Part shown: positions 1-64,000 of the stretch, one piece after another | How the letters are laid out: each line of letters begins with the position of its first letter | Numbering within the stretch: the first letter of the stretch is position 1 | Source: a virus | Taxonomy: Duplodnaviria; Heunggongvirae; Uroviricota; Caudoviricetes | Direction: 5' to 3' (one strand) | Virus record (IMG/VR): IMGVR_UViG_3300044984_001938 | Length of the DNA stretch: 64,000 nt | Notes under the pieces: model-generated | Seen by the model: only the letters and a program-made list of their open reading frames with translations | What the model was told of the DNA's origin: nothing | Databases searched by the model: none | Translations under genes and position numbers: made by a program

Positions 1-302
1 ATTGACACCACCTGATACATTGAAAGTATTAATGTTCAGTGTACCTAAACGAGTGATGTTGGCTTGATTTGAATTTACTACTGTATACGCTAGATTAGCT
101 AAAGCTGCCGGTACAAAGTTTGCAGTACCGGCTCCTGCTAAGATTAAATTGCCAGTGATTTGTAAATTAGCTTTTTGTGTAGTTGGCACCCCTGCCATAT
201 TAACCACAGGTATTAGTGTGCTTGGGGCTATATTATTACCTATATTTGGTAATTGTGTTATTTTAATTGCTATGTTTGACGTTGCCATTTATTATTCCCT
301 TA

Positions 303-1403
303 TTATGCAAACACTACACCGTTTTGACCGACACAATACCACTTGCTATTAATGTACTGTAATGTACAGCCGTCGCCAATGTCGTTAAATGTAATTGTTC
401 CTGTGCCTGATGTTTTCCATCCTGCATTGGTAACTGTGATAACCATATCACCACCGTCTGCAACCATCATAAATGTTTTGATTTGCCCTGTACTTCCGGC
501 TGCTAGTGTAGCTGTACTTCCTACTATAGTAGTAAAATAAGTAGCAGTAACTGATAGACTAGCAGCACCACCGTTGACTAAATTATCACTGCTACTTAAT
601 AATAGTTGACCAGTAACTGAGACATTTGCCGGCAACTCAACACTAATAGTACCAACTGTTGTTATTGGGCTGTTTGATACCACTAAGGAACTACTAGACA
701 CCCCAACACTAATTACAGTACCGCTGGCTGTCGTAGTAGATATAGTTACGTTCCCGTTGCTACCACTCAAGTTAATACCTGTACCTGCACTTAATCGTGT
801 AACACCCGTATTAAGTATAGTAATATTACCCGCTGTGGTTATAGGACTACCGGATAATTGTATACCAACACCTGAAGTGATCATTCCTACACTAGTAACA
901 GTGCCCACTGATGCAGCATTGGCAATAGCAGTGACTCTACCATATTGATCAACTGTCATTGCAGGATATGTATATGATCCTGCAGTTGCTCCGGAATTAG
1001 CTAAGTCAATACTTATTGTGCCGGCGCTAACGATGGGGCTATTAGAAACAACTAATCTTGCACTTGATACCGGAAGTAATCCTACACTAGTGACTGTTCC
1101 TCCACTTCCGTTGCCTCCACCTGATGAACTTATTGTGATGTTTCCGGTAGTCCCGGACAATGTAACACCAGTTCCAGCAGTTAAACTGGTTACCCCGATG
1201 TTTGTTATAGTTATCGTATTTGTATTTGCATCTGCACTAGTAAGTATTCCGTTACCACCAATGAATGTATTGTATGGACTAGCACATGCAAATAATGTAT
1301 TGAAATTAGTTACTGTTTTGGTAAACGCGGTGTATAGAGAATCGCTATTAGCCGATTCATTGGGTAACCCTATACCTATAGCTTGTATTCCTGAAATTGC
1401 CAT
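303..1403 (-). CDS. tail-fiber-like repeat protein (Gly/Ser/Thr-rich, internal ~95-aa repeats)
   Basis: 366 aa. Repeated units such as VTSVG..LVVSNSPI..GTIS recur at least three times. Composition is typical of beta-structured phage fibre or receptor-binding proteins. The C-terminal part is distinct. Confidence 0.45.
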   Translation of the reverse strand: MAISGIQAIGIGLPNESANSDSLYTAFTKTVTNFNTLFACASPYNTFIGGNGILTSADANTNTITITNIGVTSLTAGTGVTLSGTTGNITISSSGGGNGSGGTVTSVGLLPVSSARLVVSNSPIVSAGTISIDLANSGATAGSYTYPAMTVDQYGRVTAIANAASVGTVTSVGMITSGVGIQLSGSPITTAGNITILNTGVTRLSAGTGINLSGSNGNVTISTTTASGTVISVGVSSSSLVVSNSPITTVGTISVELPANVSVTGQLLLSSSDNLVNGGAASLSVTATYFTTIVGSTATLAAGSTGQIKTFMMVADGGDMVITVTNAGWKTSGTGTITFNDIGDGCTLQYINSKWYCVGQNGVVFA

Positions 1404-1448
1404 GATTTAATCCTTATTATGTATTTATCAATAGGGATCAAATCAGCC

Positions 1449-1775
1449 TTACCCTGGACTAAAGCTACTCCCGCATCCACATGTGGTTACCGCAGCAGGA
1501 TTTTTAATCACAAATTGACTACCGGATAAATCATCTTTGTAGTCAATAGTTGATCCAGAAACATATTGCATAGACATTGCATCTACTAATACACTGGAAG
1601 TACTGAATGGGATTTCAAAATCATCTTCGTTCATAACTTCATCTAGGCTGAATCCATAACTCATTCCCGAACAGCCACCTCCCTGTACAAACATGCGTAG
1701 TCGCATTGCAGGGTTGTTTTCTTCTGCTAAAATGTCTGTTATCTTTGTTTGTGCTGCTTCTGTTACTATTAACAT
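1449..1775 (-). CDS. Fe-S cluster insertion protein, IscA/HesB (A-type carrier) family
   Basis: 108 aa. The internal Cys and the C-terminal CGCGSSFS motif match the HesB/IscA signature (C-x-n-C-G-C-G-x-S-F). Confidence 0.8.
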   Translation of the reverse strand: MLIVTEAAQTKITDILAEENNPAMRLRMFVQGGGCSGMSYGFSLDEVMNEDDFEIPFSTSSVLVDAMSMQYVSGSTIDYKDDLSGSQFVIKNPAAVTTCGCGSSFSPG

Positions 1776-1826
1776 TTTTATTCCTTAATACATGCATATT
1801 TATTCAATATCGTGTGTGGTGCTATT

Positions 1827-3656
1827 TTAAGTAAAATAGGGGTCTACAATGACTAGTGTACCATCTTTTCGTTGCATGACATTCTCAGTATGTAAGTCCC
1901 ACCTTAATCCACTTTCAAGACCAAGCCGATATAGTCTACTCATTGTTTGATACAATATTCCATATTGTTTATTAATCAATGGATCTGCTAATTTTTCAGT
2001 AACTGATTGAGGCATATTAGCCATACTAGGTTCAAGTTCCCAAGTCTCTGGTTTCTTCATCCTATTAACGACAGTATTCCAAGGTGCTCCGCCCTTGGCT
2101 TCGTCACTGAGCAACCACACCATTGCCTCTTCAAAACTATTATTCGGTATGGACTGTAGTCTCTCCATTGCAATTTGTCTATAGGGAACACCATTGAGTT
2201 TAAATACAGTATGATGTTCTCCACCAATAGCTATGAATTTTGGCAAGTTAGGTAACTCCGGATGATCTTTACAGAAGTTGTAAAATGCCAAGAATCCCCG
2301 TTCAGCATCTTGTGCTGGTCCGGGAACTGCTCTAGATGGCATTAAAATTTTAACCACTGACCCTTCATCCTTTGACCAAACAGTTGCATCTTGACCAGAA
2401 CCTAACATGGTATATTTAAGTTGCTTCAATCTATCAAAAATCTGCAGGCTATTGTCAGTTTGAGTTTCATATTCATTTAGTGTTTCCTCGTTGGCGTCTT
2501 GTTCTAATTCTGCTTCGTCAACCGGACTCTTTGTTGCCCAAAAAGTTTTCCCCAATGCAGTTTGTTTGCTGCTCGGTAAAATATCATTTCCCAATTCTTT
2601 AGCAAATTTATACATAGCAGTAGCTATCCCACGCCTTCTATGTTTGTTATCAACATGCAAATCAAGAGCCTCGATATGATCGTCTTTAATTTCAAAATTA
2701 ACCCAACTCACTTGGTTCTTTCCAACAAATGTTTTTATAGTAAATTGTTCACTGGGTTCATTGAATTTTTGATGCAGAAGAAATCTCCCGGGTGTGGCTA
2801 CCATTGTATATTTGCCAAAAGTTTTTACTTTTTCAAACCCACGCTTGAAAATATCTGGGTTAACTTTTTCAACGACCGTTTCGTCATTATCACTTTGCTC
2901 TAAATCTGCTAAATCAACATAATTGATAGGCACCCCCTTAATTGCAGCAGCTAACGCACGATGATTACCATCAATAATTCTGTTATCTGCCACTACAATA
3001 ACTTTACTTGCTAGTGCTGGATCATTAGTATATGATTGTACAATTGCTTGTTGGTCATCATCCAACATATCAGTTATTTCATCAATATGTTCTACCCGAT
3101 ATTGACCAAGCAATGTAATCATTACTTTATGTCTTTGTAATGTTTGAATAGTTAATGGTTTATCAAACTCATGCGGAGATACATAGTCCCAAAATTGGTC
3201 ATCACGATCTGGATAGTTACCTCCGTATAGTTGAGCTAGAGTAGTAGAGTTAGTCCCATCTTCTTTCATTAGATGCTGTGCATCACCTGACTTCTCCCAT
3301 GCTGCCCACATTGCCTTCCCGTCAGGCGATTGCTCTCTACTGGGACGAACATCATTGCCTAACATTTTGGCGTATGCGTACATTGTACTAGCAACACCAA
3401 ACTTTCTATACTTTTCAGCTACCCATGTGTTCACGCTTTCCAAATGACCGTCACCGCTATCTTGATTTATCTTAAACAAAGCATGAGCAATGCGAGTATA
3501 TCTATTAAAAACATTTACTCGTAACAAATTTCCACCATAGTCGCTTTCGCCAGCCTCTGCCGTGTAAGTAAAATTGCCGATTTCTTGAGTATCTGTAAAT
3601 CTTAGATCACGGATATCTGGATTAATTTCCTCGTTTATGAATTCTTTTGCTCTCAT
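1827..3656 (-). CDS. CTS-like-tagged multidomain protein: GNAT-like, ParB/Srx-like nuclease and protein-kinase-like C-terminal domains
   Basis: The N-terminus MRAKEFINEE resembles the T4 capsid-targeting sequence. VIVVADNRIIDGNHRALAAA is a ParB N-terminal-like motif. HRRRGIATAMYKFAKELGND and TMYAYAKMLGND are GNAT-like acetyl-CoA-binding motifs. The C-terminus has a Gly-rich loop (GSGQDATVWSKD) and DLHTENVM resembling the kinase catalytic loop. Confidence 0.6.
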   Translation of the reverse strand: MRAKEFINEEINPDIRDLRFTDTQEIGNFTYTAEAGESDYGGNLLRVNVFNRYTRIAHALFKINQDSGDGHLESVNTWVAEKYRKFGVASTMYAYAKMLGNDVRPSREQSPDGKAMWAAWEKSGDAQHLMKEDGTNSTTLAQLYGGNYPDRDDQFWDYVSPHEFDKPLTIQTLQRHKVMITLLGQYRVEHIDEITDMLDDDQQAIVQSYTNDPALASKVIVVADNRIIDGNHRALAAAIKGVPINYVDLADLEQSDNDETVVEKVNPDIFKRGFEKVKTFGKYTMVATPGRFLLHQKFNEPSEQFTIKTFVGKNQVSWVNFEIKDDHIEALDLHVDNKHRRRGIATAMYKFAKELGNDILPSSKQTALGKTFWATKSPVDEAELEQDANEETLNEYETQTDNSLQIFDRLKQLKYTMLGSGQDATVWSKDEGSVVKILMPSRAVPGPAQDAERGFLAFYNFCKDHPELPNLPKFIAIGGEHHTVFKLNGVPYRQIAMERLQSIPNNSFEEAMVWLLSDEAKGGAPWNTVVNRMKKPETWELEPSMANMPQSVTEKLADPLINKQYGILYQTMSRLYRLGLESGLRWDLHTENVMQRKDGTLVIVDPYFT

Positions 3657-4345
3657 TAGTTGGCTCTTTCCGGATCATACATCGGGTGATCTTGATTATA
3701 TTGCTGTCTTACTCTCACAGGAACATTGTATTGAGTTTTTTGATAACCTAGTTCTTGTTTAACTTCTGTTCTTGGGTCACGCAATATAGCATCCCATGTT
3801 GCTTTCATTTTGGGATCCTTAAACCAATTATTCTGCATCAATTTATCATTGACCGATACATCATAATGCTGATCCGGATCATCACCAGGTTTGTAGCTAT
3901 AGCGATACATGGGATGCTCACCAGGCGGGGTTGGCTTTATGGTGCGCTTTTTAGGCAACCATATTTGAATCTTTTTCACATATTTTCTAAATGGTTTCAA
4001 TCCACCTTTGATCAATGTTTCAAATCTATCTGTGTCTAGGGAATCGTCTCGGCGTTGAAATTCGTCTCTGGCATCTTCGGGTGGTTCACCTTTGAACCAA
4101 TCAGTGCCGGGCATTCTTTTGCGTCCTATGTCTCTACGCAACAAATCTTGGTCTAATGTGAATATTACACCACCGCTATCAAAGTTTTTCAAGTACCCAA
4201 GTGCATAGTTATAATTGCGGGTAGTGCTGACATCCTTACCTAATCCCATTTTATCATTATGCCACATTTGTAGCATACTAGGTATGCTAGTAGCATGATA
4301 TAAATCGGCTGCTTGCAATTCGTTTAGAAATTCTTTTGCTCTCAT
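3656..4345 (-). CDS. CTS-like-tagged hypothetical protein (putative head-internal protein)
   Basis: The N-terminus MRAKEFLNELQ belongs to the same family as the neighbouring genes. The ATG overlaps the stop of the upstream gene (ATGA). Confidence 0.5.
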   Translation of the reverse strand: MRAKEFLNELQAADLYHATSIPSMLQMWHNDKMGLGKDVSTTRNYNYALGYLKNFDSGGVIFTLDQDLLRRDIGRKRMPGTDWFKGEPPEDARDEFQRRDDSLDTDRFETLIKGGLKPFRKYVKKIQIWLPKKRTIKPTPPGEHPMYRYSYKPGDDPDQHYDVSVNDKLMQNNWFKDPKMKATWDAILRDPRTEVKQELGYQKTQYNVPVRVRQQYNQDHPMYDPERAN

Positions 4346-5208
4346 TACATTACAAAAATTTGCCCCACTGAACTTGATAATACATCATCAAACATATATT
4401 TCATATCGTTTGCTAGTGTTTGGGTAGCCTCTGCCCTTTCGCCTTCATCACGATATTCAGGTTTGATGTTCATATACTTACTAGAATTGCCCCAGTTCTT
4501 ACGGCCATAACCCAAGTTGCCTGGTAATGGGTTGAATGAAACAGTACCAGTACCTAAATACTGTGCAAAAAGTTCGTATAGAAATTCATATGGTCGTTTG
4601 ATTTCACCACCGCGACTACTACGCTGTGTGCCAATTGCATTAAATAGTGCGTTGTATTCAGGTGTTAGGTCCCATTTAATAGCAGTGCTATAGGTAGTTG
4701 CCCCGCGATATACTTTACCGTAATATTCTTCTAACATAGTATTGACTGCTGTAAAGAAATGTTTTTCTGCTTCTGCCCATGTACTCCATTGACTTTTTCC
4801 ACGAGTACCGGCTTGAATAGCATGACCAAATCTATGTGCCATGATCCATGGTGTCATCATCACTTTACTATCACCACTGTTACCAACAAAAACCACAGTG
4901 ATTGCATCTTCGCTGCCATCTATAATCGGTTGTGCTTGTTCGCCAAACATCTGTTGAAGTTGTTGTGCATTGACAGGGCCAGTCTCCTTGTACTTACCTG
5001 TGCCAGGTATGTTACTAAAGAACAATCTAAAATCGTATGGAGTTCTCTCAAAGAACTTTGCTGTCTTTAATTGATTAGTAGGATGCGGCACTAATCGCTT
5101 GTCAACACCTCTGAATGGTCCGGGTTTATCAAAGTCGCCCATTGGGGTGAATTGTTTAAGTGCCATCTCATCGACGGTGTTCTCTGATATAAAGTCATTT
5201 GCTCTCAT
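4345..5208 (-). CDS. CTS-like-tagged hypothetical protein
   Basis: The N-terminus MRANDFISEN fits the family. A HRFGH motif raises the possibility of a metal-binding or hydrolase site. Function is unknown. Confidence 0.5.
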   Translation of the reverse strand: MRANDFISENTVDEMALKQFTPMGDFDKPGPFRGVDKRLVPHPTNQLKTAKFFERTPYDFRLFFSNIPGTGKYKETGPVNAQQLQQMFGEQAQPIIDGSEDAITVVFVGNSGDSKVMMTPWIMAHRFGHAIQAGTRGKSQWSTWAEAEKHFFTAVNTMLEEYYGKVYRGATTYSTAIKWDLTPEYNALFNAIGTQRSSRGGEIKRPYEFLYELFAQYLGTGTVSFNPLPGNLGYGRKNWGNSSKYMNIKPEYRDEGERAEATQTLANDMKYMFDDVLSSSVGQIFVM

Positions 5209-5690
5209 TATAGTCCAATCTTGCCTGGATACATTGGGCCAGTTTCAATTTGTTCACCACCATCAAAGTACTTTATCTCAATGGGCATGGTCTGCCAGTT
5301 TAATCTATCAGCAGCCATGATACGATGATTACCTTCGTTGACCCAGGCTTCGCCATTGTAAGCTACCATGATGTATGGTAAGTATTCATTATCTGTACTA
5401 GACGACATGGGTGGCAATTTACCAGTCTTTTTCATGTAATCCATTAACCATGCCAAGTCATCTTTACGCACCTTGAGTTGTTCATTACGCAACCCCGGCA
5501 ATGAAGCCAAAACCTTTACACTTACACGAGGTGGTGTTCCTTTAACATAAGCGGTAGTACTACCAAAATGCGGTGCACCAAAACTGTCACGACCTTTGCG
5601 TTGAGCATATTCTATTTTACCTTGTAACCAATCCTCATTGGGAACATCTATCCTCAGGGTACCTTCAGTGATGAATTCATTTGATCTCAT
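5208..5690 (-). CDS. CTS-like-tagged ParB/Srx-like domain protein
   Basis: The N-terminus is MRSNEFITEG. VNEGNHRIMAADRL is a ParB N-terminal-like (DGNHR-type) motif. Confidence 0.5.
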   Translation of the reverse strand: MRSNEFITEGTLRIDVPNEDWLQGKIEYAQRKGRDSFGAPHFGSTTAYVKGTPPRVSVKVLASLPGLRNEQLKVRKDDLAWLMDYMKKTGKLPPMSSSTDNEYLPYIMVAYNGEAWVNEGNHRIMAADRLNWQTMPIEIKYFDGGEQIETGPMYPGKIGL

Positions 5691-5694
5691 TATA

Positions 5695-6252
5695 CTATTT
5701 ATAGGGTTTGGCCCACCTGGTATTGATCACATTCCAGTTTATGATCTTCCACTGTTCGGTTAAATACTTTTTCTTGTCTGAACCGTAGTCCAATATCCAG
5801 GCGTGTTCCCATCGGTCAACTAATAACAATATATCATCGCGTACTTCATGGTTCTTGATCGTTTTAATCTTACCATCAGTCGCTAAGTATACCCAACCCG
5901 ATCCTTCTAACTTCATAAATTCAGTTTCAAATTCAGACTTCATGTTATCATAATCACCATAGTGCTTATTGATGAATCCAAACATAGGGCCGTTGGGTTT
6001 GTTATTGTTTCTTACTTCACGGAATTGAGGGAATAAGGTGTTATGCAAAAAAGCACCTGCATAGTTGAAATCTCTGTCACCCTCTTTTTTGTTGTAGCGT
6101 TCAGCGTAACCGTGGGCTAGTTTCCCGTAGTGTAGATCCAATGTATCTTTGGATAGAACGGGACTAACTTCAGCCGGAGTGAAGTTTAGTGGTATAATTT
6201 CTATGTCTTGCGGTTTACTCTTTTCCTCAAGTAACTGGATTAAATGTCGCAT
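5695..6252 (-). CDS. Fe/Mn superoxide dismutase-like protein
   Basis: All four canonical metal-ligand positions are recognisable: LHYGKLAH and FLHNTLF (His), and DRWEHAWILDY (Asp and His), ending in NWNVINTRW. This is SOD_Fe_N plus SOD_Fe_C-like architecture at about 185 aa. Confidence 0.6.
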   Translation of the reverse strand: MRHLIQLLEEKSKPQDIEIIPLNFTPAEVSPVLSKDTLDLHYGKLAHGYAERYNKKEGDRDFNYAGAFLHNTLFPQFREVRNNNKPNGPMFGFINKHYGDYDNMKSEFETEFMKLEGSGWVYLATDGKIKTIKNHEVRDDILLLVDRWEHAWILDYGSDKKKYLTEQWKIINWNVINTRWAKPYK

Positions 6253-6276
6253 AATATGTATTTATGCGTTGTCGTC

Positions 6277-6489
6277 TTAAAGACGCCTAATTATTCTTCC
6301 CTTAGACAAATCATAAGGTGAAAATTCTACTGAAACTGTATCACCTAGTAATATTTTAATATCGTTCTTACGCATACGACCACTGATGTAACCAGTAACT
6401 ACATTACTTAGATTCATCTGTACTTTGAACATGGCATTGGGTAATACATCAATTACCTTGCCATCCATCTTAATTCCTTCTTCTTTCAT
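6277..6489 (-). CDS. infA: translation initiation factor IF-1
   Basis: 70 aa. The sequence is near-colinear with bacterial IF-1 (DGKVIDVLPNAMFKV...ISGRMRKN.IKILLGD.V.VE.SPYDLSKGRI). Confidence 0.9.
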   Translation of the reverse strand: MKEEGIKMDGKVIDVLPNAMFKVQMNLSNVVTGYISGRMRKNDIKILLGDTVSVEFSPYDLSKGRIIRRL

Positions 6490-6512
6490 TTAGTTTATTA
6501 AACTCCTTTTAA

Positions 6513-6908
6513 TTATCTACGCATCCGTGCAATATCAATTGCATCTTGGTCACAGAACACCGGTACTGCGTTGCTCTTGTGAAGTTGACCAACCCCTAAC
6601 ATCTTCGTTCCTGTATATTTTGGTGATGGTTTGCTAGATACAGGACCAGAATGCCCGGTATCTAAACTCTTAATGTGATGTGTGTTTGTACGACCTACTG
6701 GGGTACTAAGTGAATAGATCAATGGTTCTGCTGCCATTGCTCGTTTTTGTTTCTTTAGCCCCTGCTCAACACCCCATTTTTTCTGTAGGGTGTGCCAGTC
6801 AGATGCTAGTTCACGATGTTTTTGTGCTTCCTCAGCATTGCGAAACTTGACTTTACCTTTGCTTTTGCCGCCCATTGATAATGCGGGGTGCATCATGTGC
6901 ATAGTCAT
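6513..6908 (-). CDS. hypothetical basic protein
   Basis: 131-aa ORF that tiles with its neighbours on the coding strand. No recognisable motif. Confidence 0.4.
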   Translation of the reverse strand: MTMHMMHPALSMGGKSKGKVKFRNAEEAQKHRELASDWHTLQKKWGVEQGLKKQKRAMAAEPLIYSLSTPVGRTNTHHIKSLDTGHSGPVSSKPSPKYTGTKMLGVGQLHKSNAVPVFCDQDAIDIARMRR

Positions 6909-6969
6909 ATAGATAGAAACATAGTTAATGTGACTGTAGTATAGCAGAAAGAGGATTTATCGTCAATCA

Positions 6970-7347
6970 TTATCGTTTTAGGGTTGCCCAAATCTGTTCT
7001 TTTTCAATGATTTCAGCTTCTAATTCCATATACGCTTTACGCAATCCACGCAAGTTTTCCCATTTTTCTTCTAGTCTTTCATTGGGATGTAGTATCGCTA
7101 ATCGTTCTTCAATCTTAGTCAATGACTCATTTAGACTTTTACCTTTAATTTTAATATCACCTTCAAACTCAGCATCACCTTTAACTTGCATTACTCCCGT
7201 GCCGATCGTACCGGGTTTAATAGTAAGTGAATCCATCCAATAAGGTGAGGCAGTTGTGTTAGTAGTAAAAACTAAGGCAGTACTATTAGGTGAAGTGTAA
7301 GTACCTAAAGTATCGGTGGCAGTTGATTGTTGAATGTTGTAGGTCAT
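6970..7347 (-). CDS. hypothetical coiled-coil protein
   Basis: 125 aa with a charged heptad-like C-terminal half. Confidence 0.4.
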   Translation of the reverse strand: MTYNIQQSTATDTLGTYTSPNSTALVFTTNTTASPYWMDSLTIKPGTIGTGVMQVKGDAEFEGDIKIKGKSLNESLTKIEERLAILHPNERLEEKWENLRGLRKAYMELEAEIIEKEQIWATLKR

Positions 7348-7532
7348 GTTTTCTTTAATATGTAACGGCCCGCCTCATCAAAACCAATTTCAATGTTGTC
7401 TCCCTCTTTCCAACCCATTTTATCTAATAATGCCTGTGGAATAGGTAATAGTAAATCATCTTCACTATCAGGGCTTGGTTGCGTTATTACTTCATAACGC
7501 ATTTTTTCTTGTCCGGGATTAGGTTTAGCCAT
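7344..7532 (-). CDS. AbrB/MazE-like (SpoVT-AbrB swapped-hairpin) small protein
   Basis: LPIPQALLDKMGWKEGDNIEIGFDEAGRYILKK resembles the swapped-hairpin domain of AbrB/MazE-type DNA binders. It overlaps the upstream gene by ATGA. Confidence 0.4.
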   Translation of the reverse strand: MAKPNPGQEKMRYEVITQPSPDSEDDLLLPIPQALLDKMGWKEGDNIEIGFDEAGRYILKKT

Positions 7533-7563
7533 ACATTAGTATACTATATTAGTATAAGGATAC

Positions 7564-8130
7564 TCAAGTTTTATGGATATACGGTCCATAAATCTTTTCC
7601 AGTTCATGGATAGTTTGTGCAGTATTAGCATCTTCATGCTTAACCGCGATACCACCTGCGTTGCTCCATGCTTCTAAATACTTACCAAAATCATCTACCA
7701 AAACATTTGGTTCACCATCTTGTGTGGCGTATTTGAACTTTCCACTGGTGAAAATAGCTTCACCACTTGTACCCGGATTATATTGATCTAACCAGTGTTT
7801 TTTACCGTCAATGCTGCTTTGCTTAAACGGGCCTCGTAACGGAGCAGACAACACAGTATAGGGAATCTTGTTATCTTTCAGCCACATGATAATACGCATT
7901 CCACCGGTCAATGGTTTCAAGTCTTTGAAAAATTGATAAATTTGTTCTGGACTAGAATTTGCTAATTCGTTGATAGCTTCTTCCGGATTTGGGATTGCTT
8001 TATAAGTTGAAACATTGTGTTTTTGTGCCCATGCTCCAAAAAAATCCGCTTGTACACCGTCCATATCTAGATACAAATGTGGCATTTTCGCTTCAGCCGT
8101 ATCTTCTAATAATTCTCTTATTTGCATCAT
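7564..8130 (-). CDS. 5'(3')-deoxyribonucleotidase, HAD superfamily
   Basis: The N-terminal LYLDMDGVQADF matches the DxDGV HAD motif I of 5'-nucleotidases. The protein is about 188 aa. Confidence 0.6.
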   Translation of the reverse strand: MMQIRELLEDTAEAKMPHLYLDMDGVQADFFGAWAQKHNVSTYKAIPNPEEAINELANSSPEQIYQFFKDLKPLTGGMRIIMWLKDNKIPYTVLSAPLRGPFKQSSIDGKKHWLDQYNPGTSGEAIFTSGKFKYATQDGEPNVLVDDFGKYLEAWSNAGGIAVKHEDANTAQTIHELEKIYGPYIHKT

Positions 8131-8250
8131 AATATTTATCTGTAATTGAGTTTAGACTATTTTAACACTAAATACATGATATGTAACATAATAAGGAAAA
8201 ATGCATGGTATTAAGGTGAGTAAACCATAATATTTAACATAAATACAACT

Positions 8251-9081
8251 ATGAAACAATTACTCACACTCCTAATATTGCTGTTCTCGGCACTTGTCTA
8301 TGCACAATCTCCAACTTCAACAGTACCACTTTCCCCGGATATAGCCGCAATTAAGAAGAAAAATGTCTTGGTTGTAGCAATGACCAAAAAAGATAACCCT
8401 CCCTTCTTTAGTGGGGATGAAAAAAACATACGCGGGCTAGATGTTGAAATTGCTCAACGCATAGGGGTATTACTTGGGGTGCCTGTGGAATTTCGCAGAG
8501 ATGCAGAAAGTTTTGCCGATGTAGTTGAACAAGTTAGGTCTGGTGCCGCAGATGTTGCAGTAAGTAAACTGTCAATCACAGGTCCAAGACTACTTACAGT
8601 TCGCTTTAGTGATCCGTACATCAAACTCAAGCAAGCAATGATTATTAATCGCTTATGGCTAAGTCAACACGGTCAAGGCCGAGAAGTGTATGAAGTGATT
8701 AGAACATTTAACGGCAAGATATCTTTCATCCGTAACAGTAGTTATGATACATTTGCCCGTGCAAATTTCCCCAAAGCAATATATACTCCCGAAGATAGTT
8801 GGGATACGATTGTCAATAATGTAACTAGCGGTGCAATTGCTGCTGGATATAGAGATGAGTTTGAAATTAAGAAAATCTCATTTGAAAAGCCTAATGCAGC
8901 AATTACTACAAAAACTGTAACTATTTCTGACTCTATTGATAATATTGCAGTTGCAGTAAATATTAACTCACCCCAACTACTAAGCATAGTAAACTATGTA
9001 ATTAAAAATGATTACAGTAATATTGACACTAAAAAGTTAATGGACCGATACAAGGCTGAAAAGTCTCCTGTAAAGAAATAA
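8251..9081 (+). CDS. secreted periplasmic solute-binding protein (SBP family 3, amino-acid-binding-like)
   Basis: The signal peptide is MKQLLTLLILLFSALVYAQSP. Size (276 aa) and the VAMTKKDNPPFF..GLDVEIAQ..GV pattern are typical of polar-amino-acid-binding proteins. Confidence 0.5.
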   Translation: MKQLLTLLILLFSALVYAQSPTSTVPLSPDIAAIKKKNVLVVAMTKKDNPPFFSGDEKNIRGLDVEIAQRIGVLLGVPVEFRRDAESFADVVEQVRSGAADVAVSKLSITGPRLLTVRFSDPYIKLKQAMIINRLWLSQHGQGREVYEVIRTFNGKISFIRNSSYDTFARANFPKAIYTPEDSWDTIVNNVTSGAIAAGYRDEFEIKKISFEKPNAAITTKTVTISDSIDNIAVAVNINSPQLLSIVNYVIKNDYSNIDTKKLMDRYKAEKSPVKK

Positions 9082-9093
9082 TTAGGAAATAAA

Positions 9094-10380
9094 ATGAAAT
9101 TTAATTTAAAAAACTTCTTATCTAGTCCGTGGACTATTTTAGGATCAATCATAATCGGAGTGTTGGCAGGAGTACATGCACCTGCATTAAGTATGAACTT
9201 TGAAAGTGTTGGTGGAATTTACATTAGCTTGCTTAAAGTTGTTGTAGTACCTTTCTTGCTTGCAACAATTTTAGTTGGGGTTGTTAGTCTTTTACAGAAA
9301 GAAGGCAGCGCCGCAATGATACGAAAGATTATCATAGGCTTCATTGCAAGTATGTTCATTGCCGCAGTGATAGGAGTTGGTACTGTTGCTGTTACCGGCA
9401 GTGAAATGACACCTGCAAAACAATCTCAACTTGGTGCAATTGTCAACGATAAAGATTCTGGTAGTGATCTAAACATCACTCTAACAGAACCCATGCCCAA
9501 GGCTCCACATATTGATCCAATACTGATGGCACAAAAGTTTATTCCGGAAAACATCTTTAACACCCTGGCTGCAGGTGAAAGTTTAAAGATTGTTATCTTT
9601 TGTTTGATATTTGGTATTGCACTGGGCAATATTAAAAGTTCTGGACAAGAAATGCTAGTAGATGTATTGAAAAGTGTACAACAGGCCAGCATCAGTATCT
9701 TTAAGTTTTTAAACTACTTTCTACCGTTTGCTTTATTAGCAATGATCAGCAGTCAAGTTGGTAAAGTTGGAGTTGGCATATTCTTGACCATGGTTGAGTT
9801 TATCATGCAACAAGCAATTGGTGGATTCTTAATTATTGCACTAGGTACTGTTGTCATCTGGAAGCGTTCAGGTCTTAGCTTGATGACTGTTATTCGTGAA
9901 ACCAAAGAAACACTAATTGTTGCGGTTAGCTCACGCAGTAGTTTAGCATGTATCCCATACGCACAAGAAGCATTGCATAAGTTGAAATTTGACAAAACAG
10001 GTGTTGAGTTAACTGTTCCGCTGAGTTTTACAGTTAATCGTATTGGTAGTATTGCGTATTATGCAATTGCCACAGTGTTTATTGCCAACATTTATGGGGC
10101 TCCAATGGGAGTAACCGGGTTGTTAGTTGTATTGTTTGGTAGTATTCTTGCTGGGCTAGCCAGTGCAGGTACAACAGGTATTCTTACAGTTGCTACCGTA
10201 GCAGTTGTTTGTGATTTATTAAAACTTCCAAGTGAAGCAGTATTGGTATTGTTGATTGCAGTTGATCCATTAATGGACATGATTCGTACAGCAAGCCATG
10301 TACACGGTAATGTGGCTGTGACCGCTTTCGTGTGTGATAAAGAGCCAGAATATGGACAAGATCAAAGAGTTACTGCTTAG
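9094..10380 (+). CDS. dicarboxylate/amino acid:cation symporter (DAACS, GltP/GltT-like)
   Basis: 428 aa polytopic membrane protein. The glycine-rich hydrophobic segments and the DPLMDMIRTASHVHGNVAV region are typical of sodium:dicarboxylate symporters. Confidence 0.65.
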   Translation: MKFNLKNFLSSPWTILGSIIIGVLAGVHAPALSMNFESVGGIYISLLKVVVVPFLLATILVGVVSLLQKEGSAAMIRKIIIGFIASMFIAAVIGVGTVAVTGSEMTPAKQSQLGAIVNDKDSGSDLNITLTEPMPKAPHIDPILMAQKFIPENIFNTLAAGESLKIVIFCLIFGIALGNIKSSGQEMLVDVLKSVQQASISIFKFLNYFLPFALLAMISSQVGKVGVGIFLTMVEFIMQQAIGGFLIIALGTVVIWKRSGLSLMTVIRETKETLIVAVSSRSSLACIPYAQEALHKLKFDKTGVELTVPLSFTVNRIGSIAYYAIATVFIANIYGAPMGVTGLLVVLFGSILAGLASAGTTGILTVATVAVVCDLLKLPSEAVLVLLIAVDPLMDMIRTASHVHGNVAVTAFVCDKEPEYGQDQRVTA

Positions 10381-10957
10381 TTTATTAAACTACATAGGTG
10401 AAAGTCCATTTCGCTTATTCACGGTTATTCTATTATGTGTACTGGGATTTGGCGGATGGATCATATACTCAGAAAAAGATGCGTTTATTGCTAGTTATCG
10501 GGCTCAACAGGCCATGCCAAAGATGAATGGCCGATATGAGGATGCACATAACTTTTTGCTGAAAAACACCACTGCTGAAATGGTGGCTATATTAGAAGTA
10601 AATACACTTTCAAATACAAGAAAAATAGCATTTTTATCTACCCGCGGCGCCGGTAGAGATAAAAATCACGATGGTGTTAATGTTGGGTTGTTCTCAAAAA
10701 ATTATGATAACAACACCGATGTGATCAGTTTAATGTCGGGTAAAATTCCCTGTAGTTCATATCTCAAACCGCAAAGTTTGATTGGATTTGTATATCGTGA
10801 TTATGGGGTGAATTTCATGTGCAGAATCAGTGTACCGGCTGAACCCGGTGTTTTCATTGGACAAATAAGTGTGGGTTGGAAAGAACCCCCAGACAACATA
10901 GAAGAAATTCAAACCGCTATGATGATTGCTTCTTCAATACTGTATAGTAAGAAATGA
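10352..10957 (+). CDS. hypothetical membrane-anchored protein
   Basis: The ORF 10334-10957 has one N-terminal TM helix (FRLFTVILLCVLGFGGWIIY) followed by a soluble domain. The start is ambiguous. It overlaps the symporter end. Confidence 0.35.
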   Translation: MDKIKELLLSLLNYIGESPFRLFTVILLCVLGFGGWIIYSEKDAFIASYRAQQAMPKMNGRYEDAHNFLLKNTTAEMVAILEVNTLSNTRKIAFLSTRGAGRDKNHDGVNVGLFSKNYDNNTDVISLMSGKIPCSSYLKPQSLIGFVYRDYGVNFMCRISVPAEPGVFIGQISVGWKEPPDNIEEIQTAMMIASSILYSKK

Positions 10958-11012
10958 TACTTCCTTCTATTATCAGTGTTGTGTTACTAGTGATACTAAT
11001 ATTGGTGTTAAT

Positions 11013-11726
11013 ATGAGCAAGCGGCTTGGTGTATTGGGTGGTATGGGGCCTGCTGCTTCAGCCGAATTTATGGTAAGACTGATTGCTCAAACTCCGGCAA
11101 AGCGTGACCAAGACCATATCCCTGCAATTCTTTGGAGCGACACCACAGTTCCAGACCGTAGCACTAGTATGCGAAATGGTGATGACAAACCGTTACCCTA
11201 CCTGTTAGCGGGAATACAAGGATTAATATCAACCGGTTGTAATATAATTGTTATACCATGCAATACTGCACATTTTTGGTTTAACGAAATGGAAAAACAA
11301 GCATCGTGGCATGCTAAAATTGCTCATATTGTAGATAGTGTTGCAGATGCATTAAGAGACATAAAAGTTACTAATGCTAAAATAGGCGTCATGGGTACAC
11401 AAGCAACTATTGAGTTGGGTATGTATCAGTACCGTCTAAATAAGTTAGGTTGGGATTGTATTGCACCGACTAAAGAAGAAATGGATACACTAGTACAGCC
11501 TGCCATTGATTTAATTAAAGCCAATCAGATTGCAGAAGCATATCCAATGTTAATGACTGTAATTCATAGTCTTATTGACAAAGGAGCAAAAGCAGTGGTA
11601 TTAGGCTGCACTGAAATACCACTGTCTATTAAAGAAGATACAGTACAGGATACACCAATAATTAACAGCATTGACAGTTTAGTAAAGTCTGTTATTAAAG
11701 AATTCAAAAAGGGGAAACTAACATGA
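11013..11726 (+). CDS. aspartate/glutamate racemase family protein
   Basis: MSKRLGVLGGMGPAASAEF is the racemase N-terminal motif, and the second catalytic Cys sits in VVLGCTEIPL. The internal Met was chosen as the start because the track ORF at 10926 overlaps the upstream gene. Confidence 0.75.
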   Translation: MSKRLGVLGGMGPAASAEFMVRLIAQTPAKRDQDHIPAILWSDTTVPDRSTSMRNGDDKPLPYLLAGIQGLISTGCNIIVIPCNTAHFWFNEMEKQASWHAKIAHIVDSVADALRDIKVTNAKIGVMGTQATIELGMYQYRLNKLGWDCIAPTKEEMDTLVQPAIDLIKANQIAEAYPMLMTVIHSLIDKGAKAVVLGCTEIPLSIKEDTVQDTPIINSIDSLVKSVIKEFKKGKLT

Positions 11727-12049
11727 ACTTATCATCGGTTATATTTGTAATCGCAGTATTTGCCTCAGGTGGTGTTTTCGCACAAGCAAAAAGTCCCGAA
11801 GAACTTGTGAATGTGAAAATAGCATGTTATGATACTGATATACTAATTAAAACATTACTTGATACACATAAAGAGTATCCCATACTTATGGGGATAACCG
11901 ACGATAACGCAAATTCCACTATGGCAGTTTGGATAAACTTTAGAACTAAAACATGGACTATAGTTGCTACTAAGGAAAAGGTAAGCTGTGTTATTGTATC
12001 AGGTAAGGGAATAGAATTAGTTCCATATAAAAAGGAACCAATGATTTGA
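11723..12049 (+). CDS. small secreted hypothetical protein
   Basis: 108 aa with signal peptide MNLSSVIFVIAVFASGGVFAQA. ATGA overlap with the racemase gene. Confidence 0.4.
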   Translation: MNLSSVIFVIAVFASGGVFAQAKSPEELVNVKIACYDTDILIKTLLDTHKEYPILMGITDDNANSTMAVWINFRTKTWTIVATKEKVSCVIVSGKGIELVPYKKEPMI

Positions 12050-12783
12050 AGAAAACTGTACTATTTTTGCTATTAGCCGCATCCCAATGTGTAACTTATG
12101 CACAATCCAATTTAACGGCTCAAGCATGGTTGATTGCAGATGCTAATGGTGCAATACTTGAGGGTGTGCATACCACTGAGGTTAGGGCTATTGCTAGTAT
12201 AACTAAATTAATGACAAGTATGGTTGTATTAGATAGTGGGCAATCATTAACTGAAACAATTCCCAAGAAACTTTACAATAGAAAATTCACCAGACAAGAA
12301 TTATTCAATTTAGCAATTGTTAAATCAGACAACAATGCTGCTAGAATGTTATGCGAATACTATCCTGGTGGAGTTAAAAAATGTGTTGAAGCAATGAATA
12401 CAAAAGCTAGTTCATTAGCTATGAATAATAGCCGGTTTACTGACCCAACTGGGTTGTTTAACACCAATGTAAGTACCGCAGAAGATTTAGTTAAATTAGT
12501 AATGGCTGCAAAGAATTACCCAATCATCACTAATGCAAGTAATACATCAATCATTAAATGGAAAATCAATAAGAAGAAATCTGCGGTCTTTCACAATACT
12601 AACAGGCTAGTGGGCAAAGGTGTTGATTTTATAGTAAGTAAAACAGGATGGATAACTGCCAGTGGCGGATGTATTGTTATGATGTTACAGGGTGAGCAGG
12701 GTATTAGGACTGTAATCCTATTAGGTAGCAAGAATACACAGACACGCATCCCAGAAGCGTATATGTTATCTAAGCTACATTAA
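12046..12783 (+). CDS. D-alanyl-D-alanine carboxypeptidase / serine beta-lactamase-fold protein (peptidase S11-like)
   Basis: It has a signal peptide plus the three penicillin-binding-protein motifs in order: SITKLMT (SxxK), SDNNAAR (SxN) and KTGWIT (KTG). Confidence 0.75.
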   Translation: MKKTVLFLLLAASQCVTYAQSNLTAQAWLIADANGAILEGVHTTEVRAIASITKLMTSMVVLDSGQSLTETIPKKLYNRKFTRQELFNLAIVKSDNNAARMLCEYYPGGVKKCVEAMNTKASSLAMNNSRFTDPTGLFNTNVSTAEDLVKLVMAAKNYPIITNASNTSIIKWKINKKKSAVFHNTNRLVGKGVDFIVSKTGWITASGGCIVMMLQGEQGIRTVILLGSKNTQTRIPEAYMLSKLH

Positions 12784-13034
12784 TTCCGCTTGGGGGTATA
12801 ATCTACTCCTGCTACGGGAGTAAAGTCTTTGGTTAGATTGTTTACCATATCTTCACCGTACTTCAATGTAAGCATACTGAAGTTTTGATCATTGCCGTCT
12901 TTTTTCAGACCAATCATAAAATATTGATACCAGCGTATTTTAGGATTGGCAAACTTCTTAACAATATTGTCTTTTTCAATATCATCAAAATTATTATTTT
13001 CACGGTAAAAAGTATAATATTTCATTGTTTCCAC
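12780..13034 (-). CDS. hypothetical protein
   Basis: 84-aa ORF on the coding strand. Confidence 0.35.
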   Translation of the reverse strand: METMKYYTFYRENNNFDDIEKDNIVKKFANPKIRWYQYFMIGLKKDGNDQNFSMLTLKYGEDMVNNLTKDFTPVAGVDYTPKRN

Positions 13035-13222
13035 AACACAAAAGCTGTGTAGTCTCGTTCTTTTTCAAAGTAAAATTCATACATGCCACCATCACGCCCT
13101 GCAGGTATCAAGCAAGTATAACCCCATTCACCAATACAGTTTCTCTCTAACCAACTAGTCATTGGTCTTAATTTGCCATAATCAATAATGATTTCAGACT
13201 TAAGATTTGTGTTTAGTAACAA
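13022..13222 (-). CDS. hypothetical protein
   Basis: 66-aa ORF. Confidence 0.3.
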   Translation of the reverse strand: MLLNTNLKSEIIIDYGKLRPMTSWLERNCIGEWGYTCLIPAGRDGGMYEFYFEKERDYTAFVLWKQ

Positions 13223-13721
13223 CTACACCACTCTTTTCTAGGAATTCAATTCCAGCTGGATCTCTATAAGTATTGCGATAGTAAAGACTATTGATACCAC
13301 TTTGATAAATCAACTTAGCGCAATTGATACATGGTGCATGAGTACAAAACATTGTTGCACCCTCGCTAGATTCTGTGCTTGCGGACACTTTCATTAGGGC
13401 GTTACTTTCTGAATGGAGGACCTCTGGTTTAGTTTTCAACCGATAGCGCCTGGCATATCCCAAGTCAGGCTCTATATCATCTTCAACAAAAGGCCATTGT
13501 TCATTAATTTCTTCAGGGGCTAGCCATCCACCAGCATCACCACTCATGTATTCAACACTTTCACAATTGTTATCCCATCCACTTGGCATGCCATTAAATC
13601 CACTTGCAAGGATTTTGTTACCCTTGACAATTACTGATCCAACTTGTAGGCGTTTAGCATAACTCAATGTACTAGTGAGTTCTGCTATCTGCATGTAATA
13701 ATTTACAAATTTTTGCTTCAT
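13200..13721 (-). CDS. dCMP deaminase (cytidine/deoxycytidylate deaminase family)
   Basis: The zinc motifs HSESNAL (H[AC]E) and HAPCINCAKLI (PCxxC) are present, at the size of a dCMP deaminase. Confidence 0.7.
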   Translation of the reverse strand: MKQKFVNYYMQIAELTSTLSYAKRLQVGSVIVKGNKILASGFNGMPSGWDNNCESVEYMSGDAGGWLAPEEINEQWPFVEDDIEPDLGYARRYRLKTKPEVLHSESNALMKVSASTESSEGATMFCTHAPCINCAKLIYQSGINSLYYRNTYRDPAGIEFLEKSGVVVTKHKS

Positions 13722-13957
13722 TTTAGGTAGAATGTTTTAATATGTGCTCTTGCTGAATTGTTTCCTAATATACTTAGTATATAATTCGTCTGCCCATATT
13801 TTTCACAAAATGCTGGTCCTAATTTAGTATCACCCTTAATTTCTTCAAACAGAAACTCTTTGCAAAAATCTTCAAATTCTTGTTTGGTAATAGTAAAACT
13901 TTTCTTACTTTTACCCGGTGTCCACATCTGTAATTGTTTGGCCATGTTACTAAACAT
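13718..13957 (-). CDS. hypothetical protein
   Basis: 79-aa ORF with ATGA overlap. Confidence 0.35.
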   Translation of the reverse strand: MFSNMAKQLQMWTPGKSKKSFTITKQEFEDFCKEFLFEEIKGDTKLGPAFCEKYGQTNYILSILGNNSARAHIKTFYLK

Positions 13958-13958
13958 A

Positions 13959-14507
13959 CTAATTCCACAAACTACGAAAATACTTGCCGAACAACTCTAA
14001 TCCTTCTTGGATGCGTTCGTCATGTTTCAAATGCCCAACACCATCGTACCAATGCTCTGCGGGATTCCTATCTACCATTTGATATGTAGCTTCTACTTTA
14101 CCTGTAATTGGAGATTGTTTATTAAGATATATTTTGTCACTTTTGATCCAGTTGTACTCGGCATCACCATGATGATATTGATCAGTATAATCATCCTTGA
14201 GTATTTGCTCAAACGACCAAATCATTTTTTCTAAGATTTCATCCCATCGTTCTGTGCCAACTTTCCATGATTCGTCATGGGTTTCTTGGTAGAAATCAAA
14301 ACTACCTTGCACCCCAAATGCTTCGCCACCAACCTCACCAAACTCAACGGGTACACCGTTCTTAGTTGCTTTAAGTTGAAGCAATGCTGGATAGATGATT
14401 AGTGCTAGTGTACAGTCTAAATTCCAAGTGTCGTAGTTATCAATCTGTACTTTGATCTTTCTAGTACCACTAGAGTTCTTTGGGAATTTACCAATATTTA
14501 TTTTCAT
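13959..14507 (-). CDS. hypothetical protein
   Basis: 182-aa ORF with no clear motif. Confidence 0.45.
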   Translation of the reverse strand: MKINIGKFPKNSSGTRKIKVQIDNYDTWNLDCTLALIIYPALLQLKATKNGVPVEFGEVGGEAFGVQGSFDFYQETHDESWKVGTERWDEILEKMIWSFEQILKDDYTDQYHHGDAEYNWIKSDKIYLNKQSPITGKVEATYQMVDRNPAEHWYDGVGHLKHDERIQEGLELFGKYFRSLWN

Positions 14508-14510
14508 GTG

Positions 14511-14720
14511 TTAACACTCTATATCTACATTTTGTCCCTTACTCCTACCTAAACGCCGATTTGCTTCAGTCCTTAGTTCTTGATTTCTAGTATCTATGCC
14601 CTTGATTATTTTTTTAGTATCTTCAACTATTTTTCTATACCGTTCTTCCTCGTGCGTTCTTATTACTGCTGCTCGTTGTAACTCAACCAGTTGTTGATGA
14701 TTAATCCCTTGTACTTTCAT
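14511..14720 (-). CDS. hypothetical small basic protein
   Basis: 69 aa. Confidence 0.3.
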   Translation of the reverse strand: MKVQGINHQQLVELQRAAVIRTHEEERYRKIVEDTKKIIKGIDTRNQELRTEANRRLGRSKGQNVDIEC

Positions 14721-15061
14721 ATTGAAGTTTTAACCTTTCCATCGTCAAACCATACTACTTCTTTATTGTAACTGACCACTGCAACTTTGCTGTTTTCTTT
14801 CGCAAGTTGTGCAAGTTCATCTAGTGTTTTACCTTGGGCTATAAAGCTATTGGTTTCATGTTCGTAAAGATATAGAACCTCATTGCTATTCTCCACAAAA
14901 TATTTCTTTACTGCAATTACTCCTGCGTTTTCCTCTGCTTCAATATCTATGCCTGCTTCTTTTAGTTTGATACGCAGGTGATAATAGATAATTTTAGCCA
15001 TTATAAACATTCCCAATATGAATGCCAAGACGAGGGCCAGAAAAGATGAAATATAATCCAT
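14717..15061 (-). CDS. hypothetical membrane protein
   Basis: N-terminal TM helix FLALVLAFILGMFIMAKIIYY. Confidence 0.4.
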   Translation of the reverse strand: MDYISSFLALVLAFILGMFIMAKIIYYHLRIKLKEAGIDIEAEENAGVIAVKKYFVENSNEVLYLYEHETNSFIAQGKTLDELAQLAKENSKVAVVSYNKEVVWFDDGKVKTSI

Positions 15062-15065
15062 ACTA

Positions 15066-15347
15066 TTATTTATTAATAGTTAAGTTAGACCATTTTTTCA
15101 GCTTCTCAAATTTTTGTTTCTTTGCTAAACTGATCCCAGTTTGAGTAACTCCGATCTTCATATCAACTAGCAATTCAACCATGGCAAACAGGTCACCAAT
15201 TTCTTCTTCAAGCATATTAAGATTGGTTTTATCTTTACCTGGCTTCATTTGGTCAGGTCCAAACCGCATACACTTACTAACAGCTTGTGTTACTTCTGCA
15301 CATTCTTCTTGCAGGATTAACATGATTTCTTTTAATTCATTATTCAT
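15066..15347 (-). CDS. MazG-like nucleoside triphosphate pyrophosphohydrolase (small all-alpha NTP-PPase)
   Basis: LILQEECAEV...LEEEIGDLF is the EExxE/D metal-binding pattern of MazG-type domains. The protein is 93 aa. Confidence 0.5.
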   Translation of the reverse strand: MNNELKEIMLILQEECAEVTQAVSKCMRFGPDQMKPGKDKTNLNMLEEEIGDLFAMVELLVDMKIGVTQTGISLAKKQKFEKLKKWSNLTINK

Positions 15348-15574
15348 TCTTCAACTCCGAAATGATTTTTAACACTATCTCTAATCCGGTGCATAGTATC
15401 TATCTCCATATAATCAACTGGAGTTTCAAGTATAACCTTGGCACATTCTGCCACAATCAACTGAGCGAACTTTTCATCCCTGGTGTCATACCAATCTGCA
15501 TTGGCATCGGTATCGCAAATATCATTGGCATATTTGTCAGCCTGTATAACAAGTTCTTTAATTTGTTTGTTCAT
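15344..15574 (-). CDS. HFGVEE-family small protein (paralog 1)
   Basis: MNKQIKELVIQA...EKFAQLIVAECAKV...HFGVEE. Confidence 0.55.
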   Translation of the reverse strand: MNKQIKELVIQADKYANDICDTDANADWYDTRDEKFAQLIVAECAKVILETPVDYMEIDTMHRIRDSVKNHFGVEE

Positions 15575-15780
15575 TCTTCAACTCCGAAATGATGTTTAAT
15601 TTGATGTCCTGGGTCTGCCCATCCACCATCGGCAACCTTAGCACATTCCTGAACAATCAACTGGGCGAACTTTTCTTTATTAAACTTATAGTGTTGAACT
15701 ACTGTTTGATTGTAGGAATCAAAAGTTTGGTAATCAAGTTCATCAGCCTGCTGGGCAAGTTGATTAATTCGTTCGTTCAT
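15571..15780 (-). CDS. HFGVEE-family small protein (paralog 2)
   Basis: MNERINQLAQQA...EKFAQLIVQECAKV...HFGVEE. Confidence 0.55.
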   Translation of the reverse strand: MNERINQLAQQADELDYQTFDSYNQTVVQHYKFNKEKFAQLIVQECAKVADGGWADPGHQIKHHFGVEE

Positions 15781-15938
15781 CGTATTTCCTCTAATGCTCG
15801 TTTAACGTGTTTCTTTTTGTAGTGTGAAAAGTATTTGATAATTTCTTCATCAAACAAATAGTGCGGGTTACTCAAATTATGAGCACCGATAAACTCCTCA
15901 ACCTCGTCCAACAATTCTTGGAACTTTTCTGGTTTCAT
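15777..15938 (-). CDS. small hypothetical protein (53 aa, not in ORF track)
   Basis: Hand-translated as MKPEKFQELLDEVEEFIGAHNLSNPHYLFDEEIIKYFSHYKKKHVKRALEEIR. It fills the gap between paralogs and has ATGA overlaps on both sides. Confidence 0.3.
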   Translation of the reverse strand: MKPEKFQELLDEVEEFIGAHNLSNPHYLFDEEIIKYFSHYKKKHVKRALEEIR

Positions 15939-16129
15939 TCTTCAACTCCGAAAAGTTCTGTACCTGCCGCAACATGTCCGCTAGTAACTGCTTTACCGTT
16001 GCGTATAACCATTTCATTCCACATGCCTAATTCAAAGTTCCAACGAATGTATTGTTGATTAGGCAACTCGTACCATTTTCCGTCTCGGGGAGTATCGGCA
16101 AATTTTACTCTAGTTTCAACTTCGTTCAT
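15935..16129 (-). CDS. HFGVEE-family divergent member
   Basis: It begins MNE and ends LFGVEE. The middle region is divergent. Confidence 0.4.
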   Translation of the reverse strand: MNEVETRVKFADTPRDGKWYELPNQQYIRWNFELGMWNEMVIRNGKAVTSGHVAAGTELFGVEE

Positions 16130-16380
16130 TCTTCAACTCCGAAATGTTGTTTGATCTTGCCGACATAGGTTGAAGCAGGTTCACGATGATTTACTGCATT
16201 CTCTACAACACCTGCACATTCCTGCACAATCAACGCAGCGAACTTTTCTATTTGCTCTAATCCGTCTTGTTCAGAGTCAGCCAGGGCGTCAACCGTACCC
16301 CAGTAGTGTAGCAAGAGTGCTGGACCTAGTCTAGCCTGTAGAGCAAGTTGATTAATTCGTTCGTTCATTTTATACTCCAA
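16126..16380 (-). CDS. HFGVEE-family small protein (paralog 4)
   Basis: The internal start MNERINQLALQA is likely. The protein then runs ...EKFAALIVQECAGV...HFGVEE. Confidence 0.55.
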   Translation of the reverse strand: MEYKMNERINQLALQARLGPALLLHYWGTVDALADSEQDGLEQIEKFAALIVQECAGVVENAVNHREPASTYVGKIKQHFGVEE

Positions 16381-16600
16381 ACCGTTTGATAATTGTATTA
16401 AGTGCAGTGATGGCTACACTGTCACCTACAACATCATCAGGGTGCAGCCAAATACCGTCTGGGTTATCTTCCGTTAGTGGGTTCTTACGCCAAGCGGCGA
16501 GTTCTTTTGTAAGATAGCTCTTGTACTCTTTTAATGTCAGCAGTGTAATACGATCTGCTGTTTCACCGTCTAGGGTGATTGGTCCGATTCGTTTGGTCAT
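16370..16600 (-). CDS. hypothetical small protein ending in RFGV
   Basis: 76 aa. Only the C-terminal FGV is shared with the family. Confidence 0.4.
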   Translation of the reverse strand: MTKRIGPITLDGETADRITLLTLKEYKSYLTKELAAWRKNPLTEDNPDGIWLHPDDVVGDSVAITALNTIIKRFGV

Positions 16601-16740
16601 AGTGAATCCCTCAATTTTTGAATCTTACGCAACACTAGGAGACATTCATTAAAACTCTTGCCTTCTTTTTCCATTCTAGTCAGCAAAATCTCTAATCGCA
16701 TAATCTCTTCCGACTTTTGATCACGGGTTAACATTGTCAT
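16597..16740 (-). CDS. small hypothetical protein (47 aa, not in ORF track)
   Basis: Hand-translated as MTMLTRDQKSEEIMRLEILLTRMEKEGKSFNECLLVLRKIQKLRDSL. It is preceded by a degenerate copy of the junction motif and overlaps the next gene by ATGA. Confidence 0.25.
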   Translation of the reverse strand: MTMLTRDQKSEEIMRLEILLTRMEKEGKSFNECLLVLRKIQKLRDSL

Positions 16741-16857
16741 TCTTCAACCCATGTTATCTTGTGGATGATCATCTTTTGGCTGTGTATCTAAATATTGAAA
16801 GAATTTAACAAGACAATATACACTAACAATTAACTGAACCAATTCAACAATCATGCG

Positions 16858-17091
16858 TTACTCCTTGAAATGTTCTATCACTGCGTCAGCAACATCAAGG
16901 TAAGTGTTCTGCGGGAAATTATTGGCCACAACCTGCATTGTTTCTTTGACAATCAGTTCGGCGAACTTTTCTAAATCACGATTAGCTGATTCAGGAAAAT
17001 CAATTGGGTTATCAGTGTTGGTATAGTGCGGCTGCTGTGTCTTCCACTCTAATCCAGCTTGCCGCGCAAGTTGTTTAATTCGTTCGTTCAT
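16858..17091 (-). CDS. HFGVEE-family small protein (paralog, ends HFKE)
   Basis: MNERIKQLARQA...EKFAELIVKE...EHFKE. Confidence 0.5.
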   Translation of the reverse strand: MNERIKQLARQAGLEWKTQQPHYTNTDNPIDFPESANRDLEKFAELIVKETMQVVANNFPQNTYLDVADAVIEHFKE

Positions 17092-17411
17092 TCTTTATGA
17101 AAGTCTGGTTTAGTAATAATCTCAATCGTAGTATTTTCTATTTTAGAAATATCTTGTTGAAACTTAGCTAGGACACTGGCACCATATCCGCTAGTTCCTT
17201 CATTTCCTTTATAACAGATGTAAAGACTTCCCGATATATTCGTATACTCAAATCTATCATCAAATTCTACTGTTTCGGTGATACCTGAACTAAGTTTCCA
17301 ACTGTCACCACCTGTATATCCGCCATACCAATTACCAAATACTTTTTGTATTTTATCACCTTGGTGATTTATTTCAACAACAATCCATTTGTCTGGTTTA
17401 TATGTACTCAT
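17088..17411 (-). CDS. hypothetical protein
   Basis: 107-aa ORF with ATGA overlap. Confidence 0.4.
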   Translation of the reverse strand: MSTYKPDKWIVVEINHQGDKIQKVFGNWYGGYTGGDSWKLSSGITETVEFDDRFEYTNISGSLYICYKGNEGTSGYGASVLAKFQQDISKIENTTIEIITKPDFHKE

Positions 17412-17860
17412 GCTAATTCCTTCAAATACTTTTCATGTTGAACCCAATCCCCATTACACAAGAAACCCCAATCGCGTGATTGCGGTCCCATAAAGAATAA
17501 TGTAGTAGCAGTACCGCCCGCTTTCAATTCAAGCCAATGATACTCGTTTGCTTTGCGATAGATCACGCTGCCTGGTCCGCGCCATTCTTGAAATTCAGTA
17601 ATCACTTTACCTTCATAATTGAAAACAGGGGTATGCTCATAGTAGCCGCCTCTAAGAATGATGGTCATGTAATCCCAAGGATGATCATGCAAAATTGGGT
17701 CGTCACTCCGAACAATCTTGTGCAAGGTGACATTAAAGGGGAACCATTTGCGATCTTTGAGAAAGATATAATAACGATGTATATAATCTGCTCCAGTCCT
17801 ACGATCTGGAATCAATCTATAGCGACCTAACTTATTCATTACATTATGAAAGAAACTCAT
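17408..17860 (-). CDS. cupin-like hypothetical protein
   Basis: The His-rich segment HDHPWDYMTIILRGGYYEH is suggestive of a cupin metal site. Weak. Confidence 0.35.
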   Translation of the reverse strand: MSFFHNVMNKLGRYRLIPDRRTGADYIHRYYIFLKDRKWFPFNVTLHKIVRSDDPILHDHPWDYMTIILRGGYYEHTPVFNYEGKVITEFQEWRGPGSVIYRKANEYHWLELKAGGTATTLFFMGPQSRDWGFLCNGDWVQHEKYLKELA

Positions 17861-17910
17861 TCAATACTCCCTTCGCTTATTATAGCACATAAATGATTTT
17901 AGTGCAAGTG

Positions 17911-17940
17911 AAAAAGGGTGCATAAAGCACCCTTTTCTTG
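17911..17940. terminator. rho-independent terminator, bidirectional hairpin
   Basis: aaaaagggtgc-ataaa-gcaccctttt is a perfect 8-bp GC-rich stem with A/T runs on both sides. It sits immediately downstream of the minus-strand gene ending at 17960. Confidence 0.6.
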
Positions 17941-17959
17941 CTTATCTCAAGTCTTGAGA

Positions 17960-18217
17960 TTAGACTTGGCTCATTGCCAAAGCACGATATCCAGCAGCTA
18001 CCACACGACGGCTAGGACGACCTAGTTCGTACTTGGTAGTAACACGGCCTTTGCTATCTTTATGCTTATTTGCATATACAGCAAAACCAGCGAAACGCAA
18101 ATCGCTAACTGTTGCGGTTGGGTTCTTTACGCCAAAACGTGCAGAAATTTGCTTTGCAGTCAATTTTTGACCGTCTTTGAGAGCCTCCAATACACGGGCT
18201 TGTTTAGTTAAAGTCAT
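17960..18217 (-). CDS. small winged-helix/HTH-like DNA-binding protein
   Basis: 85 aa. LTAKQISARFGV is an HTH-like segment. Basic C-terminus. Confidence 0.4.
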   Translation of the reverse strand: MTLTKQARVLEALKDGQKLTAKQISARFGVKNPTATVSDLRFAGFAVYANKHKDSKGRVTTKYELGRPSRRVVAAGYRALAMSQV

Positions 18218-18338
18218 TTTATTTTCCTTATTAAATGATTCATTGTTCGTACAATGTGTAGCAATTATACGATATTTCTAACTAGGGTACAATATATATT
18301 GGGCAACGAATTGTAATTAGATTCCCAATATAATTTAC

Positions 18339-19232
18339 TCATTCCCTGGTCCAAATAACTCCGTCAAATTTAGGCGGTAGATTGTCTAAGTCAAAATAAG
18401 CCAACTCAAATAAATCAGCAGCGGGATCATGTCCAGCATAGCCCCTAGGATTTGCAGCAACCAAAGTATCACCCATGTAATACATATGAGGATCATGTAC
18501 ATGGCCACATGTCCAGAGGACAATCTGAGGATGATCCAAAATGAATTCACTCAAATCACTGTGATAACCACCGTTCATCAAGTCTTGCCCAACATAACGA
18601 GGATGCGTACTCATTGAAGTAGGAGTATGATGTCCTACAATAACAACCTTGCTATCTTTTGTATCAGCCAATACTGTTTTGAAATAGCCAACTGTTTGGA
18701 GATGCCTAATCGCAGTATGTGCAGGCCGCAACTTAGTATAGCCAAGTTCATCATTACGAATGACTCTAAAATCATTCAGCATTCCACTCAATGCATGAAG
18801 CGTAAGTGGATCGCCCTTATTGCAGTCAGTCCATAGAGTTGCACCAATGAAGGTAACATCACCAATCACCTTAGTGTCTTGCTCAAGAAAATAGACATTT
18901 GGAAACTTACTATATTCATCACGCAGATATTGGATACTTGCTTTCCAGTTGCCATGATAGAATTCGTGATTGCCTGCAACTACCACAACATGTGGGAATT
19001 GAAAACTAACTCGTTTAATAAACTCACGGAAACGCAATGCGGTTGCTTGTCTGCGACCCAAGTCAGCGAGATTTACATTACTATAAGGACCATAAGTCAT
19101 TTCAGGATGATTGTGAAGGTCCTCGGCGATAAGGATATCACCGGACAGGATTAGTACATCTGCATTCTCTGTATTTTGAAGATTGATATCTTGGAACTCC
19201 AAGTGGATGTCCGACGCCAGGGCTATTTTCAT
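18339..19232 (-). CDS. calcineurin-like metallophosphoesterase
   Basis: Motifs appear in order: ALASDIHLE (DxH), ILSGDIL (GDxxD), VAGNHEF (GNHE) and GHHT/GHVH. Confidence 0.6.
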   Translation of the reverse strand: MKIALASDIHLEFQDINLQNTENADVLILSGDILIAEDLHNHPEMTYGPYSNVNLADLGRRQATALRFREFIKRVSFQFPHVVVVAGNHEFYHGNWKASIQYLRDEYSKFPNVYFLEQDTKVIGDVTFIGATLWTDCNKGDPLTLHALSGMLNDFRVIRNDELGYTKLRPAHTAIRHLQTVGYFKTVLADTKDSKVVIVGHHTPTSMSTHPRYVGQDLMNGGYHSDLSEFILDHPQIVLWTCGHVHDPHMYYMGDTLVAANPRGYAGHDPAADLFELAYFDLDNLPPKFDGVIWTRE

Positions 19233-19495
19233 TTTGTTAACAATTCTATTAATTTCTTTTGGGTGATCACCTCGTGAACACTTTTTACTTCTTTGATTAC
19301 CATTTCAATTTCAACGACTTCCCATTCCGATATTTTATGATTAAGAAGTTGGTCATTCATAACCAGTGTCAAGAATGTACGCAACTGACCAATCTTCTGA
19401 AAGATTCTTCCAGAGAAGGTATATGAATTATAACGCGGTGTTCCAGTCACATACCATTCTGGATTGTCTTTACTTCTAATCTTGTAATAAATCAT
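19229..19495 (-). CDS. hypothetical protein
   Basis: 88-aa ORF. Confidence 0.4.
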   Translation of the reverse strand: MIYYKIRSKDNPEWYVTGTPRYNSYTFSGRIFQKIGQLRTFLTLVMNDQLLNHKISEWEVVEIEMVIKEVKSVHEVITQKKLIELLTK

Positions 19496-19821
19496 GCTAT
19501 CGCCACCAGATGTTTACACATGCCGCGAAAAACATACCCCGGGCAGCTACAGGTTTTTTCTTCAGTGTCAAGTGAATAGACCTGACCTTTGCTACCGGAC
19601 ACTTTGACTATTGTACTCTTTTCTTTGACCTTCTTAAAAGGATTTGGGTTAAGTGCTGCAAACTTACGACCACGCTTGTCAATTGTCAATGGAGTTTTGA
19701 GATAGAGTGGGGTAGTAGAACCCTGTCTAATATACGCAAGCACCTTGGTGCCATCAAGCAAGTATTTATGATTGGGCTGAACATCGCCCGACCATTCAGT
19801 TGTTTCTACTACTGCTTCCAT
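19492..19821 (-). CDS. SWIM zinc-finger protein
   Basis: The C-terminal CSCPGYVFRGMCKHLVA matches the CxCxnCxH SWIM pattern. Confidence 0.5.
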   Translation of the reverse strand: MEAVVETTEWSGDVQPNHKYLLDGTKVLAYIRQGSTTPLYLKTPLTIDKRGRKFAALNPNPFKKVKEKSTIVKVSGSKGQVYSLDTEEKTCSCPGYVFRGMCKHLVAIA

Positions 19822-19823
19822 TG

Positions 19824-20033
19824 TTAAACCCCAAAATGTTTTTTAATCGTTTTATCAATTCTCCGCTGATACCGTTCGTCGGTAAATGTTTGCGGAAACA
19901 GTTCAGCACATTCCCGCACAATCAACTGAGCAAACTTTTCAACAAAATCTTTACTGTACGGAATAGTCACAGGATATCCATCCGGACTTTGGTGTGATGC
20001 CTGTTCAGCAAGTGATAGAATTCGTTCGTTCAT
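19824..20033 (-). CDS. HFGVEE-family small protein (dispersed paralog)
   Basis: MNERILSLAEQA...EKFAQLIVRECAEL...KKHFGV. Confidence 0.5.
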   Translation of the reverse strand: MNERILSLAEQASHQSPDGYPVTIPYSKDFVEKFAQLIVRECAELFPQTFTDERYQRRIDKTIKKHFGV

Positions 20034-20458
20034 TCTGCTTCAACCTTAGTCAATTGCTCACTCAATACATACAGTTGACCGGGCACCATGTTATCTTCGG
20101 CTTCATATGCAACACCAACATACCAAACACCATCCCGCATAATGTAGTAGTATTCGCAATCATACTCCTTGTCTAAGAATTCTGCATAAGATTGGTCCAC
20201 AGTAAAGTCAACATCAGAATCACCACGATCACGACCGTAGAAAGTACAGCTATCAGTGAGAGCATCAAAATCGTGCTTCTCACCAATTTCTTCTTTGAGG
20301 GAACTCAAGGAACCAAGAGATACCAGACGATTTGCCTTAGCACTATCATAGTGTTCTTGCAGGATACGACCATTGTACGACAGATAACCGTCCCAATGAC
20401 AGTAAACGCTTTTCAGCTTGTCACCATGCATAACACCGATTCGTGAACGAGTACTCAT
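20030..20458 (-). CDS. hypothetical protein
   Basis: 142-aa ORF with ATGA overlap. Confidence 0.4.
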   Translation of the reverse strand: MSTRSRIGVMHGDKLKSVYCHWDGYLSYNGRILQEHYDSAKANRLVSLGSLSSLKEEIGEKHDFDALTDSCTFYGRDRGDSDVDFTVDQSYAEFLDKEYDCEYYYIMRDGVWYVGVAYEAEDNMVPGQLYVLSEQLTKVEAE

Positions 20459-20473
20459 TTCTAATTCCTTTAA

Positions 20474-20791
20474 TTAAATTTTACCAGTTGCAAACGCAAA
20501 CTCTGCTTGATACCCATTAGGGAACCAGCCAAGGCACGCTGTGCCGTTTTCAGTTACAAAAACAGAGTCACCGCGCTGATTGATTCGCAATTTTAATACG
20601 CGGCCGTTGAACTTCATCGTGGCGCTTCTTTTGCCTTTCGCATATGTAGAATCAACTTGATTGCGAATCTCTTTACGAGCGTTAGCAAGTGTAGTGTCGA
20701 GAGTTGTATACTGCACCTTGAGGTCAGTAATCTGTTGACACAGGGCTTCTTGTGCAGCAAGCAATTTGTTGTAGTCTTTGAGATTTGTCAT
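20474..20791 (-). CDS. hypothetical protein (early gene)
   Basis: 105-aa ORF directly downstream of a sigma70-like promoter. Confidence 0.45.
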   Translation of the reverse strand: MTNLKDYNKLLAAQEALCQQITDLKVQYTTLDTTLANARKEIRNQVDSTYAKGKRSATMKFNGRVLKLRINQRGDSVFVTENGTACLGWFPNGYQAEFAFATGKI

Positions 20792-20799
20792 TTTTCAAG

Positions 20800-20854
20800 T
20801 CCTTTAATTAACTGTCTAAGAGTATATTATATCACCAAAACCATTTGTTGTCAA
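20800..20854 (-). promoter_or_regulatory. sigma70-type promoter with conserved leader (TTGACA-17-TATAAT)
   Basis: On the minus strand, -35 TTGACA is at 20854-20849, followed by a 17-nt spacer and -10 TATAAT at 20831-20826. The leader atactcttagacagttaattaaaggact precedes the ATG at 20791. Confidence 0.7.
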
Positions 20855-20858
20855 CCTT

Positions 20859-21098
20859 TTACAGTGCTTCCAACTTAGCGATTTCAGCCTTCAATGCCTG
20901 AATTCGTTCAGCAACAACTTTAGCTTTGACAAGTGGAATCTGTTTCATTACATCATCAAAAAACTTGTTAAAAGTAACCCCTAGATTCTCGGCAGCAGGG
21001 CGCCATTCCCTTTGAGAAACCATACCTTGTGTCAGTTTGTCTTTAACTGCTTTTTCAGCATATTGATTGATTGCGTTTGTGTATTTTATTGTTGCCAT
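20859..21098 (-). CDS. hypothetical protein (early gene)
   Basis: 79-aa ORF downstream of promoter copy 2. Confidence 0.4.
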   Translation of the reverse strand: MATIKYTNAINQYAEKAVKDKLTQGMVSQREWRPAAENLGVTFNKFFDDVMKQIPLVKAKVVAERIQALKAEIAKLEAL

Positions 21099-21103
21099 TT
21101 TTA

Positions 21104-21159
21104 GTCCTTTAATTAACTGTCTAAGAGTATATTATATACCCAAAACCATTTATTGTCAA
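21104..21159 (-). promoter_or_regulatory. sigma70-type promoter with conserved leader (copy 2)
   Basis: -35 TTGACA at 21159-21154, 17-nt spacer, -10 TATAAT at 21136-21131, with the same leader. Confidence 0.7.
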
Positions 21160-21164
21160 CCTTT

Positions 21165-21443
21165 TTACACTAGATCCACTTGAATTTGTTTACCGCGGAT
21201 AGTAGTTCCGAGACCAGTTGGGATTCCAAACCGATTTGCTTTAGCTAGCAGCCGATCTTGGGCCAGTATTTCTAGTGCATCCCAGCACAATGAACGAGCA
21301 TTAGTCGTAGCAAATTGTTCGGACATTTGCTTGACAGTCAAGTATATGCCAATATCATTTTCACTACCATCACCCTTGAAAATCACACGAATTTTTTGAG
21401 AATTTTTCAAACCTTGGATAATAGCTTTTGTACGCATTTTCAT
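21165..21443 (-). CDS. hypothetical protein (early gene)
   Basis: 92-aa ORF downstream of promoter copy 3. Confidence 0.4.
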   Translation of the reverse strand: MKMRTKAIIQGLKNSQKIRVIFKGDGSENDIGIYLTVKQMSEQFATTNARSLCWDALEILAQDRLLAKANRFGIPTGLGTTIRGKQIQVDLV

Positions 21444-21444
21444 G

Positions 21445-21499
21445 TCCTTTAATTAACTGTCTAAGTATGTATTATATACCCAAAATCATTTAATGTCAA
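21445..21499 (-). promoter_or_regulatory. sigma70-type promoter with conserved leader (copy 3)
   Basis: -35 TTGACA at 21499-21494, 17-nt spacer, -10 TATAAT at 21476-21471, with the same leader. Confidence 0.65.
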
Positions 21500-21939
21500 C
21501 CTAGTCGTGCTTTGATTTCCATGAAGAAAGTATGATATTTTGCCATCCTGGCAATATCCTTTTCTGTAACTCCCTTCAGTCGGCGAATATCGGTGTTGTG
21601 TCGCAAATCAGCCATCTTGACCCGCATCGCATCCTCGCTAGCAAAAACACCTTCCTTGTACTCATCATATGTCTGACCAGGAACTTTAGTCAATGCACGA
21701 ATGCCAGAGATGACTCGCTCACTGATACCAGCATCACGAAGGTCTTTGTAAGTAACCGAAGTATCTTCAATAACATCATGCCCCAGAGCAATGCACATCA
21801 ATTCCTCGTCATCACTTTTCAGGTAGTGCATAACTTTCAGTGGATGTAGAATGTACGGGGCACCACCGCGATCAAATGCACCAGCATGGGCGTTAGTAGC
21901 AATGACTAGCATTGTTCCAAGCATTTCACCCCTTTTCAT
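21496..21939 (-). CDS. HD-domain (p)ppGpp hydrolase-like protein (RelA/SpoT HD family)
   Basis: ILHPLKVM...LGHDVIEDT carries the His and HD motifs of the SpoT/RelA hydrolase domain. 147 aa. Confidence 0.65.
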   Translation of the reverse strand: MKRGEMLGTMLVIATNAHAGAFDRGGAPYILHPLKVMHYLKSDDEELMCIALGHDVIEDTSVTYKDLRDAGISERVISGIRALTKVPGQTYDEYKEGVFASEDAMRVKMADLRHNTDIRRLKGVTEKDIARMAKYHTFFMEIKARLG

Positions 21940-21964
21940 AATGTGTACCCTTTCTTTATCTGTA

Positions 21965-21998
21965 CTTACAGTATAGCATATTGCCTATTTAATGCCAA
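21965..21998 (-). promoter_or_regulatory. sigma70-type promoter (TTGGCA-17-TATACT)
   Basis: -35 at 21998-21993 and -10 at 21975-21970 on the minus strand, upstream of the HD hydrolase gene. Confidence 0.5.
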
Positions 21999-22002
21999 CC
22001 TT

Positions 22003-22098
22003 TTACGGCTTCATCATAAACGCAAAGTAATAGAAAAAAGGGCCAAACATTGTTACTGCAATGATGGCTGCTTGAAGTAGTTCAATTAAGTATTTCAT
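22003..22098 (-). CDS. small hydrophobic peptide (31 aa, not in ORF track)
   Basis: Hand-translated as MKYLIELLQAAIIAVTMFGPFFYYFAFMMKP. It sits between two promoters. Low confidence. Confidence 0.2.
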   Translation of the reverse strand: MKYLIELLQAAIIAVTMFGPFFYYFAFMMKP

Positions 22099-22099
22099 G

Positions 22100-22133
22100 C
22101 TGTAAGTATATCACCGAAATCACTTATTGTCAA
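22100..22133 (-). promoter_or_regulatory. sigma70-type promoter (TTGACA-17-TATACT)
   Basis: -35 at 22133-22128 and -10 at 22110-22105 on the minus strand. Confidence 0.5.
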
Positions 22134-22138
22134 CCGTT

Positions 22139-22726
22139 TTATGGACGCTTTTTCAGTACAGAATCAGACAAACCATATGCTACTGATTCGGCAGCACTCA
22201 GAAAATAGTCTCTTTCCATATCCTTAGCTAGTTCTTCATAAGTTTTACCTACACTATTGTGGTCAACATAGATTTGTGTAAGACTCTTTTTCATAGCTAA
22301 AATTTCTTTAACTTGAATTTCCATATCAGTAGCTTGTCCACGTGCGCCGCCTGAGGGCTGATGAACCATGTGCCGAGCATTTGGTAACATATAACGCTTG
22401 CCCTTAGCACCTGCTTGTGCAAGTAAACTTCCCATTGAGCAGGCCTGACCCATAACAATAGTCATAATATCGGGTTTAATGAATTGCATACAATCATATA
22501 TGGCCATGCCCGCCGTTACACTTCCACCGGGACTATTGATGTAGATAGAAATATCTTTATCTGCTTCACTTTCTAGGTAAAGCAATTGGGCAACAACTAG
22601 ATTGGCCATTTGATCATGTACTTCACCTTCAAGCAAAATAACACGGTCACGCAACATGCGGCTGTATATATCATACGACCTTTCACCTTTACTTGTTTGT
22701 TCTAAAACCATTGGGACTAGTGACAT
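22139..22726 (-). CDS. clpP: ATP-dependent Clp protease proteolytic subunit ClpP
   Basis: Near-colinear with bacterial Clp[17 protein letters not shown] carries the active-site Ser, [11 protein letters not shown] and [16 protein letters not shown] carry the His region. Confidence 0.9.
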
Positions 22727-22787
22727 AAGATTCCTTAAATAAAGTCTTATTGTACTGCAATCTCAAGCAGAAGTCAACTGATTGTGG

Positions 22788-23516
22788 TTAGTTACTTATC
22801 CAATCTCTGTTACGATACGGTTTACCATACATTGCATTTGGTAAATATCGTACAACTTTTTGTTTTACTCGTTTTATGATTGGATGTTCATGGTCATGAT
22901 TAAATGCTTTTAGATACATTCTCCAACTATTATAATTTCTTTTCTTACCGTACTGATCCTCGTCAAGATATTTGATTACATGGTCAGTGCTGTTTCTAAA
23001 ATTCCATAACAACTCACAAGCAATATTATATCCATATGCGTCAATCTCATCACTAGAACCCAAATATTCTTGTTCTTTACGCTGGCGAGTTCTTGGTGCA
23101 GTGCTATTATATGAGGGTAATCCGTTGAATTCTCTCCGGCGATATTGACGCATATGAATTATCTCATGCATTATGGTGTTTGATATAGTGCGACAAGTTC
23201 TAATAAAAATTTTATCAGTGATAGATATCAAATCAGTTTTGTTCTTGTACACCACTATTAATTCAATTGAGTTTTTGTTTTCTTTATCTAGCTGACTGTA
23301 GTAGGTGCCGCCAATCCAAGCACGGTTTCTGCCAACTTTACTATCTATCAATTTTTTTAATTTGACAGGTATCATCTGTTTTATATGATTACCTAGCAGT
23401 CTATGAAACTTTTCCATAGACATTGGGATGTTAATTATCTTAGGATGCAATTTCCAAATATATTCAATTAATTCGTAGCGATTGATTGAAGACCAGTCAA
23501 AATTGCAAGTTGCCAC
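22788..23516 (-). CDS. SprT-like / zinc metallopeptidase-like protein
   Basis: The HExxH motif MHEIIHM sits in a 242-aa protein. Confidence 0.35.
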   Translation of the reverse strand: MATCNFDWSSINRYELIEYIWKLHPKIINIPMSMEKFHRLLGNHIKQMIPVKLKKLIDSKVGRNRAWIGGTYYSQLDKENKNSIELIVVYKNKTDLISITDKIFIRTCRTISNTIMHEIIHMRQYRRREFNGLPSYNSTAPRTRQRKEQEYLGSSDEIDAYGYNIACELLWNFRNSTDHVIKYLDEDQYGKKRNYNSWRMYLKAFNHDHEHPIIKRVKQKVVRYLPNAMYGKPYRNRDWISN

Positions 23517-23529
23517 GCTATATTCCTAA

Positions 23530-25059
23530 TTATTTTCTCTTAGTGCGGGATCCAGTTTCTCTTGGCTTATTGACAGGATTAACAATATCTTTTGCAGATG
23601 TTGTTAATTCGTCTTTGCCTGCATTCTTTTCTCGTTTTGATCTGATAGTTGGGGTGCTAACTTCTTCATCATCCTTAGGCTTACCTGAACCCTTATCAAT
23701 TTTGAATGTATAGTTACCTTTTATACCAGTGCTATAATATGTTTTACCTGAAGATAGATAAACGCCCTTAATACTTTCACCAGGGTAAACAGTATTGAAT
23801 TCTTGTAAGGTCCATTTACCTTTGCCTTCACTTGCTTTAGTATAAACTTGTACCAACGCCCCGTTGTTTAATATATCAGCAGCGGCTGCACTAAATTTTG
23901 TCTTGTCGTTCACTTCTTTGGCTGCTTGGTGTGCAACCACTGCCATTAAATGATAGTATAAGTTTACATTCTCTGGATCATCGGTTCTGCGTTTTTGTGC
24001 TAATTTTAATAGATTTTCACTAAGACCCAATTGCTCTATATTGTCCATACTAACTGGACCAATTTTCTTAAATGCTCTAATCATTTCAGCATCATCAGGA
24101 CTGATGACACCATACTGCATACCTAACATTAGTGGTGAACTTGCTTGTCCGGCAGATCGTATAAGTTTTATCAATGAAACTACTTCACTGTGTTTTTCTA
24201 AGAATTTTTTACCATCAGATGTTTCTTCTAGTTGATTGATTTGATCAACCAGATTCTTTATGCTGGCAGTAGCACCATTGCCACCTTTTGTGCTAATTAA
24301 TACACTGTGACCATCACTCGTAGACAAAATGCTATCACTTAACCCTGCTGTCTTGCTATCATCAAAACTGATTAATGTTTTCTGAAATGTCCCGCCCAAA
24401 AACTTAGCCGCTGCTTCACCTGCGTTACCCGTGTATTGACCTTTTTGCAATGCAATTGGCTGTAGTATTTCACAGAAGTAATCACGGAATGCAGTAAAGC
24501 TAACTCCTTCAGGAGCATCAAATGTCATGGGTAATGGTTGACCCATTGCAATATTGTGTGCTACTTTATATAATGGATTGTTAGTTCCCAAACTACTAGC
24601 CAGTTGATTCATTAAGCTAGCGATAGTTAAATCAAGTTTATTAACTAACAAATCTTGTGGACTTAAGCCTGCTTCTGATTTAGCGGCAGCTTTGCTACTG
24701 AGCTTATAAGTTGACCCGTCTACAGTAAATGTATTTGATACTTTGTTGTCAGTTCTGGATGGTTTAATTTCTTGTAGATATTGTCCTATGGTAAAATTAC
24801 CAAATGAGATTAGTGCGAATCCACCTGTTCGTCCCGAACGACTGTTTTGCCAAACAATTCCAGGAACTTGTTTTTCAATTTCTGCTAAGGATTGATCTAG
24901 TTCTTCGGGTTTGTATTTTCCACCACTTTCTGGGAAGAATTTAATATCGTTGAATATTGCTTCTTCCCCGTTTTCATTTTTAAAAATCTCGCCGGGTTTA
25001 CGACCGGCTAAGCCAGTACTTTCAGTTAGTTGTTTAATTATATTAATAAATTCACGCAT
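23530..25059 (-). CDS. hypothetical protein (509 aa)
   Basis: Long ORF on the coding strand. The N-terminus MREFINII loosely resembles the CTS-like family. No catalytic motif recognised. Confidence 0.5.
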   Translation of the reverse strand: MREFINIIKQLTESTGLAGRKPGEIFKNENGEEAIFNDIKFFPESGGKYKPEELDQSLAEIEKQVPGIVWQNSRSGRTGGFALISFGNFTIGQYLQEIKPSRTDNKVSNTFTVDGSTYKLSSKAAAKSEAGLSPQDLLVNKLDLTIASLMNQLASSLGTNNPLYKVAHNIAMGQPLPMTFDAPEGVSFTAFRDYFCEILQPIALQKGQYTGNAGEAAAKFLGGTFQKTLISFDDSKTAGLSDSILSTSDGHSVLISTKGGNGATASIKNLVDQINQLEETSDGKKFLEKHSEVVSLIKLIRSAGQASSPLMLGMQYGVISPDDAEMIRAFKKIGPVSMDNIEQLGLSENLLKLAQKRRTDDPENVNLYYHLMAVVAHQAAKEVNDKTKFSAAAADILNNGALVQVYTKASEGKGKWTLQEFNTVYPGESIKGVYLSSGKTYYSTGIKGNYTFKIDKGSGKPKDDEEVSTPTIRSKREKNAGKDELTTSAKDIVNPVNKPRETGSRTKRK

Positions 25060-25131
25060 AGTTTAGTATTTATCTATAGAAAAAAATATAAAATTCTTAA
25101 CCGATAGTAAATAGATGTGAAGGAGAAAATT

Positions 25132-25422
25132 ATGATCAAATTTCTAAAAAGTCTATTCGGGATTGAAACCACAGCCCCAGTAGCAACACCCGCACCTATG
25201 GTAACAGCCCCTTATAAGATTCCGGAACCAGTAACAGCAACACCAATTCCATTAGTAGTTGAAGCTGCACCGGTCGTAGTAGCTAAAAAAGCACCTGTCA
25301 AAGCTAAAGCACCTGCTAAGCCAAAGGTAGCAAAGCCTGCCGCGGTTAAAGCACCTGCTAAAGCACCTGCTAAAGCACCTGCTAAAGTACCAAAAAAGCC
25401 TAAGATTAGCATCGCCAAGTAA
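25132..25422 (+). CDS. histone H1-like AKP-repeat protein
   Basis: The ATG at 25132 is preceded by aggag. The C-terminus is KAPAKAPAKAPAKVPKKPK, Lys/Ala/Pro repeats typical of H1-like DNA-binding tails. Confidence 0.45.
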   Translation: MIKFLKSLFGIETTAPVATPAPMVTAPYKIPEPVTATPIPLVVEAAPVVVAKKAPVKAKAPAKPKVAKPAAVKAPAKAPAKAPAKVPKKPKISIAK

Positions 25423-26120
25423 TGAATACGATAGGGTTTGACCTAATTAGTGATTTGAATCTATACCCCGAGGATAGTTTCAATTGGGAAGGTAAAGCAA
25501 CTAGTTTATACTGCATAATAGCAGGAAATATTAGTGAAGATTTACGCACTATAAAACAAACTCTGTCGCATTTATCTAAATTTTATCAAGGTATATTTTA
25601 TACTCTGGGTTCGTTGGAATATCATAATACAAGTGATATAGTAAAAAGAACGAACGAAATTTATAAGGCTTGTCTTTCAATTAGTAATTTAGCAATAATG
25701 CACCACAATGTGGTTGTTGTTGATGGGATAGCAGTTGTGGGAGCAAATGGATGGTATGGAAATACTATACACGATGAAGAAGCTGAAAGCATACTTGAAG
25801 TGCATCGTAATGCAGATATATTATACCTCAGAAATACAATAGAACGACTGCAAAAACACCTAGATGTTAAAAAGATTATAGTGGTCACTAACTCAGTTCC
25901 CAGTATAGAGTTATACTTTGGAGAACATCCCAGCACTATAGATAAGCAACTTAATTTAAATATCGCTTTAGTTGCTGACACCGAAAGCAAAATTTCACAT
26001 TGGTTATATGGTACATATGAAAAAGTAGTTGACACCAATATAAACGATATCAACTACATTAACAATAGCAGTTTCAAAAGAAACCCCTATTGGTCTAGGC
26101 GAATAGAAATTTCTATTTAA
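25422..26120 (+). CDS. hypothetical protein
   Basis: 232-aa ORF, ATGA-coupled to the preceding gene. Confidence 0.45.
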   Translation: MNTIGFDLISDLNLYPEDSFNWEGKATSLYCIIAGNISEDLRTIKQTLSHLSKFYQGIFYTLGSLEYHNTSDIVKRTNEIYKACLSISNLAIMHHNVVVVDGIAVVGANGWYGNTIHDEEAESILEVHRNADILYLRNTIERLQKHLDVKKIIVVTNSVPSIELYFGEHPSTIDKQLNLNIALVADTESKISHWLYGTYEKVVDTNINDINYINNSSFKRNPYWSRRIEISI

Positions 26121-26422
26121 GCATCAGCCTCTACTTTAATCTGCAACGGAAAACCTTGACTTCGCGCATCAAGTGTAACTTCAATACCTCGTTGTTCAGC
26201 AATCTCGTAGGGTAAAACAGCAACTACCGCACTACCCTCTTCATGGATATTATGAGTAATTGTTTTCGCTGTATCTTGGTTATAATTAAAGTAATCAATC
26301 AAACTACTCACTACAAATTCCATACTAGTAACATTGTCATTAATATAAATGATTTTGAACAACGGTGGTTCAACTAATGCGAGGTTAGGTTTAATCTTGA
26401 TTTTTGTTTCTGTTTTAGACAT
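26117..26422 (-). CDS. clpS: ATP-dependent Clp protease adaptor ClpS
   Basis: PPLFKIIYINDNVTSMEFVVSSL...AKTITHNIHEEGSAVVAV aligns with the ClpS core (PxxYKVILxNDDYTPMEFV). 101 aa. Confidence 0.8.
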   Translation of the reverse strand: MSKTETKIKIKPNLALVEPPLFKIIYINDNVTSMEFVVSSLIDYFNYNQDTAKTITHNIHEEGSAVVAVLPYEIAEQRGIEVTLDARSQGFPLQIKVEADA

Positions 26423-26483
26423 ATTAGTTACCGGTTATAATTTATAAAAATGTGCAGCTTTTCAACTGCACACTGCTATTATA

Positions 26484-26990
26484 CTATTTAGTATGGGATA
26501 TTACAATTGATCTGGGCTTTTGTTCTTCAGGTACTTCACGCTTTAGATGAACACTAAGAATACCCAATTCAAGATGTGCATTTACTATCTCAACATGATC
26601 AGCAAGTTTGAATTCTCTGCGAAAATCTCTATTACTGATACCCTTGTGTAGATAGTTAATCTCAGGTAAGTCTTCTTCATTGATAGTATTTTTACCTTCA
26701 ATAATCAAAAAGTTTTTATCTTTTGTTACTGAAAGGTTATCAAAACCAAATCCAGCTACTGCTATACTAATCATATATTCGTCCTCAGTAATTTGGACGA
26801 CATTGTATGGGGGATAGTTTGTGTTAGATTGTTGGGAATGCATCCTATGTAAATCATCAAAAATAGTATCAAAACCGATACCAAATTTGTGAAGTTGCGG
26901 AATGTCAAGGGAACGAAGGGTTAATGTTTTTGTCATGTTATTTCTCCTATAAGCAAATATGACTGTGTGAGCCCGACTATCGGCACTCAC
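26484..26990 (-). CDS. small heat-shock protein, Hsp20/alpha-crystallin family (IbpA-like)
   Basis: An alpha-crystallin domain (PPYNVVQITEDEYMISIAVAGF...LIIEGK...RREFKLADHVEIVNAHLELGILSVHL), similar to IbpA/IbpB. Confidence 0.75.
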   Translation of the reverse strand: MSADSRAHTVIFAYRRNNMTKTLTLRSLDIPQLHKFGIGFDTIFDDLHRMHSQQSNTNYPPYNVVQITEDEYMISIAVAGFGFDNLSVTKDKNFLIIEGKNTINEEDLPEINYLHKGISNRDFRREFKLADHVEIVNAHLELGILSVHLKREVPEEQKPRSIVISHTK

Positions 26991-27036
26991 ATATATTTAG
27001 TGTATCAGCAATACGCAAAAAATTATACTATTTAGA

Positions 27037-28239
27037 TTAAATCATTGATTTTGGTTCTAAAACTTGCTCTCTTGATATATCTATCTTGGTAATGTTATTT
27101 TCTCTGTATTTCTTCGTATTAAACATTGCCGGCATCAAAACTTTTTCTATTTCAGTGTGTAATCCACGTGCCCCTGTCTTGAGCTTTAAGCAGTTTTCAA
27201 CTATTTGATCCAATGCACTTGGAGAAAATGTCAACTTAATATTATCAATACTCAACAGATATTTGTACTGTTCAATATAGTTGTTTTTAACTTCAGTAAG
27301 AACTTTGAGTAATTCCTCTTTGTTTAATTCACCAATACTAACTGTAGTAGTGAAACGACCGATAAATTCGGGAATCATTCCATATTTGGTCAAATCATCT
27401 GGGGTAACTTCTTTAAGATCACCCTCTGCCTTTTTATCTTTGATATCTGCACTAAATCCAATATTAGAACCATTTTTACGATCACTGATCAAGTCTTTCA
27501 ACCCGACAAATGCACCTCCTGCTATGAATAGGATGTTTTTTGTATCAATTTCTAACATATCACCACCAGGATGCTTTCTACCACCTGCTGCTGGGATACG
27601 ACAAATTGTACCTTCTACTAATTTAAGCAATGCTTGTTGAACACCCTCACCCGACACATCACGGGTAATACTTGCACTTTCACTCTTGCGGGCAATCTTG
27701 TCAATTTCATCAACAAACACAATGCCGCGTTCCGCCAGTCTAGGATCTCCACCAGCAGCATTAACTAACATACTAATCATTGATTCAACATCATCACCCA
27801 CATAACCAGCTTCTGTCAAACTAGTAGCATCAGTTACAACAAAAGGAACTTTAAGATATTTTGCCACTGTCTTTGCCAGCAAAGTTTTACCTGATCCCGT
27901 GGGCCCGATCAGTAACACATTGCCCTTTTGAATTTCTAAGTCTTTTGGCGGATAGGTAATGCGTTTGTAATGATTAGCAATAGCAACACTCAATACCATT
28001 TTAGCATTATCTTGACCGATAACATGCTCATCTAAGTATTCCTTGATATCAGAAGGATCGTATTTAACTTCTTCTTTGGATTGAGTATCAACTACTAAAC
28101 TATCATCTTCAACCAAGTTATTACATAATACAATACAATCGCTGCAAATTGCAACATCTTCACTTACGATAAGTTTTTTAACTTTATCTTTGTGGGTGTT
28201 ACAAAAAGAACAATGTATTAGTTTATTTTCTGAAGTCAT
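27037..28239 (-). CDS. clpX: ATP-dependent Clp protease ATP-binding subunit ClpX
   Basis: N-terminal C4 zinc finger (CSFCNTH...CSDC), Walker [12 protein letters not shown], and the IGF-like loop region, at ClpX size (400 aa). Confidence 0.9.
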
Positions 28240-28294
28240 ATAGTAATTTTACCTTTTTGCAATTTGTCTTTGAGTCCTCTTACTTTGCTAAAGA

Positions 28295-29377
28295 TCATGT
28301 AATGTTTTCCAGTAAGTTTGTTGCACTAAAAAAGTTATGATGCATAAGTTCTCGGGTTTGAATTATTTTCTCAAAATGCAATGAACCATCCATCTCTGTC
28401 ATTATAGTACGTATATGCTCAACTAACCTATCTTTAAATTGTAAGTAACTATTAAAGCTATCTGACCATCTAGAATCATATTTAAATGCACTTGGATACA
28501 TTTCTGTATAACTTAGTCTATTAGGAACTAATGGAAATGCATTAACACATAATGCTTCAAAGCAACTGATACCTAATGTTTCTTGTAAGTTTGCACTAAA
28601 CACAATTTTACTTTTACCTAACAATGTATGATATTCATGTTTAGATAGGTGTTGATCCTGTGCAATAACAAATTTATATTCTGGTAATGCTTCTGCCAAG
28701 TCCCTAAAGATATCAAGTTGCTTTTCAGGAGCAATACGATGTGGAAACAAAATGATGTTTTCTTTTTCTAAATTGCTATATGTCACTAGCGTATCTTTAA
28801 GATACTCCATTGGCCAGCCAGTCTTTACAATTTTCTTAGACATTATCAATGATTTCTTTGCTTCCGGAAGCAAAAAGCAATCACTCCATAATTGTATATG
28901 AAAGTCTGTTGCAAAGTAATTATGATTAATAGCTTCAAAGAAACTACATTCTGCATGTCTGACCCATTTAGCATCACCGATAATTCGTCCCAAGAAGTCT
29001 TGAGGGTCATAACTGCCAGCATGCCATAATCCGTGTATAGTCCAGTTGAAGCCTAATAGGTCTGACATATATTTCAGTTGGATCACTGTGGGGTTCCACG
29101 CATCTGTAAAGATAAAGTGATCGTCGGGGCCAGTCTTGCCTTGATTGTGCTGTTCTAAGAACGCACACATTTGAGCACTCTTCCAATAGTTAGTATCGGA
29201 GAAGTTTAAGAACGCACCCGGAGTCAGTTGGCTGTTCTTCTGAACACCATCTACTTGAACCACATTAAAACGGTCGCCTAACTTGTTCTTGAGTAGAGCG
29301 GGCACATGACTGTGCCACTGTGCTGTATAGCGAGTCTCAATAGGCTCCAGCGAGAATATCCATATTGTTGATTTCAA
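28295..29377 (-). CDS. glycosyltransferase, GT-B fold (GT4-like)
   Basis: The C-terminal half has the GT4 pattern FPHRIAPEKQ...KIVFSANLQETLGISCFEALCVNAFPLV (R..PEK ... E-x7-E). Confidence 0.5.
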   Translation of the reverse strand: MKSTIWIFSLEPIETRYTAQWHSHVPALLKNKLGDRFNVVQVDGVQKNSQLTPGAFLNFSDTNYWKSAQMCAFLEQHNQGKTGPDDHFIFTDAWNPTVIQLKYMSDLLGFNWTIHGLWHAGSYDPQDFLGRIIGDAKWVRHAECSFFEAINHNYFATDFHIQLWSDCFLLPEAKKSLIMSKKIVKTGWPMEYLKDTLVTYSNLEKENIILFPHRIAPEKQLDIFRDLAEALPEYKFVIAQDQHLSKHEYHTLLGKSKIVFSANLQETLGISCFEALCVNAFPLVPNRLSYTEMYPSAFKYDSRWSDSFNSYLQFKDRLVEHIRTIMTEMDGSLHFEKIIQTRELMHHNFFSATNLLENIT

Positions 29378-29438
29378 AGTTGTCTCCTATACGAGTTAGT
29401 TAAAGATAATAGTATTATAGACTATATTGGATTAAAGA

Positions 29439-31127
29439 TCAATCGCGTTTGGTCAAATATTCTTCAATTTGCTGTCTTTCAATATCAGACAACAATTCAA
29501 TATCATACTCGCCCGCTTCAATCTTTTTGATCAAATACTTGATATATTCTTGGTCATGCAAGTAGCTAGTTGATTGGTCTTTATTAATAATGATCCATCT
29601 GTTTCCGTCAAATTTGTAAACCTTATTTGGTAAGGCATCTACTCGTACAAAGGTATCACCTTTTGTGGATACAGATGGAAATGTAGTGCCAAAACTAGTT
29701 TTGCTCTCTCTTCCTGTATCAGTGAATAATTTCAACATATCTGGATGCTTACCCAATAACACATCTTTATGCATGTGCTTACCGTCAAACATTACATATC
29801 CGCCTTCTAAATTTTCAAAAGAAATAGTATTGGCTACGATTTTATCAGCTAATTCAGTTTTAGGTATTTCTTTAAAAGCAGGACCTGTTTGTATCCATTC
29901 ACCATCAACTTTTATACCTTCAAAGTTTGGATCTTGATCAACAATTTTCTCAGTAGAATCTCTAGTCATTTCTTTTTCATCTACAGATTCTATTGATAAC
30001 GATCCAAACGGAATATAAGTAATTTCAATTGGTTCTTTATCTTTTAAATAAGGTCCATCAAATACATCACACTTTTTATTTGGGCAGAACGGACCAATTC
30101 CAGGAGCATCAACTAATGGTGTACCGCACTTATAACAAGGCTCTAATGTATCATAGCTTGGTTCTGGGTTGTATACTTGAATCGGAGCAGGTTCTATTCC
30201 AGGTGGGGTATGACTGCCTGCAGGTTTAAACAAATATGGATGATCTTTAATATCAAATTCTTTTACAGGTTCTTCTTCAATTTTGGATTTAGGTTCATCA
30301 ACTGTTTCTAGTAGATCATCTGTGCGCTCTTGGTGATCAATCTCTGATTCAAGTTCTTCATTGTCCCAGTCTTTGCTTGCATTAGCAGCTAGAACAAGTG
30401 CAATAGCAAGTGGATCAAATACGATAACAAGTAATATAATAACCCATCGTACTGCTTTTTCTAAAAGATTTTGATCAGGATCATCGCCGTATAGCAATGC
30501 TGCTATGTATTTGATCGGACCAACCTCTGCTTCTACTTTTCTAACCTCAGCAGCAATAGGCGCGCGGGCATCGTTAAGTACCGCGATAGACTTCTGCGAC
30601 TGTAGTATTTCATTTTGAAGTCTGATCCGTTCTTTCTGCTGAGACTTACGCATAACCACAGCTTTCTCGGCACCTTTTTCATCGGTTGATCGGCCTAAAA
30701 CTTGATCCACTCCCTCATCCATTTGTTTTAGTGCCTTACGATTTGCTTCAATATTCTCTTTTTCTGTTTTAATCTTCTCATCATAAATTGCTATCTTGGC
30801 TTGCACATCACCTGAGGTAACACCTTGATCCATGTGTGCTTTACTTAAAAAGCCAAAAATACCCATACTGGTAATCAATGCAATAGCTATTACAGCAGGC
30901 ACTAAGTACAGTTTAATTAACCAACCGGCACGATTCCAATACTTACGCAGCCAAACTGTTGTGGTTATCTTTGCAAGTTCAAGTACTGAACCCATGATGA
31001 TTACTGGAATCACTGCCCCGGCAAAAATAGTAGTTAACCCAATAATACTATACCATGCGGCGATAGTACTAAGGATTAATGCTACTAATAGTGTGAAATT
31101 GGAAAAACTGAATATTCTTTTGAGCAT
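29439..31127 (-). CDS. hypothetical membrane protein with coiled coil and C-terminal zinc-ribbon-like motif
   Basis: N-terminal TM helices, a long charged coiled-coil region, and CYKCGTPLVDAPGIGPFCPNKKC. Confidence 0.5.
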   Translation of the reverse strand: MLKRIFSFSNFTLLVALILSTIAAWYSIIGLTTIFAGAVIPVIIMGSVLELAKITTTVWLRKYWNRAGWLIKLYLVPAVIAIALITSMGIFGFLSKAHMDQGVTSGDVQAKIAIYDEKIKTEKENIEANRKALKQMDEGVDQVLGRSTDEKGAEKAVVMRKSQQKERIRLQNEILQSQKSIAVLNDARAPIAAEVRKVEAEVGPIKYIAALLYGDDPDQNLLEKAVRWVIILLVIVFDPLAIALVLAANASKDWDNEELESEIDHQERTDDLLETVDEPKSKIEEEPVKEFDIKDHPYLFKPAGSHTPPGIEPAPIQVYNPEPSYDTLEPCYKCGTPLVDAPGIGPFCPNKKCDVFDGPYLKDKEPIEITYIPFGSLSIESVDEKEMTRDSTEKIVDQDPNFEGIKVDGEWIQTGPAFKEIPKTELADKIVANTISFENLEGGYVMFDGKHMHKDVLLGKHPDMLKLFTDTGRESKTSFGTTFPSVSTKGDTFVRVDALPNKVYKFDGNRWIIINKDQSTSYLHDQEYIKYLIKKIEAGEYDIELLSDIERQQIEEYLTKRD

Positions 31128-31161
31128 TGTTTATTTAGTCTGTAATAGACTACCTAAATAG

Positions 31162-31359
31162 TCATTCAAATAACTGTCCGTAGATTTCAATGAATTGATC
31201 TAAATTTAATATTAATTTCTGTGGAATACCAGGACCTTGATAAGCCAAATAAGTAACACTAGCACCGCCGCGCAGTTCATCTTGTTCTCTTACTTGGATT
31301 ATCTCCATCCTATTGCCATCCTCAAAGGTATATGATTTACCTACTAAAGGATGTGTCAT
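31162..31359 (-). CDS. hypothetical protein
   Basis: 65-aa ORF. Confidence 0.35.
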   Translation of the reverse strand: MTHPLVGKSYTFEDGNRMEIIQVREQDELRGGASVTYLAYQGPGIPQKLILNLDQFIEIYGQLFE

Positions 31360-31580
31360 ACAACGTGGCCAAGCATCTGATAAATCAACTGATCCAATTC
31401 TTCTTGATAGTTGTCATTTTTAATCCTACGCTTTAACCAGATCGCTTCTAGCAATTCTTTAGCAGTATCATCTTCTCCTGCTGATCCACGACTTGCTAAT
31501 TCTTCAACTAGCTCCTTGGTCTCAAACTCGCTCAAGTCAACTTCAATTTCAACTTCAACTTCTTTGTAAAATAATGCCAT
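31356..31580 (-). CDS. hypothetical acidic protein
   Basis: 74 aa with ATGA overlap. Confidence 0.35.
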   Translation of the reverse strand: MALFYKEVEVEIEVDLSEFETKELVEELASRGSAGEDDTAKELLEAIWLKRRIKNDNYQEELDQLIYQMLGHVV

Positions 31581-31597
31581 GATTTATTCATTCAATG

Positions 31598-32392
31598 TCA
31601 TTTGGTCATCATCAATGCGTTAAAGTTTGAAGGAACAACAATTGTCTGCACTTTGCCATTCTTGATACCTTCACTAATGTTCAACATGGCCTGTGCCTGC
31701 ATGAATGCAATTGAACTACCGCTGTTGTTAGCCAATGCTGCCATACGACGGCTTTCAGCCTCAGCAGTCTTAACTTCAACTTCTTTCTGCTTGAGTTCGT
31801 TCTTGGCTTTGACTAATTCATTAGCACTTGCCACAACTGAATCTGCTGGTACTACATTACGAATCAACACTTGACTGATCATAATGCTACCATCCAGCTT
31901 TTCTTCAGTAAGATTGCGAACAATTTCTTCCTTGATGAAGTTTTCCATATCGCTACGAGCATCTGCCATGTCCAGGGCCTCGTACTTACGGGCTGCCTTG
32001 TAGATGGCATTACGAGCATTTTGCACAATGTAATTGTACATCACATAAGTATCACCCTTGAATTCAGTGTGGAAGCTCTTGTTCTTAGTAGAATATAGCT
32101 CTGCTACTTGTGCAGGGTTGATGTTATAGACAACCACAGCATCAAAGTCTTTCATTGTTGAGTTGTCTTTGGCAACGGGAGTCATATCATTCAACGGGAC
32201 ATTGACATCTTTAATCGGGAATGTAAGTACATCTCCGATCAATACTTGATTGAACGAGCCGGGCAAGAGTTCACCACTTTGTACCTGCTTGTCAAATCCC
32301 ACACGCACACCCACCTCACCGGTTTCAATACGAGTGCAACCTGTTGCCAATACTGCCGCAGCAAGAACGGAGAGAGTTAAAATACGCTTCAT
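31598..32392 (-). CDS. lipoprotein with SPFH/band-7 (prohibitin/HflC-like) domain
   Basis: Lipobox LATGC after the signal peptide. Core segments TGEVGV, DAVVVYNINP and the alanine-rich coiled C-terminal region are typical of SPFH proteins. Confidence 0.45.
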   Translation of the reverse strand: MKRILTLSVLAAAVLATGCTRIETGEVGVRVGFDKQVQSGELLPGSFNQVLIGDVLTFPIKDVNVPLNDMTPVAKDNSTMKDFDAVVVYNINPAQVAELYSTKNKSFHTEFKGDTYVMYNYIVQNARNAIYKAARKYEALDMADARSDMENFIKEEIVRNLTEEKLDGSIMISQVLIRNVVPADSVVASANELVKAKNELKQKEVEVKTAEAESRRMAALANNSGSSIAFMQAQAMLNISEGIKNGKVQTIVVPSNFNALMMTK

Positions 32393-32401
32393 GTTTTTTC
32401 C

Positions 32402-32578
32402 TTAAAATAAAATTACAATTACAGTTATTACTAGAACAGCTAGCAATGAGACAAGTATACTATAGACAGCAGTTTTTGTCAATGACCAACGCTCTTTTCT
32501 TTCCATCTTTCGCCAGACAGTAATACCAAAATGAATCAATGCTGCAAAGATAATAAATGCCAACCAAAGTTTAATCAT
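32402..32578 (-). CDS. small membrane protein (58 aa, not in ORF track)
   Basis: Hand-translated as MIKLWLAFIIFAALIHFGITVWRKMERKERWSLTKTAVYSILVSLLAVLVITVIVILF. It is preceded by an orphan copy of the family junction motif. Confidence 0.35.
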   Translation of the reverse strand: MIKLWLAFIIFAALIHFGITVWRKMERKERWSLTKTAVYSILVSLLAVLVITVIVILF

Positions 32579-32621
32579 CATTCAACTCCAAAATGTTCAA
32601 GCAGTAATAAAAGGTCAACTG

Positions 32622-33968
32622 TTATTTGTCAGTGCGGAATGTCTTGAATCTGGGAAACCGGAGACTGTATGATCCATCCTGATTCTGAGTAATAGCATCA
32701 GCCATTACTACAATAGTTTGACCAATAACTGAATATCCATCATTCCAGTATGCTTGTCGTTCTTCATCGGTGTACCCACTACCCACATTAACTACAATGT
32801 GCTTACCATCATCAATTCCTTCGCAAACAAGAGCGCCCATACGACCTACATTCTTACCAGTACCTTCTTCAATCGCAATAACGGTTAAATCATAGTCATA
32901 CACCGGTTTATATTTCATCCAACTAGTTGACCTCTTGCATTCGTAAGGTGCATCTACTGATTTTATCATAACGCCCTCAAAGCCAGCGTTTACCATATCT
33001 GTACAATATCTACTAAACTGATCCTTACCTGCTGCGGTGTCAAGATCAACCATAATATGGGGTAGCAATTCCATATTGGTCATTGCTTCAATTACAGGAC
33101 GCATTGCATCAAGCAATTCAATACGCTTACTCAAAGGAGCATTCCACTGTCCTTTACGGAAATCTTGTAGTGGGATAATATCAAACACATTGAACACACT
33201 ATCTGCTGCTTGTACATTATCCTTACGCCGTGCTTGTCGCATAAGTTCTTGGAATGAGTTGCCAATCACTTCACCGTCAAGTACAAAACCATTAACCAGA
33301 CTACGACCTTGATCTACACCTGCACATGCACGAACCATTAGGGTCCAATTAGCATGAATCTGTTCTTCAATATGACCAAAGTTCTCAAACACTTTACCAT
33401 TGCGGCTATAGCAAACTACAGTGATGCCAAAGTCGCTAGGGATAACCGTGAACAATGCCCGAACCCCATCTAGTTTGGGTTCAAGCCGTTTTGTACCCTT
33501 CATTTCAGGACGACCTTCACCATTGGCTGCTAGTTGACAGCTAAAGATTGGGATTTCGTATTCAGTCTTTTTACAGATTTTGTTGATAGTAGTTGATGAG
33601 ATACCCACACGAAGGTCTCTGCGTAACACTGGTGCTAAGAAAGTATTCCATTCATTACTATCAAACCGTTCAGCTAAACTGTGTACCGCATCTCGTGCAG
33701 CATGACCGGTCAATTTTCGTTGACTAAGATCGGTCAGTAGTTGATTAAAATCATCCCAGGGATTTTCTGCGTCAACGATTCCCGCAGTATCGGGAATCTG
33801 TTTAACACCAAAAACCAAGTACGGGTTATAGCAGGCTTTTGCAAATTTCAAAAAATTTTGAGCATTTGTACTACCCAGGACACTCGCCTCTAATGCTTGC
33901 AATACTACATCTTCTTTGTGAAGGCGACTATTTGATAGATTTAATTTTGTTATCCATGAAGCTGACAT
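32622..33968 (-). CDS. ATP-dependent DNA ligase
   Basis: Motif I EPKLDGVRALF (KxDGxR) sits in a 448-aa protein, a size consistent with phage ATP ligases. Confidence 0.7.
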   Translation of the reverse strand: MSASWITKLNLSNSRLHKEDVVLQALEASVLGSTNAQNFLKFAKACYNPYLVFGVKQIPDTAGIVDAENPWDDFNQLLTDLSQRKLTGHAARDAVHSLAERFDSNEWNTFLAPVLRRDLRVGISSTTINKICKKTEYEIPIFSCQLAANGEGRPEMKGTKRLEPKLDGVRALFTVIPSDFGITVVCYSRNGKVFENFGHIEEQIHANWTLMVRACAGVDQGRSLVNGFVLDGEVIGNSFQELMRQARRKDNVQAADSVFNVFDIIPLQDFRKGQWNAPLSKRIELLDAMRPVIEAMTNMELLPHIMVDLDTAAGKDQFSRYCTDMVNAGFEGVMIKSVDAPYECKRSTSWMKYKPVYDYDLTVIAIEEGTGKNVGRMGALVCEGIDDGKHIVVNVGSGYTDEERQAYWNDGYSVIGQTIVVMADAITQNQDGSYSLRFPRFKTFRTDK

Positions 33969-33980
33969 TGTTTTTCCTAT

Positions 33981-34199
33981 TTAAATTTTTGTTTTGTTAC
34001 GGGTAGTAGCCGCTACTGCACGGGCACGACATTCAGCAGTTACTTCTGGGGGTACATTTTCATAATCAGCTAGATTGTTACACTCATATTCAATGACAAC
34101 AGTGTTGGGATCATCTGTACACAAATTCTCAGGATCCGGTCGTAGCGCAAGCATCAGTGTTATGAGGAGAAGTCCCCCAATTGTAATATTTTTTGTCAT
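33981..34199 (-). CDS. small secreted Cys-containing protein
   Basis: Signal-peptide-like N-terminus ITIGGLLLITLMLAL and four Cys. Confidence 0.35.
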   Translation of the reverse strand: MTKNITIGGLLLITLMLALRPDPENLCTDDPNTVVIEYECNNLADYENVPPEVTAECRARAVAATTRNKTKI

Positions 34200-34543
34200 G
34201 TTATCACTAAACTATTCTTTTCATTTTTCAAGATGTTGACCAACTGACGATTGCGTTCATCTTGTTCTTTGCGTTCACGCTTTTTGACATCGCTAATCTT
34301 TAGCATTTGATCATAATCACGCGCCCACACTACACCTTGCATAAACTTGCCAGCCTCTTCCAATGATCCAACAAATAAGACAGCATCACGACAATAGATA
34401 GGCAATGAATCTTTATCTTTGGGAACCAATGCTATAGTTTCACCATAAGTATTATCGTATTTATTTGAGGCAAACTTCATTCCGATCTGATCGGTCATTT
34501 CTTCTAACTTGCGAATTTTTTGAATTGTAACCCAGCCTAACAT
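34196..34543 (-). CDS. hypothetical protein
   Basis: 115-aa ORF with ATGA overlap. Confidence 0.4.
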   Translation of the reverse strand: MLGWVTIQKIRKLEEMTDQIGMKFASNKYDNTYGETIALVPKDKDSLPIYCRDAVLFVGSLEEAGKFMQGVVWARDYDQMLKISDVKKRERKEQDERNRQLVNILKNEKNSLVIT

Positions 34544-34544
34544 A

Positions 34545-34907
34545 TTATGCTTTCAATGTTTCCCAAATATATTCTTTTTCCATCTTTTCAACCCACTTGG
34601 TTCTGATACCACCTTCATCATGCAACCAAGCTATTACATTTTCATTACATCCCCAGCTAGTTGGCGGGAGTCTTGATTCAGTAGTTAACCATTTGACAAT
34701 CTCAAAGATAACATGCTTGTTGGCATTGTCTGCGCTTGATACGGCTCCATACAAATTATTAGTAAGTATGCTTGTGAGAAAACCACCAGGCGGGTAACCT
34801 TTAAGGAAATAATTGTCCAATGCTTCCATTGTATGCTCAGGAAAAGCTAACTCACCCAATCGACGACTTTCTTTCTGTTTTGAAACCAGTGATAATTTTT
34901 TAGTCAT
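34545..34907 (-). CDS. hypothetical protein
   Basis: 120-aa ORF. Confidence 0.4.
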   Translation of the reverse strand: MTKKLSLVSKQKESRRLGELAFPEHTMEALDNYFLKGYPPGGFLTSILTNNLYGAVSSADNANKHVIFEIVKWLTTESRLPPTSWGCNENVIAWLHDEGGIRTKWVEKMEKEYIWETLKA

Positions 34908-35029
34908 GCTAATTCAAAAATAACATTAGTCCCGTGTTTTACATCTTCACCGACTCCCTTGACTGCTCCCGCTATTGTACTGCATCCTGAGATAAAAGTC
35001 AATAGCAATATACCCAATATCGTTTTCAT
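34904..35029 (-). CDS. entericidin-like small lipoprotein (41 aa, not in ORF track)
   Basis: Hand-translated as MKTILGILLLTFISGCSTIAGAVKGVGEDVKHGTNVIFELA. It has a lipobox and the GVGEDV..G core of EcnA/EcnB. Its stop overlaps the next ATG (ATGA). Confidence 0.55.
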   Translation of the reverse strand: MKTILGILLLTFISGCSTIAGAVKGVGEDVKHGTNVIFELA

Positions 35030-35667
35030 GCGATTACCTTTACCCGATTCAATTGAGTAACATTGTCACGGTGTGCTTTGACAGTGCCCTGCAGGTCAAC
35101 CATCATACCCACTTCTAGTTGATGTTTGAATGCAAAGAACAACACTTGGTCATCACTGGTGATGCCAGTGACATAGTTGGTGTCCCATTGTTGCGAATAG
35201 AAAGTTTTGAGAACTTCAATCCTGACCGAGACTTTATCAGTCAGTTGGCCAATGAATCCACCGGTAGCAAACGCAACTCGCTGGTCCACAGTTTGTCGTT
35301 TCATGCCACGCTCGTAGCATGAAGGCAAACTAGTGAGTACTGCGATATCATAATTAGTTTCAATAGTTTCACGATTGGCAAGTAGCATTGCAGTGTTGTC
35401 AAACTCCGACAACTTGATACCTTTAAGGATTTTGAATGTGAATGCTTGATAGAACTGTCGAACCAATTTACCTTGCTCAACATCTTCTGCGGTAATCATA
35501 CTGGGTTCAGCAAGCAAATTCAGTACCAATCGGCGATTAGTTTGACCAGCGGGAGCATCTGCATCAACCTTGATATAACCTTGATTGAGGCGTTGTGCTT
35601 GACAGGCCGCAGCCCATGCGTCATCAGCGTTGATATTCAGGAGAGCAGGTTTGTGATAGTTAGCCAT
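35026..35667 (-). CDS. hypothetical protein (early gene)
   Basis: 213-aa ORF directly downstream of promoter copy 4. Confidence 0.5.
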   Translation of the reverse strand: MANYHKPALLNINADDAWAAACQAQRLNQGYIKVDADAPAGQTNRRLVLNLLAEPSMITAEDVEQGKLVRQFYQAFTFKILKGIKLSEFDNTAMLLANRETIETNYDIAVLTSLPSCYERGMKRQTVDQRVAFATGGFIGQLTDKVSVRIEVLKTFYSQQWDTNYVTGITSDDQVLFFAFKHQLEVGMMVDLQGTVKAHRDNVTQLNRVKVIA

Positions 35668-35679
35668 TTTGAGTCCTTT

Positions 35680-35738
35680 AATTAACTGTCTAAGATTGTA
35701 TTATATACCCAAATTCATTTAATGTCAAATTTGGTTAA
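35680..35738 (-). promoter_or_regulatory. sigma70-type promoter with conserved leader (copy 4)
   Basis: -35 TTGACA at 35738-35733, 17-nt spacer, -10 TATAAT at 35715-35710, with the conserved cctttaattaactgtctaag leader. Confidence 0.7.
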
Positions 35739-36054
35739 TTGCGGACACCCGAATCTCAGCACTATCAACTTTGATACTGCGACTATAAACAGTGTTTTTG
35801 AACTTTTCACGCAGGTTGTATTTGCGATATTTGTCCAATGTCAGTGTCTTACCTTTAGTGCCAATTCCACCGCGACCCATAGAAATCAATGTATTCAATT
35901 GCTTGGAAAAGTAATAGTTACTATGTGTCAAATCAACGCCAATACCATTAGAGACAATGCGTTTGAGTTTATATACACTAGTAGGTCCTACAACACCTTC
36001 AACAAGTTTGTATTCAGCATTTTTAGAGAATTCAGCATAGTCAGATAAAATCAT
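35725..36054 (-). CDS. hypothetical protein (early gene)
   Basis: 109-aa ORF downstream of promoter copy 5. Confidence 0.45.
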   Translation of the reverse strand: MILSDYAEFSKNAEYKLVEGVVGPTSVYKLKRIVSNGIGVDLTHSNYYFSKQLNTLISMGRGGIGTKGKTLTLDKYRKYNLREKFKNTVYSRSIKVDSAEIRVSAINQI

Positions 36055-36059
36055 TTTGA

Positions 36060-36115
36060 GTCCTTTAATTAACTGTCTAAGATTGTATTATATACCCAAA
36101 TTCATTTAATGTCAA
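36060..36115 (-). promoter_or_regulatory. sigma70-type promoter with conserved leader (copy 5)
   Basis: -35 TTGACA at 36115-36110, 17-nt spacer, -10 TATAAT at 36092-36087. Confidence 0.7.
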
Positions 36116-36156
36116 GGCAGAAACGCCCCAATTAAGGGGCATTATTTGGGTAAGAA

Positions 36157-36426
36157 TTACTTCTTAGGTGTGTTTTGGTTTACGAAAGCATACATCTTTT
36201 CAGCAGTTTCCAATACTTTGTCAAGTCCCGGGAACTCTGGCATACCAAATTTGGTTAAGATGCTACCGTCTTGGGCTTTTGATTGAGCCATTTCCCAGCC
36301 TTGCCATTTGTATGAAAACTCTTGGCTAGTAAGGTGCTGTGCTTGTTTAAGAATCTCGGTACGAATCTCGTAACCGTTTTTTGATACCCGAATTTCGGGC
36401 ATCTTGGGAAAAGTATTTTCTGACAT
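36157..36426 (-). CDS. hypothetical protein
   Basis: 89-aa ORF. A GC hairpin (cgcccc..ggggc at 36124-36140) lies just downstream. Confidence 0.4.
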   Translation of the reverse strand: MSENTFPKMPEIRVSKNGYEIRTEILKQAQHLTSQEFSYKWQGWEMAQSKAQDGSILTKFGMPEFPGLDKVLETAEKMYAFVNQNTPKK

Positions 36427-36503
36427 ATTAATCTCCTTATGTGTTAATGTCGGTGTGTGAATGGCTTATTTTATCAGTCTTTGCCTTGACTATTTCACCC
36501 TCA

Positions 36504-36752
36504 TTATGAGGATAACTTGTTTTTACTGATACTGTCAGCAGCATAAGACAACATCTCTATTGTATTCTTTGCTAGCATCTTTGCAAAGACTGTTTGGGCA
36601 TCTATAAAGTCATTGGCAACTTTATTTAATCTCTCGTCTTTGTAAATTTGATTAGTTGCCATCCTTTTTGAGGATTGAATCAGATCAATATAAAATTCAG
36701 GTGTAAACATAATATTTCCTTTGTGTGTGTAATGAGTTTTTACAGAACTCAT
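36504..36752 (-). CDS. hypothetical protein
   Basis: 82-aa ORF. Confidence 0.35.
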   Translation of the reverse strand: MSSVKTHYTHKGNIMFTPEFYIDLIQSSKRMATNQIYKDERLNKVANDFIDAQTVFAKMLAKNTIEMLSYAADSISKNKLSS

Positions 36753-36968
36753 AACTGTATTTATACTTCAATATAGGTTTCTCTATACTTCTGCATAGCT
36801 TTTGCTCTGGCAACTGCTAATCTTACGATTACATAATCAGATAATGGTTCATCATCTAAATCTATAACCTTTATGTCTACTTCGTAGACTTTAGGACGAC
36901 TGTATGCACGATGACAGTCCAAATCTTCTGGGCCATCATCGTCCCTATTATTGTCGTCTATTGTTAGA

Positions 36969-37328
36969 TTACTTAGAAGCAGGAGTTGCTGGCTTGACTG
37001 CCGGTGCTGCTGGAGCAGCTTTATCTGTAGCTTTTTTGTCCTTGACAGGTTTATCACTTTTAGTGGCATCCACTTTTTTGTCTTCCTTTTTCTTAGCCAA
37101 TTTAAGTTCTTCTTTGGCTGGTGCTGTAGCCTTAGCAGGTGCTGCTACTGGTTTAGCCGCGGCTGGTGCCGCGGCTTCAACTTTGTCAGCTGGAGTCTTT
37201 TTAGCTTCTTCTTTCTTGGACGGGGCCGCAGCGGGTGCAGCAACAGCGGGTGCTGTAGTCTTGGCTGGCTCAGCAGCCAAGGCGGCAGTGGCCAATAAAG
37301 TAGCGATAACAGTGACGATTTTCTTCAT
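36969..37328 (-). CDS. secreted Ala/Lys/Pro-rich low-complexity protein
   Basis: A convincing signal peptide MKKIVTVIATLLATAALAAEP, then AKP-rich repeats. Preceded by aaagga. Overlapping plus-strand ORFs are judged low-complexity artefacts. Confidence 0.5.
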   Translation of the reverse strand: MKKIVTVIATLLATAALAAEPAKTTAPAVAAPAAAPSKKEEAKKTPADKVEAAAPAAAKPVAAPAKATAPAKEELKLAKKKEDKKVDATKSDKPVKDKKATDKAAPAAPAVKPATPASK

Positions 37329-37430
37329 TTGTGGTTTCCTTTTAAAGTATGAAAGTTGGTAGCAACATTATTGTGTCTACATATATATAACGTGGCAGCC
37401 CACGGAACCGTTGACAAGACTAAATACTAA

Positions 37431-37925
37431 ATGCAATTACAATACATTTCTTATCAGGGCATCTACGATGGAACTAATTTTGAGGATGCTGCCTTACCTA
37501 AACAAATAACCAAATCCATGAATCATGGATTTAGTACCATGGTGAATGTCTGGCGCGATAGTGGGAAACTTTATTTGGGTGTTAATCAACCAATTACTGA
37601 AGTGACTGAGAAATATCTGCAAGGACCTAGATTTTGGCTAAATGCCATGAATAGTGATATGCAGAATTGGATTGTAACTCAACCAAGCAATCTTTACCCA
37701 AACTACTTCTGGTTCCCCACTGCTACCGAAAGTACACCGGTAACCGCAAGTAATGGAAAAATTATTACTCCCGGTACTGTTCCTGTAAACAATACCAGTG
37801 TTATATTTCTTCCTGAGATACAGGATAGAGGAATGTTCAGTACAGTACACCTACGATGTTTCGGTGTATGTAGTAATTATTTGTCTTTTATTAAACGAAT
37901 GCGTAATGAAGGTGTGTGGTATTAA
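37431..37925 (+). CDS. hypothetical protein (plus strand)
   Basis: 164-aa ORF lying between minus-strand genes with no opposing long ORF. Confidence 0.35.
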   Translation: MQLQYISYQGIYDGTNFEDAALPKQITKSMNHGFSTMVNVWRDSGKLYLGVNQPITEVTEKYLQGPRFWLNAMNSDMQNWIVTQPSNLYPNYFWFPTATESTPVTASNGKIITPGTVPVNNTSVIFLPEIQDRGMFSTVHLRCFGVCSNYLSFIKRMRNEGVWY

Positions 37926-37941
37926 CTGGATTTTCCTTCAG

Positions 37942-38331
37942 TTATTGTCGCACCCTAACTGATTCTAAATAACTTTCTATATCACCATATAGTGCTAGCA
38001 TCATTGCTATCTTACTATCATATAGTCTTATAAACGGTTCTTTTGCTTCTATGGTTTTATTTACGCTAAAGTAATATGGACATTTAATTTTCTTATTACA
38101 TTCAGTTAGAAACTTATACCAATGGTTAAGTTTAATCTTAACCGGTAAGTCAAAATATTCAATTTCTGCTTGTCTAAACATTAGATCACCTTGTGGGGTG
38201 AGGCGTAGACTATCACCTGATTTGGTGAACCACCAATCACTTATAACTGTTTCAATTGGGATGTTATTACTAGGCAGTTGATCCATAACTGCTCTAGTGA
38301 TTGTGTATTTTACTTTTCGTCTATCATTCAT
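37942..38331 (-). CDS. hypothetical protein
   Basis: 129-aa ORF. Confidence 0.4.
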   Translation of the reverse strand: MNDRRKVKYTITRAVMDQLPSNNIPIETVISDWWFTKSGDSLRLTPQGDLMFRQAEIEYFDLPVKIKLNHWYKFLTECNKKIKCPYYFSVNKTIEAKEPFIRLYDSKIAMMLALYGDIESYLESVRVRQ

Positions 38332-38617
38332 CTGGGTACACTGTGGTACCGGTATTCATAAACACCACAGTGAACAAAGCTGTTTTAAATTGTATGTTTA
38401 GTTTGCGACAAAGATTCCGTGCATGTCCAGGATTACTGAAACTTGTTTTCTTATACTTGGGAGTAGCATCCGGATCTTGATAGTGCTGTGACTTTAAATT
38501 GATAGGTTGACCATCATAGAATACAGCCCATATACCTGCAGCTTCTACGATTTGATCAGACTTGTATGTTACTTTATCTACAAATTCTAATAATACTTTT
38601 GGTTGCATTCTTGCCAT
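38324..38617 (-). CDS. hypothetical protein
   Basis: 97-aa ORF. Confidence 0.4.
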   Translation of the reverse strand: MARMQPKVLLEFVDKVTYKSDQIVEAAGIWAVFYDGQPINLKSQHYQDPDATPKYKKTSFSNPGHARNLCRKLNIQFKTALFTVVFMNTGTTVYPDE

Positions 38618-38814
38618 TAAAATTTACCTCCGACTATTTCAAGTTGAATAACTTCGGAAGTGTTTTTCTTTCCCTCAGTAACCTCATAGTGATCTACCAA
38701 CAATTTAGCTAATTCATCACGCAGACCACGCGCATCGGATAATGGGATAACCACATCCTTACCCTGTCTACTTTCAATATTAGTTACTCTATCAATAAAT
38801 CGTTTAATATGCAT
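38617..38814 (-). CDS. hypothetical protein
   Basis: 65-aa ORF with ATGA overlaps. Confidence 0.35.
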   Translation of the reverse strand: MHIKRFIDRVTNIESRQGKDVVIPLSDARGLRDELAKLLVDHYEVTEGKKNTSEVIQLEIVGGKF

Positions 38815-39272
38815 TAGATATTTATCTGAGTTTTTGCTTCGTCCTCAGTTTTATAAGGACCCATATACTCATAACGCTGGATAAAGATGTATTTAGGACA
38901 AAAAATGATATTTGGTTCTTCACCTTGATACAAAACATACCAACCCGCGGCATGAAAGCACTTGCTTTTCAGTGTTTTTGTAAAAACATGTATCTTGCGC
39001 TTGATATCAAGTATAGAGTTATATGCCTTCTTGGTAGTGGGATAATCGTTGAAAGGAACTTCTTTTTTTGTTTTATCTAGCTTAATGGTTTGAAACTCTA
39101 TATTGGTTTGCTTTTGAATACTATTAGTATTTTTAAAATGAGTTTTACTGCCGTTAAGTTTTACCTCAAAGCCGGACCCATCAGCAATAACATTTCCTAC
39201 CTTTTCAGTACCATCAGTAACAATCCAAAATTGATTCTTAACGACGGGTTTTGCGATTAGTGGTTTTGTCAT
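38814..39272 (-). CDS. hypothetical protein
   Basis: 152-aa ORF. Confidence 0.4.
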   Translation of the reverse strand: MTKPLIAKPVVKNQFWIVTDGTEKVGNVIADGSGFEVKLNGSKTHFKNTNSIQKQTNIEFQTIKLDKTKKEVPFNDYPTTKKAYNSILDIKRKIHVFTKTLKSKCFHAAGWYVLYQGEEPNIIFCPKYIFIQRYEYMGPYKTEDEAKTQINI

Positions 39273-39531
39273 CTTCTTTCATTTCTATTAATTTTGTAAT
39301 CTTTTTAAAATTACTTTGTTTGTCTACTATAACATTATAGGTTACATCTGCAAAGCGAATTGGCAAATCTAAATGAATGACAAACTGCGGACCAATTGTA
39401 TCATTGATTACAGTATCAAGTCCAATCGCACCCACAAACGGAATTTTGTTCCAATATCCAAAGACTCGTTGACCAAATGCATATTTAGCCTTGTGCCTAT
39501 TCTTAGCAAAATAATCAGCTAGACTTACCAT
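39238..39531 (-). CDS. hypothetical protein (start trimmed to internal Met)
   Basis: The track ORF 39238-39633 overlaps the upstream gene by 100 nt. An internal start MVSLADYF avoids the overlap. Confidence 0.3.
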   Translation of the reverse strand: MVSLADYFAKNRHKAKYAFGQRVFGYWNKIPFVGAIGLDTVINDTIGPQFVIHLDLPIRFADVTYNVIVDKQSNFKKITKLIEMKEDDKTTNRKTRR

Positions 39532-39532
39532 A

Positions 39533-39796
39533 CTATTCCCATTGATGTGTTTTGTCATTCCAGTGACGAGTATCGTACAGGTACAATTCACATTCGTAAC
39601 CAAACAGTCCAAATTCCATGCGTAGTCCAGCATGATCTTGTCTAATTGAATATGCTAATGCTAATTTAACAATATTTGCTGTACAGTAAATATTGGCTTC
39701 AACTGCTTTATTCTTAGTGAGTAGCTTGCTAGTACCTGTTAATATTTCAAAGCGGGTGCTGAAGGGATAGTCAATAGAAAAATTTATATTGATCAT
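39533..39796 (-). CDS. hypothetical protein
   Basis: 87 aa, ATGA-coupled to the family gene upstream. Confidence 0.4.
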   Translation of the reverse strand: MININFSIDYPFSTRFEILTGTSKLLTKNKAVEANIYCTANIVKLALAYSIRQDHAGLRMEFGLFGYECELYLYDTRHWNDKTHQWE

Positions 39797-40002
39797 TCTT
39801 CAACTCCGAAATATTCTTCTATCTCTTTCATCGCAGCGACTCCTACCATGCCTGATACTTTTTTATCAACAATGTCGAGGCATTTAATAACAATCAACCG
39901 GGCGAACACCTCTAAGTCTGGTTGTGGAAACGGGATTTCATTACCTAGCCTGTCGTATTTTCTAGTTGCTTCTTCAGCAAGCAGTTTAATTTGTTCGTTC
40001 AT
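39793..40002 (-). CDS. HFGVEE-family small protein (dispersed paralog)
   Basis: MNEQIKLLAEEA...FARLIVIKC...EEYFGVEE. Confidence 0.5.
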   Translation of the reverse strand: MNEQIKLLAEEATRKYDRLGNEIPFPQPDLEVFARLIVIKCLDIVDKKVSGMVGVAAMKEIEEYFGVEE

Positions 40003-40034
40003 GTTATATCTGCTAGGATGTTTAGTAAAGTCGT

Positions 40035-40589
40035 TTATTCATTTTCTTTTTCGTTACTATGGGCTGCACATACTGTTTTAATCCAACCGCCACTAGTTTG
40101 CTCACCGGGAGCTCCGCATTCTTCACAAGTAACCCCACTCATGCTTTCTGCCATACGGACCATTCCGTCAATAATATCATCGCCACCTGTGTAGTAGAAG
40201 CGTAGTGTGCCAAACTTTTCTTTAACTTGATCTAGTGTAACTTGTGGAATCGGTTCAGGCACTTGTCTACTGTCTCCGGCAATAATTTCCGCAAGCCGTT
40301 TTTCTTTGTACTCTGGATTGATAACACTTTTCATTTCTTCTTCAAACAGATCAAAATTGCCCCCTCTGGCTTGTGTAGCCATATTGTTATAATCTATGGC
40401 CCACTTACGCTGTTTCTCTTGCCAATCAAGATGATGTTGGATATTGCCCATAAGTTGATCCAATATATTGAACCATCCTTCACCGCATGAAAAACCCCAA
40501 CACATGCAAGTCTCCATTGGAGATTTATTGCGGTTGACCATCATCTTTGGATACTTCTCGCATAATAGCGTATCTAATTCTTGTTTCAT
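40035..40589 (-). CDS. hypothetical Cys-rich protein
   Basis: 184 aa with CMCWGFSCGEGW and a C-terminal CEECG...C zinc-ribbon-like segment. Confidence 0.45.
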   Translation of the reverse strand: MKQELDTLLCEKYPKMMVNRNKSPMETCMCWGFSCGEGWFNILDQLMGNIQHHLDWQEKQRKWAIDYNNMATQARGGNFDLFEEEMKSVINPEYKEKRLAEIIAGDSRQVPEPIPQVTLDQVKEKFGTLRFYYTGGDDIIDGMVRMAESMSGVTCEECGAPGEQTSGGWIKTVCAAHSNEKENE

Positions 40590-40885
40590 TCTTCAACTCC
40601 AAAATGTTCTTTAATTTGATCAATACCTTGATCTACAGCATCATGCCAAGTACTTGAGTATTCTTGATTATTCATAGTCTGCCACGAGTGCATTTCATTC
40701 AGAATGGCACAACATTCACCTACAATCAACTTGGTGAACTCTCTCATTTGATCAAAAGTATACCCGTGCATATCTCCTTGTTCAGGATCATACCCTAACC
40801 ATTCTTGCGCTGGTAATTTAATTTGGTTGTTCATACCACCTCCACTACACGATATTGACTGTGCGGGTAATTCTTCATAAGCCAT
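40586..40885 (-). CDS. HFGVEE-family small protein (dispersed paralog)
   Basis: The internal start MNNQIKLPAQE is likely. The protein then runs ...FTKLIVGECCAIL...KEHFGVEE. Confidence 0.5.
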   Translation of the reverse strand: MAYEELPAQSISCSGGGMNNQIKLPAQEWLGYDPEQGDMHGYTFDQMREFTKLIVGECCAILNEMHSWQTMNNQEYSSTWHDAVDQGIDQIKEHFGVEE

Positions 40886-40952
40886 TCAATCATACCTTCT
40901 TCATAAGGAAGAAATACACTATTGAATTTGTTGGTTATACACTTTTGCATGA

Positions 40953-41417
40953 TCAATCCTTTGTTAATTCAGCAACTAATAAGAAATGATCGTATGCTTT
41001 CTTAACTGCTGGATTAGAGTATAACACATCTGCTTCCTTTTGTAAAGCCTTTATAGCTACTTGGGCAATATCATGTGCGCTTGAATGGCTCAATGAGCAA
41101 AGTTCATCACCAAACTCTTTGGCCAATTTCTTCCATGCTCGTTGTTGTCCTTTGGTAACAGGAGTTTGTTGTGGACGCATTTCACTGGCCACACGTATAG
41201 CATGAGTAATCGCATCCTCTGCTACGCGGCCTGCTGCAATCATTGCTGCATAGTTAGGATCGATGTTGTACCTGCGACTCTGCCCTCCCGGATAGCACAT
41301 CACAAGATGATTACCTTTTGGAAAACTATCAATGTATTCACTGTCATATTCTGCAACAGGTTTATAAATTACCCTACCTGCATTAGATAGTAGTTTTTCG
41401 TAGTAAATCTTTTTCAT
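40953..41417 (-). CDS. hypothetical protein
   Basis: 154-aa ORF. Confidence 0.4.
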   Translation of the reverse strand: MKKIYYEKLLSNAGRVIYKPVAEYDSEYIDSFPKGNHLVMCYPGGQSRRYNIDPNYAAMIAAGRVAEDAITHAIRVASEMRPQQTPVTKGQQRAWKKLAKEFGDELCSLSHSSAHDIAQVAIKALQKEADVLYSNPAVKKAYDHFLLVAELTKD

Positions 41418-41418
41418 A

Positions 41419-42258
41419 TCATGTCCACAAACTCTGCCTGATCTTAATTAAACGAATCAGCATTTCTGTATCTTCTTTTTCGTAGGCTTTTTCAATCTTG
41501 GATAACAGTTTCATGGCCTTGTTGCTTGCTTTTTTACTAGCAGTATCTTTTGAATTCATCCCAATCCAGTGATCACCATGTTCATTCCGCAAACTATCGC
41601 AGTAAGCACTCCACCCACTTGCATCATGTGGATCGGGACGATTGCGATAGGTAACTGTCCACCAAGTATAAAGTTCTTTGAGTTCCTTGGCCCTAATTGC
41701 TTGACTAGTAAGTACTGCCTCACCTTTCTTATCTTCATCCAAGAATTCTTCATTGGTAAGTGTCATTTCCCAATCAAGATGATCTAGCCCAGCCTGTGGA
41801 CAGCGCCACACCCTCCAACGCCACCAACCACTGGCCCAGAATGGAGGATTGTACTTAGCGCGGGCTGTTTTATCACCCCAGGCAATGTGTGACCATGCTT
41901 GTTCAATTTCAACAAAGTCTACCAGTTCGTTAAACAAGCAAGGAAGAAACCGATTACCAACATCGCACCAATCACCAGGCTTAATATCACGCGCATGGGC
42001 AGTAAGACTGTGAGTACGACTAACCCAGCGATTATTGATGTAATACTTGATGCTGTATAAACTTCTAATAGGCCAAGTGACAAAATCTTGGATATCACCA
42101 AGGGCTTCTTCAGCTACCCAATAGCGGAAGTTATGTTTCATTTGAGCCCGAGTTGTCCATTCATTCCATTCTTCGGCTGTGCCTGCTTTAAGTTTGTTAG
42201 TGCCTCGAATCCAATCAGCGAGTGGACCGCAAGACCAATAGTGTGTGTGCTGTGCCAT
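41419..42258 (-). CDS. hypothetical Trp-rich protein
   Basis: 279-aa ORF. Confidence 0.45.
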   Translation of the reverse strand: MAQHTHYWSCGPLADWIRGTNKLKAGTAEEWNEWTTRAQMKHNFRYWVAEEALGDIQDFVTWPIRSLYSIKYYINNRWVSRTHSLTAHARDIKPGDWCDVGNRFLPCLFNELVDFVEIEQAWSHIAWGDKTARAKYNPPFWASGWWRWRVWRCPQAGLDHLDWEMTLTNEEFLDEDKKGEAVLTSQAIRAKELKELYTWWTVTYRNRPDPHDASGWSAYCDSLRNEHGDHWIGMNSKDTASKKASNKAMKLLSKIEKAYEKEDTEMLIRLIKIRQSLWT

Positions 42259-42492
42259 TTATTCTCCTAGTTTTTCCCATACCCATTCAGACTCTTTCAT
42301 GTGTGCTACTGGTTTCAACCATCCATTACTAATGCAGTCAGATATAATTTGCTTATAATTTTCAGGACATTCTCTGTTAATTTCAAAACTAGCCCTAGGA
42401 ATATTAACAAAACCCTTTTTATCAATCATAGTAAACTCTGGATCACCGCATCGTATTGTCTTAATGCGAAAAGATGATTCAGTTACCTTCAT
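42259..42492 (-). CDS. hypothetical protein
   Basis: 77-aa ORF. Confidence 0.35.
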   Translation of the reverse strand: MKVTESSFRIKTIRCGDPEFTMIDKKGFVNIPRASFEINRECPENYKQIISDCISNGWLKPVAHMKESEWVWEKLGE

Positions 42493-43484
42493 TTCAAAAT
42501 ACCCTCATAAGGACTGTTAAGCCATTTTGCATAAGTCTCAGCATTTGTACTAATTTTAGCCAAATCGTATTTACCACAAAACTTCAGAAAGTGAATACCA
42601 ACTTGCGGAATAGTAGTTGTACGAACACCCTCACGAATATGTGTGTCTACTGACAGTTTAACATCATCGGGCTGGGCTGTCAAGTCTATGAGTACCCGAT
42701 TGCGTTCATAATCATCACGCACACGATGTTCCACACCATTGTGGTCCTGCCAATGTTGCAACATCAGATTGTTCCACGCATAGCCTTGCTTAGTTCTATC
42801 AGCGTATGCCTCAATCAATCCAGCTTTCTTTTGTGTACCTTTTTCTCTTACACCCGGATAAGCCGAAAACACATTGTCAGTGGCATCACCCCTCATGGTC
42901 TTCTTGAACAGCAGATATTGTGGATCCTCTAGTAGTTTAATATTCTTTTCTTTGTCCTTTACAGGTTTACCCTTGTCATCAAAATATCCTTCAAGTGTGA
43001 TTAGATGCCCAGCGACACCGTTATACTGTTTTACCTTGGGAGTGATAAGTTGCAAATAATCAGTATCGCTACTGATAATAAAATGTTCATCATCGGGATG
43101 CAAGTGAATGAATCGTGCAATCAAGTCATCAGCCTCAGCTTTTGGATCACGCAGGACACTACAGTTTGTGCGGTCTTTAAGATATGTGCAAAATGTCTCA
43201 TACGTGGTCCAAAACAGGGTGTTCTCATCGGCCTCAGCTACTGTTTGAGACAAGGTATCTACTACGCGGTTCTTCTTGTACGGAGCATAGAAGTTTTTGC
43301 GCCAGCTTTTCCCCTCCAAGCAGAAGACCACATGATCCACCCCAAACTTACGCACAATTTGATTTGTGCTAGCCAAGGTAAGATGTAGGGCCATTCCTAT
43401 TTTCTCCTCAACTGTACTACTGCGTGATGCAATGTGCCGGGCACGAAAAAATGTATTTGCGGTATCGATCAGGGCGTATTTCAT
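42489..43484 (-). CDS. rnh: 5'-3' exonuclease / RNase H (T4 rnh-like flap endonuclease)
   Basis: FCLEGKSWRKNFYAPYKKNR closely matches T4 RNase H LCIDNAKSGYWRRDFAYYYKKNR, and EADDLIARFI matches EADDHIAVLV. Size 331 aa versus 305 aa. Confidence 0.8.
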   Translation of the reverse strand: MKYALIDTANTFFRARHIASRSSTVEEKIGMALHLTLASTNQIVRKFGVDHVVFCLEGKSWRKNFYAPYKKNRVVDTLSQTVAEADENTLFWTTYETFCTYLKDRTNCSVLRDPKAEADDLIARFIHLHPDDEHFIISSDTDYLQLITPKVKQYNGVAGHLITLEGYFDDKGKPVKDKEKNIKLLEDPQYLLFKKTMRGDATDNVFSAYPGVREKGTQKKAGLIEAYADRTKQGYAWNNLMLQHWQDHNGVEHRVRDDYERNRVLIDLTAQPDDVKLSVDTHIREGVRTTTIPQVGIHFLKFCGKYDLAKISTNAETYAKWLNSPYEGILK

Positions 43485-43527
43485 ATGTGTGTATTATATA
43501 TTACTATGTAGATATTGTCAAACTATA

Positions 43528-45504
43528 TTAATCACCGTTTACCCGCTTACCATTTTGATCATATTTATTTAGGTAATCCTCATTGATTGAGGTTTTCAAC
43601 GCATCGCTGCTTGCACACCGGGTATATAAATTTTCTGGTCTATTGTCAGTTCGGTCACCGTTAAGATGATCACATTTCAACTGTCTTTTCCAATGCATAT
43701 TGAATTCATCATCAGTCAATTTACGCTTCAATTTATGCAGCGCCAGATCATCTGCTTGTACGCTCCCAGTACGTTTACAGAAGGTAACTCCCTTAGCATC
43801 AACTAATCCCAAGTCGGTGCAATGTTGGCAATAGTCTTTCTTGTTCATTTGATTTTGTGAACCCGGATCGTAACCCTGATCAAAGTGAGGCTTAATCACT
43901 TTAGTTACATTATTCTTTTCAACGGGCACATGAGTGCGAATGATGTTCAGATACAAGTCTAACCCTTCATTAGGGGTGTGCATGTTTTGCCGGAACTGAT
44001 CAAACGCAACATCTAGCAATGATGAATCATTGGGAATGACAATTTTAACAGTATTAACAAACACTACATACTTTGCCAACAGAATTTTTTGTTCAAGTGA
44101 CACCTCCAATTCAGCAATTTGTCGTGCTTTGTCGGTGTGATCATATACTCCGCACAATAAACGCTTTGCTCTTGCCATTGTTTGCAATTGCATCAAGCAA
44201 ACATTCTTTGCGCTAGGATAACCCAAGAATGAAATTTGTTTCAGTCTAGGTATATCCCAACCCATATTACCTTGCATAACCACACCTAGCAAAAACGGAT
44301 CTATAATATTAGATTTGTTATTAGCCAAATCAATAATGTCATACGCATCATTGCAGTTATTATATTGATTATGGCTTGTTTTAAAATACACTTTTTCGTC
44401 TGATGTAACAATACCAATATCTGCTTGCAATGATTTAGCAAAATTTATGAAATTATTCTTCCGACCACGAGTTTTATACAATGGAATAGACTTACCGGCA
44501 TCATAACGCCCAAATTTAAAAAACGCACCGGGAATAATTTGAACAATGTCAATTTCCATTGCCTTTTTCCAAGTTTCTACATCAATGTCATTGAAAAATT
44601 TATCACACTTTTCAACAGTCACTTCATAAGTCAACTTTGACAATTCATATGTATTCAACAATTCACTCCGGTAAGTAGATGAATTGACATATGGTTTAAT
44701 AGGTGTCATTTCTGCAAACACACTAGTATTTTTATACTCAGGCATAGGGGACAACGATTTAAACACCTTAGCACCCAATGTAGTTCCGCCTTGCTGACTT
44801 ACAGTAGCAGTACCGGTATAACCTAAGACACGCGATCCGGCAACTGCCATACCATTTATAGTAGGCAACCACTTGGGGTCAAAGTTTTTGTTATTACGAC
44901 CTTGATCATAAAAGATTGTAGTAGCATCAATTGTACCCATACCAAAGTGAATTTCATCAACAAAAATATATTGAGGGACTCCTATATTTTTAGGAATAGC
45001 CGGATCACGATAGCTTCCCCAGATACGGCCGAGCCACTGAGTAGACACAAACCAAACATCAACTACATTTTCCGGTGTTAGTTCATGTAGTTCCCATGAC
45101 TTTTTAATTTCATCCTTGCAGCGGGCACGAATCGTTTTGATTTTACCATCATCACACTGAATACGCCTTTCATTCCACTCTGCGTGAAACTTATGGTAAG
45201 GACCAGATACACACCCACTATCAGGTGATGTGAACACGATAGTTTTCACTGACGAATCACGCTGGATCACAGATGGGATTGTGATTTTAGTAATCACAGT
45301 AGATTTGCCTGCGTTAGTCCCTGCAGGTATGATTGTAATACGATTGTCGTTAGCTAGTTCAGAATCGGCAATAGAAGTAAAAAGATTGTCGTGCAAATAT
45401 TTCTTTTGCAGCGGCCGCATAAAATCTAAATCAATCTTCTTTGTTGCAGTTGACAATTTGATTATGTTTGTATTTGTGTTTGTGTTTGGAAACAAATGGC
45501 TCAT
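43528..45504 (-). CDS. SF2 helicase/ATPase with C-terminal HNH endonuclease domain
   Basis: Walker A AGTNAGKST, Walker B/DExH YIFVDEIHFG, and motif III GYTGTAT. The C-terminus has CQHC...CDHLNGDRTDNRPENL...C, an HNH signature. Confidence 0.55.
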   Translation of the reverse strand: MSHLFPNTNTNTNIIKLSTATKKIDLDFMRPLQKKYLHDNLFTSIADSELANDNRITIIPAGTNAGKSTVITKITIPSVIQRDSSVKTIVFTSPDSGCVSGPYHKFHAEWNERRIQCDDGKIKTIRARCKDEIKKSWELHELTPENVVDVWFVSTQWLGRIWGSYRDPAIPKNIGVPQYIFVDEIHFGMGTIDATTIFYDQGRNNKNFDPKWLPTINGMAVAGSRVLGYTGTATVSQQGGTTLGAKVFKSLSPMPEYKNTSVFAEMTPIKPYVNSSTYRSELLNTYELSKLTYEVTVEKCDKFFNDIDVETWKKAMEIDIVQIIPGAFFKFGRYDAGKSIPLYKTRGRKNNFINFAKSLQADIGIVTSDEKVYFKTSHNQYNNCNDAYDIIDLANNKSNIIDPFLLGVVMQGNMGWDIPRLKQISFLGYPSAKNVCLMQLQTMARAKRLLCGVYDHTDKARQIAELEVSLEQKILLAKYVVFVNTVKIVIPNDSSLLDVAFDQFRQNMHTPNEGLDLYLNIIRTHVPVEKNNVTKVIKPHFDQGYDPGSQNQMNKKDYCQHCTDLGLVDAKGVTFCKRTGSVQADDLALHKLKRKLTDDEFNMHWKRQLKCDHLNGDRTDNRPENLYTRCASSDALKTSINEDYLNKYDQNGKRVNGD

Positions 45505-45559
45505 ATAATTTTCCTACAGTTTAAAAATAAAGTATAAACACTGCTATTCATATTCAATA

Positions 45560-45591
45560 TGCATTATAGCATAGAATTCATTTATCGTCAA
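45560..45591 (-). promoter_or_regulatory. sigma70-type promoter (TTGACG-17-TATAAT)
   Basis: -35 at 45591-45586 and -10 at 45568-45563 on the minus strand, upstream of the gene starting about 46050. Confidence 0.5.
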
Positions 45592-45594
45592 CCT

Positions 45595-46050
45595 TTAGCT
45601 GACTTCTGTACGCCCGTCACCCAAATCCTTAGCACGGACCACTCTCATATCAGTAGCTTGTGCCCGATTCTCGGGATCGGCTTGCTGCTGTTCATATAGC
45701 TCTAATGCCACATTGCGGCAAACCGTCTGAAACCACCGATCGACTATGATAGTATCACTATCATCATCACGCATCTTATACCCTGCACGAATTAAATTTA
45801 ATACAAATTTGTCATTAAAATCAAGTTCAAACGCACCGCTGTTAATATCGTACGGATCAATTTCCATCTTTAAAATATTAACATAGGGAAGACCCTCACT
45901 ATCTGCTTTTGCCTTGTCAGATATAATAGGTGCTTCTTTCTTTTCCTTAGGTTTGCGTGGTTTCTTTTCCTTAGTAGTCTTTGGCACCTCTGCTACTGGT
46001 TCTGGCTCTGGCTCTGGCTTTTTGCCAAATAGTTTATCAAATAATCCCAT
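45595..46050 (-). CDS. hypothetical protein with Lys/Glu/Pro-rich N-terminus
   Basis: The start is taken at MGLFDKLFGKKPEPEPEP to limit overlap with the upstream gene. Confidence 0.4.
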   Translation of the reverse strand: MGLFDKLFGKKPEPEPEPVAEVPKTTKEKKPRKPKEKKEAPIISDKAKADSEGLPYVNILKMEIDPYDINSGAFELDFNDKFVLNLIRAGYKMRDDDSDTIIVDRWFQTVCRNVALELYEQQQADPENRAQATDMRVVRAKDLGDGRTEVS

Positions 46051-47104
46051 TTTTATATCTTTCAAATAATTTAAAACTAGCTAGGTTTTTTCCTTTACTC
46101 TCGGTCATTATATCAAAATTGTCAAGAAATGTCAATGCCCAATCGTTAACCGCAGTATTCCAATAGTGGTCGCTATGTGCCCGAAGTTTCTGTTTATTAT
46201 ACCCTGCATTAATCAACGCACCATGATCGGGTAATTGTGTAGTGGAATGATCTGTGAGTACATTTTCGCGGCTAACACTGTAATGCATAGTAGGGCGAAC
46301 ACCACGCCAACTATCAATAACCCGTTGTACAAGCGTATCAGTAGATTGAATATATTCACCTTCACGAATCCAGTTGTGATGGATATCGAGTACCGTAGGC
46401 ACGAGGTCAGATAACGATAAGCAGTCAGATAGTCCATGTGTGTATTCCTCATTTTCTAGTGTAAGTGTGTTTCGGGCTTCTGGGGACAAACGACCATAAA
46501 CATCTCTGATACCCTGAGGCCCTTTTCTACCAGAAATGTGTACATTAACTTTGAAGTCTTGAAATGATTTGCCATAGCCCATCCAACGAACCATGTCACA
46601 ATGATATTCAAATTCTTCTATACTCTTATTTACTACTTCTTCACGGTCACTCGCTAAAACTGTAAATTGTCCGGGGTGCATACTAAGACGAACATCATTG
46701 GCTCTAGCTGTTTCACCAATTGGTGCCATCCAGTGTGCTAGTTTGTTTTGAATATCACTATCTTGCCAGAAGTCTTTCCAGTCATCATGGGTGTAAAAAC
46801 TCAGCATGTCACTAGTCAGACGAACCATGCGTAGTTCGGGTTGTAGTGTTGCTACCTTTTTGACTAGATTATGAGTATGTAGAATGTTGCGTTTGGCAAC
46901 TTCAATTACCTTTTCTTCTGCTACACTACGCTTTTGCCTTGCGGCCCAAGCCAGAGTAGTACCGCCTGTATTCAATTCAGGTATGCTGGTAATCTCACCC
47001 TTCTTGTTTAGTTCTGAAAATTTGCAAGCAAATCCAATCCGTTTGATATTATTATTTGTCAAGATAAAAGCCCAAAGCGATAAATAAGATATGTATTGTC
47101 GCAT
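46037..47104 (-). CDS. UV-damage endonuclease UvdE-like (TIM-barrel)
   Basis: IGFACKF, RLSMHPGQFTVLAS and TLENEE resemble the UvdE conserved blocks (GYAC.., R.S.HPGQF.., LENDD). Confidence 0.5.
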   Translation of the reverse strand: MRQYISYLSLWAFILTNNNIKRIGFACKFSELNKKGEITSIPELNTGGTTLAWAARQKRSVAEEKVIEVAKRNILHTHNLVKKVATLQPELRMVRLTSDMLSFYTHDDWKDFWQDSDIQNKLAHWMAPIGETARANDVRLSMHPGQFTVLASDREEVVNKSIEEFEYHCDMVRWMGYGKSFQDFKVNVHISGRKGPQGIRDVYGRLSPEARNTLTLENEEYTHGLSDCLSLSDLVPTVLDIHHNWIREGEYIQSTDTLVQRVIDSWRGVRPTMHYSVSRENVLTDHSTTQLPDHGALINAGYNKQKLRAHSDHYWNTAVNDWALTFLDNFDIMTESKGKNLASFKLFERYKNGII

Positions 47105-47141
47105 AATTGCACAATAAAGTCAACTATTTACGGGCAACAAC

Positions 47142-48332
47142 ATGAGATTTAATGAAATTATATCCGAAGCAGGTAGTCCTGCCCAACAAGCAGCAATTGC
47201 AATTGCCATGAAAAAAGCTGGAAAGAAGCCAAAGCAAGGTGTGGCGGAAGGCAACCTAGAAGAAATTGACCGCAGAGGATTCTTAAGAGGCTTGGGTGCG
47301 GCCACTGTGGCAGGTGCGACTAATAATGCAATGGCTGCTCTAGGGTCACCTACTGCTCCAAGGGCACAGGTTAAAGTGCCGCCTGTGCCACAGTTACCCG
47401 CACGAGACGGTGATCTAGGTAATGGCAATAGAGTAACAACAAACAAAGATGGTACTAGAACTTATTCTGGCGGGTTTGGTTCATTTACATACAATGCTCA
47501 GGGTAAGGCTATAACATATAGTAGTCCTAACTTTAATGGATCTGGCCAAACCATCGACTTAACTACTAATCAAATTACGCAAAATTACAATGCAGGACCA
47601 TTGAAGATTAAACAAACTACCGATGCTACCGGTAAGCAAGTAGCGGCTGATAAATCATATGATCTTGGTGCAGCAACTGTCAGACAGCAAACCGACGCAA
47701 CGGGGAAAAATACTAACACAGCTTATGTTCCAATGGATGATACAACTCATGTTGTAGATAAACCAACCCTTAGAAAAGCCTTTGCGAAATGGCTGCCGGA
47801 AGGCTCTGAGGCAAGTGATAATCTAGTATCCACACTGAATTCTTTCGGATATTACTCTGACAACAGTAGTGTTTATGCAAATGATGACGGTGATAAGATT
47901 GTTCGTCAAGGTTCTAATTGGAAACATCAAGATGGTCAACGTGGTACTGGTGCTGAAGAATTAGGTAATTTCCTCAGTTCACAAGAAGTTGATGAAGGCG
48001 AAACTTGGTCAAAGCATAACAACCCAAGAGCAGGTGGGATGAGTAAAAAGTCTGTTAGTAGCTATCGCCGCAGTCATCCTGGTAGCAAGATTCAAACAGC
48101 GGTAACAACTAAGCCAAGCAAACTTAAAAAAGGTAGCAAGGCAGCAAAGCGTAGAGCTAGCTTTTGTGCCAGAATGCGTGGAATGAAGAAACATCGTACT
48201 GGTGCAAAAACAGCAAGAGATCCAAATAGCAATATAAATAAAAGTTTGCGTAGATGGCATTGCGAAAGCATTGAAGAACTACATGAATTAGTAATGCTTG
48301 CTGAACAATTTATTAGGAATAACAAGAAATGA
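47142..48332 (+). CDS. CTS-like-tagged protein with Tat-like RRxFLR motif and basic C-terminus
   Basis: The N-terminus is MRFNEIISEA. An internal DRRGFLRGLGAATVAGATNNAMAA segment follows. The C-terminal region is Lys/Arg-rich. Confidence 0.5.
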   Translation: MRFNEIISEAGSPAQQAAIAIAMKKAGKKPKQGVAEGNLEEIDRRGFLRGLGAATVAGATNNAMAALGSPTAPRAQVKVPPVPQLPARDGDLGNGNRVTTNKDGTRTYSGGFGSFTYNAQGKAITYSSPNFNGSGQTIDLTTNQITQNYNAGPLKIKQTTDATGKQVAADKSYDLGAATVRQQTDATGKNTNTAYVPMDDTTHVVDKPTLRKAFAKWLPEGSEASDNLVSTLNSFGYYSDNSSVYANDDGDKIVRQGSNWKHQDGQRGTGAEELGNFLSSQEVDEGETWSKHNNPRAGGMSKKSVSSYRRSHPGSKIQTAVTTKPSKLKKGSKAAKRRASFCARMRGMKKHRTGAKTARDPNSNINKSLRRWHCESIEELHELVMLAEQFIRNNKK

Positions 48333-49984
48333 ACTTCAAAGAATTATTAGAAGGCGCAGAGCCAAAGTTGCCGGGCGCCCCAAAGGGTATCTCAATTATG
48401 ACACCTCAGCAATTTGTTGCTAGTGCTGGTGATATGCCAGATGAAGAAGTAGATGAAGGCAGATTTACACATGGTCCAGGTGGCGTTCCACTTGATCGCC
48501 AGGGTAATCCCAAGGTAGCAAAGCCAGCTATGCCTAAATTATCAAGAATGTCTGCACCAGAACCTAAATTAGATTTAGATAAGATTTGGTTTGATGTTAC
48601 TCAGATCATCAGCAACATTTTCCCAGATGGTGATCCAGCTGACTACTTGCCAAAGTATGCCCGCAAACATGGGATAACATATGATGATATTCGCGCAGCA
48701 GCTAAAAAGAATGGTTATGAAGATGAGTATGCTTACATTGATGATATGAAAACCGGTGACTATGGTTATGATGAGCAAAGTTTAGCGGAAGGTGAAGAAC
48801 ATCTAGCAAGAATTCGTAGTCTATCTGGACTAGATGAAGCAACTAAACTACCAGCACAAACTCGTGACTTAAAGGGTCAAGAGTTTCAAGATTACATGAA
48901 ACGAATCGTTGGTACTCCCGATGTAGATAAAGCAGGCAATGTTAAAGTAGATAAAAAGGGCAATGAAAAATATACAACTGGTAAAACTAAAGGTGACAAG
49001 TACAAGATGCCTTACATCCATCGTAGTAGTGTAGTTACATACTTAAGTCCAGATGGTAAAACATACGATGAAGATGCTGTTAAACAAACATTAGCAATTC
49101 GTCCCAAAGCATTACTTAAACAAAACGAAAAGATGAAGCACAGCAATGGTGAGTTTGAACAATTCTTTAATGTTGGGTTCGCGGCATTGGTAGGTATTGC
49201 ATTAGATGAACAAACAAATAATCTAATTGTTGTTAACACATGTCCAGGCGCCGGCTCTTGTAAAGTTGATTGTTTCGCCATGAAGGGCGGCAAGATTCAA
49301 TTTAAGGCTGCATGGCAAAGTGACGGCAGAATACTTACATATCTGTTGAATGATCCAGATGGTTTCTTTAATCAACTAAGCAATGAAATCTCTGCTGAAT
49401 CACAAGAGGGTGCTGCAGGCGATAAGAAATTCCCCAATGGATGGAAAGTAACGGTTCGTTGGCATGATGCCGGCGACTTCTTCAGTCCAGAATACTTGGA
49501 TATGGCATTAAAAATGGCTGCTAAACATCCTGATGTTAGATTCTATGCGTACACTAAGATGGCAGGAGCAGCATTAGCTAAGAAGCCAGATAACTTCATC
49601 ATCAATTGGAGTGAAGGTGCTAACACCGAGCAAGAGAAACAAGTAAAGGCTCAGGATCCTAAATTAGATAAGACAAAGAACAGTCGTATTGTTCCAGAGA
49701 AACTATTCTATGACTTATTGGCCAAGGATGAGAAGGGTAACTTGAAAAAGACGGATGACGGAGCATGGCAACCTGCTGATGACGCAGCACTTAAACAAAT
49801 GAAACAACGAATTGCTAACGAATACGGCATTAGTTCTTCAAGTATTTTAAGTTATAATGAATATATGTCTAAGAGAAATTCAATTCCAGCTGGAATGAAG
49901 TACAATGTTATCGTTGCACCGGGTGAAGGTGATGTTAGTGCGAATGATCCTGGTGTATTGAGTACCCTATTGTTAAGACATTAA
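48329..49984 (+). CDS. CTS-like-tagged hypothetical protein (551 aa)
   Basis: The N-terminus is MNFKELLEGA. ATGA overlap with the preceding gene. Confidence 0.5.
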   Translation: MNFKELLEGAEPKLPGAPKGISIMTPQQFVASAGDMPDEEVDEGRFTHGPGGVPLDRQGNPKVAKPAMPKLSRMSAPEPKLDLDKIWFDVTQIISNIFPDGDPADYLPKYARKHGITYDDIRAAAKKNGYEDEYAYIDDMKTGDYGYDEQSLAEGEEHLARIRSLSGLDEATKLPAQTRDLKGQEFQDYMKRIVGTPDVDKAGNVKVDKKGNEKYTTGKTKGDKYKMPYIHRSSVVTYLSPDGKTYDEDAVKQTLAIRPKALLKQNEKMKHSNGEFEQFFNVGFAALVGIALDEQTNNLIVVNTCPGAGSCKVDCFAMKGGKIQFKAAWQSDGRILTYLLNDPDGFFNQLSNEISAESQEGAAGDKKFPNGWKVTVRWHDAGDFFSPEYLDMALKMAAKHPDVRFYAYTKMAGAALAKKPDNFIINWSEGANTEQEKQVKAQDPKLDKTKNSRIVPEKLFYDLLAKDEKGNLKKTDDGAWQPADDAALKQMKQRIANEYGISSSSILSYNEYMSKRNSIPAGMKYNVIVAPGEGDVSANDPGVLSTLLLRH

Positions 49985-50880
49985 TGAGAGCAACTGAATT
50001 TATCGCAGAAGCAATACTAGATGAAGCAGCTACTGCTATTGTCTACCATTATGCCGGTGTATCTGCTGCTGCAAAAATTCTAACTACTGGAGTTTTTCAA
50101 TTAAGTAGTGTCACAGGTAACTCTAGTGAAGAACAATATGCACCGCCGGGATATCTTTACTTTCTAAGCACAACTCGCAGCAAAGTGGGAGACTATCACC
50201 GATATACTGGTAGCAGCGCCGCTATGTTTGTAATTGATGGGAACTGGTTAAATCGGCATTACAAAACAAAAGCAATTGATTATTGGGAAAGGTCTTGGCA
50301 ACATAGTAACGGTACTCGTACCAGTGAAAGCGAAGATAGAGTATTTTCAAAGACACCTGAAATTCCAATTAACGGAGTAATTGCTGTTCATGTTTTGCTC
50401 AAAGAACAGAGCGAAAATCGTAGCCCCGAAGTTAGAACAATTTTAATCACTGCCAAGAAGCAAGGTATATCAGCTTACTTATACACAGATGAGAAGGCAT
50501 GGCGTTTACAAGATACCCGCAAAGCAGTTACTCCCGGTGACGCTGCTAAATTGCTTAAAGGACAACAACCAAAAGGTTACACACCAAGTCGTCCGCCGAC
50601 AATGTACCTTGAACCGTGGGTAGAACTAATATATAAAAACAAAAAATCAGATTTAACTAGCCGTGCTGAAAAGTTGCGATATGAATTAGTCTACTATGGC
50701 AGTAGACGTCCAGATTCCGATAGTAATCTTGGTGTAGATATGAGCAATGCTCGTAAACCTAATTCTACTGATTATCCAACTGCTGTTAAATTAAATGATT
50801 TTATGCGTAAGAATAAGTTACCAGATACAGTAGCACTTAAAAATATGCTAGTTGATAAATGGGTTAAAATTAAATCTTAA
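49984..50880 (+). CDS. CTS-like-tagged hypothetical protein (298 aa)
   Basis: The N-terminus is MRATEFIAEA. TAATG overlap with the preceding gene. Confidence 0.5.
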   Translation: MRATEFIAEAILDEAATAIVYHYAGVSAAAKILTTGVFQLSSVTGNSSEEQYAPPGYLYFLSTTRSKVGDYHRYTGSSAAMFVIDGNWLNRHYKTKAIDYWERSWQHSNGTRTSESEDRVFSKTPEIPINGVIAVHVLLKEQSENRSPEVRTILITAKKQGISAYLYTDEKAWRLQDTRKAVTPGDAAKLLKGQQPKGYTPSRPPTMYLEPWVELIYKNKKSDLTSRAEKLRYELVYYGSRRPDSDSNLGVDMSNARKPNSTDYPTAVKLNDFMRKNKLPDTVALKNMLVDKWVKIKS

Positions 50881-51703
50881 GCAAATCTTCCAAAGAGTAT
50901 ACCTCTTTCATATAGGGTGACACATTATCTAATACAGATATTGCTAAGTCACCCTTTCTTCTTGGGCCTATCTTTGTAAGCAAATTAATATTAGGTATAT
51001 TATTTACTTCTTTGAACTTATTAACTATCTCGGCAACAGTATAACCTACCCCATGCCCTAAACATTCTATTTGATTACTTGGCTTCTCAATAGCAGTACA
51101 TAATGCGTCACATATCTCGTTAACATGAACATAATCACGAATGCAGGTTCCATCTCGTGTATCATAATCATTGCCAAAGATGGTAAACTCGCCTCTTTCC
51201 TTAGCCTTCATTAGATTATACATTAATCCATCAGGATTGGTTGGATCAAACCCATCACTACCAATAACATTGTAGAATCTAAATATTGTATAAGGTTTAG
51301 GATTATGCTGAGTAAAATACTCACGCACCACATCCTCTGCTGCTCGTTTACTAATGCCATACGCACTAGCACATCCCACTGCTGCTCCAGTGCTGGCAAA
51401 TATAAAGTTCTTTGTCCGTACCTTATTGATAACATTCATTGTACCATTCAAATTAGTGATGTAATAACTTAGTGGGATACGCTCACTTTCACCCACATTG
51501 ACTAGTGCTGCCAAGTGAATCGTTGCATCAAACTCGGTTGGTAATTCAAATAGTCTACGAATATCAACTTGATAGAATTCTTGTAATCCGTCAGCTTGCG
51601 GAACATTGATATCTAGGCCGTGTACCTCGTAGTCATTTGCTAGCATCTTAACTAGATGACTACCAATGTAACCCGAACAACCTGTAATTAATATTTTTTT
51701 CAT
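50870..51703 (-). CDS. NAD-dependent epimerase/dehydratase (SDR family)
   Basis: The N-terminal Rossmann motif is ILITGCSGYIGSHLV (GxxGxxG). The later AYGISK fits the SDR catalytic YxxxK pattern. Confidence 0.7.
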   Translation of the reverse strand: MKKILITGCSGYIGSHLVKMLANDYEVHGLDINVPQADGLQEFYQVDIRRLFELPTEFDATIHLAALVNVGESERIPLSYYITNLNGTMNVINKVRTKNFIFASTGAAVGCASAYGISKRAAEDVVREYFTQHNPKPYTIFRFYNVIGSDGFDPTNPDGLMYNLMKAKERGEFTIFGNDYDTRDGTCIRDYVHVNEICDALCTAIEKPSNQIECLGHGVGYTVAEIVNKFKEVNNIPNINLLTKIGPRRKGDLAISVLDNVSPYMKEVYSLEDLLKI

Positions 51704-53043
51704 TCAAAACTAAAAAGACTCTCGCCTTCTTCCTCTGGTTCAAACGACGGGTCCTTACTCAAGTAAGTATCATCGTCCGTGTATAGTATACGAAACTTAT
51801 GCTTGTTTGTCAATACTGATTTGATATCATCAATGCATAACAAGCTACGACCTAACTGTGTATTAAAATCACTCAATTTAATTGTGGGTTCTTCGCATAT
51901 CTTTGCAGTGTTGCTATTAGACTTCTTGCCTTCAAATTCATTGAAGCAGGTATTCCACTTGTGAAATACAGTGGCTTCCACTTGTCGTGCATGTGTTAAT
52001 GAATCTAAGTTGTACCAAGTTGCGGCGTGTTCAAACGAATCATACAACTGTTTTGCTCGTTCAGCCATATTTTTCTTAGTACATTTATAGAAAAAATTCT
52101 CGTTGAAATTATTAGTCCAGCGTTGATTCTCTAATACTAGTGTAGGCAACTGAATATGTTGCTCATAAAAAGCCATACCATAACTCTCTACATTACTTGG
52201 GTTAAAAGCAACTCTGCAACTGGTGATGAAGTCTACTTTCGTTTGCCCAATGATACTAACACCAATCTTATAGTCAGTTATTCCCATCTTCTTAAATCGT
52301 TCTTCAAACTTCTTAGCACCGTTTGTATTAGTCATAACTCGTGCAGGTAATTTAGTTTGTTCAATTAGTTCCAAGTAAAGTTCCGGGTTCTTACCTTCTT
52401 CCCATCTGCCAACAAACAATACACCATCACGCGGATGGTGATGTTCTTCTAACAAACCTTGTTCGGTGATTGGAATTGGTAAATGATATGAATCATCAAT
52501 CTCTAATTGATTGAATTTACTCTGTGTACCAATAAATATACCAGTAGTAGTAAGCTGTTGACGCATCAACTCATTTGTGTTATGCAAAAAAGGATTACTG
52601 GTATCTCTGAAGATTTGACTTTCTAAATGAGTATAAGCAATTATCTGTATAACATCCTCTAGACCCATTGTACTTGCAACTTGTACAGTTTCATATGTAT
52701 TGCATACTAATGCATCGTATATATTATGCTCTAATGCTTCAATGATACTATTGCGAAAGTTAGCCATGCGTTCATAACAAAATGTATCCCCGAACATAAA
52801 GATATTACTGTGGTCAGTGTACTTTAATGATTCATTTGGACAAACAATATTAGCTTTGAGAGATTTAACAAACTCACTATCTTGTGGTTTTTTATCTGTG
52901 ATAATATCAACTTTAATATTATGAATATCCATCAATTCACAAAAACTCTTAGCAAACTGTCCTATTCCACCATGCGGAATAAGATACTGGTAGCTAATTA
53001 GAAATCCAATTCGTTTGTTATATGTTCGCATTCTTAACCTCAT
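51700..53043 (-). CDS. glycosyltransferase family 1/4 (GT-B)
   Basis: The C-terminal half has FVGRWEEGKN...AFNPSNVESYGMAFYEQ, matching the GT4 GRxxxxKG and PSxxE-x7-E motifs. Confidence 0.55.
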   Translation of the reverse strand: MRLRMRTYNKRIGFLISYQYLIPHGGIGQFAKSFCELMDIHNIKVDIITDKKPQDSEFVKSLKANIVCPNESLKYTDHSNIFMFGDTFCYERMANFRNSIIEALEHNIYDALVCNTYETVQVASTMGLEDVIQIIAYTHLESQIFRDTSNPFLHNTNELMRQQLTTTGIFIGTQSKFNQLEIDDSYHLPIPITEQGLLEEHHHPRDGVLFVGRWEEGKNPELYLELIEQTKLPARVMTNTNGAKKFEERFKKMGITDYKIGVSIIGQTKVDFITSCRVAFNPSNVESYGMAFYEQHIQLPTLVLENQRWTNNFNENFFYKCTKKNMAERAKQLYDSFEHAATWYNLDSLTHARQVEATVFHKWNTCFNEFEGKKSNSNTAKICEEPTIKLSDFNTQLGRSLLCIDDIKSVLTNKHKFRILYTDDDTYLSKDPSFEPEEEGESLFSFE

Positions 53044-53212
53044 CTACCGTTGGAACAGTAATCCAATCAGTTAACTCATTTTGTTTTGTAATTTCACCTG
53101 TTTTTGGATTTAGTATACAGTAATCCGGTGTTTCTCTTTCAAAGCGATATTGTAGTATTTTTTCAGGGCCGTCCCAACCAGCTGTTATAAGCCAGCGCAT
53201 TTCTAAATTCAT
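53018..53212 (-). CDS. hypothetical protein
   Basis: 64-aa ORF. Confidence 0.3.
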   Translation of the reverse strand: MNLEMRWLITAGWDGPEKILQYRFERETPDYCILNPKTGEITKQNELTDWITVPTVDEVKNANI

Positions 53213-53433
53213 ATTAAATCCTTTAATCTTGCTATTAAATATTCATTTTTATCATACCAGCGATATTCAAATATAGGCTCACCGGGACCTGTATACATTG
53301 CGGTAATACAATATGCGTACTCTAACCATAGTAGACGATTTGTTATATGGCAATGTCTAGGCATAAGTGCAACCTTCAATTGTCTGCCCACAACATGGTC
53401 CATGAAGTAGTCATTAGGTATAGGACTGTACAC
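53209..53433 (-). CDS. hypothetical protein
   Basis: 74-aa ORF. Confidence 0.3.
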   Translation of the reverse strand: MYSPIPNDYFMDHVVGRQLKVALMPRHCHITNRLLWLEYAYCITAMYTGPGEPIFEYRWYDKNEYLIARLKDLI

Positions 53434-53533
53434 TATTTAATTCCAGTATAGTCTCTGTCATTTTCATTTGAACGATAGCACATATAGAAAACCCCTACTA
53501 TATACCCAAGTAAAAATCCCCAAAAGAAATCCA

Positions 53534-54382
53534 TTAGGTATTCCATGCGTTTTTAAAGAGTGGCACCTGAAGTCTATCACTATAACGCCAGCCTAACCGC
53601 ATTGCTTCAAGTGCAACTGTTTTGGCATTCATGTTATATACACTTTCAACTCCGCCACATGGCATCAAGTAAGCATTACCCCTAAATCCGTGAGTACGAT
53701 ATTGATTAACTGCTTCTTGTGCTTCTTCTACATCTTGTCTATTGGCCACAACAAACTTCAGATATGTATGACCTACTTGACTATATTCATCAATAATTTC
53801 AGGACATATTGCTTCTTCCCACTTCTCGCCACTGATACCAAGTTTAGGACTAACACTAAATGTTATTGCACCTCTAGAACGATTGATGGCCCATTGATGC
53901 AAGTAGGTTTTCAATTGATGTTGCAACGGTTGAGTGCCATTTGTTTCAAATGTTAGTTCTTGTAAACCCGTCATGTTTTCATGTGAAAGTAAATCAATAT
54001 AACTGCGTTGCCAACCTAGCAAAGGTTCACCCCCTGTAATAACAAGATGTTCTTCCATCCAACGCTTGTGCGGAAGCATTGTCATAATACTTTCAACAAT
54101 ACTATCAGTAGTACGTATTGGACTGAAATCTTTGAAACGAGGATCCCAACTTGCATAACTATCGCAACCTGTACTAACTAATGGTAGTTGGGTGTAAGCC
54201 GTGTAGTAATGCACACGGGCTGCGATATCTTCTACTTCACTACTTATTTCGCCCCTTGGCATACCAAACCCTGCACATTTGAAGTTGCAACCAAATGTTC
54301 GTAGGAAAATACTTGGTACTCCGATATATCGGCCTTCTCCTTGAATACTATAAAATAGTTCACTAATTTTTAATTTGCTCAT
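53534..54382 (-). CDS. queE: 7-carboxy-7-deazaguanine synthase QueE-like radical SAM enzyme
   Basis: ISELFYSIQGEGRYIGVPSIFLRTFGCNFKC matches the QueE N-terminus (IQGEG..G.P..F.R..GCN..C). A third cluster Cys is not obvious. Confidence 0.6.
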   Translation of the reverse strand: MSKLKISELFYSIQGEGRYIGVPSIFLRTFGCNFKCAGFGMPRGEISSEVEDIAARVHYYTAYTQLPLVSTGCDSYASWDPRFKDFSPIRTTDSIVESIMTMLPHKRWMEEHLVITGGEPLLGWQRSYIDLLSHENMTGLQELTFETNGTQPLQHQLKTYLHQWAINRSRGAITFSVSPKLGISGEKWEEAICPEIIDEYSQVGHTYLKFVVANRQDVEEAQEAVNQYRTHGFRGNAYLMPCGGVESVYNMNAKTVALEAMRLGWRYSDRLQVPLFKNAWNT

Positions 54383-54549
54383 TTTTTGATCCTTAATCTA
54401 ACTAATTGCACCTGCTATGATAAACAAGTTTGTAATGACATAGCATAACACAATACAAGTTCTAATACACGCAATACGGTCAGATTCTGTATCGGTTGTG
54501 CCCGCTTTCTCACCTAGGGATTTTGCCCATATTCTCCAAAATATCTTCA

Positions 54550-54768
54550 TTATTTCTTTAATGGCTTTAGAGGCATATCAGGAAATGAACCCCATGCTTG
54601 TTTCAATTCGGCTGAAACTCCTTCTGGTCCTCCACTATTTACCCACGCACGATTGATAACAACAGTTGGATTACCATTGACTATAACATATCGTGTAAGA
54701 AAGTCACTGTAATCATAAGTACCATCAGGTACCCATTTAAACATTTTAAAGTCTGAATCAGAACTCAT
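54550..54768 (-). CDS. hypothetical protein
   Basis: 72-aa ORF within the deazaguanine cluster. A further 50-aa membrane ORF (54383-54550) lies just downstream. Confidence 0.35.
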   Translation of the reverse strand: MSSDSDFKMFKWVPDGTYDYSDFLTRYVIVNGNPTVVINRAWVNSGGPEGVSAELKQAWGSFPDMPLKPLKK

Positions 54769-55268
54769 TCAAACAAATCCTCATTCCATTCACGATGCCC
54801 CTCTCTAAAAGCCATATTTGCCTGTGTTTCACGTACTTCAACCCGATAGCACCACAAACGCTTTGCTTCACTTTCACCCCACATATCAGGAATGTAAACC
54901 CCGTTAACATACTTGTATAGCATATCTGCAAGACTTTCACATCCTAAGTTGGGGAGAATAGTTAATTTCATAATGCCACGATGTTCCGCCTGCACATACC
55001 AGTCTAGATGTGGATCTGATTCAGCCACTAATGTTGTATGGTCAAATTGACTCTCTAATGTTTGCTTTAGTTCTTTCAAGCCGCCATAATCCGCAGCCCA
55101 TCGGCGCGCATCTAAGTCGTTTGTTCCAAAATAGAACTTCATTGAGAAGCTATAACCATGTAAAAACTGGCAATGGCTGTCGGCTTTGTACTGTCTATAA
55201 GCACAGGGGAACGCATCGTGATACTCTTTTGTGGAAGTCCACTTATATGTTACTGGTAGTTGTGTCAT
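54765..55268 (-). CDS. queD: 6-carboxytetrahydropterin synthase QueD / PTPS-like
   Basis: HCQFLHGYSF matches the QueD/PTPS Cys..HGH-type motif. The start is trimmed to the internal MTQLPV to avoid overlap, giving a QueD-like size. Confidence 0.55.
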   Translation of the reverse strand: MTQLPVTYKWTSTKEYHDAFPCAYRQYKADSHCQFLHGYSFSMKFYFGTNDLDARRWAADYGGLKELKQTLESQFDHTTLVAESDPHLDWYVQAEHRGIMKLTILPNLGCESLADMLYKYVNGVYIPDMWGESEAKRLWCYRVEVRETQANMAFREGHREWNEDLFE

Positions 55269-55269
55269 T

Positions 55270-55749
55270 TTACTTATCTTTTTGATGTGCGTCCGCAACT
55301 CGTTTACGTAGACTTGAACTACTGAAACTGTGATCACGCTCATTAAATACTATTTCAATTCTGCGAGTTTGACAAATATCGCTACCCGTAAAATCCTTAT
55401 CTTTGTATTCTACACCCAAGATACGAACATCAATAGGTAGTATGAGTAGAATATCTTCCAAGTCCTTCTCAGTATTGTAAACAACAATTTCATCTACAAA
55501 ACGGACAGCACTTAAACTAATCTGCCTCTCAACAATACTTTGAATAGGAGCATTCTTCTCCGCTCTATCCCATTGTGCGTTATTCTGCAAACCAGCAATA
55601 AGATAGTCGCAATGATTTTTAGCTTCACTAAGCATTGCAATATGCCCGGCATGTAGAATATCAAATTGGGAGAATACGATACCTATCTTAAGCCCTTGTT
55701 GTTTTAGTTCTTTGATTCTGTTGAATATCATTTTTTTAATGTTCTCCAC
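55270..55749 (-). CDS. cytidylyltransferase-like nucleotidyltransferase (HxGH; RfaE domain II / TagD-like)
   Basis: FSQFDILHAGHIAML matches the HxGH motif of the nucleotidyltransferase superfamily (for example GCFDILHAGH in the heptose-1-P adenylyltransferase domain). Confidence 0.6.
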   Translation of the reverse strand: MENIKKMIFNRIKELKQQGLKIGIVFSQFDILHAGHIAMLSEAKNHCDYLIAGLQNNAQWDRAEKNAPIQSIVERQISLSAVRFVDEIVVYNTEKDLEDILLILPIDVRILGVEYKDKDFTGSDICQTRRIEIVFNERDHSFSSSSLRKRVADAHQKDK

Positions 55750-56039
55750 ATCTTTATTTTAGAATGTTCATCAAGAAATTCTTCTTCGCCGGCGAATGTA
55801 GGTGAATCAGCCATAATCTCATCAAGCAACCACTTGATACGATGTAAGTCTTTTTTGATTTCAAACTGATTGAAACCATCGTTGTAGTTGCTATGCAATT
55901 CTATTCCAGCTGTGTAAATTTGATGATGAACACCGGTATAGTCCATTGGTTTACGAAATCCCATTTTTTCCTCTGCATGTACAGTTACGACCTTGATTAC
56001 AATTTCCGGTACATACCGAGTTTGTACTTTTCCAAGCAT
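55728..56039 (-). CDS. hypothetical protein
   Basis: 103-aa ORF. Confidence 0.35.
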   Translation of the reverse strand: MLGKVQTRYVPEIVIKVVTVHAEEKMGFRKPMDYTGVHHQIYTAGIELHSNYNDGFNQFEIKKDLHRIKWLLDEIMADSPTFAGEEEFLDEHSKIKMWRTLKK

Positions 56040-56132
56040 TAGTAAATATTGATATAAATGCTGCTAGCAGTGGATTTAGTATATATCCAATTATAATTCC
56101 CATCATCAAATTGTCTATATTGATCCAGTTCA

Positions 56133-56807
56133 TTATCGTCCCCTTGCTAATTGATAGAATTCTGCTCTAGCTGCTGGATCAGTTTTAAACCCACCACCTA
56201 ATCTACTTGTTACAGTACTACTACCCGTATCCTCAACTCCCCTGCTTTTCACACAGTAATGTTGTGCGTCAACCATAACCGCAACATCTTCTGTTTCAAG
56301 TATGTATTGTAATGCGTGAAAGACTTGTTCTGTTAATCGTTCTTGGATTTGTGGTCGCTTGCTAAAGTATTCTACGATACGATTGATTTTACTCAATCCA
56401 AGTACCTTTTGTTTAGGCACATATGCGACAGTTGCTAGACCGGAGATAATCACTAAATGATGTTCACAATTACTTTGTACATTAATATTGCGTTCACATA
56501 CCATTTCATTGTACTTCATTTTGTTATCAACTGCGGTACATTTAGGGAATGCTTCGTAATCAAGACCCCAAAAGATTTCGTTGACATACATTTTTGCTAC
56601 ACGCTTTGGGGTATCCATTAAACTATCGTCTGATAAGTCAAGACCTAAGATACGCATAATATGTGCAAAGTGCGCTTCAATATGGTCTATCTTTTCTTTA
56701 CGGTCGTAGTTGTTTGGGATAGTAGGAGTTTCAACTCCCATCTTAACTAAATGTTCGTGTACTCGTTGACCCAACTCTGGGTCTGTTTTTTGCTTATTAT
56801 ACGCCAT
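56133..56807 (-). CDS. folE: GTP cyclohydrolase I FolE
   Basis: NCEHHLVIISG is the CEHHLV zinc motif of FolE. The following ...KINRIVEYFSKRPQIQERLTEQV is also typical. Confidence 0.85.
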   Translation of the reverse strand: MAYNKQKTDPELGQRVHEHLVKMGVETPTIPNNYDRKEKIDHIEAHFAHIMRILGLDLSDDSLMDTPKRVAKMYVNEIFWGLDYEAFPKCTAVDNKMKYNEMVCERNINVQSNCEHHLVIISGLATVAYVPKQKVLGLSKINRIVEYFSKRPQIQERLTEQVFHALQYILETEDVAVMVDAQHYCVKSRGVEDTGSSTVTSRLGGGFKTDPAARAEFYQLARGR

Positions 56808-56973
56808 AGATAACCTTCCTTTGTGATGGTTTTTGTTTTGAAATGTAAACTACCGTTGTGTATCTTACATTTTATTTATCACAGATTAAGCCTTAGCTTC
56901 TTTTCTTGCTGCTTTTTCAGCGGTAATTTCGTTACGGCGATCCTTAACCGCTTTAGCTAGTTCACCCAATACC

Positions 56974-57180
56974 TCATGGACGAACCGTTTCCTGCCACTG
57001 ATCTCTTGCAACTTTACCAGATGCAAGTTTTGTATACTGACGATACACATAACTACGTTGGTCGTAGAGTTCTGCTTCGTTGTACTTATAACCAAAATCC
57101 ACACAGAATGTTAGATATTTCTCTAGGTCCTCAAAGATTTGAGTAACACGTGGGTTTGATTGAAAAGTTTGTTTTGCCAT
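56974..57180 (-). CDS. hypothetical protein
   Basis: 68 aa with an aaagga SD upstream. A second frame (56886-57104) continues it. Confidence 0.35.
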   Translation of the reverse strand: MAKQTFQSNPRVTQIFEDLEKYLTFCVDFGYKYNEAELYDQRSYVYRQYTKLASGKVARDQWQETVRP

Positions 57181-57192
57181 GTTATATTCCTT

Positions 57193-57645
57193 TTAAATAG
57201 CGAGTGATTGATACGGGTGAGTTTTACTATAAAAAATCGTAGCACCATTCTCATTGTCCTCTGAGACTGTGATAGTGATATTACGATTTGGATACCGAGT
57301 TGCAATAACCTCATAAAGATCATCACTAATCATTTCACAACTTTTATGGTTCAATTCAAGAATATTACCGGCATAGAGATTTTCTAACCAGCGTTTTACT
57401 TGAATAAATTCCAAATCACGGTCGTTGTGAAATACTTCCATAGTCACTTCAAAATGAAAGATGTGACGATGCAAAGTTCCTAAAAAGCTAACATCATACT
57501 CATCACCTGTAGCAAGTGCTGGGTCTGTTGCTGCTGCCGGGTAACAATGAATACCCTCTTTCTGAAAACGTACAAAAATTGTACGAATTGCTTTTTCTTT
57601 AATGCGCTGCCGCTTTTCTGCTTGTGCTTGTATCATCTGTTCCAT
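57193..57645 (-). CDS. hypothetical protein within the deazaguanine cluster
   Basis: 150 aa with no recognisable motif. It lies between folE and dpdA. Confidence 0.45.
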   Translation of the reverse strand: MEQMIQAQAEKRQRIKEKAIRTIFVRFQKEGIHCYPAAATDPALATGDEYDVSFLGTLHRHIFHFEVTMEVFHNDRDLEFIQVKRWLENLYAGNILELNHKSCEMISDDLYEVIATRYPNRNITITVSEDNENGATIFYSKTHPYQSLAI

Positions 57646-57813
57646 TATCTATCCCTTTTGTAATCATATGTATCACGTATACTTGCCCACTGCAACTTAT
57701 TAAGTCGCTGTATGTTATAGTATATCATACTATGTTGTGATTGCATAGCTTTACGGGAATCTTTGTCAAAGTTATCAACCTTTTTTTCTATTGCAATTTG
57801 TTGGCTATACATA

Positions 57814-59400
57814 TTACTCCAAAACTAATGCGATAGCATCATCACTATCTTCTAGTTCTTCTAACGGTTCTTCATCTACTGAAAACAATTCATCAAACAT
57901 ACTCATAGCATTAACAGTTTTCTTACCACTAATACCCTGACTACCTGATTGGAATTGTTTCCAATAACTATTATGAAAATCAATCAAATCTAGTGATTCT
58001 TGTTTAGTTTTCTTTGCAAAGATTTCATCAACTAATTGAGTAAAGAACCTATCACCTTCAAACTTATGTACTAACATCTTTGGAACTACACCTTGTTCAT
58101 ACTGACGATTAGCCTCTTGAACTGCATTCATATGCATCCAAACATTGTGACTTTGTAACAGTGTATAACTTAATGTATCCCAACTTGTTTTAGTTTCTTT
58201 ACCGTGCTGTCCCAAGAAACCTACACCACGATAACATAAATCTTTCATAACTAATGCATCAGTTACTGGACTATCTGTAAATAATTTATGTATACCATCA
58301 GCTAATACAGCATCACGATACTTGCGATTATCATTGGCATAACTTTTCTTTTCAGCAGTCTTTTCCATGCTGTAAGACCATTTTTTATTATGCTGGATAT
58401 TAGTATTGAAATATGCCAATCCTTTAGCAGCACTAAAGAATGGGCTGGCACAGTCAAATGTAATTTGTAGTTTTGGATTATGATACTTTCGTATTGCCTT
58501 CTGTATATCAGTAAACAACACAGCATATTCCAAGATACTTGTTCCCAAGCAATGAATCAAATCATGCTTACCTTCAACTAACAATCCATCATGGATAATA
58601 CCAACTAATCTACGTAGCATTAAATGTATATCAATCTTGTTCTGTCCACCGAATGCCCAGCCATTGAAATGATTATCTGGAAAGATGTTAGTATCGCAAT
58701 ACTTTTTCATTTCTTCATACCAATCATCTGATTGAGTATGATTGCGACCCTGTAATACATTTAATAACTTGCATTTCCCTGAGCGATTATTTATAAAGTA
58801 TTCGTTATTAATATGTGTAGCTGCAATGGCTTCTTCAATAGTACTGATACCGTGTAAACTGTTGCCGTTCTTATCTTTCATTCCAAATGTAGTCAATGAT
58901 TGACTTGGAATATCTAAACACATACCATAATCCATGTATGTGTCCATCCAATTCAATACTGCTTTACGCTTTACCATAGCCCGTGGACAGTTGGGATCCT
59001 TCCAATCAGCTGGCCATTGACCTTTTAAAATCTGAAAGCCACCACTATCGCCCAATATGAATGTACCTTCTTCACGTTCACGGATGATTGATTCACTTGA
59101 ATCATCTTTGGTAGTATCCAAATTAGCGTGACCAGCACTGTATAGTCCCCACTTGTAGTAGTAAAGACCTTCTTTGCTGTTAAGAAAGTTTAGTTTCTCT
59201 ACATCACCTTTGAAACTGGCAGGGATACGTGCTTGGTCAAAATAGTTTTCACCCTTACGTTGCTTACCCAAGCCAGCAATATAAAAACTACTGACTGCGG
59301 GTAAGAACAATGCCCAATCTGGGTTATGCTTCGCTGATAGATTATCTTGTTTCAATTGATACTCTTGATCATTTCTTATTAGCTGGCAACAAGTAAACAT
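57814..59400 (-). CDS. dpdA: TGT-family transglycosylase, DpdA-like (7-deazaguanine DNA-modifying)
   Basis: LGDSGGFQILKGQW carries the DSGGFQ catalytic motif of queuine/archaeosine tRNA-guanine transglycosylases. The Tgt zinc-binding C-terminus is absent. Its position beside FolE/QueD/QueE is as in phage dG+ and preQ0 DNA-modification clusters. Confidence 0.7.
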   Translation of the reverse strand: MFTCCQLIRNDQEYQLKQDNLSAKHNPDWALFLPAVSSFYIAGLGKQRKGENYFDQARIPASFKGDVEKLNFLNSKEGLYYYKWGLYSAGHANLDTTKDDSSESIIREREEGTFILGDSGGFQILKGQWPADWKDPNCPRAMVKRKAVLNWMDTYMDYGMCLDIPSQSLTTFGMKDKNGNSLHGISTIEEAIAATHINNEYFINNRSGKCKLLNVLQGRNHTQSDDWYEEMKKYCDTNIFPDNHFNGWAFGGQNKIDIHLMLRRLVGIIHDGLLVEGKHDLIHCLGTSILEYAVLFTDIQKAIRKYHNPKLQITFDCASPFFSAAKGLAYFNTNIQHNKKWSYSMEKTAEKKSYANDNRKYRDAVLADGIHKLFTDSPVTDALVMKDLCYRGVGFLGQHGKETKTSWDTLSYTLLQSHNVWMHMNAVQEANRQYEQGVVPKMLVHKFEGDRFFTQLVDEIFAKKTKQESLDLIDFHNSYWKQFQSGSQGISGKKTVNAMSMFDELFSVDEEPLEELEDSDDAIALVLE

Positions 59401-60100
59401 AAATTGCTATACCACTATCAACTGTGATTTCCGTTGCACCTTGTTCACTAATCTTAACTGTCTTGTCCCCGACTAAATCCATGATACTCAAGAATTCTTT
59501 AACGGGCCACTTATGTGTACCAGCTAGTGTTCCGGTAACTGGAGTATTGAATACAAAGTTACCGCTATGTGTTGATGCGTCACCAAAGTATACTTTCAAA
59601 TCACTTCCATCAGTTTTGAATACAAAATGATCTTCTTCGCTATTTGCTTGTGATTGCTTCTTAAGTCGTTGAATACCAGCAATTGTAGGTTCAAATTCAA
59701 CATTCCACTTAGCACCCTTAAAGGATACACTTTTAACTTTCTCGTCAACTACACTTTTAAGCATAAGACGATAATCATTAACAAAGTCACCACTCTTTGT
59801 TTCAAAGTGAATAGTAGAAGGTACATCTACCCCGTCACGTTGAGTACGAACAACATTAATTTTAGATGTTCCGTCATATTCATCAAACCCAATAATTGTC
59901 TTGAGTTTATTCAAGTTGGGCATTCCGAATACACCAATAAAGTCGGCAATCGGATCTTTGAATGTACCACTAATAATTACGCTTTTGTTTTCTGCTACCG
60001 CATTGATTACTGTTTCAGTATCAGTACCTGTAACTTTAATCAGTTCAATTGTACCAAGACCAAGAGTATGATCAATTAAGTCTTTTAAAAAATCTTTCAT
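59369..60100 (-). CDS. hypothetical protein
   Basis: The start is chosen at MKDFLKDL, which is preceded by aaaggaaacaaa. The track ORF extends to 60202. Confidence 0.45.
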   Translation of the reverse strand: MKDFLKDLIDHTLGLGTIELIKVTGTDTETVINAVAENKSVIISGTFKDPIADFIGVFGMPNLNKLKTIIGFDEYDGTSKINVVRTQRDGVDVPSTIHFETKSGDFVNDYRLMLKSVVDEKVKSVSFKGAKWNVEFEPTIAGIQRLKKQSQANSEEDHFVFKTDGSDLKVYFGDASTHSGNFVFNTPVTGTLAGTHKWPVKEFLSIMDLVGDKTVKISEQGATEITVDSGIAIYVYLLPANKK

Positions 60101-60159
60101 TTTGTTTCCTTTGTATGTTAAATTGTACACGTTTTTAATAAAATATGCATTTAATATGT

Positions 60160-60726
60160 TCACTTCCAATATGGGCCCCATGCCCAACAATTCAGTGACC
60201 ATCGTTCACCTGCTGTTATTGGTTTTACTTCATGTAAATAGAATGCAGGTAAAATGGTCAATGATCCTATTGTTTTACTTACCGCATTCCTAATTACATG
60301 AAGATTGCCTCCCTGATATTCTGATCCATCAGTTAATTGCAATAGCATTGTTAATTTTCGTTCAGTACCTGCTGTGCCATAATATTGGTCAACATGTTCT
60401 GTGACGTAATCTCCTTCGCTATATCTTTTTATCTCATATTGTTCTACATGAGTTACATGAAAACCATAATAGTTAAACGCTTCTTCCCAAATAGGAGACA
60501 ATATTTCGTGTAATTTATTGTCATTCCAATTTAAAGGTACTCTACAAGTATGGCATTCAATGTCCCAATGTTTGGGAGTACGATTAACAGAACGATGCCA
60601 GCCTGATTCACTGCTTAATGCAAACTCTCGTAGTGAATGGCAAATATCAAAACTTAATGCTTTTTCTTTTTTAAATAATTTTATTGGGAAACTATTATTT
60701 CTAGTAAATTCAATTTGTTGTATCAT
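60160..60726 (-). CDS. 2OG-Fe(II) oxygenase superfamily protein
   Basis: YVTEHVDQ (HxD), ...GGNLHVI...LHEVKPITAGERWSL (distal His and RxS) fits the double-stranded beta-helix 2OG oxygenase pattern. Confidence 0.5.
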   Translation of the reverse strand: MIQQIEFTRNNSFPIKLFKKEKALSFDICHSLREFALSSESGWHRSVNRTPKHWDIECHTCRVPLNWNDNKLHEILSPIWEEAFNYYGFHVTHVEQYEIKRYSEGDYVTEHVDQYYGTAGTERKLTMLLQLTDGSEYQGGNLHVIRNAVSKTIGSLTILPAFYLHEVKPITAGERWSLNCWAWGPYWK

Positions 60727-60791
60727 AATAATATATTTAAATGTCCCTGTTGCGTATTATAACGGAATATTTTACTAAAAGCAATAGCAGT

Positions 60792-63497
60792 TTACCCGAA
60801 GCTGAACAAATCATCAAATGTTGAGTTAACATCAGTATTACTTCTGATATCCCAATCCAATACACCAAGTAAGTTGTCTATCTTCTCATCTACTAGTGTT
60901 GATTCCATTAGTAAATCATCAAATGGCAAGTCTTTGAACCATTGTGGTAATCTTAATTCATCAACCGGATATGCAATACTAGTGAATCCCAATGCATTAT
61001 CTTTGAGTTTACATACAACAATCTTCATACCATCTATAATCTTTTGACTGTAATTATCCCCGTATACTCTGCGTAGATAGTTCCAGTTAATTGCTGCTCG
61101 GGCATGACCAACACCACACTTGCCCGACTTTTCAAACTCAATAGTATGTTTAGTTAGATTGTTAACACTCTTTGGTGATCCCTTTGTCCAGCTATCTTGT
61201 TCAGACAACTTGTTTTTGAATTCTTTAACCATTTCAATAACTTTGTCCCGCTGCTCACCAGCAAGGACCTTTGTAAGCACCGTCATTAAGAATTCTTGTA
61301 TATACTTTGGGGTATCGGCACGCTTTAAGTCAAGGCCCGTCGCTTTGATATCACCATTCTTACCATTGATATCTTTACGCTTGCCTTCTTTATCAAAGAT
61401 ATTGATGGCATAGCGTTTCTTTGTGATGAAGATAGCACGATCACCAATCAATTCACGACCAGCTTTGATGATTTCACCGTTCTTTCTTGGGGCATGAAAT
61501 GCCTTTTCCATGAATGCAGGGAATGATTCATTTGCTTGATCAGCTATACTATCATACAAGCCGATACAAGTTTCTTTGTTCCACTCTAGTTCACCACTTG
61601 CTATTTGTGTTTTGAGAATAGGATATGCAGTAAAATAACATGAGTCAGTATCTCCATACACAATAGCTTGACCATCATGTGAATATTCACCTGCGATTGT
61701 TTCATTGATTGTACTCATCATATGCTTAACAATCTGACGACCACTCAAGGTAACACTTTGACCGATGCGCTTATCATAGAATCTGCAATGCTCATTCAAC
61801 AACGCACCATATGCTGAGTTCAACAAAATTTTACGAACAAGCTGACGCTTATCAAAATATTCATATTGATCAGTGCCATAAGCTGATTTAGCTTTAGCTT
61901 GCATTTCTTTACGCTCACTATACCAGCGAGTAAGTAGTCCAGGGACTACACCCTCTTTTTCGTAAGTAAAGATAGTAGCATTAGCTGACAACATCCATGG
62001 GCGATTGCTATCAAAAATCATCTTCCAAATCTCGGCTGCACTCATCTCTACTGACCTGCCATCTTCGTAGTCTAATGTCAGTATTGTTCCGCGTTCTTGA
62101 TTCATAATAGCAGTATATTCTAATACGCTAAACAAGTTTTCCCAAAGAATAGCACCAGTAACGTCCTCGTCACCCTCTTTGAATCGTTTCTTAACGCTAG
62201 CAAGTTGCTTGCCTTTGTCGTCCATATACTTGTCAGTTAATGTCTGTCGGACTTGACCGATGATGGTTTCTCCTGCCATGTTGAGGGCACGAATAACCGA
62301 GGGATAGAGCGAGTTGATGTCAACTGCTCCGACATATTCGTGCATGCCTCTTTTCGGCGTAGCAACGAAGGCACCTGCTGCTGTCGTTGTTTCTTCTGCA
62401 TTTTCAATCTTTCGTTTTTTGTCTGGCACTACCAATCCACGTTCGTGGGCTTCATTAAAAATTGCCATCTCAACCATTGCTACTGAACCCATGACTGTTG
62501 GAAGCAGTACAGTGTTCTCGTGCGCCAATTGATTAGCAAGTTCTAAAAACTTAAGTTTGTTGTGAATCTTCACCAACAACATAGTATCTTGTCTGTTGTA
62601 TTCAATAAACTTTTTAAAGTCTTTGTTATACAATTGATCTAGCGTACCTTCGTATTGAGTTTTGTTTTCTCCTACTTCCATTTCACCAATCGCATCTAAC
62701 TTGTAGCTGTGACGGGATTCATAGTTGTATTTCTTGTAGAGTTGTAAGTAGTCCAAATGAATACGACCAACTAAGTCGTATGTTTGTTCTTCTTTACCAA
62801 ACCGTTCATATGTGCGTGGTTTAGGCAGTTGACCCATCAAACAAAACTTGCGTGTATCATCTTTACTCATTACTCGGGTAACCCGATTAACCATGTAAGG
62901 TATGTCATATCCTTCTGAGTTCCAACCAGTCAATACATCAGCATCTTCAATGAGTTGAAAGAAAACATCAAACATATCCTTCTCATTGGCAAAAAGTAAA
63001 CAGTTTTCAAACTCATTACAAATTTCCTGTGCTGTTTCTTTACTCATATGCTTGGGAGCAATGACCAATGTAACCAATTGATCCAGCCAATCTAGATAAC
63101 AACTGATAGCGGTTACTGGATTGAACGGATCGGTTGTTGGACTAAACCCCTTAATCGGATCAAAATCAGTTTCAATGTCAAAGAAGCAAGTATGCAGATT
63201 GGGAACATCTGCCTTAAGATAGTTTTCACTAAGGCAACGAAACACCACTGGTACATCACTTTCAAATAATTTCTTACCTGAATGGATGCGTCTTTCTTTT
63301 TCAAACTCTTGTCGTTTGCGTGTGCTGAAACGATTTACGGGGTCACCGTATATACTGCGATACTTGCCCTTACGATCAGGATAATACAGTACATAGTTTG
63401 TGGAATATTCTTTGTATTGACGCTTGCCATTCTTATCCCGTTCTACTACAAAAATTTTATCTTCATCTCTGGAATGTATTGCATCCACATATGACAT
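60792..63497 (-). CDS. DNA polymerase, family B (T4 gp43-like)
   Basis: 901 aa. It has the polymerase motifs DINSLYPSV (motif A), KILLNSAYG (motif B) and YGDTDS (motif C). The N-terminal exonuclease region is present. Confidence 0.95.
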   Translation of the reverse strand: MSYVDAIHSRDEDKIFVVERDKNGKRQYKEYSTNYVLYYPDRKGKYRSIYGDPVNRFSTRKRQEFEKERRIHSGKKLFESDVPVVFRCLSENYLKADVPNLHTCFFDIETDFDPIKGFSPTTDPFNPVTAISCYLDWLDQLVTLVIAPKHMSKETAQEICNEFENCLLFANEKDMFDVFFQLIEDADVLTGWNSEGYDIPYMVNRVTRVMSKDDTRKFCLMGQLPKPRTYERFGKEEQTYDLVGRIHLDYLQLYKKYNYESRHSYKLDAIGEMEVGENKTQYEGTLDQLYNKDFKKFIEYNRQDTMLLVKIHNKLKFLELANQLAHENTVLLPTVMGSVAMVEMAIFNEAHERGLVVPDKKRKIENAEETTTAAGAFVATPKRGMHEYVGAVDINSLYPSVIRALNMAGETIIGQVRQTLTDKYMDDKGKQLASVKKRFKEGDEDVTGAILWENLFSVLEYTAIMNQERGTILTLDYEDGRSVEMSAAEIWKMIFDSNRPWMLSANATIFTYEKEGVVPGLLTRWYSERKEMQAKAKSAYGTDQYEYFDKRQLVRKILLNSAYGALLNEHCRFYDKRIGQSVTLSGRQIVKHMMSTINETIAGEYSHDGQAIVYGDTDSCYFTAYPILKTQIASGELEWNKETCIGLYDSIADQANESFPAFMEKAFHAPRKNGEIIKAGRELIGDRAIFITKKRYAINIFDKEGKRKDINGKNGDIKATGLDLKRADTPKYIQEFLMTVLTKVLAGEQRDKVIEMVKEFKNKLSEQDSWTKGSPKSVNNLTKHTIEFEKSGKCGVGHARAAINWNYLRRVYGDNYSQKIIDGMKIVVCKLKDNALGFTSIAYPVDELRLPQWFKDLPFDDLLMESTLVDEKIDNLLGVLDWDIRSNTDVNSTFDDLFSFG

Positions 63498-63757
63498 TAT
63501 AAAGTTTTTCCCACAGTTTCCAAAATTGTCACAAGTTCTTCGTGGTCAGCAGTGGTTTGGCCAAGACTTGCTTTGTGTGCCACAGAGATTGCTTTCTTAA
63601 GTATACTAGGCTTAACTTCTAGTTCTTCACCAATAGCCTTAATAGTATCGGATAGTCCCTCACGAAGGGTATCAATCTCATGTAGGACTACCATTCCTTC
63701 ATTCACCAATTGGGTTAACTTAATTTTTTGCTCACCTGTAAACATTTTTGCTGACAT
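63497..63757 (-). CDS. hypothetical protein
   Basis: 86-aa ORF, ATGA-coupled to the polymerase gene. Confidence 0.4.
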   Translation of the reverse strand: MSAKMFTGEQKIKLTQLVNEGMVVLHEIDTLREGLSDTIKAIGEELEVKPSILKKAISVAHKASLGQTTADHEELVTILETVGKTL

Positions 63758-64000
63758 AAAAACTCCTTATAAAAATATAGTATACAGGCTTTGTGTAGAA
63801 AAGTCAAACATTTTGCTGATTTTCTACAATCTTTTTTACCACCGTTCTTAGCCCGGGGTTAATATGGAATGCGTGTGGTATAATATGTTGTCTGACATAG
63901 TTACGCATATATTTGGTGTCATCATTACTATTATCGTGACACCAATCAATAGATTTCTGTTTACACCAATTTGTGAATTCGGTTTTAGTTGTTGTTAGAA

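Follow-up and report, generated by a model that had tools for sequence, protein, structure and literature searches.

Two gene arrays in a 64,000-nucleotide stretch of DNA from an uncultured jumbo phage (IMG/VR record IMGVR_UViG_3300044984_001938; hereafter the window) raise the question of why proteins with different bodies begin with nearly the same short peptide. The polymerase of this phage type shares just 42-48% identity with the polymerases of isolated jumbo phages, e.g. Phosso, Atu_ph07, and RaK2. An earlier sequence-only reading had named seven tagged ORFs, and our ORF check found all of them, with coordinates and N-termini in agreement. The tag, carried by at least seven proteins, probably designates enzymes for loading into the head and for delivery together with the DNA. 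The tagged genes of the window are:

P1, 1827..3656, minus strand: 609 aa, start MRAKEFINEE; tag MRAKEFINE at nt 3630-3656, in the set scoring 25.5 to 17.9 bits
P2, 3656..4345, minus strand: 229 aa, start MRAKEFLNEL; tag MRAKEFLNE at nt 4319-4345, matrix score 24.5 bits
P3, 4345..5208, minus strand: 287 aa, start MRANDFISEN; tag MRANDFISE at nt 5182-5208, matrix score 22.0 bits
P4, 5208..5690, minus strand: 160 aa, start MRSNEFITEG; tag MRSNEFITE at nt 5664-5690, matrix score 24.1 bits
P5, 47142..48332, plus strand: 396 aa, start MRFNEIISEA; tag MRFNEIISE at nt 47142-47168, matrix score 17.9 bits
P6, 48329..49984, plus strand: 551 aa, start MNFKELLEGA; 8-residue tag variant MNFKELLE at nt 48329-48352
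P7, 49984..50880, plus strand: 298 aa, start MRATEFIAEA; tag MRATEFIAE at nt 49984-50010

Neighboring genes within each array are joined by TAATG or ATGA overlaps, and P4 is the first gene of the four-gene minus-strand cassette. Six of the ORFs (starting at 3656, 4345, 5208, and 5690 on the minus strand and at 47142 and 49984 on the plus strand) begin M-R-x-x-[ED]-[FI]-[IL]-x-E. On a position matrix derived from tagged N-termini in related contigs (129 non-redundant sequences) they score 25.5, 24.5, 24.1, 23.8, 22.0, and 17.9 bits (n = 6). The best remaining Met of the 555 scored in the window reaches -0.5 bits, and the six tags are far beyond chance. P6 scores -10.9 bits on this ungapped 9-residue matrix and carries a variant one residue shorter, M-x-x-x-E-L-x-E; its orthologs begin MKITELYEGAEPKL, and distant ones MKINEILLE. 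The 8-residue form stands in place of the 9-residue tag in an ortholog of P7 (MRLQELLE/AATAIVYH) and one of P3 (MKITELLE/STVDEMAL), and it occurs at N-termini 13 times as often as at internal Met. Because of this replacement and N-terminal excess, we regard P6 as a real but divergent member of the tagged set.

In 3.0 Mb of related contigs we identified 382 tagged ORFs that fall into 120 architecture clusters, nearly all with the tag at the first Met. With a loose form of the motif, 1.16 Mb of related loci give 197 matches, 182 of them at the first Met, and in a DNA-pattern scan of IMG/VR the same holds for 187/199 tagged ORFs among the matches listed. A matrix score of 10 bits or more was reached by none of 7,666 Met positions in T4-like loci and none of 1,578 in RaK2-like loci. 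Up to seven tagged genes follow one another in the clade, and the arrays vary between close relatives like shuffled cassettes. Where domains are fused, the tag keeps to the extreme N-terminus (29/33 for long P3 homologs). The logo shows R2 (83%), A3 (67%), E/D5, F6 (77%), I/L/V7, and E9, giving the consensus M-R-A-x-E-F-I-x-E with I-T-E as the commonest ending. Beyond Glu9 conservation drops to background (less than 0.5 bit of information from position 10 on), and position 10 is most often a small residue, A, S, or G.

The capsid-targeting sequence (CTS) of phage T4 is MKTYQEFIAE; by experiment, its residues 4 and 7 serve in targeting and its residues 8 and 10 in processing. The closeness of the tag to this peptide, pointed out in the sequence-only reading, is borne out by the alignment: E5-F6-I7-x-E9 of the tag pairs with E6-F7-I8-A9-E10 of T4, with the conserved F6, I/L/V7, and E9 falling on F7, I8, and E10. 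The I/L-x-E ending fits the cleavage motif of the T4 protease gp21, and as a sequence match I-T-E is identical to ITE-6, the gp21 site at which T4 Alt is cleaved. In both systems a peptide of about 10 residues sits at the extreme N-terminus of otherwise unrelated proteins encoded in variable tandem loci, and the proteins include an ADP-ribosyltransferase (Alt in T4) and basic proteins. The clade tag differs in being one residue shorter and in having Arg2 and Ala3 for Lys2 and Tyr4, so that Ala3 stands where T4 has a targeting residue and Tyr4 is not conserved. The clade cargo is also far larger and more enzymatic, with its 120 architectures and multi-domain proteins of 600-790 aa. Function in the clade, which consists of uncultured jumbo phages, is read from sequence. 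We consider it likely that the nine N-terminal residues are a T4-type capsid-targeting propeptide whose cargo is packaged, cleaved, and ejected, a reading that the comparison supports.

The lineage has the head genes that such a route would use. Contig Ga0485269_000009 (352,012 bp, sample 3300046787) carries T4_baseplate, Portal_T4, Peptidase_S77 (gp21 family), and Gp23 genes, and an IMG/VR contig of this sample, also 352,012 bp long, carries four consecutive tagged genes. The lineage proteases match PF03420. On six further contigs the protease gene and a tagged ORF lie no more than 10 kb apart; among these tagged ORFs is a small one of the head module, between portal and scaffold, that starts MRAKDLLVEF. 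Abundant relatives of the L229 type lack tagged ORFs in the ±10 kb around the protease (none in 803 kb), and no gp21-family protease gene was found in the window or in about 8 kb of recovered flank past its high-coordinate end. One further element lies upstream of the first cassette:

5696..5703, minus strand: TATAAATA box, the T4 late-promoter consensus, with its end 5 nt upstream of the P4 ATG

Only four copies of this box occur in the window, and in 13 protease-bearing loci it lies 5-7 nt before the ATG of the small head-module ORF. Upstream of tagged ORFs generally the box is not enriched, and it is documented for one cassette only. Under the proposed mechanism the tagged genes would be transcribed late, and the tag peptide would bind to the scaffolding core while the prohead assembles, which would trap the attached protein inside the shell. 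The gp21-family protease would then cut after the invariant Glu and free the mature enzyme in the head, where it would be packed with the DNA and accompany it out of the head at the next infection. What is delivered would be a set of mostly basic proteins that varies in the manner of cassettes.

Head-internal proteins cut after Glu by a gp21-related protease and ejected into the host are numerous in the phiKZ-like giants (SPN3US, phiKZ, 201phi2-1), a different lineage whose propeptides, unlike the clade tag, are mostly 80-130 residues long, carry A/S-x-E motifs, and share no short tag. Further parallels are found in two phages that can be cultivated, 141 kb and 253 kb in size: Alishewanella phage vB_AspM_Slicko01, in which eight tandem genes have a tag of their own, MKI[DE]xLYESxLxE, and the KVP40-like Vibrio phage D484, with the tag MKKFNEFAKELEE. 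In both, tandem genes start with a common peptide that ends in L-x-E, and P7-like ADP-ribosyltransferase proteins are among the products, but these tags differ from the clade tag in consensus and length. The P7 homolog of D484 starts MKKFNEFAKE, nearly the T4 CTS, and so ties the tagged proteins to a genuine relative of T4. Being cultivable, these two phages offer practical test beds.

The same window codes for ClpP (E = 1e-76), ClpX with a zinc finger, ClpS, and Hsp20 at 22139-28239, and the tag might instead be a degradation or adaptor signal for this machinery that times the destruction or unfolding of proteins and has nothing to do with the capsid. ClpX can recognize N-terminal motifs starting with Met and a basic residue; ClpS, on the other hand, reads N-terminal F, L, W, or Y and not Met-Arg. 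We judge a Clp signal very unlikely, since it would not account for the abrupt loss of conservation past a Glu that small residues follow, for the agreement with the T4 CTS at positions mapped by experiment, for the tag-like start of the head-module ORF, or for the near-T4 CTS on the D484 protein.

A functionless peptide would be expected if the shared start were an mRNA or DNA element, either an initiation enhancer for translationally coupled genes that lack a Shine-Dalgarno site or a microhomology for cassette recombination. Shine-Dalgarno-like sites are indeed scarcer in tagged ORFs (13% vs 30%) and stop/start overlaps more frequent (24% vs 13%), and the shuffled appearance of the arrays would suit recombination. 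AGA encodes Arg2 in 87% of tags, as compared to 54% at position 2 in untagged genes, which hints at some mRNA-level selection. At tag positions 5-9, however, synonymous codons are used as in gene bodies (GAA 73-77% vs 80%, TTT 73% vs 69%, and all three Ile codons), and therefore selection acts on the peptide. The 8- and 9-residue forms likewise keep the L/I-x-E ending although their nucleotides differ. A recombination role is in any case compatible with a CTS role, as proposed for T-even internal-protein loci, and we regard a shared start with a functionless peptide as highly improbable.

With a capsid-targeting tag as the favored reading, the bodies behind it become candidate cargo. The sequence-only reading had counted enzymes among the tagged proteins, and domain and structure searches agree, with an ADP-ribosyltransferase (ART) fold in P7, GNAT in P1, and weaker kinase- and ParB-like matches. 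P7 is nearest to Tpt1/KptA and DarT, has a basic body (pI 9.5), and is confidently modeled by AlphaFold with residues 1-14 disordered. Its invariant residues are Y21-H22-Y23, R65, E115, E117, and R119. P2 also has a basic body (pI 9.1), and its N-terminal half may be ART-like in common with P7 (hhalign of the two families, 76% probability, E = 2e-5, over an aligned stretch that includes the tag). P1 joins four modules, GNAT-like, ParB-like (DGNHR), GNAT, and a protein kinase like T7 gp0.7 or Kinase-PolyVal (Acetyltransf_1, E = 1.5e-7; phrog_15752 kinase, E = 4.4e-6; Kinase-PolyVal, 17.6 bits, under the cut-off of 27), each of which is also found on its own behind a tag in related contigs. The P4 body is ParB/Srx-like with an NEGNHR motif, and its match to the ParB-like phrog_1033 is weak (E = 0.0044). 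P1 and P4 thus both have the DGNHR/EGNHR motif, with weak Pfam and PHROG matches. The description of the tagged proteins as otherwise unrelated holds across the clade, given the 120 body architectures, and is too strong within the window for the pairs P2/P7, with a possibly shared ART-like half, and P1/P4, with a ParB-like motif.

P3, P5, and P6 are counted as cargo proteins without a known fold. P3 is the most widespread cargo of the clade (617 homologs) and has an invariant H124-R-F-G-H128 motif (HRFGH). Its AlphaFold model (pLDDT 80) is disordered at residues 1-14, as in P7, so that in both proteins the tag lies outside the folded body, and a structure search with it returned no annotated structural match. 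P5 has a C-terminal DUF6321 (E = 1.9e-9) and P6 a GP88-family domain (E = 2.5e-25). A GH19 cell-wall hydrolase lies among the cargo of this phage just beyond the window end; in the clade GH19 is found untagged (endolysin-like) as well as tagged.

Polyvalent proteins, defined by at least two biochemically disparate effector domains in one phage polypeptide, have been predicted to be packaged and injected, according to the matching passages of Iyer et al. 2017 (PMC5512222). P1 is of this kind, and the clade cargo draws on the domain types of polyvalent proteins (GNAT, ParB-like, Kinase-PolyVal, ART-PolyVal, NUDIX, Amidoligase_2, and lysozymes). With its ART, GNAT, kinase, ParB-like, NUDIX, and lysozyme proteins, the cargo is like that of known or predicted injected proteins. 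Most tagged proteins have just one or two domains, unlike the giant fusions among polyvalent proteins, and the tagged proteins carry an explicit N-terminal address peptide; the matching passages of PMC5512222 describe no such signal.

Tagged bodies are basic, with a median pI of 8.17 vs 5.89 for untagged genes, and in this they resemble the DNA-associated internal proteins of T4. The tag could accordingly deliver proteins to the prohead for work there, as core or scaffold components, DNA-condensing or -modifying proteins, or head-maturation enzymes, rather than as injected effectors. The tag-like N-terminus of the small head-module ORF and the influence of T4 IPIII on head morphogenesis would fit such a role. 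The ART, protein-kinase, GNAT, NUDIX, and GH19 domains, however, have host-directed precedents in T4 Alt, T7 gp0.7, and polyvalent proteins, and the high turnover of arrays between close relatives looks like that of arms-race cargo. We thus find a role confined to the prohead distinctly unlikely, and injected effectors remain our preferred reading, with anti-defense as only one of the possible roles.

Several tagged proteins of the clade have a Tat export signal directly after the tag, e.g. MRINEIITE followed by DMSRRGFLGALGAGA and MRAVEFIAE followed by IDRRGFLGAL, both ahead of a GH19 domain. This is a further difference from T4, and a simple picture of injection into the cytoplasm does not predict it. 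In P5 a twin-arginine signal (residues 42-65, nt 47265-47336; TIGR01409, 19.0 bits, cut-off 16.7) lies 32 residues beyond the tag. Perhaps the tag is the first half of a two-step address, a proposal that we put forward tentatively and consider doubtful. A protein cut behind Glu9 in the prohead would be left with a clean Tat signal at its N-terminus; injected with the DNA, the enzyme would be exported to the periplasm by the next host's own Tat system, with the cell wall or envelope as a possible target. If this were true, the whole injected proteome of uncultured jumbo phages could be read from sequence alone by means of the tag.

Two more minus-strand genes are possible members of the tagged set, both at low confidence:

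7564..8130, minus strand: NT5C 5'-nucleotidase extended at its N-terminus by 17 residues, with (M)MQIRELLE as the possible tag, of the 8-residue type
5695..6252, minus strand: Fe/Mn-SOD-like protein with a conserved 16-residue N-terminal extension, MRHLIQLLEE

The nucleotidase may in fact start at internal Met16; its orthologs begin MKIKELFEN or MKINDLIES, and one is without the extension. The SOD-like protein scores just -7.9 on the tag matrix. It has a Sod_Fe_C domain and a Sod_Fe_N match that begins at residue 18, behind an extension of the form MR…L-L-E, with L-L-E at positions 7-9, and its orthologs all begin MR[DE][IL]IxLLE.

The seven ORFs singled out by the sequence-only reading for a T4-like N-terminal motif are all present in the window, in two tandem arrays within which neighbouring genes overlap at TAATG or ATGA. 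An obvious Shine-Dalgarno sequence is absent from all seven.

Features of the window
5690→5208, minus strand: P4, tagged ORF, four-gene array
5208→4345, minus strand: P3, tagged ORF, four-gene array
4345→3656, minus strand: P2, tagged ORF, four-gene array
3656→1827, minus strand: P1, tagged ORF, four-gene array
47142-48332, plus strand: P5, tagged ORF, three-gene array
48329-49984, plus strand: P6, tagged ORF, three-gene array
49984-50880, plus strand: P7, tagged ORF, three-gene array
5696-5703 and 36758-36765, minus strand: T4 late-promoter consensus box TATAAATA
60792-63497, minus strand: family-B DNA polymerase

A position matrix was derived from 129 non-redundant tagged N-termini, all taken from related contigs; on it six of the window ORFs score 17.9-25.5 bits and the remaining 549 Met positions at most -0.5. 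No Met position reached 10 bits in T4-like loci (7,666 positions) or in RaK2-like loci (1,578), and this contrast rules out chance or N-terminal compositional bias as the source of the motif. The shared motif holds for six proteins in its 9-residue form (M-R-A-x-E-F-I-x-E), while P6 (MNFKELLE/GAEPKL, slash at the end of the tag) fails the ungapped matrix and carries an 8-residue form, M-x-x-x-E-L-x-E. Judged by sequence comparison, the 8-residue form of P6 is real. P7 orthologues start either MRAxEFxxE/AATAIVYH or MRLQELLE/AATAIVYH and P3 orthologues either MRAxEFxxE/xxVDEMAL or MKITELLE/STVDEMAL; distant P6 homologues bear canonical 9-mers, and the 8-mer occurs at N-termini 13 times as often as at internal Met residues. 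A 509-aa ORF at 25059 on the minus strand (MREFINIIK) was rejected as a further member: it falls outside the best 30 matrix scores and has no homologue in the related loci.

Related loci were collected with P3 and P7 as queries and with a degenerate tag DNA pattern, taking for the latter the matches listed; by a rough estimate, some 20 matches to the pattern would arise by chance. Of 197 occurrences of a loose motif in 1.16 Mb of related loci, 182 fall on an ORF's first Met. The 3.0 Mb of loci collected contain 382 complete tagged ORFs (329 unique), which fall into 120 architecture-level clusters. The logo reads M1, R2 (83%; K 15%), A3 (67%), any residue, E/D5, F6 (77%, otherwise I or L), I/L/V7, any residue (mostly T) and E9, where positions 5, 6, 7 and 9 were preset by the search pattern and positions 2 and 3 were free. 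From position 10 on, information content is below 0.5 bit, with A, S and G the commonest residues at position 10. Codons at tag positions 5-9 are used as in the gene bodies, which argues for selection on the peptide. The only one-codon excess in the tag is AGA at Arg2, part of some support for the alternative that the tag is an mRNA or recombination element; this alternative leaves the amino-acid-level conservation unexplained, and we hold it to be very unlikely.

Adjacent tagged genes form runs of two (n = 65), three (n = 14), four (n = 13), five (n = 1) and seven (n = 1), the run of seven adjoining a polymerase gene (locus L060), and close relatives differ in array content. Each P1 module is found elsewhere as a separate tagged protein. 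The P3 and P7 domains are often fused behind others, and the tag then stands at the new N-terminus, as in 29 of 33 long P3 homologues. A third tagged cluster of the window's phage lies just beyond the window's end and includes a 458-aa GH19 protein starting MRAIEFINE.

The T4 capsid-targeting sequence (CTS) is MKTYQEFIAE, and these ten residues suffice to bring IPIII or foreign proteins into the head; targeting depends most on residues 4 and 7, processing on 8 and 10. The likeness to the T4 CTS noted in the sequence-only reading was borne out: at a shift of one residue the core E5-F6-I7-x-E9 of the tag aligns with E6-F7-I8-A9-E10 of T4, and the P7 tag contains EFIAE exactly. The prohead protease gp21 cleaves after Glu, as it does at ITE-6 and LTE-619 in Alt, and the tag's commonest ending, I-T-E, equals the Alt site. 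T4 Alt (MELITELFDE) and gp24 (MAKINELLRE) have N-termini of the tag's kind. Convergent evidence from sequence, predicted structure and gene context backs a CTS-like reading, and we consider it probable that the tag represents a T4-type CTS mechanism in a widespread clade of uncultured jumbo phages. Work on the T4 CTS already suggested it as a general protein-loading route of T4-like phages, so the principle is known; we found no paper describing this clade's CTS or these tag strings. Compared with the T4 CTS, the tag is shorter, has its own consensus and sits on a far larger enzymatic cargo.

Searches with the protein bodies, proposed in the sequence-only reading, gave domains for P1, P5, P6 and, weakly, P4, and no structural match for P3. 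P1 comprises GNAT-like, ParB-like (DGNHR) and GNAT domains followed by a kinase resembling T7 gp0.7/Kinase-PolyVal. P5 combines DUF6321 with a Tat signal, P6 has a GP88-family domain, weak evidence makes P4 ParB-like, and P2 may share the ADP-ribosyltransferase (ART) fold of P7. The predicted structure of P3 (pLDDT 80, tag disordered), which contains an invariant HRFGH motif, matched no fold among solved or annotated viral structures. Against isolated phage genomes P1 matched only a GNAT fragment and P3 nothing; a PDB sequence search for P3 and P7 and PADLOC on all seven tagged proteins gave no match. Pfam matches across the 120 tagged architectures include DUF6321 (8), GH19 (7), GNAT (6), DUF6934 (4), NUDIX (2), LysM (2) and three ART families, with single matches to Kinase-PolyVal, ParB_N, Amidoligase_2, Phage_lysozyme2 and KTSC. 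These domains overlap the set found in 'polyvalent proteins', for which packaging and injection are predicted (PMC5512222). The tagged bodies are basic (median pI 8.17 vs 5.89 for untagged genes). The GH19 muramidase domain comes in two forms in the clade: untagged, in endolysin-like ORFs of ~207 aa (L312:265-885, L336:9560-10186 and L351:1558-2184), and tagged, in proteins with extra N-terminal domains (e.g. L247:4345-5718, in the flank past the window's end), as would be expected of a tag that marks a different destination.

Eight ORFs in 3 Mb are Tat-like, and six of them bear the tag. A Tat signal follows the tag in P5 (residues 42-65; window 47265-47336) and at L009:11694-12374, L259:2992-3612 and L052:6312-8558; it stands directly after Glu9 in two GH19 proteins (…ITE/DMSRRGFLGAL…) and 30-40 residues behind the tag in P5 and one other protein. 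A cut after Glu9 would leave a clean Tat signal on the protein, which suggests injection followed by Tat export of the tagged enzyme, a sequence of events we regard as speculative and rather unlikely. That the tagged proteins are packaged and not injected, which sequence does not separate from the CTS-like reading, seems to us less likely still.

P7 homologues are present in isolated phages. That of the KVP40-like Vibrio phage D484 starts MKKFNEFAKELEE/AATDIVYHGTS, a near-T4 CTS. Eight tandem genes of Alishewanella phage vB_AspM_Slicko01 (141 kb, OQ508956.1; L368:1875-7545), several encoding P7-like ART domains, share the 13 residues MKI[DE]xLYESxLxE, which from sequence seems to be an independent tag system, specific to the lineage of this cultivable phage. 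Both phages connect T4 with the tag seen in the window and offer practical test systems. Virion proteomics of cultured phages is usually the sole way to learn which proteins travel with the DNA; if the tag acts like the T4 CTS, a nine-residue rule would read the head-packaged cargo of very abundant uncultured jumbo phages from metagenomes. More than 100 candidate early effectors, potential factors of host takeover or anti-defence, would thereby be catalogued, among them DarT/Tpt1-like and other ADP-ribosyltransferases, GNAT/kinase fusions, NUDIX enzymes, cell-wall hydrolases and several folds without known relative. The 'polyvalent protein' hypothesis would gain a concrete packaging signal, the T4 CTS would be a general device of the wider T4 superfamily and no T-even curiosity, and new short tags would be available for loading foreign proteins into large capsids.

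In the RaK2-like phage K64-1, a homologue of gp21 (34% identity) lies in a module with the gene order portal, 76-aa ORF, acidic protein, protease, scaffold, capsid. Scans with T4 gp21 and then the K64-1 protease gave close relatives of each query only; an alignment query reached hundreds of environmental contigs whose proteases share 43-52% identity with that of K64-1. L447:10001-10636 is an example of the clade's Peptidase_S77. PF03420 (Peptidase_S77) was matched by 120 of 120 listed relatives of one environmental protease, and the clade protease has more than 7,900 close homologues. Protease P0271 lies on JGI contig Ga0485269_000009 (352,012 bp, sample 3300046787) in a module annotated T4_baseplate, Phage_lysozyme, Portal_T4, Peptidase_S77 and Gp23; IMGVR_UViG_3300046787_000200, from the same sample and also 352,012 bp, has four tagged genes in a row, one of them for a P7 homologue and another for a GH19 protein. 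On six further contigs a tagged ORF lies less than 10 kb from the protease. A small ORF between portal and scaffold, corresponding in position to T4 genes 67 and 68, has a tag-like start (MRAKDLLVEF, MKAKDLLVEF or MFLREFIYFD). No prohead protease was found in the first 73 related loci, nor that of the window's genome in the flank past the window's end, where K64-1 synteny is not preserved. In the L229-type lineage, clustering of tagged genes beside the head module was ruled out, with 0 tags over 803 kb. DNA overlap did not link the window to a protease contig, the shared sequence being limited to one 235-aa gene at 75-80% identity. A membrane-protein gene of 235 aa (L229:13924-14631 vs L025:10844-11545, 80% identical) adjoins the head module in one lineage but in another stands beside the P3 cassette, and appears to move between loci.

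Of the four copies of TATAAATA in the window, one ends 5 nt short of the ATG of P4, which opens the minus-strand cassette. In 13 protease loci the small head-module ORF is preceded by a box placed likewise, and together these boxes support late transcription of the P4-P1 cassette, as judged from promoter sequence. No box precedes P5, and general enrichment before tagged genes was not borne out (2.3% vs 1.7%). Among 66 cases with a gene start no more than 40 nt downstream of the box, 32 have the box ending 5-7 nt ahead of the ATG (e.g. L197:8582, L224:2613), which implies nearly leaderless late mRNAs. ATAAATA variants precede the SOD-like and NT5C genes.

The 64-kb window (38% G+C) originates from an uncultured jumbo phage. 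Its polymerase shares 42-48% identity with the enzymes of Sinorhizobium phage Phosso, Agrobacterium phage Atu_ph07, Vibrio phage 2.275.O and the RaK2/K64-1 group, with genomes of 345-490 kb. A search of isolated phages for near-identical DNA gave no match to the window; genes identical to the window's lie on JGI metagenome contigs (samples 3300046000-3300046011) and IMG/VR fragments, and the cluster of a P3-identical protein takes in a 234,546-bp contig. On the minus strand at 22139-28239 the phage has its own ClpP (22139-22726), ClpS (26117-26422), Hsp20 (26484-26936) and ClpX (27037-28239). Only the presence of ClpP, ClpX and ClpS makes it plausible that the tag is a Clp degron, which we consider highly improbable.

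Host-like housekeeping genes surround the cassette on the minus strand, encoding an IscA-like Fe-S protein (1449-1775), an Fe/Mn-SOD-like protein whose 16-aa N-terminal extension (MRHLIQLLEE) is conserved (5695-6252), and an IF1-like protein (6277-6489). Beyond the window, a ferritin/Dps-like gene (L247:3905-4345) immediately precedes the tagged GH19 gene. A host-like island on the opposite strand to the cassette (8251-11726, plus) encodes a periplasmic solute-binding protein (SBP_bac_3), a sodium:dicarboxylate symporter (SDF), a 201-aa ORF and an Asp/Glu racemase. Genes of the 7-deazaguanine pathway (53534-56807, minus) encode GTP cyclohydrolase I (56133-56807), a PTPS/QueD-like protein and a radical-SAM QueE-like protein (53534-54382), and an ATP_bind_3 (QueC-like) gene lies beyond position 64000; their presence suggests modified DNA in this phage. 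Four small minus-strand ORFs of 69-80 aa (16126-16368, 16858-17091, 19824-20033 and 39793-40002) start MNE[RQ]I and have a common internal EKFAxLIVxEC, being whole-length paralogues and not carriers of a tag.

Follow-up and report, generated by a model that had tools for sequence, protein, structure and literature searches.

We propose that the gene at positions 1827-3656 (minus strand) of the 64,000-nucleotide stretch of viral DNA analysed here, referred to as the window, encodes a polyvalent effector which a T4-related jumbo phage delivers from its capsid, a reading to which we assign a probability of about 0.6. The product carries four modules in the order GNAT1, ParB/sulfiredoxin (ParB/Srx) fold, GNAT2 and kinase, and because two GNAT-like modules, a ParB/Srx module and a T7-type kinase sit behind a T4-like head tag, the protein most likely is a multi-enzyme cargo that would be injected with the DNA for host takeover.

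The original prediction of a 609-residue ORF at these positions was borne out. The ORF opens with an ATG, closes with the stop codon at 1827-1829, and contains every motif that had been named: MRAKEFINE (aa 1-9), RKFGVA (aa 84-89), DGNHR (aa 229-233), RRRGIA (aa 340-345), LGSGQDATVW (aa 418-427), DLHTENVM (aa 587-594) and VIVDP (aa 602-606), followed by four residues to the stop. Since 20 metagenome contigs encode an identical protein, 258 homologues were recovered (E-values as low as 1e-293) and the residues of the motifs vary little or not at all across diverged homologues, this is, judging from these comparisons, not a chance ORF. Within the family the same modules are shuffled into 36 architectures among 121 proteins, with Glyco_hydro_19, dCMP deaminase and DUF6934 domains fused in some relatives, and the cofactor- and nucleotide-binding motifs are kept throughout. 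Near-identical and protein searches of cultured phages returned no relative of the gene except for a GNAT stretch.

The first nine residues (MRAKEFINE; 3630-3656, minus strand) resemble the capsid targeting sequence (CTS) of T4, given as MKTYQEFIAE in PMC8442874, and a cut is predicted after Glu9; T4 Alt, according to PMC5694885, is cleaved at ITE-6 and LTE-619. Five ORFs with unrelated cargo are tagged in this way in the window, and endings such as EFIAE, EFINE and EFITE are to be compared with EFIAE of the T4 CTS and ITE of Alt. The other four are a translationally coupled upstream ORF of 229 aa (3656-4345, minus strand; MRAKEFLNE), whose cargo carries a LYHATS motif; an ORF of 287 aa (4345-5208, minus strand; MRANDFISE), for which searches of cultured phages gave no match; an ORF of 160 aa (5208-5690, minus strand; MRSNEFITE), which has an EGNHR motif and the look of a free-standing ParB-like protein; and an ORF of 298 aa (49984-50880, plus strand; MRATEFIAE), which is coupled (TAATG) to an upstream 551-aa GP88/LysM protein and in which EFIAE is identical to the T4 sequence. 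A kinship between the 229-aa and 298-aa proteins was considered and dropped, a weak BLAST match (E 0.009) being its sole support.

The tag extends well beyond the window. Among Met-starting homologues and query proteins, 109 of 119 begin M-R/K-x-x-x-F/I/L, and IMG/VR contigs hold 176 tagged ORFs, which fall into at least 32 cargo clusters, the cargo families behind the tag being highly variable among related phages. In a related 346-kb phage (L011), an unbroken row of 13 tagged ORFs stands roughly 1 kb upstream of the gene for the large terminase; the neighbours of this terminase gene, considered as portal or protease candidates, proved instead to encode a virion protein, a cytidyltransferase-like protein and a gp32-like SSB. 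The claim that the protein is CTS-tagged is thus supported, both by the close likeness to the T4 CTS and by the presence of the same tag on many unrelated cargo proteins.

A hydrophobic-x-Glu motif, which is a T4-type prohead protease site, stands before every module. It occurs at a fixed register in 27 of 29 distinct GNAT junctions, 36 of 39 ParB junctions and 64 of 67 kinase junctions, against a background of 2.2% per position. The three internal sites of the 609-aa protein (MKE132, VVE263 and LNE395) fall within low-pLDDT linkers that are predicted to be disordered. The junction sequences align with N-terminal tags, as in HLMKE|EINPD with EFINE|EINPD, and one homologue retains a complete internal MRASDFIAE. 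Because hydrophobic-x-Glu precedes every module in linkers of this kind, these sequence and model data suggest a cleavable polyprotein.

GNAT1 (aa 10-132; 3261-3629, minus strand) contains RKFGVA at 3390-3407 and closes with the candidate junction MKE (aa 130-132; 3261-3269). In GNAT2 (aa 264-395; 2472-2867, minus strand), RRRGIA at 2622-2639 is followed by an acidic linker with VDE381 and LNE395. Both sequences fit the acetyl-CoA pyrophosphate-binding motif R/Q-x-x-G-x-G/A, so that the two GNAT-like motifs that had been predicted are present; however, only GNAT2 passes the Pfam cut-off. The whole protein scores 32.2 bits on Acetyltransf_1 (PF00583; cut-off 20.7), with the best stretch at aa 296-355 in GNAT2, whereas GNAT1 by itself reaches 14.7 bits. 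The two share 32% identity, and GNAT1 is, by these scores, a weaker paralogue of GNAT2.

The ParB/Srx-fold module (aa 133-263; 2868-3260, minus strand) bears DGNHRALAAA at aa 229-238 (DGNHR at 2958-2972) and ends with the candidate junction VVE (aa 261-263). D229, G230, N231, H232 and R233 are fixed or almost fixed in 23 sequences, as is A237 in diverged homologues; the Arg-containing phosphate-binding motif of the superfamily (GxxR/DGxHR) is present and the module has the alpha+beta ParB/Srx fold. Matches to the ParB-family proteins KorB, Spo0J and PadC were obtained, together with a PHROG ParB-like match at E 0.038. Pfam ParBc and ParBc_2 did not match the query module; one homologue matches ParBc_2 at 8.6e-4. 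Members of this fold include CTPases, ATP-dependent kinases (SerK, SbnI), sulfinic-acid reductases and nickases (PMC5512222). Of the original description as a ParB-like nuclease, the fold and the DGNHR motif therefore stand, while "nuclease" is a family label only, since such domains can be NTPases or kinases.

The last module (aa 396-609; 1830-2471, minus strand) is a T7 gp0.7-like Ser/Thr protein kinase, with a G-loop at aa 418-427 (2376-2405), K436, the catalytic loop DLHTEN at aa 587-592 (1875-1898, which covers DLHTENVM) and a metal-binding D605 within VIVDP (1839-1853). G419, G421, D423, K436, D587, N592, D605 and P606 are invariant or nearly so in diverged homologues. The module matches the T7 gp0.7-related family phrog_15752 with an E-value of 7e-7 over residues 24-228 of the 231-residue module; all 25 kinase family members match it as well (best 4e-14), and T7 gp0.7 itself does so at 1.7e-46. 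The G-loop, V-I-K, D-[LM]-H-x-x-N-[VI]-M and [IV]-x-D-P motifs align with those of T7 gp0.7, and by these profile and motif comparisons the module is a gp0.7 homologue. T7 gp0.7 is synthesised in the cell from an early gene and has a C-terminal host-shutoff domain. That host-transcription shutoff region is missing from the present protein, which ends at residue 609, four residues past D605-P606, and the kinase also lacks a C-terminal subdomain.

Profile searches of solved-structure sequences gave no significant match for the kinase, ParB or GNAT modules, so structure prediction was needed. The AlphaFold model of the kinase (pLDDT 82.6) was matched by Foldseek to YtaA/CotS (7.5e-5), PknB (2e-4) and APH(2''), each with a probability of about 1 despite low TM-scores of 0.3-0.38, and hhalign gave a probability of 82%, for the N-lobe only. 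The predicted fold is, by structure comparison, protein-kinase-like and bilobal. Membership of Pfam Kinase-PolyVal (PF18762) was rejected, the module scoring 22.1 bits against a gathering threshold of 27 bits and covering only model positions 136-156 of 160; 16 of the 25 family members match this profile, with a best E of 5e-5. On these scores the module is akin to Kinase-PolyVal, not a member of it, and nearer to the T7 gp0.7 family. The prediction of a kinase-like domain thus agrees with the PHROG match, the motif alignment, the predicted fold and the invariant catalytic residues, and all three predicted domain types find support in the searches, with their catalytic residues present.

The phage context comprises PolB, ligase and UvdE genes, joined in relatives by a terminase gene. 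The nearest PolB sequences are those of the group-2.2 jumbo phages Phosso, Vibrio 2.275.O, Atu_ph07 and RaK2/K64-1, which places the source, by sequence, as an uncultured T4-related jumbo phage. The T4 late-promoter motif TATAAATA is not enriched (4 matches vs 7.7 expected) and is given no weight on timing. A gp21-type S77 protease has been reported for all group-2 jumbo phages (PMC7824862), and the nearest cultured relatives, Vibrio 2.275.O and K64-1, have one; in such phages the portal and protease genes flank a small ORF that begins MRLNEFY.. or MRAKDLLVEFY.., matching the tag pattern. No head gene was identified among the window ORFs scanned; prohead protease, portal and capsid genes were found neither in the window nor up to 10 kb from the effector loci examined. 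Efforts to place a gp21-type protease on the same genome gave nothing: searches of 119 tag loci and 37 effector loci found none, the effector contigs were not among the top 120 protease matches and did not overlap with the best 80 protease-bearing IMG/VR contigs, and an exact-DNA search of IMG/VR was empty. We therefore infer the protease from relatives only.

Taking these features together, we hypothesize that MRAKEFINE acts as the T4 CTS does, so that the protein would enter the prohead scaffolding core, where a gp21-type prohead protease would cut off the tag after Glu9. The same protease would probably cut at MKE132, VVE263 and LNE395 in the disordered linkers, yielding separate enzymes within the head. 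These could then be ejected with the DNA and be active before any phage gene is expressed: the kinase may phosphorylate host proteins like T7 gp0.7, the GNATs may acetylate host proteins or small molecules, and the ParB/Srx module may bind or hydrolyse nucleotide or nick DNA. The expected outcome would be host takeover or counter-defence.

Part of this evidence can be read in another way. The protein could be an ordinary intracellular enzyme which, like T7 gp0.7, is produced after infection and which stays unpackaged, with an N-terminus that serves expression and not targeting; its A-rich start would then favour coupled translation or re-initiation in an operon that has no Shine-Dalgarno sites. 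Such a role is consistent with the TAATG stop-start overlaps that join the genes of the operon, including the start of the 609-aa gene, with no obvious ribosome-binding site, and with the fact that ATG AGA GCx is kept as nucleotides in 15 of 15 tags, while AGA makes up only 27% of Arg codons. With the first three tag codons conserved as DNA and the genes coupled through TAATG, N-terminal conservation could partly serve translation or recombination. The operon, moreover, is shared with SOD, IF-1-like and IscA-like genes, not with head genes, none of which lies nearby. Nevertheless, we consider an intracellular enzyme unlikely. Residues 5-9 (E-F-I/L-x-E) are kept while the F, I and E codons change synonymously, which argues for selection on the peptide; the tag almost coincides with the T4 CTS, a sequence defined by experiment; the hydrophobic-x-Glu register repeats at internal junctions, where there is no translation start; and the SOD and IscA genes of the same operon are untagged.

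It is also conceivable, though quite improbable in our judgement, that the tag and the junction motifs serve chiefly as recombination joints, with the internal motifs as relic N-termini within one uncleaved polypeptide, packaged or not. The number of architectures, the alignment of junctions with N-terminal tags and the homologue with an intact internal tag all agree with this, and a similar cassette idea has been proposed for polyvalent proteins (PMC5512222). However, at internal junctions the MRA part is lost while hydrophobic-x-Glu is kept in over 90% of distinct junctions, which points to selection on the motif and not to decay, and the sites lie in predicted disordered linkers; recombination at these joints is in any case compatible with cleavage and not exclusive of it. 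Least of all do we favour enzymes that act on the phage's own components in the head or during assembly instead of on the host, with the ParB/Srx module organising or nicking packaged DNA and the kinase and GNATs modifying internal or scaffold proteins. ParB-family proteins of the kind matched here do bind DNA and nucleotides, and the tagged array of the related phage adjoins a terminase gene, but the homologous T7 kinase targets host proteins (PMC5512222), and cargo that varies so strongly between related phages shows the pattern of conflict effectors and not that of conserved assembly factors. The capsid-delivered effector is our preferred reading.

As such an effector, the protein fits the known class of polyvalent proteins (Iyer, Burroughs, Anand, de Souza, Aravind 2017; PMC5512222), joined here with T4-style tag delivery. 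Like members of this class, it unites at least two functionally distinct effector domains in one phage polypeptide (four modules of three kinds) and belongs to a family whose architectures vary widely through module shuffling. Injected polyvalent proteins with a Ser/Thr kinase lacking the whole C-terminal subdomain, GNATs and ParB/Srx-fold domains have already been described (PMC5512222), and the combination is therefore less unusual than originally suggested. Co-delivery with DNA has been proposed for that class, and is likewise a proposal here, drawn from the CTS-like tag. [quoted passage not shown]

Comparable, too, are the T4 internal proteins IPI, IPII, IPIII and Alt with their CTS (Mullaney and Black 1996, cited in PMC8442874, PMC3012670 and PMC5694885). 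These share an N-terminal tag of about 10 residues ending in I/L-x-Glu on unrelated cargo, and in both cases the cargo would be injected enzymes or anti-defence proteins. The T4 cargo proteins are single-function, whereas up to four enzyme modules are chained here with a site-like motif at each junction; tagged genes also form arrays of up to 13, and packaging in this lineage is a prediction from sequence. With T7 gp0.7 the protein shares a homologous kinase core (phrog_15752, phrog_2828) and a predicted role in phosphorylating host proteins early in infection; unlike gp0.7, it is fused to other enzymes, has a head-targeting-like tag and ends shortly after the DP pair. The DdrB/Dar proteins of phage P1 are likewise large and multidomain; they include a ParB/Srx-fold domain, undergo processing and become part of the head (PMC5512222). 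The present protein has this general form in common with DdrB; it gives no sequence match to the DdrB-like ParB family, belongs to another phage type, and would enter the head by a short CTS (predicted) instead of the Dar system.

More tentatively, and with the odds against it, these arrangements may reflect a modular delivery grammar in a large uncultured T4-related jumbo clade, in which modules placed behind MRAxEFIxE, or chained by hydrophobic-x-Glu linkers, would be packed into the prohead, cut by the protease and injected as a cocktail, new combinations arising by recombination at the tag-coding sequence; the frequent pairing of ParB/Srx and kinase could then represent a two-part device for host takeover or anti-defence that has so far escaped recognition. 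Should the tag function as it does in T4, a motif of nine residues would reveal, directly from sequence, which proteins an entire clade of uncultured giant phages injects, and dozens of cargo families would become candidate anti-defence or host-takeover proteins. The protease-like motif at every module boundary offers a concrete model in which polyvalent proteins are deployed as polyproteins cut in the head, and large phages engineered for protein delivery could make use of the tag. The kinase family of T7 gp0.7 is extended to approximately 2,800 diverged representatives, many of which carry an N-terminal tag and stand at the C-terminus of multidomain proteins.

The 609-aa protein is encoded on the minus strand at 1827..3656 from an ATG start, and all motifs that the original prediction had quoted from the sequence alone were located in this ORF: the N-terminal tag MRAKEFINE (aa 1-9), the GNAT motifs RKFGVA (aa 84-89) and RRRGIA (aa 340-345), the ParB-like DGNHR (aa 229-233), and the kinase G-loop LGSGQDATVW (aa 418-427) and catalytic-loop motif DLHTENVM (aa 587-594), followed by VIVDP (aa 602-606) and, four residues later, the stop. 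BLAST comparison with homologues placed the module bounds at aa 1-133 (GNAT1), 134-258 (ParB-like), 259-383 (GNAT2, a paralogue of GNAT1) and 384-609 (kinase-like), and showed that the four modules are shuffled independently. With module HMMs, 36 architectures were found over 121 proteins, most commonly ParB-kinase (17) and GNAT-ParB-kinase (14), the kinase module being almost always at the C-terminus; Glyco_hydro_19, dCMP-type deaminase and DUF6934 domains are also fused in relatives.

The whole protein scored 32.2 bits against Pfam Acetyltransf_1 (cut-off 20.7), with the best stretch within GNAT2. GNAT1 by itself is below the cut-off (14.7 bits), yet it shares with GNAT2 32% identity, an R-x-x-G-[IV]-A motif and the helix that follows; a GNAT profile gave weak PDB matches, two of three being acetyltransferases. 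Both modules are short GNAT cores. The ParB/Srx module matched a ParB-like PHROG weakly (E 0.038), one homologue matched ParBc_2 (8.6e-4), and the PDB sequence profile returned SbnI alone (E 1.3). Its predicted structure is confident (pLDDT 87.8); Foldseek gave no significant match, with ParB/Srx proteins recurrent among the matches. The segment I-I-D-G-N-H-R-A-L-A-A-A, invariant or almost so, corresponds to the arginine-containing phosphate-binding pocket of the ParB/Srx superfamily. We accept a ParB/Srx fold, while the label "nuclease" is not taken as established, because the fold includes CTPases, ATP-dependent kinases, reductases and nickases.

The kinase module matched phrog_15752 over almost its full length (E 7e-7); 25 of 25 kinase-family members (best 4e-14) and T7 gp0.7 itself (1.7e-46) also matched this PHROG; Pfam Kinase-PolyVal was sub-threshold (22.1 bits against 27), with 16 of the 25 members matching. 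When the family profile is aligned to T7 gp0.7, the G-loop/V-I-K regions line up, and FDMHSGNIM...ITDP stands against WDLHTENVM...IVDP; hhalign gave a probability of 82%, over the N-lobe. In 25 diverged sequences there is no variation at G419, G421, D423, M497, E498, D587, N592, D605 and P606 and almost none at K436 and H589, and the motif residues are spaced as in protein kinases (D-x4-N-x12-D). Structural matches of the AlphaFold model (pLDDT 82.6) are exclusively protein-kinase-like (YtaA/CotS, PknB, APH(2''), VRK2), with probability ~1 and TM-scores of just 0.3-0.38. These results bear out a kinase-like domain. The chain stops four residues past the metal-binding Asp and so lacks the usual C-terminal subdomain, in place of which there are additional helices between hinge and catalytic loop; polyvalent-protein kinases show the same loss (Iyer et al., PMC5512222).

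Beyond what the original prediction had noticed, the residues preceding each internal module can be aligned with the N-terminal tag. At GNAT junctions, the N-terminal EFINE|EINPD compares with HLMKE|EINPD, KKLDE|TINPD and ETVVE|KVNPD; at ParB junctions, EFITE|SSQQTTL with HLMKE|DGTNSTTL; kinase junctions read EPIDE|AE, ETLNE|YE and EELTE|YE. Hydrophobic-x-Glu is present in 27/29 GNAT, 36/39 ParB and 64/67 kinase distinct junction contexts, which are related by descent, so that these counts are not independent events; the background in the same proteins is 2.2% per position. The candidate sites in the 609-aa protein are MKE132, VVE263 and LNE395, the third linker also having VDE381, and all lie where the two models have their lowest confidence, at their ends, in or adjoining segments with pLDDT below 50. 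Among the five other pattern matches, at least three (IDE193, FEE510, VTE554) are within confident helices, and VAE81 and FNE300 fall in the GNAT modules, outside the two models.

The simplest reading of this pattern is that the 609-aa protein would be a polyprotein cleaved by the prohead protease. Alternatively, the junction motif may be a remnant of gene fusion at the tag, an origin that is compatible with polyprotein cleavage. The T4 capsid targeting sequence, MKTYQEFIAE (PMC8442874), is cut once, by the prohead protease (PMC3012670), and T4 Alt is cleaved at ITE-6 and LTE-619 (PMC5694885); the window tags end in INE, LNE, ISE, ITE and IAE. Neither the window nor the sequence up to 10 kb from the effector loci examined yielded a prohead protease, portal or capsid gene, and in the protease and effector contigs searched the protease was not located on the same contig as an effector; the nearest cultured relatives have one. 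Packaging, cleavage and injection, and all enzyme activities of the protein, are what we infer.

The tag, which resembles the T4 sequence, also heads unrelated ORFs of the window and its relatives. The start M-R-[AS]-x-[ED]-F-[IL]-x-E is shared by five window ORFs (tag starts at 3654-3656, 4343-4345, 5206-5208, 5688-5690 and 49984-49986): the 609-aa gene, three directly upstream (229, 287 and 160 aa), joined by consecutive TAATG overlaps, and a 298-aa ORF at 49984-50880. The 229-aa and 287-aa products matched no Pfam or PHROG family; the 160-aa product matched ParB-like PHROGs weakly and can be aligned to the ParB-like module of the 609-aa protein. The pattern begins 109 of 119 Met-starting proteins (query and homologues), and a related 346-kb phage (L011) has 13 consecutive tagged ORFs ~1 kb upstream of the large terminase gene. 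An IMG/VR scan with the tag-coding pattern yielded at least 119 stretches with at least 176 tagged ORFs in at least 32 unrelated clusters, the biggest among those listed being small proteins of ~126 residues. Codons for F, I/L and E differ synonymously between tags, so the peptide is what selection acts on; ATG AGA GCx opens all 15 tags examined (window and L011), AGA being just 27% of Arg codons. For most tagged ORFs the start codon overlaps the preceding stop (TAATG), with no clear Shine-Dalgarno upstream. The tag sequence was not found in any paper of the literature searched.

The same tagging principle is seen in cultured phages, with different versions of the tag. Alishewanella phage Slicko01 (OQ508956.1) has, at 380-3824, five adjoining ORFs with MKIxxLYES-like starts, and the first of them is a Pfam ART-PolyVal domain (E 2e-11). 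Isolated, testable phages thus also have arrays of tagged polyvalent-type domains. In T4-related jumbo contigs (protease loci L138-L217 of IMG/VR, e.g. L148:4901, L153:4795, L160:4807), a small ORF (65-82 aa) with a common ..TRK.KLTL..L motif lies between the portal and protease genes, the position of T4 prohead-core genes 67 and 68, and has a tag-like N-terminus (MRLNEFYNPE, MRAKDLLVEFY, MKLFEMF or MILRELF). By this analogy, the tag may copy a prohead core-association signal.

The 609-aa protein falls under the definition of polyvalent proteins (PMC5512222) and resembles them in how it would work; its predicted delivery signal is of the kind seen in T4 internal proteins and Alt, and its kinase module is homologous to T7 gp0.7. 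What sets it apart from all of these is that it unites their features, that it has protease-site-like linkers at every module boundary, and that it comes from a jumbo-phage clade that is abundant, uncultured and rich in long arrays of tagged genes.

The window is a portion of a very large phage. Twenty metagenome contigs encode an identical protein, a copy with 98% identity, preceded by the same genes, lies on an IMG/VR contig, and the 258 homologues are exclusively metagenomic, on contigs as long as 361 kb; no DNA-level similarity to the window was found among 50,697 cultured phage records. The window encodes a family-B DNA polymerase, ATP-dependent ligase, 5'-3' exonuclease, UvdE and ClpX. 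This polymerase shares 43-48% identity with its counterparts in T4-related jumbo phages (Sinorhizobium Phosso, Vibrio 2.275.O, Agrobacterium Atu_ph07, Xanthomonas XaC1, Klebsiella RaK2/K64-1). In the jumbo-phage classification of Iyer et al. 2021 (PMC7824862), Atu_ph07 is in 'group 2.2', and groups 1 and 2 are reported to have a T4 gp20-type portal and gp21-type prohead peptidase. The operon also carries auxiliary genes co-directional with the tagged effectors, for an IscA-like Fe-S assembly protein (1449-1775, minus), Fe/Mn superoxide dismutase (5695-6252, minus) and an IF-1-like protein (6277-6489, minus). An unrelated T4-like jumbo contig likewise has an IscA-like gene (L015:17528-17845), a few kb downstream of its capsid gene.

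Directly after the tag, the 229-aa (3656-4345, minus) and 298-aa (49984-50880, plus) proteins have [LV]-Y-H-[AY]-[TA]-[SG], which calls to mind the His motif found in H-Y-E ADP-ribosyltransferases; neither protein matched a Pfam model, and the two align only weakly with each other (E 0.009). Cultured-phage homologues of the 298-aa ORF in Vibrio D484, Slicko01 and Salicola SCTP-2 (L006:1486-2079, L007:1492-3332, L008:1495-2649) have VYHGTS, VYHST or VFHYTS. Directly upstream of the 298-aa ORF, 47142-49984 (plus) encodes a 396-aa DUF6321-containing protein and a 551-aa GP88/LysM protein whose ORF overlaps it; a DUF6321 protein is also found within the L011 array (5447-6250).

At 8251-12783 (plus), on the opposite strand and with reversed GC skew, are host-like cell-wall and amino-acid genes within the phage: a family-3 solute-binding protein, sodium:dicarboxylate symporter, Asp/Glu racemase and D-Ala-D-Ala carboxypeptidase. 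The block is not an assembly chimera, since the independent contig L004 has the same arrangement. At 303-1403 (minus), a 366-aa Gly/Ser/Thr-rich protein with repeats ..VTSL(T/S)AGTG(V/I)(T/N)LSG..GN(I/V)TIS.. is probably a fibre protein; the region is variable, because JGI contigs with the same 609-aa gene (L001-L003) have other genes there.

An exhaustive kinase profile search retrieved 2,845 representatives at E<=1e-3 (196 at E<=1e-30), those listed being mostly stand-alone proteins of ~220 residues or longer proteins with the domain at the C-terminus. Some family members (P0273, P0377, P0329, P0275) are proteins of 1,100-1,500 residues with an internal kinase, possibly giant polyvalent proteins of other lineages. 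Two of these long proteins start MDIKELHSF.. and MQIKELDSY.., followed by ..GDAV[KR]FH[ND]ELNP.., and resemble a 303-aa protein of L009 (7028-7939).

What the first reader, a model, noticed from the sequence alone, without database searches (positions are those of the whole stretch)
8251..12783. Plus-strand island encoding a secreted D-amino-acid / cell-wall module (SBP, Glu/Asp symporter, Asp/Glu racemase, DD-carboxypeptidase)
Six co-oriented genes run opposite to the surrounding phage genes. At least four carry signal peptides or TM segments. The combination of an Asp/Glu racemase, a penicillin-binding-protein-fold DD-carboxypeptidase (SxxK, SxN and KTG all present) and a Glu/Asp transporter with its binding protein looks like a host-derived cassette for D-Asp or D-Glu supply and peptidoglycan trimming. 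That is unusual cargo for a virulent phage. It could remodel the host wall during infection or lysis, or block superinfection.
Basis: partly seen in the sequence, partly recalled or inferred. Interest (0 to 1): 0.75.

Follow-up and report, generated by a model that had tools for sequence, protein, structure and literature searches.

The report
Jumbo-phage aspartate-uptake, holin-like and wall-peptidase genes
A 4.5-kb block in an uncultured ~350-kb aquatic phage is real and native, but it is two separately inherited gene sets: an amino-acid uptake-plus-racemase operon copied long ago from bacteria, now carrying a holin-like membrane protein, and a cell-wall endopeptidase pair.

Summary
Six co-oriented plus-strand genes lie at 8251-12783 between minus-strand phage genes, and every domain and motif call is verified.

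The block is not a chimera or a recent import. Six independent assemblies share its junctions, and its GC and codon usage match the flanks.

It is not one module.
- **Core, SBP-SDF-X201-racemase.** This rigid unit occurs in about 50 viral contigs, between 25 different neighbour pairs. Without X201 it matches a bacterial operon in gene order: family-3 binding protein, unusual DAACS symporter, Asp-type racemase (35-47% identity per gene). The closest studied system is the bacterial racD-aspT D-aspartate utilisation module. The likely job is scavenging acidic amino acids, with D-Asp converted to L-Asp.
- **S108 plus S11.** S11 is a PbpG/PBP7-type DD-endopeptidase rather than a carboxypeptidase. 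The pair sits beside dCMP deaminase in about 45 related phages, usually without the core.

A NCBIfam "cysteate racemase" call failed a control. The substrate, any SBP-symporter coupling and the role of X201 remain untested.

The parts
7564..8130 (-). Left anchor, not part of the island: 5'-deoxyribonucleotidase (NT5C).
   Evidence: phrog_2643 2.7e-21. PF06941 in the precomputed gene tables. The same gene flanks S108-S11 in L083/L084, which have no core.
8131..8250 (.). 120-bp divergent intergenic region between NT5C (-) and the SBP gene (+). Presumed to hold the island's promoter.
   Evidence: Sequence read. The consensus promoter scan was not above shuffled expectation, so the promoter role is inference only.
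8251..9081 (+). Periplasmic family-3 solute-binding protein (SBP, 276 aa) with a cleavable signal peptide. First gene of the 4-gene core.
   Evidence: Pfam SBP_bac_3 1.3e-17. Best solved relatives are amino-acid ABC binding proteins (4h5f). The S-I-T-G-P-R and R-D-E-F stretches align to them; these are the positions I recall as the ligand carboxylate- and amino-binding residues. 68-87% identical in about 49 viral loci, always directly upstream of the SDF gene. 35-44% identical to the SBP genes upstream of the nearest cellular SDF genes.
9094..10380 (+). DAACS/SDF-family secondary transporter (428 aa) of an atypical 'R-type' subfamily.
   Evidence: Pfam SDF 2.3e-64. Below the cut-offs of GltP, DctA and SstT. 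Aligned to solved aspartate transporters, by GltPh numbering recalled from my own knowledge: HP1 SSRSS is kept; NMDGT becomes NRIGS; D394, R397 and T398 are kept; N401 becomes H; D405 becomes N. The same signature occurs in the cellular operon homologues and in more than 100 of 127 nearest representative clusters. The phage clade collapses to one 50%-identity cluster, and the nearest other sequence is 42% identical.
10352..10957 (+). X201 (201 aa): single-pass membrane protein with a GAF-like C-terminal domain. It has the architecture of T4 holin T (class III holin). Its start overlaps the SDF stop by 29 nt.
11013..11726 (+). Cytoplasmic PLP-independent aspartate-type amino-acid racemase (237 aa). 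Last gene of the core.
   Evidence: Pfam Asp_Glu_race 3.8e-38. TIGR00035 159 bits, above its cut-off of 93. Best solved relatives are 3s7z and P. horikoshii AspR 1jfl. C82, C194, R48, K164 and T124 (PhAspR numbering) are invariant in 41 distinct phage copies and 4 cellular operon copies. The NF052483 'cysteate racemase' hit (221.7 bits, cut-off 190) is not discriminating, because true AspR 1jfl scores 249.6.
11723..12049 (+). S108 (108 aa): small secreted protein with two invariant Cys and no known family. First gene of the second module.
   Evidence: No Pfam or PDB hit; phrog_25396, function unknown. C35 and C89 are invariant in 12 divergent members. It directly precedes S11 in 42 viral loci and a Hydrolase_2 wall hydrolase in 6, and it directly follows X201 in 3.
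12046..12783 (+). S11 (245 aa): secreted PbpG/PBP7-type DD-endopeptidase (penicillin-binding fold). Its stop overlaps the stop of the convergent gene 12780-13034 by 4 nt.
   Evidence: Pfam Peptidase_S11 4.7e-37. The best NCBIfam match is the D-alanyl-D-alanine endopeptidase model NF008668, at 154.9 bits, below its cut-off of 294. Best solved relatives are DD-endopeptidases 6azi and 6muq. SITK, SDN and KTG are invariant. 252 viral stretches encode relatives.
12780..13721 (-). Right anchor, not part of the island: an 84-aa gene, a 66-aa gene and dCMP deaminase.
   Evidence: dCMP deaminase phrog_174 1.5e-46. The arrangement 'S108 > S11 > | < orf84 < dCMP deaminase' is conserved in about 45 of 80 S11 loci.

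Best explanation
The island is a native, composite set of envelope-directed accessory genes. It sits in a variable slot between the NT5C nucleotidase and dCMP deaminase genes of an uncultured, roughly 350-kb aquatic jumbo phage related to RaK2, Atu_ph07 and Vibrio 2.275.O.

**Part 1: SBP, SDF and racemase.** This is the phage copy of a widespread bacterial three-gene operon.
- The periplasmic family-3 binding protein captures an acidic amino acid.
- The atypical DAACS symporter carries it across the inner membrane. The symporter keeps the amino- and side-chain-carboxylate-binding residues D394 and R397, but lacks the Na+-site residues of GltPh.
- The two-cysteine racemase interconverts the enantiomers in the cytoplasm.
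- By analogy with the experimentally studied racD-aspT systems, the most likely use is scavenging of external D/L-aspartate. D-Asp would be turned into L-Asp for nitrogen, carbon and nucleotide synthesis in the infected cell.

**Part 2: X201.** This phage-only protein is inserted between the symporter and racemase genes. It has the architecture and fold of T4 holin T. It is either the phage's holin or a holin paralogue, and its link to transport is unknown.

**Part 3: S108 and the PbpG-like DD-endopeptidase.** This separately inherited pair is exported to the periplasm. There the enzyme would cut D-Ala-mDAP cross-links, for wall loosening or lysis.

**Status of the evidence.** Shown: gene content, homology, synteny, motif conservation, independent inheritance and native composition. 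Inferred: substrate, direction of flux, SBP-symporter coupling, holin activity and the role of the endopeptidase.
For: **Native, not a chimera**
- Identical junctions in at least six independent JGI assemblies.
- GC 0.378 against 0.387 and GC3 0.293 against 0.314 for the rest of the window.
- Codon-usage distance is 0.386, below the null mean of 0.455; 44 of 57 same-size blocks deviate more.

**Phage context**
- The DNA polymerase is 43-48% identical to those of Phosso, Vibrio 2.275.O, Atu_ph07 and RaK2.
- Related contigs are 331-364 kb long.

**The core is a unit**
- 40 of 42 X201 genes with room on both sides lie in SBP-SDF-X201-RAC.
- That unit lies between 25 different neighbour-family pairs.

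**Cellular counterpart**
- The five cellular SDF clusters examined, drawn from the ten nearest, all have a homologous SBP gene directly upstream. Four have an Asp_Glu racemase directly downstream, several with 4-nt overlaps.
- These contigs range in GC from 0.34 to 0.67 and carry bacterial neighbours (RND pump, TctC, cytochromes).
- No ABC permease or ATPase is listed in the tables.
- Per-gene identity to the phage is 35-47% for all three genes.
- The cyanobacterial variant replaces the racemase with a 3-hydroxyaspartate-dehydratase-like PLP enzyme, which is again aspartate-type chemistry.

**Substrate class**
- D394, R397 and T398 are kept in the symporter.
- Racemase residues C82, C194, R48 and K164 are invariant.
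- The SBP keeps amino-acid-type ligand residues.

**Precedent**
- DAACS transporters plus RacD give D-Asp-dependent growth in A. baylyi. DarR activates racD and an adjacent transporter gene in A. fischeri (review PMC13631041).
- A marine isolate induces its Asp racemase 104-fold on D-Asp. Free D-Asp is a measurable share of dissolved amino acids (PMC6965332).

**X201**.

**Separate second module**.

**Endopeptidase type**.
Against: - No assay exists, so the substrate could be Glu, cysteate, 3-hydroxy-Asp or another acidic amino acid.
- The racemase is reversible, so the direction of flux is not given by sequence.
- The symporter lacks the canonical NMDGT motif and belongs to a subfamily with no characterised member that I could identify. 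I could not compare it with A. baylyi AspT or A. fischeri VF_1546.
- SBPs are not known partners of DAACS transporters.
- The tight, conserved embedding of a holin-like gene inside a nutrient-uptake operon has no obvious rationale under a pure scavenging model.
- The value to a phage of a late-acting uptake system is unclear, because expression timing is unknown.
- In the window's own lineage and three relatives the two modules do lie close together. A functional link between them is therefore not excluded.
Confidence: 0.6

Rival explanations
1. All six genes form one pathway that makes D-Asp or D-Glu from imported L-amino acid and uses it, together with the DD-peptidase, to remodel host peptidoglycan. 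The purpose would be lysis, wall loosening or superinfection exclusion.
For: - All products except the racemase are envelope-targeted.
- The third gene is holin-like.
- Relatives of the island sit among wall hydrolases (GH19, Hydrolase_2) and other envelope genes.
- The cyanobacterial SBP homologue carries a PG_binding_1 domain.
- In the window lineage, and in L054, L067, L070 and L103, both modules lie within a few kb of each other.
Against: - The core and S108-S11 are inherited independently. About 45 of 80 S11 loci keep the dCMP-deaminase frame, and only 4 of the 80 have any core gene within 6 kb. The two sets are about 200 kb apart in a 349-kb genome, and L083 is an 'empty site'.
- The bacterial trio never includes a wall enzyme.
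- An importer plus binding protein is the layout of uptake and catabolism, not of precursor supply.
- No D-Asp ligase or Mur-type enzyme lies in the island.
- The S11 partner can be swapped for an unrelated hydrolase (Hydrolase_2) in other loci.
Confidence: 0.12
2. Cysteate module. The symporter imports L-cysteate and the racemase (CuyB-like) converts it to D-cysteate. A host CuyA sulfo-lyase then cleaves this to pyruvate, sulfite and ammonium.
For: - The racemase and five divergent phage copies score 213-222 bits on NCBIfam NF052483 'cysteate racemase CuyB', above its cut-off of 190.
- The B. wadsworthia cuy cluster contains an SDF transporter next to CuyB (PMC11193023).
- Cysteate is an aspartate analogue, so D394 and R397 would fit it as well.
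Against: - Control: the biochemically established P. horikoshii aspartate racemase scores 249.6 bits on the same model, and Salmonella 3s7z scores 229. The model therefore does not separate CuyB from AspR.
- No CuyA or RidA lies in the island.
- No fold-type-II PLP enzyme was detectable in 1.77 Mb of related loci plus the window. This was a tblastn probe of limited sensitivity.
- None of the racemase-containing cellular trios shows a listed PALP gene.
- The one PALP neighbour, in the cyanobacterium, matches 3-hydroxyaspartate dehydratases rather than D-cysteine desulfhydrase or CuyA.
Confidence: 0.12
3. Lysis-timing sensor. The SBP reports a periplasmic ligand, for example D-amino acids released from lysed neighbours, to the periplasmic GAF-like domain of the T-like holin X201. 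This would parallel antiholin RI acting on T4 holin T. The symporter and racemase would clear or process the signal.
For: - X201 is embedded in the operon, with overlapping start and stop codons, in 40 of 42 cases.
- X201 has a T-holin-like fold and architecture.
- The SBP has no ABC partner in any context.
Against: - The idea is purely inferential.
- The bacterial trio works without X201.
- X201 relatives also occur alone in unrelated small phages and in T4-like phages.
- No interaction evidence of any kind exists.
Confidence: 0.06
4. Artefact or very recent host DNA: an assembly chimera or a fresh horizontal acquisition of a bacterial fragment.
For: The block has inverted strand polarity and cellular-type domains.
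Against: - The same junctions occur in at least six independent assemblies and in IMG/VR.
- GC, GC3 and codon usage are indistinguishable from the rest of the window.
- The nearest cellular homologues are only 35-47% identical.
- Two of the six genes belong to phage-only families.
Confidence: 0.01

Closest known systems
Bacterial D-aspartate utilisation modules: racD-aspT of Acinetobacter baylyi ADP1, and DarR-regulated racD plus adjacent transporter of Aliivibrio fischeri (as summarised in PMC13631041)
   Same: A PLP-independent aspartate racemase is encoded next to a DAACS-family transporter. In those bacteria the logic of uptake followed by racemisation to the usable enantiomer has been shown experimentally.
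   Different: - The phage and its nearest cellular relatives add a family-3 periplasmic binding protein.
- They use a DAACS subfamily without the NMDGT motif.
- No LysR regulator (DarR) lies in the island.
- The phage version has a holin-like gene inserted.
Cysteate dissimilation cluster of Bilophila wadsworthia (SDF transporter, CuyB racemase, CuyA, RidA; PMC11193023)
   Same: An SDF transporter lies next to a racemase of the same PF01177 family. The phage racemase passes the NCBIfam CuyB cut-off.
   Different: There is no CuyA or RidA. The CuyB model also accepts a true aspartate racemase. The phage operon adds a binding protein.
Phage-encoded nutrient-uptake genes such as cyanophage PstS, a phosphate-binding protein (from my own knowledge, not checked here)
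   Same: A virus carries a periplasmic binding protein to boost uptake of a limiting nutrient during infection.
   Different: Here the virus carries the whole path: binder, membrane transporter and converting enzyme. The substrate is an amino acid, and the transporter is secondary rather than ABC.
T4 holin T (class III holin) and its antiholin RI (PDB 6pxe)
   Different: Sequence similarity is marginal (hhalign 78%; no hmmsearch hit). The second Cys is at a different place. X201 lies inside a transporter operon, not next to an endolysin or antiholin. No RI homologue was recognised.
E. coli PBP7 (PbpG) and solved DD-endopeptidases 6azi and 6muq
   Same: S11 has the same fold and the SxxK, SxN and KTG motifs. 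It has a signal peptide and lacks the C-terminal domain of PBP5-type carboxypeptidases.
   Different: S11 is shorter (245 aa), with loop deletions. It scores below the NCBIfam equivalog cut-off (155 against 294 bits). It is phage-encoded and always preceded by the small secreted S108 protein.
Binding-protein-dependent secondary transporters (TRAP and TTT families; from my own knowledge)
   Same: A periplasmic binding-protein gene is conserved and translationally coupled with a secondary-transporter gene, with no ABC components nearby.
   Different: The membrane component is a DAACS/SDF protein, not DctQM or TctAB. The binder is of family 3 (the ABC amino-acid type). Functional dependence is not shown.

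Membership tests
racD-aspT type D-aspartate utilisation module | PLP-independent Asp racemase with two catalytic cysteines | tested here: met
   C82 and C194, plus R48 and K164 (PhAspR numbering), are invariant in 41 phage and 4 cellular copies. TIGR00035 scores 159 bits, above its cut-off of 93.
racD-aspT type D-aspartate utilisation module | DAACS-family transporter encoded next to the racemase | tested here: met
   SDF 2.3e-64. The transporter gene is adjacent in about 50 viral loci and in 4 of 5 examined cellular clusters. In the phage, X201 lies between the two genes.
racD-aspT type D-aspartate utilisation module | D-Asp-responsive LysR regulator (DarR) controlling the genes | tested here: not met
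   None of the six island genes has a DNA-binding domain. Regulation by a host factor cannot be excluded.
racD-aspT type D-aspartate utilisation module | Demonstrated D-Asp transport and racemisation; orthology to RacD and AspT | not testable with these tools
   No assays were possible, and the reference sequences were not in the accessible collections.
CuyB/CuyA cysteate pathway | Racemase passes the CuyB equivalog model NF052483 | tested here: inconclusive
   The score is 221.7 bits, above the cut-off of 190. True AspR 1jfl scores 249.6 on the same model, so the model does not discriminate.
CuyB/CuyA cysteate pathway | Adjacent D-cysteate sulfo-lyase CuyA (PF00291), with or without RidA | tested here: not met
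   Neither is in the island or in the precomputed Pfam tables of related loci. No PALP-like hit was found in 1.77 Mb of loci, in a test of limited sensitivity.
Glutamate/aspartate symporters of GltP/GltPh type (DAACS) | SDF fold with the HP1 serine motif and TM8 residues D394 and R397 | tested here: met
   SSRSS, D, R and T are aligned to solved aspartate transporters.
Glutamate/aspartate symporters of GltP/GltPh type (DAACS) | NMDGT motif and Na+-site residues D312, N401 and D405; equivalog score | tested here: not met
   The motif reads NRIGS; N401 is H and D405 is N. GltP scores 122 bits against a cut-off of 638. It is therefore a member of the superfamily but not of the characterised GltP/GltPh group.
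Family-3 binding proteins of ABC amino-acid importers | SBP_bac_3 fold with a signal peptide | tested here: met
   the signal peptide is read.
Family-3 binding proteins of ABC amino-acid importers | Cognate ABC permease and ATPase genes | tested here: not met
   None lies in the island. None is listed in the Pfam tables of the viral or cellular loci.
TRAP / TTT binding-protein-dependent secondary transporters | DctQM or TctAB membrane components | tested here: not met
   The membrane protein is SDF. Only the 'binder plus secondary carrier' logic is shared.
Class III holin (T4 T) | One N-proximal TM helix followed by a large periplasmic domain, about 200-220 aa in total | tested here: met
   The AF2 model has helices 2-16 and 21-53, then an alpha/beta domain from 62 to 197.
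Class III holin (T4 T) | Periplasmic domain with the fold of T4 T | tested here: met
Class III holin (T4 T) | Sequence homology to the T family | tested here: inconclusive
   hhalign gives 78.5% at E 1.7e-5 over 179 columns. hmmsearch against PDB sequences finds nothing, and there is no Pfam hit.
Class III holin (T4 T) | Hole formation, and control by an antiholin | not testable with these tools
   This needs lysis assays. No RI-like gene was recognised.
PbpG/PBP7 DD-endopeptidase (Peptidase S11) | SxxK, SxN and KTG active-site motifs | tested here: met
   SITK, SDN and KTG align to 6azi and 6muq and are invariant in four phage copies.
PbpG/PBP7 DD-endopeptidase (Peptidase S11) | Single-domain enzyme without the PBP5-type C-terminal domain; secreted | tested here: met
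   It is 245 aa long. It matches profile positions 37-273 of 316 in NF008668, and its best structures are endopeptidases. The signal peptide is read.
PbpG/PBP7 DD-endopeptidase (Peptidase S11) | NCBIfam equivalog cut-off | tested here: not met
   The score is 154.9 bits against a cut-off of 294. It is a divergent relative, not an equivalog.

The most novel reading that the evidence does not exclude
The family-3 binding protein and the R-type DAACS carrier form a new, third kind of binding-protein-dependent secondary transporter. In the carrier the Na+-site residues are replaced and an invariant Arg sits in the NMDGT position. The jumbo phages have wired a T-type holin into this operon. The ligand-loaded binding protein would then act on the holin's periplasmic GAF-like domain, as antiholin RI does in T4. 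Lysis timing would respond to D-amino acids released from lysed neighbours.
Probability: 0.06. Interest if true: 0.85.

Novelty: new variant of a known kind. Interest (0 to 1): 0.55.

Why it matters
- **A complete uptake path on a virus.** If the core works as inferred, a widespread clade of aquatic jumbo phages carries binder, carrier and racemase for an acidic amino acid, probably D/L-aspartate. That would extend virus-driven nutrient acquisition, known for phosphate, to the D-amino-acid pool of dissolved organic matter.
- **An uncharacterised transporter subfamily.** The comparison exposes a large DAACS subfamily whose genes are consistently coupled to a binding-protein gene in bacteria of very different GC content. 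This is a testable candidate for a new class of binding-protein-dependent secondary transporter.
- **A holin-like gene inside a transport operon.** The conserved insertion is odd enough to deserve an experiment.
- **An annotation hazard.** The NCBIfam "cysteate racemase" model accepts a true aspartate racemase.

Tried and rejected
- **Nucleotide searches.** Near and distant searches of the island, and of 24 kb of the window, against GenBank phages found nothing.
- **Protein searches in GenBank phages.** Searches with the racemase, S11 and SDF hit only mislabelled bacterial contigs or short gut fragments, at 37% identity or less.
- **Chimera or recent transfer.** Rejected on independent assemblies and codon usage.
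- **"Cysteate racemase" naming.** Rejected as a diagnosis after the control with 1jfl and 3s7z.
- **First AF2 run of X201.** It used 13 close homologues and failed (pLDDT 42.6). A second family search supplied diversity and fixed this.
- **Sequence searches for X201.** Pfam at E<=10 and a profile search against PDB sequences gave nothing.
- **S108.** A profile search against PDB and PHROGs gave no function.
- **afdb50 fold library.** It was not available.
- **Promoter and terminator scan.** It was not above shuffled expectation for promoters and gave no usable terminator at the island edges.
- **tRNA scan.** No tRNA genes in the window.
- **Search for a PALP/CuyA-like gene.** None was found in 1.77 Mb of related loci.
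- **Literature.** Searches for phage-borne Asp racemase, DAACS or PbpG found no report.
- **X201 as a transporter accessory subunit.** I considered this idea. It is weakened because X201 relatives occur alone in unrelated phages.

Full report
**1. The observation**

The ORF list shows six co-oriented + strand genes that fill 8251-12783 with almost no spacing:
- 8251-9081
- 9094-10380
- 10352-10957, which overlaps the previous gene by 29 nt
- 11013-11726
- 11723-12049
- 12046-12783

Everything from 303 to 8130 and from 12780 to about 25059 is on the - strand.

Pfam confirms SBP_bac_3 (1.3e-17), SDF (2.3e-64), Asp_Glu_race (3.8e-38) and Peptidase_S11 (4.7e-37). The third and fifth genes have no Pfam family.

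On alignment to solved DD-endopeptidases, the SxxK (SITK), SxN (SDN) and KTG motifs of the last gene are in register. They are invariant in four phage copies that are 52-65% identical. Both catalytic cysteines of the racemase align to the P. horikoshii aspartate racemase.

Signal peptides on genes 1, 5 and 6, one TM helix in gene 3, and the polytopic gene 2 can be read directly from the translations.

**2. The genome and the artefact question**

- *Phage identity.* The window has a T4-type DNA polymerase. It is 43-48% identical to those of Sinorhizobium phage Phosso, Vibrio phage 2.275.O, Atu_ph07 and the RaK2 group. It also has dCMP deaminase and a deoxyribonucleotidase. There is no nucleotide match to any GenBank phage.
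- *Independent assemblies.* The exact SBP protein is on record in 29 blocks of the collection. Six independent JGI assemblies are shown, and they have the same gene order across both junctions.
- *Composition.* GC is 0.378 against 0.387, and GC3 is 0.293 against 0.314. The codon-usage distance of the island to the rest of the window is 0.386, smaller than for most same-sized blocks of the window itself. The null mean is 0.455, and 44 of 57 blocks deviate more.

The island is therefore neither an assembly chimera nor a recent import.

**3. The island is two modules**

A search with the unnamed third protein, X201, returned 574 relatives, nearly all from metagenomes. A scan of one genome for each of 185,579 species found it once, on a 2,980-bp MAG contig. 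IMG/VR gave 60 contigs, several of them 331-353 kb long.

tblastn of all six proteins on those loci shows SBP-SDF-X201-racemase as a rigid unit. Identities are SBP 68-87%, SDF 69-93%, X201 60-85% and racemase 55-86%. Of 42 X201 genes with room on both sides, 40 are in the complete unit. That unit sits between 25 different pairs of neighbour families.

S108 and S11 accompany the core only in the window's own type and, in other positions or orientations, in a few relatives.

The reverse scan with S11 found 252 viral stretches.
- In about 45 of the best 80 loci, the order 'S108 > S11 > | < 84-aa gene < dCMP deaminase' is conserved.
- Only 4 of the 80 have any core gene within 6 kb.
- In the 348,701-bp contig 3300023174_000038, the core and S11 are about 200 kb apart.
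- L083 and L084 have exactly the window's frame: NT5C on the - strand, then S108-S11, then the convergent genes and dCMP deaminase. A 178-aa DUF4337 membrane protein sits where the window has the four core genes.

The six-gene island is therefore a juxtaposition in a variable slot, not one inherited cassette.

**4. Origin and likely function of the core**

Scoring the symporter against 1.84 billion representative proteins collapses the phage clade to one cluster. The next sequence is only 42% identical. I looked up the genomic places of five cellular clusters from the ten nearest.
- All five have a homologous family-3 binding-protein gene directly upstream.
- Four have an Asp_Glu racemase directly downstream, several with 4-nt overlaps.
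- They lie on contigs of GC 0.34-0.67. Neighbours include an RND pump, cytochromes, TctC and a transposase.
- No ABC permease or ATPase is listed in the tables.
- All three phage proteins find their best partners in these same operons, at 35-47% identity.
- In a cyanobacterial genome the racemase is replaced by a PLP enzyme closest to 3-hydroxyaspartate dehydratases, and the binder carries a PG_binding_1 domain.

The phage core is thus the en-bloc homologue of a widespread bacterial operon, with X201 added. None of the cellular operons has X201.

Residue-level checks point to an acidic amino acid as substrate. The GltPh and PhAspR residue numbers and their functional roles come from my own knowledge of the literature. 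The alignments come from the tools.
- The symporter keeps the HP1 serine motif and TM8 residues D394, R397 and T398, which bind the amino group and side-chain carboxylate in GltPh. The alignment is to solved aspartate transporters.
- The racemase keeps C82, C194, R48 and K164 in 41 distinct phage copies.
- The binder keeps amino-acid-type ligand residues.

The closest experimentally studied systems are the D-aspartate utilisation modules. In A. baylyi, DAACS transporters plus RacD allow growth on D-Asp. In A. fischeri, DarR activates racD and an adjacent transporter gene (PMC13631041). In a marine isolate the Asp racemase is induced 104-fold by D-Asp and is active in vitro, and free D-Asp is a measurable share of dissolved amino acids (PMC6965332).

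I therefore take uptake followed by racemisation, for metabolic use in the infected cell, as the most likely function. Aspartate feeds purine and pyrimidine synthesis, and the island lies among nucleotide-metabolism genes. That last link is inference only.

**5. The cysteate lead and its control**

NCBIfam names the racemase 'cysteate racemase CuyB' at 221.7 bits, above the cut-off of 190. The B. wadsworthia cuy cluster does pair an SDF transporter with CuyB (PMC11193023).

As a control I scored the characterised P. horikoshii aspartate racemase and Salmonella 3s7z on the same model. They score 249.6 and 229 bits, so the model does not separate the two activities.

No CuyA or RidA is present in the island or in the related loci. 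A tblastn probe with a fold-type-II PLP enzyme found nothing in 1.77 Mb. Cysteate remains possible but is not favoured.

**6. An atypical transporter**

In the phage and in all the operon-linked cellular homologues, the hallmark NMDGT motif reads xR(I/L/F/Y)G(S/P). N401 and D405 are also replaced.

Among the 127 full-length representatives in the top 150, none has NMDGT, and more than 100 have Arg at the M311 position. This is a large subfamily, and I could not identify a characterised member.

This signature comes with three other observations:
- an invariably adjacent binder gene;
- translational coupling between the two genes;
- no ABC components nearby.

Together they suggest, but do not show, that the binder serves the secondary carrier.

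**7. X201**

A first AF2 run on close homologues failed (pLDDT 42.6). A second family search, started from a 29%-identical relative in a spring-water phage, returned 1,341 proteins. With a 37-sequence alignment the model reached pLDDT 80.7. It shows an N-terminal helix, one long TM helix, then an alpha/beta domain.

- Foldseek on viral models hits annotated class III/T holins and uncharacterised proteins of RaK2 and GAP32.
- I recalled the T4 T sequence from memory and verified it at 100% identity to the T4 record. A profile-profile comparison with nine T holins gives 78.5% probability, E 1.7e-5, over 179 collinear columns. X201 C157 aligns with T4 C175.
- A plain profile search of PDB sequences finds nothing.

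I conclude that X201 is a T-holin-like protein. Whether it forms holes is untested.

Relatives occur alone next to a terminase or a DNA polymerase in other phages, and near a lysozyme in the spring-water phage.

**8. The second module**

S11 is closest to PbpG/PBP7-type DD-endopeptidases and lacks the C-terminal domain of PBP5-type carboxypeptidases. The relevant scores are NF008668 at 155 bits, below its cut-off of 294, and PDB 6azi and 6muq.

S108 is a small secreted protein with two invariant cysteines and no detectable relatives of known function. Its family precedes S11 in 42 loci and an unrelated wall hydrolase (Hydrolase_2) in six. It directly follows X201 in three. That pattern hints at a role with lysis enzymes, but nothing more can be said.

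Neighbouring genes in relatives include a GH19 lysozyme-like protein, porins and other envelope proteins.

**9. Verdict**

The reading of a single D-amino-acid/cell-wall pathway is not supported by comparative evidence.

The best-supported picture has three parts:
- a phage-adapted bacterial operon for uptake and racemisation of an aspartate-like amino acid;
- an inserted holin-like gene;
- a separately inherited DD-endopeptidase pair.

No report of such phage genes was found. I rate it a new variant of known kinds (viral nutrient-uptake genes, and racD-aspT modules), with moderate interest. The open points are the transporter subfamily, the conserved holin-like insertion and the substrate.

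Noticed in passing
window 5695-6252 (-), 6277-6489 (-), 1449-1775 (-): Just upstream of the island the phage encodes three host-like proteins, according to the precomputed Pfam tables for identical contigs. They are a Fe/Mn superoxide-dismutase-like protein (Sod_Fe_C), a 70-aa IF1/eIF-1a-like protein and an Fe-S biosynthesis (HesB/IscA-like) protein. This is unusual cargo for a phage.
   Followed up: no
window 1827-3656 (-): A 609-aa protein gives a weak match to the T7-type protein kinase / host-transcription inhibitor family (phrog_15752, 4.4e-6). It also has a faint acetyltransferase hit.
   Followed up: no
NCBIfam model NF052483 (no window coordinates): The 'cysteate racemase CuyB' equivalog model, with a cut-off of 190 bits, is passed by the biochemically characterised P. 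horikoshii aspartate racemase (249.6 bits) and by Salmonella 3s7z (229 bits). Automatic 'cysteate racemase' names are therefore unreliable.
   Followed up: yes
L153, L154, L157, L159, L160; representatives P0121-P0270: There is a large DAACS subfamily with xRxG(S/P) in place of NMDGT, and with N401 and D405 replaced. Among the top 150 representatives, none has NMDGT. All five examined members have a family-3 binding-protein gene directly upstream and no ABC genes nearby.
   Followed up: partly
L154-L156 (cyanobacterium GCA_000380225.1), locus 3694-7344: This variant operon reads: 3-hydroxyaspartate-dehydratase-like PLP enzyme, then PG_binding_1+SBP_bac_3 fusion, then R-type SDF. The binder appears to be tethered to peptidoglycan.
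   Followed up: partly
L024/L054 and L094/L111 (IMGVR_UViG_3300027749_002876, 524,565 bp): One IMG/VR contig carries two diverged copies of the core (X201 at 76% and 66% identity to the window) and two of S11 (65% and 61%). This could be a true duplication in a larger genome, or a join of two related phages.
   Followed up: no
L010 (JAPLOJ010000301.1, Lake Pavin MAG contig, 2,980 bp): This contig is the only hit for X201 among 185,579 species genomes. Its SDF fragment is 99% identical to the window, but its X201 is only 72% identical. It looks like a mis-binned phage fragment with a recombination mosaic.
   Followed up: no
L017 and L022, gene after the racemase; P0390 on the 345,154-bp contig: There are second T-holin-like paralogues. 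One is an extra X201-family gene with a Lys/Pro-rich N-terminal extension, directly after the racemase. The other is a member of the 1,341-protein sister family, on a contig of the same length as a core-bearing IMG/VR genome.
   Followed up: partly
L009 12324-13229, L024 12421-13305 and other relatives: The related jumbo phages encode Gram-negative porins (Porin_4, 4.7e-21). They also encode very large secreted Ser/Thr/Asn-rich proteins close to the core.
   Followed up: no
window 12780-12783: The stop codon region of S11 (+) and that of the convergent 84-aa gene (-) overlap by 4 nt, which leaves no room for a terminator between convergent genes. The same tail-to-tail arrangement is conserved in about 45 loci.
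   Followed up: no
GenBank 'phage' records CAKLQH02/CAKLQF02 (Acinetobacter phage MD-2021a), AGRM01/AFYI01 (Salmonella): Several records in the phage collection are evidently bacterial genome contigs of 57-690 kb. They carry pbpG, gltP, dctA and ygeA, and they produce misleading 'phage' hits for host-type genes.
   Followed up: no
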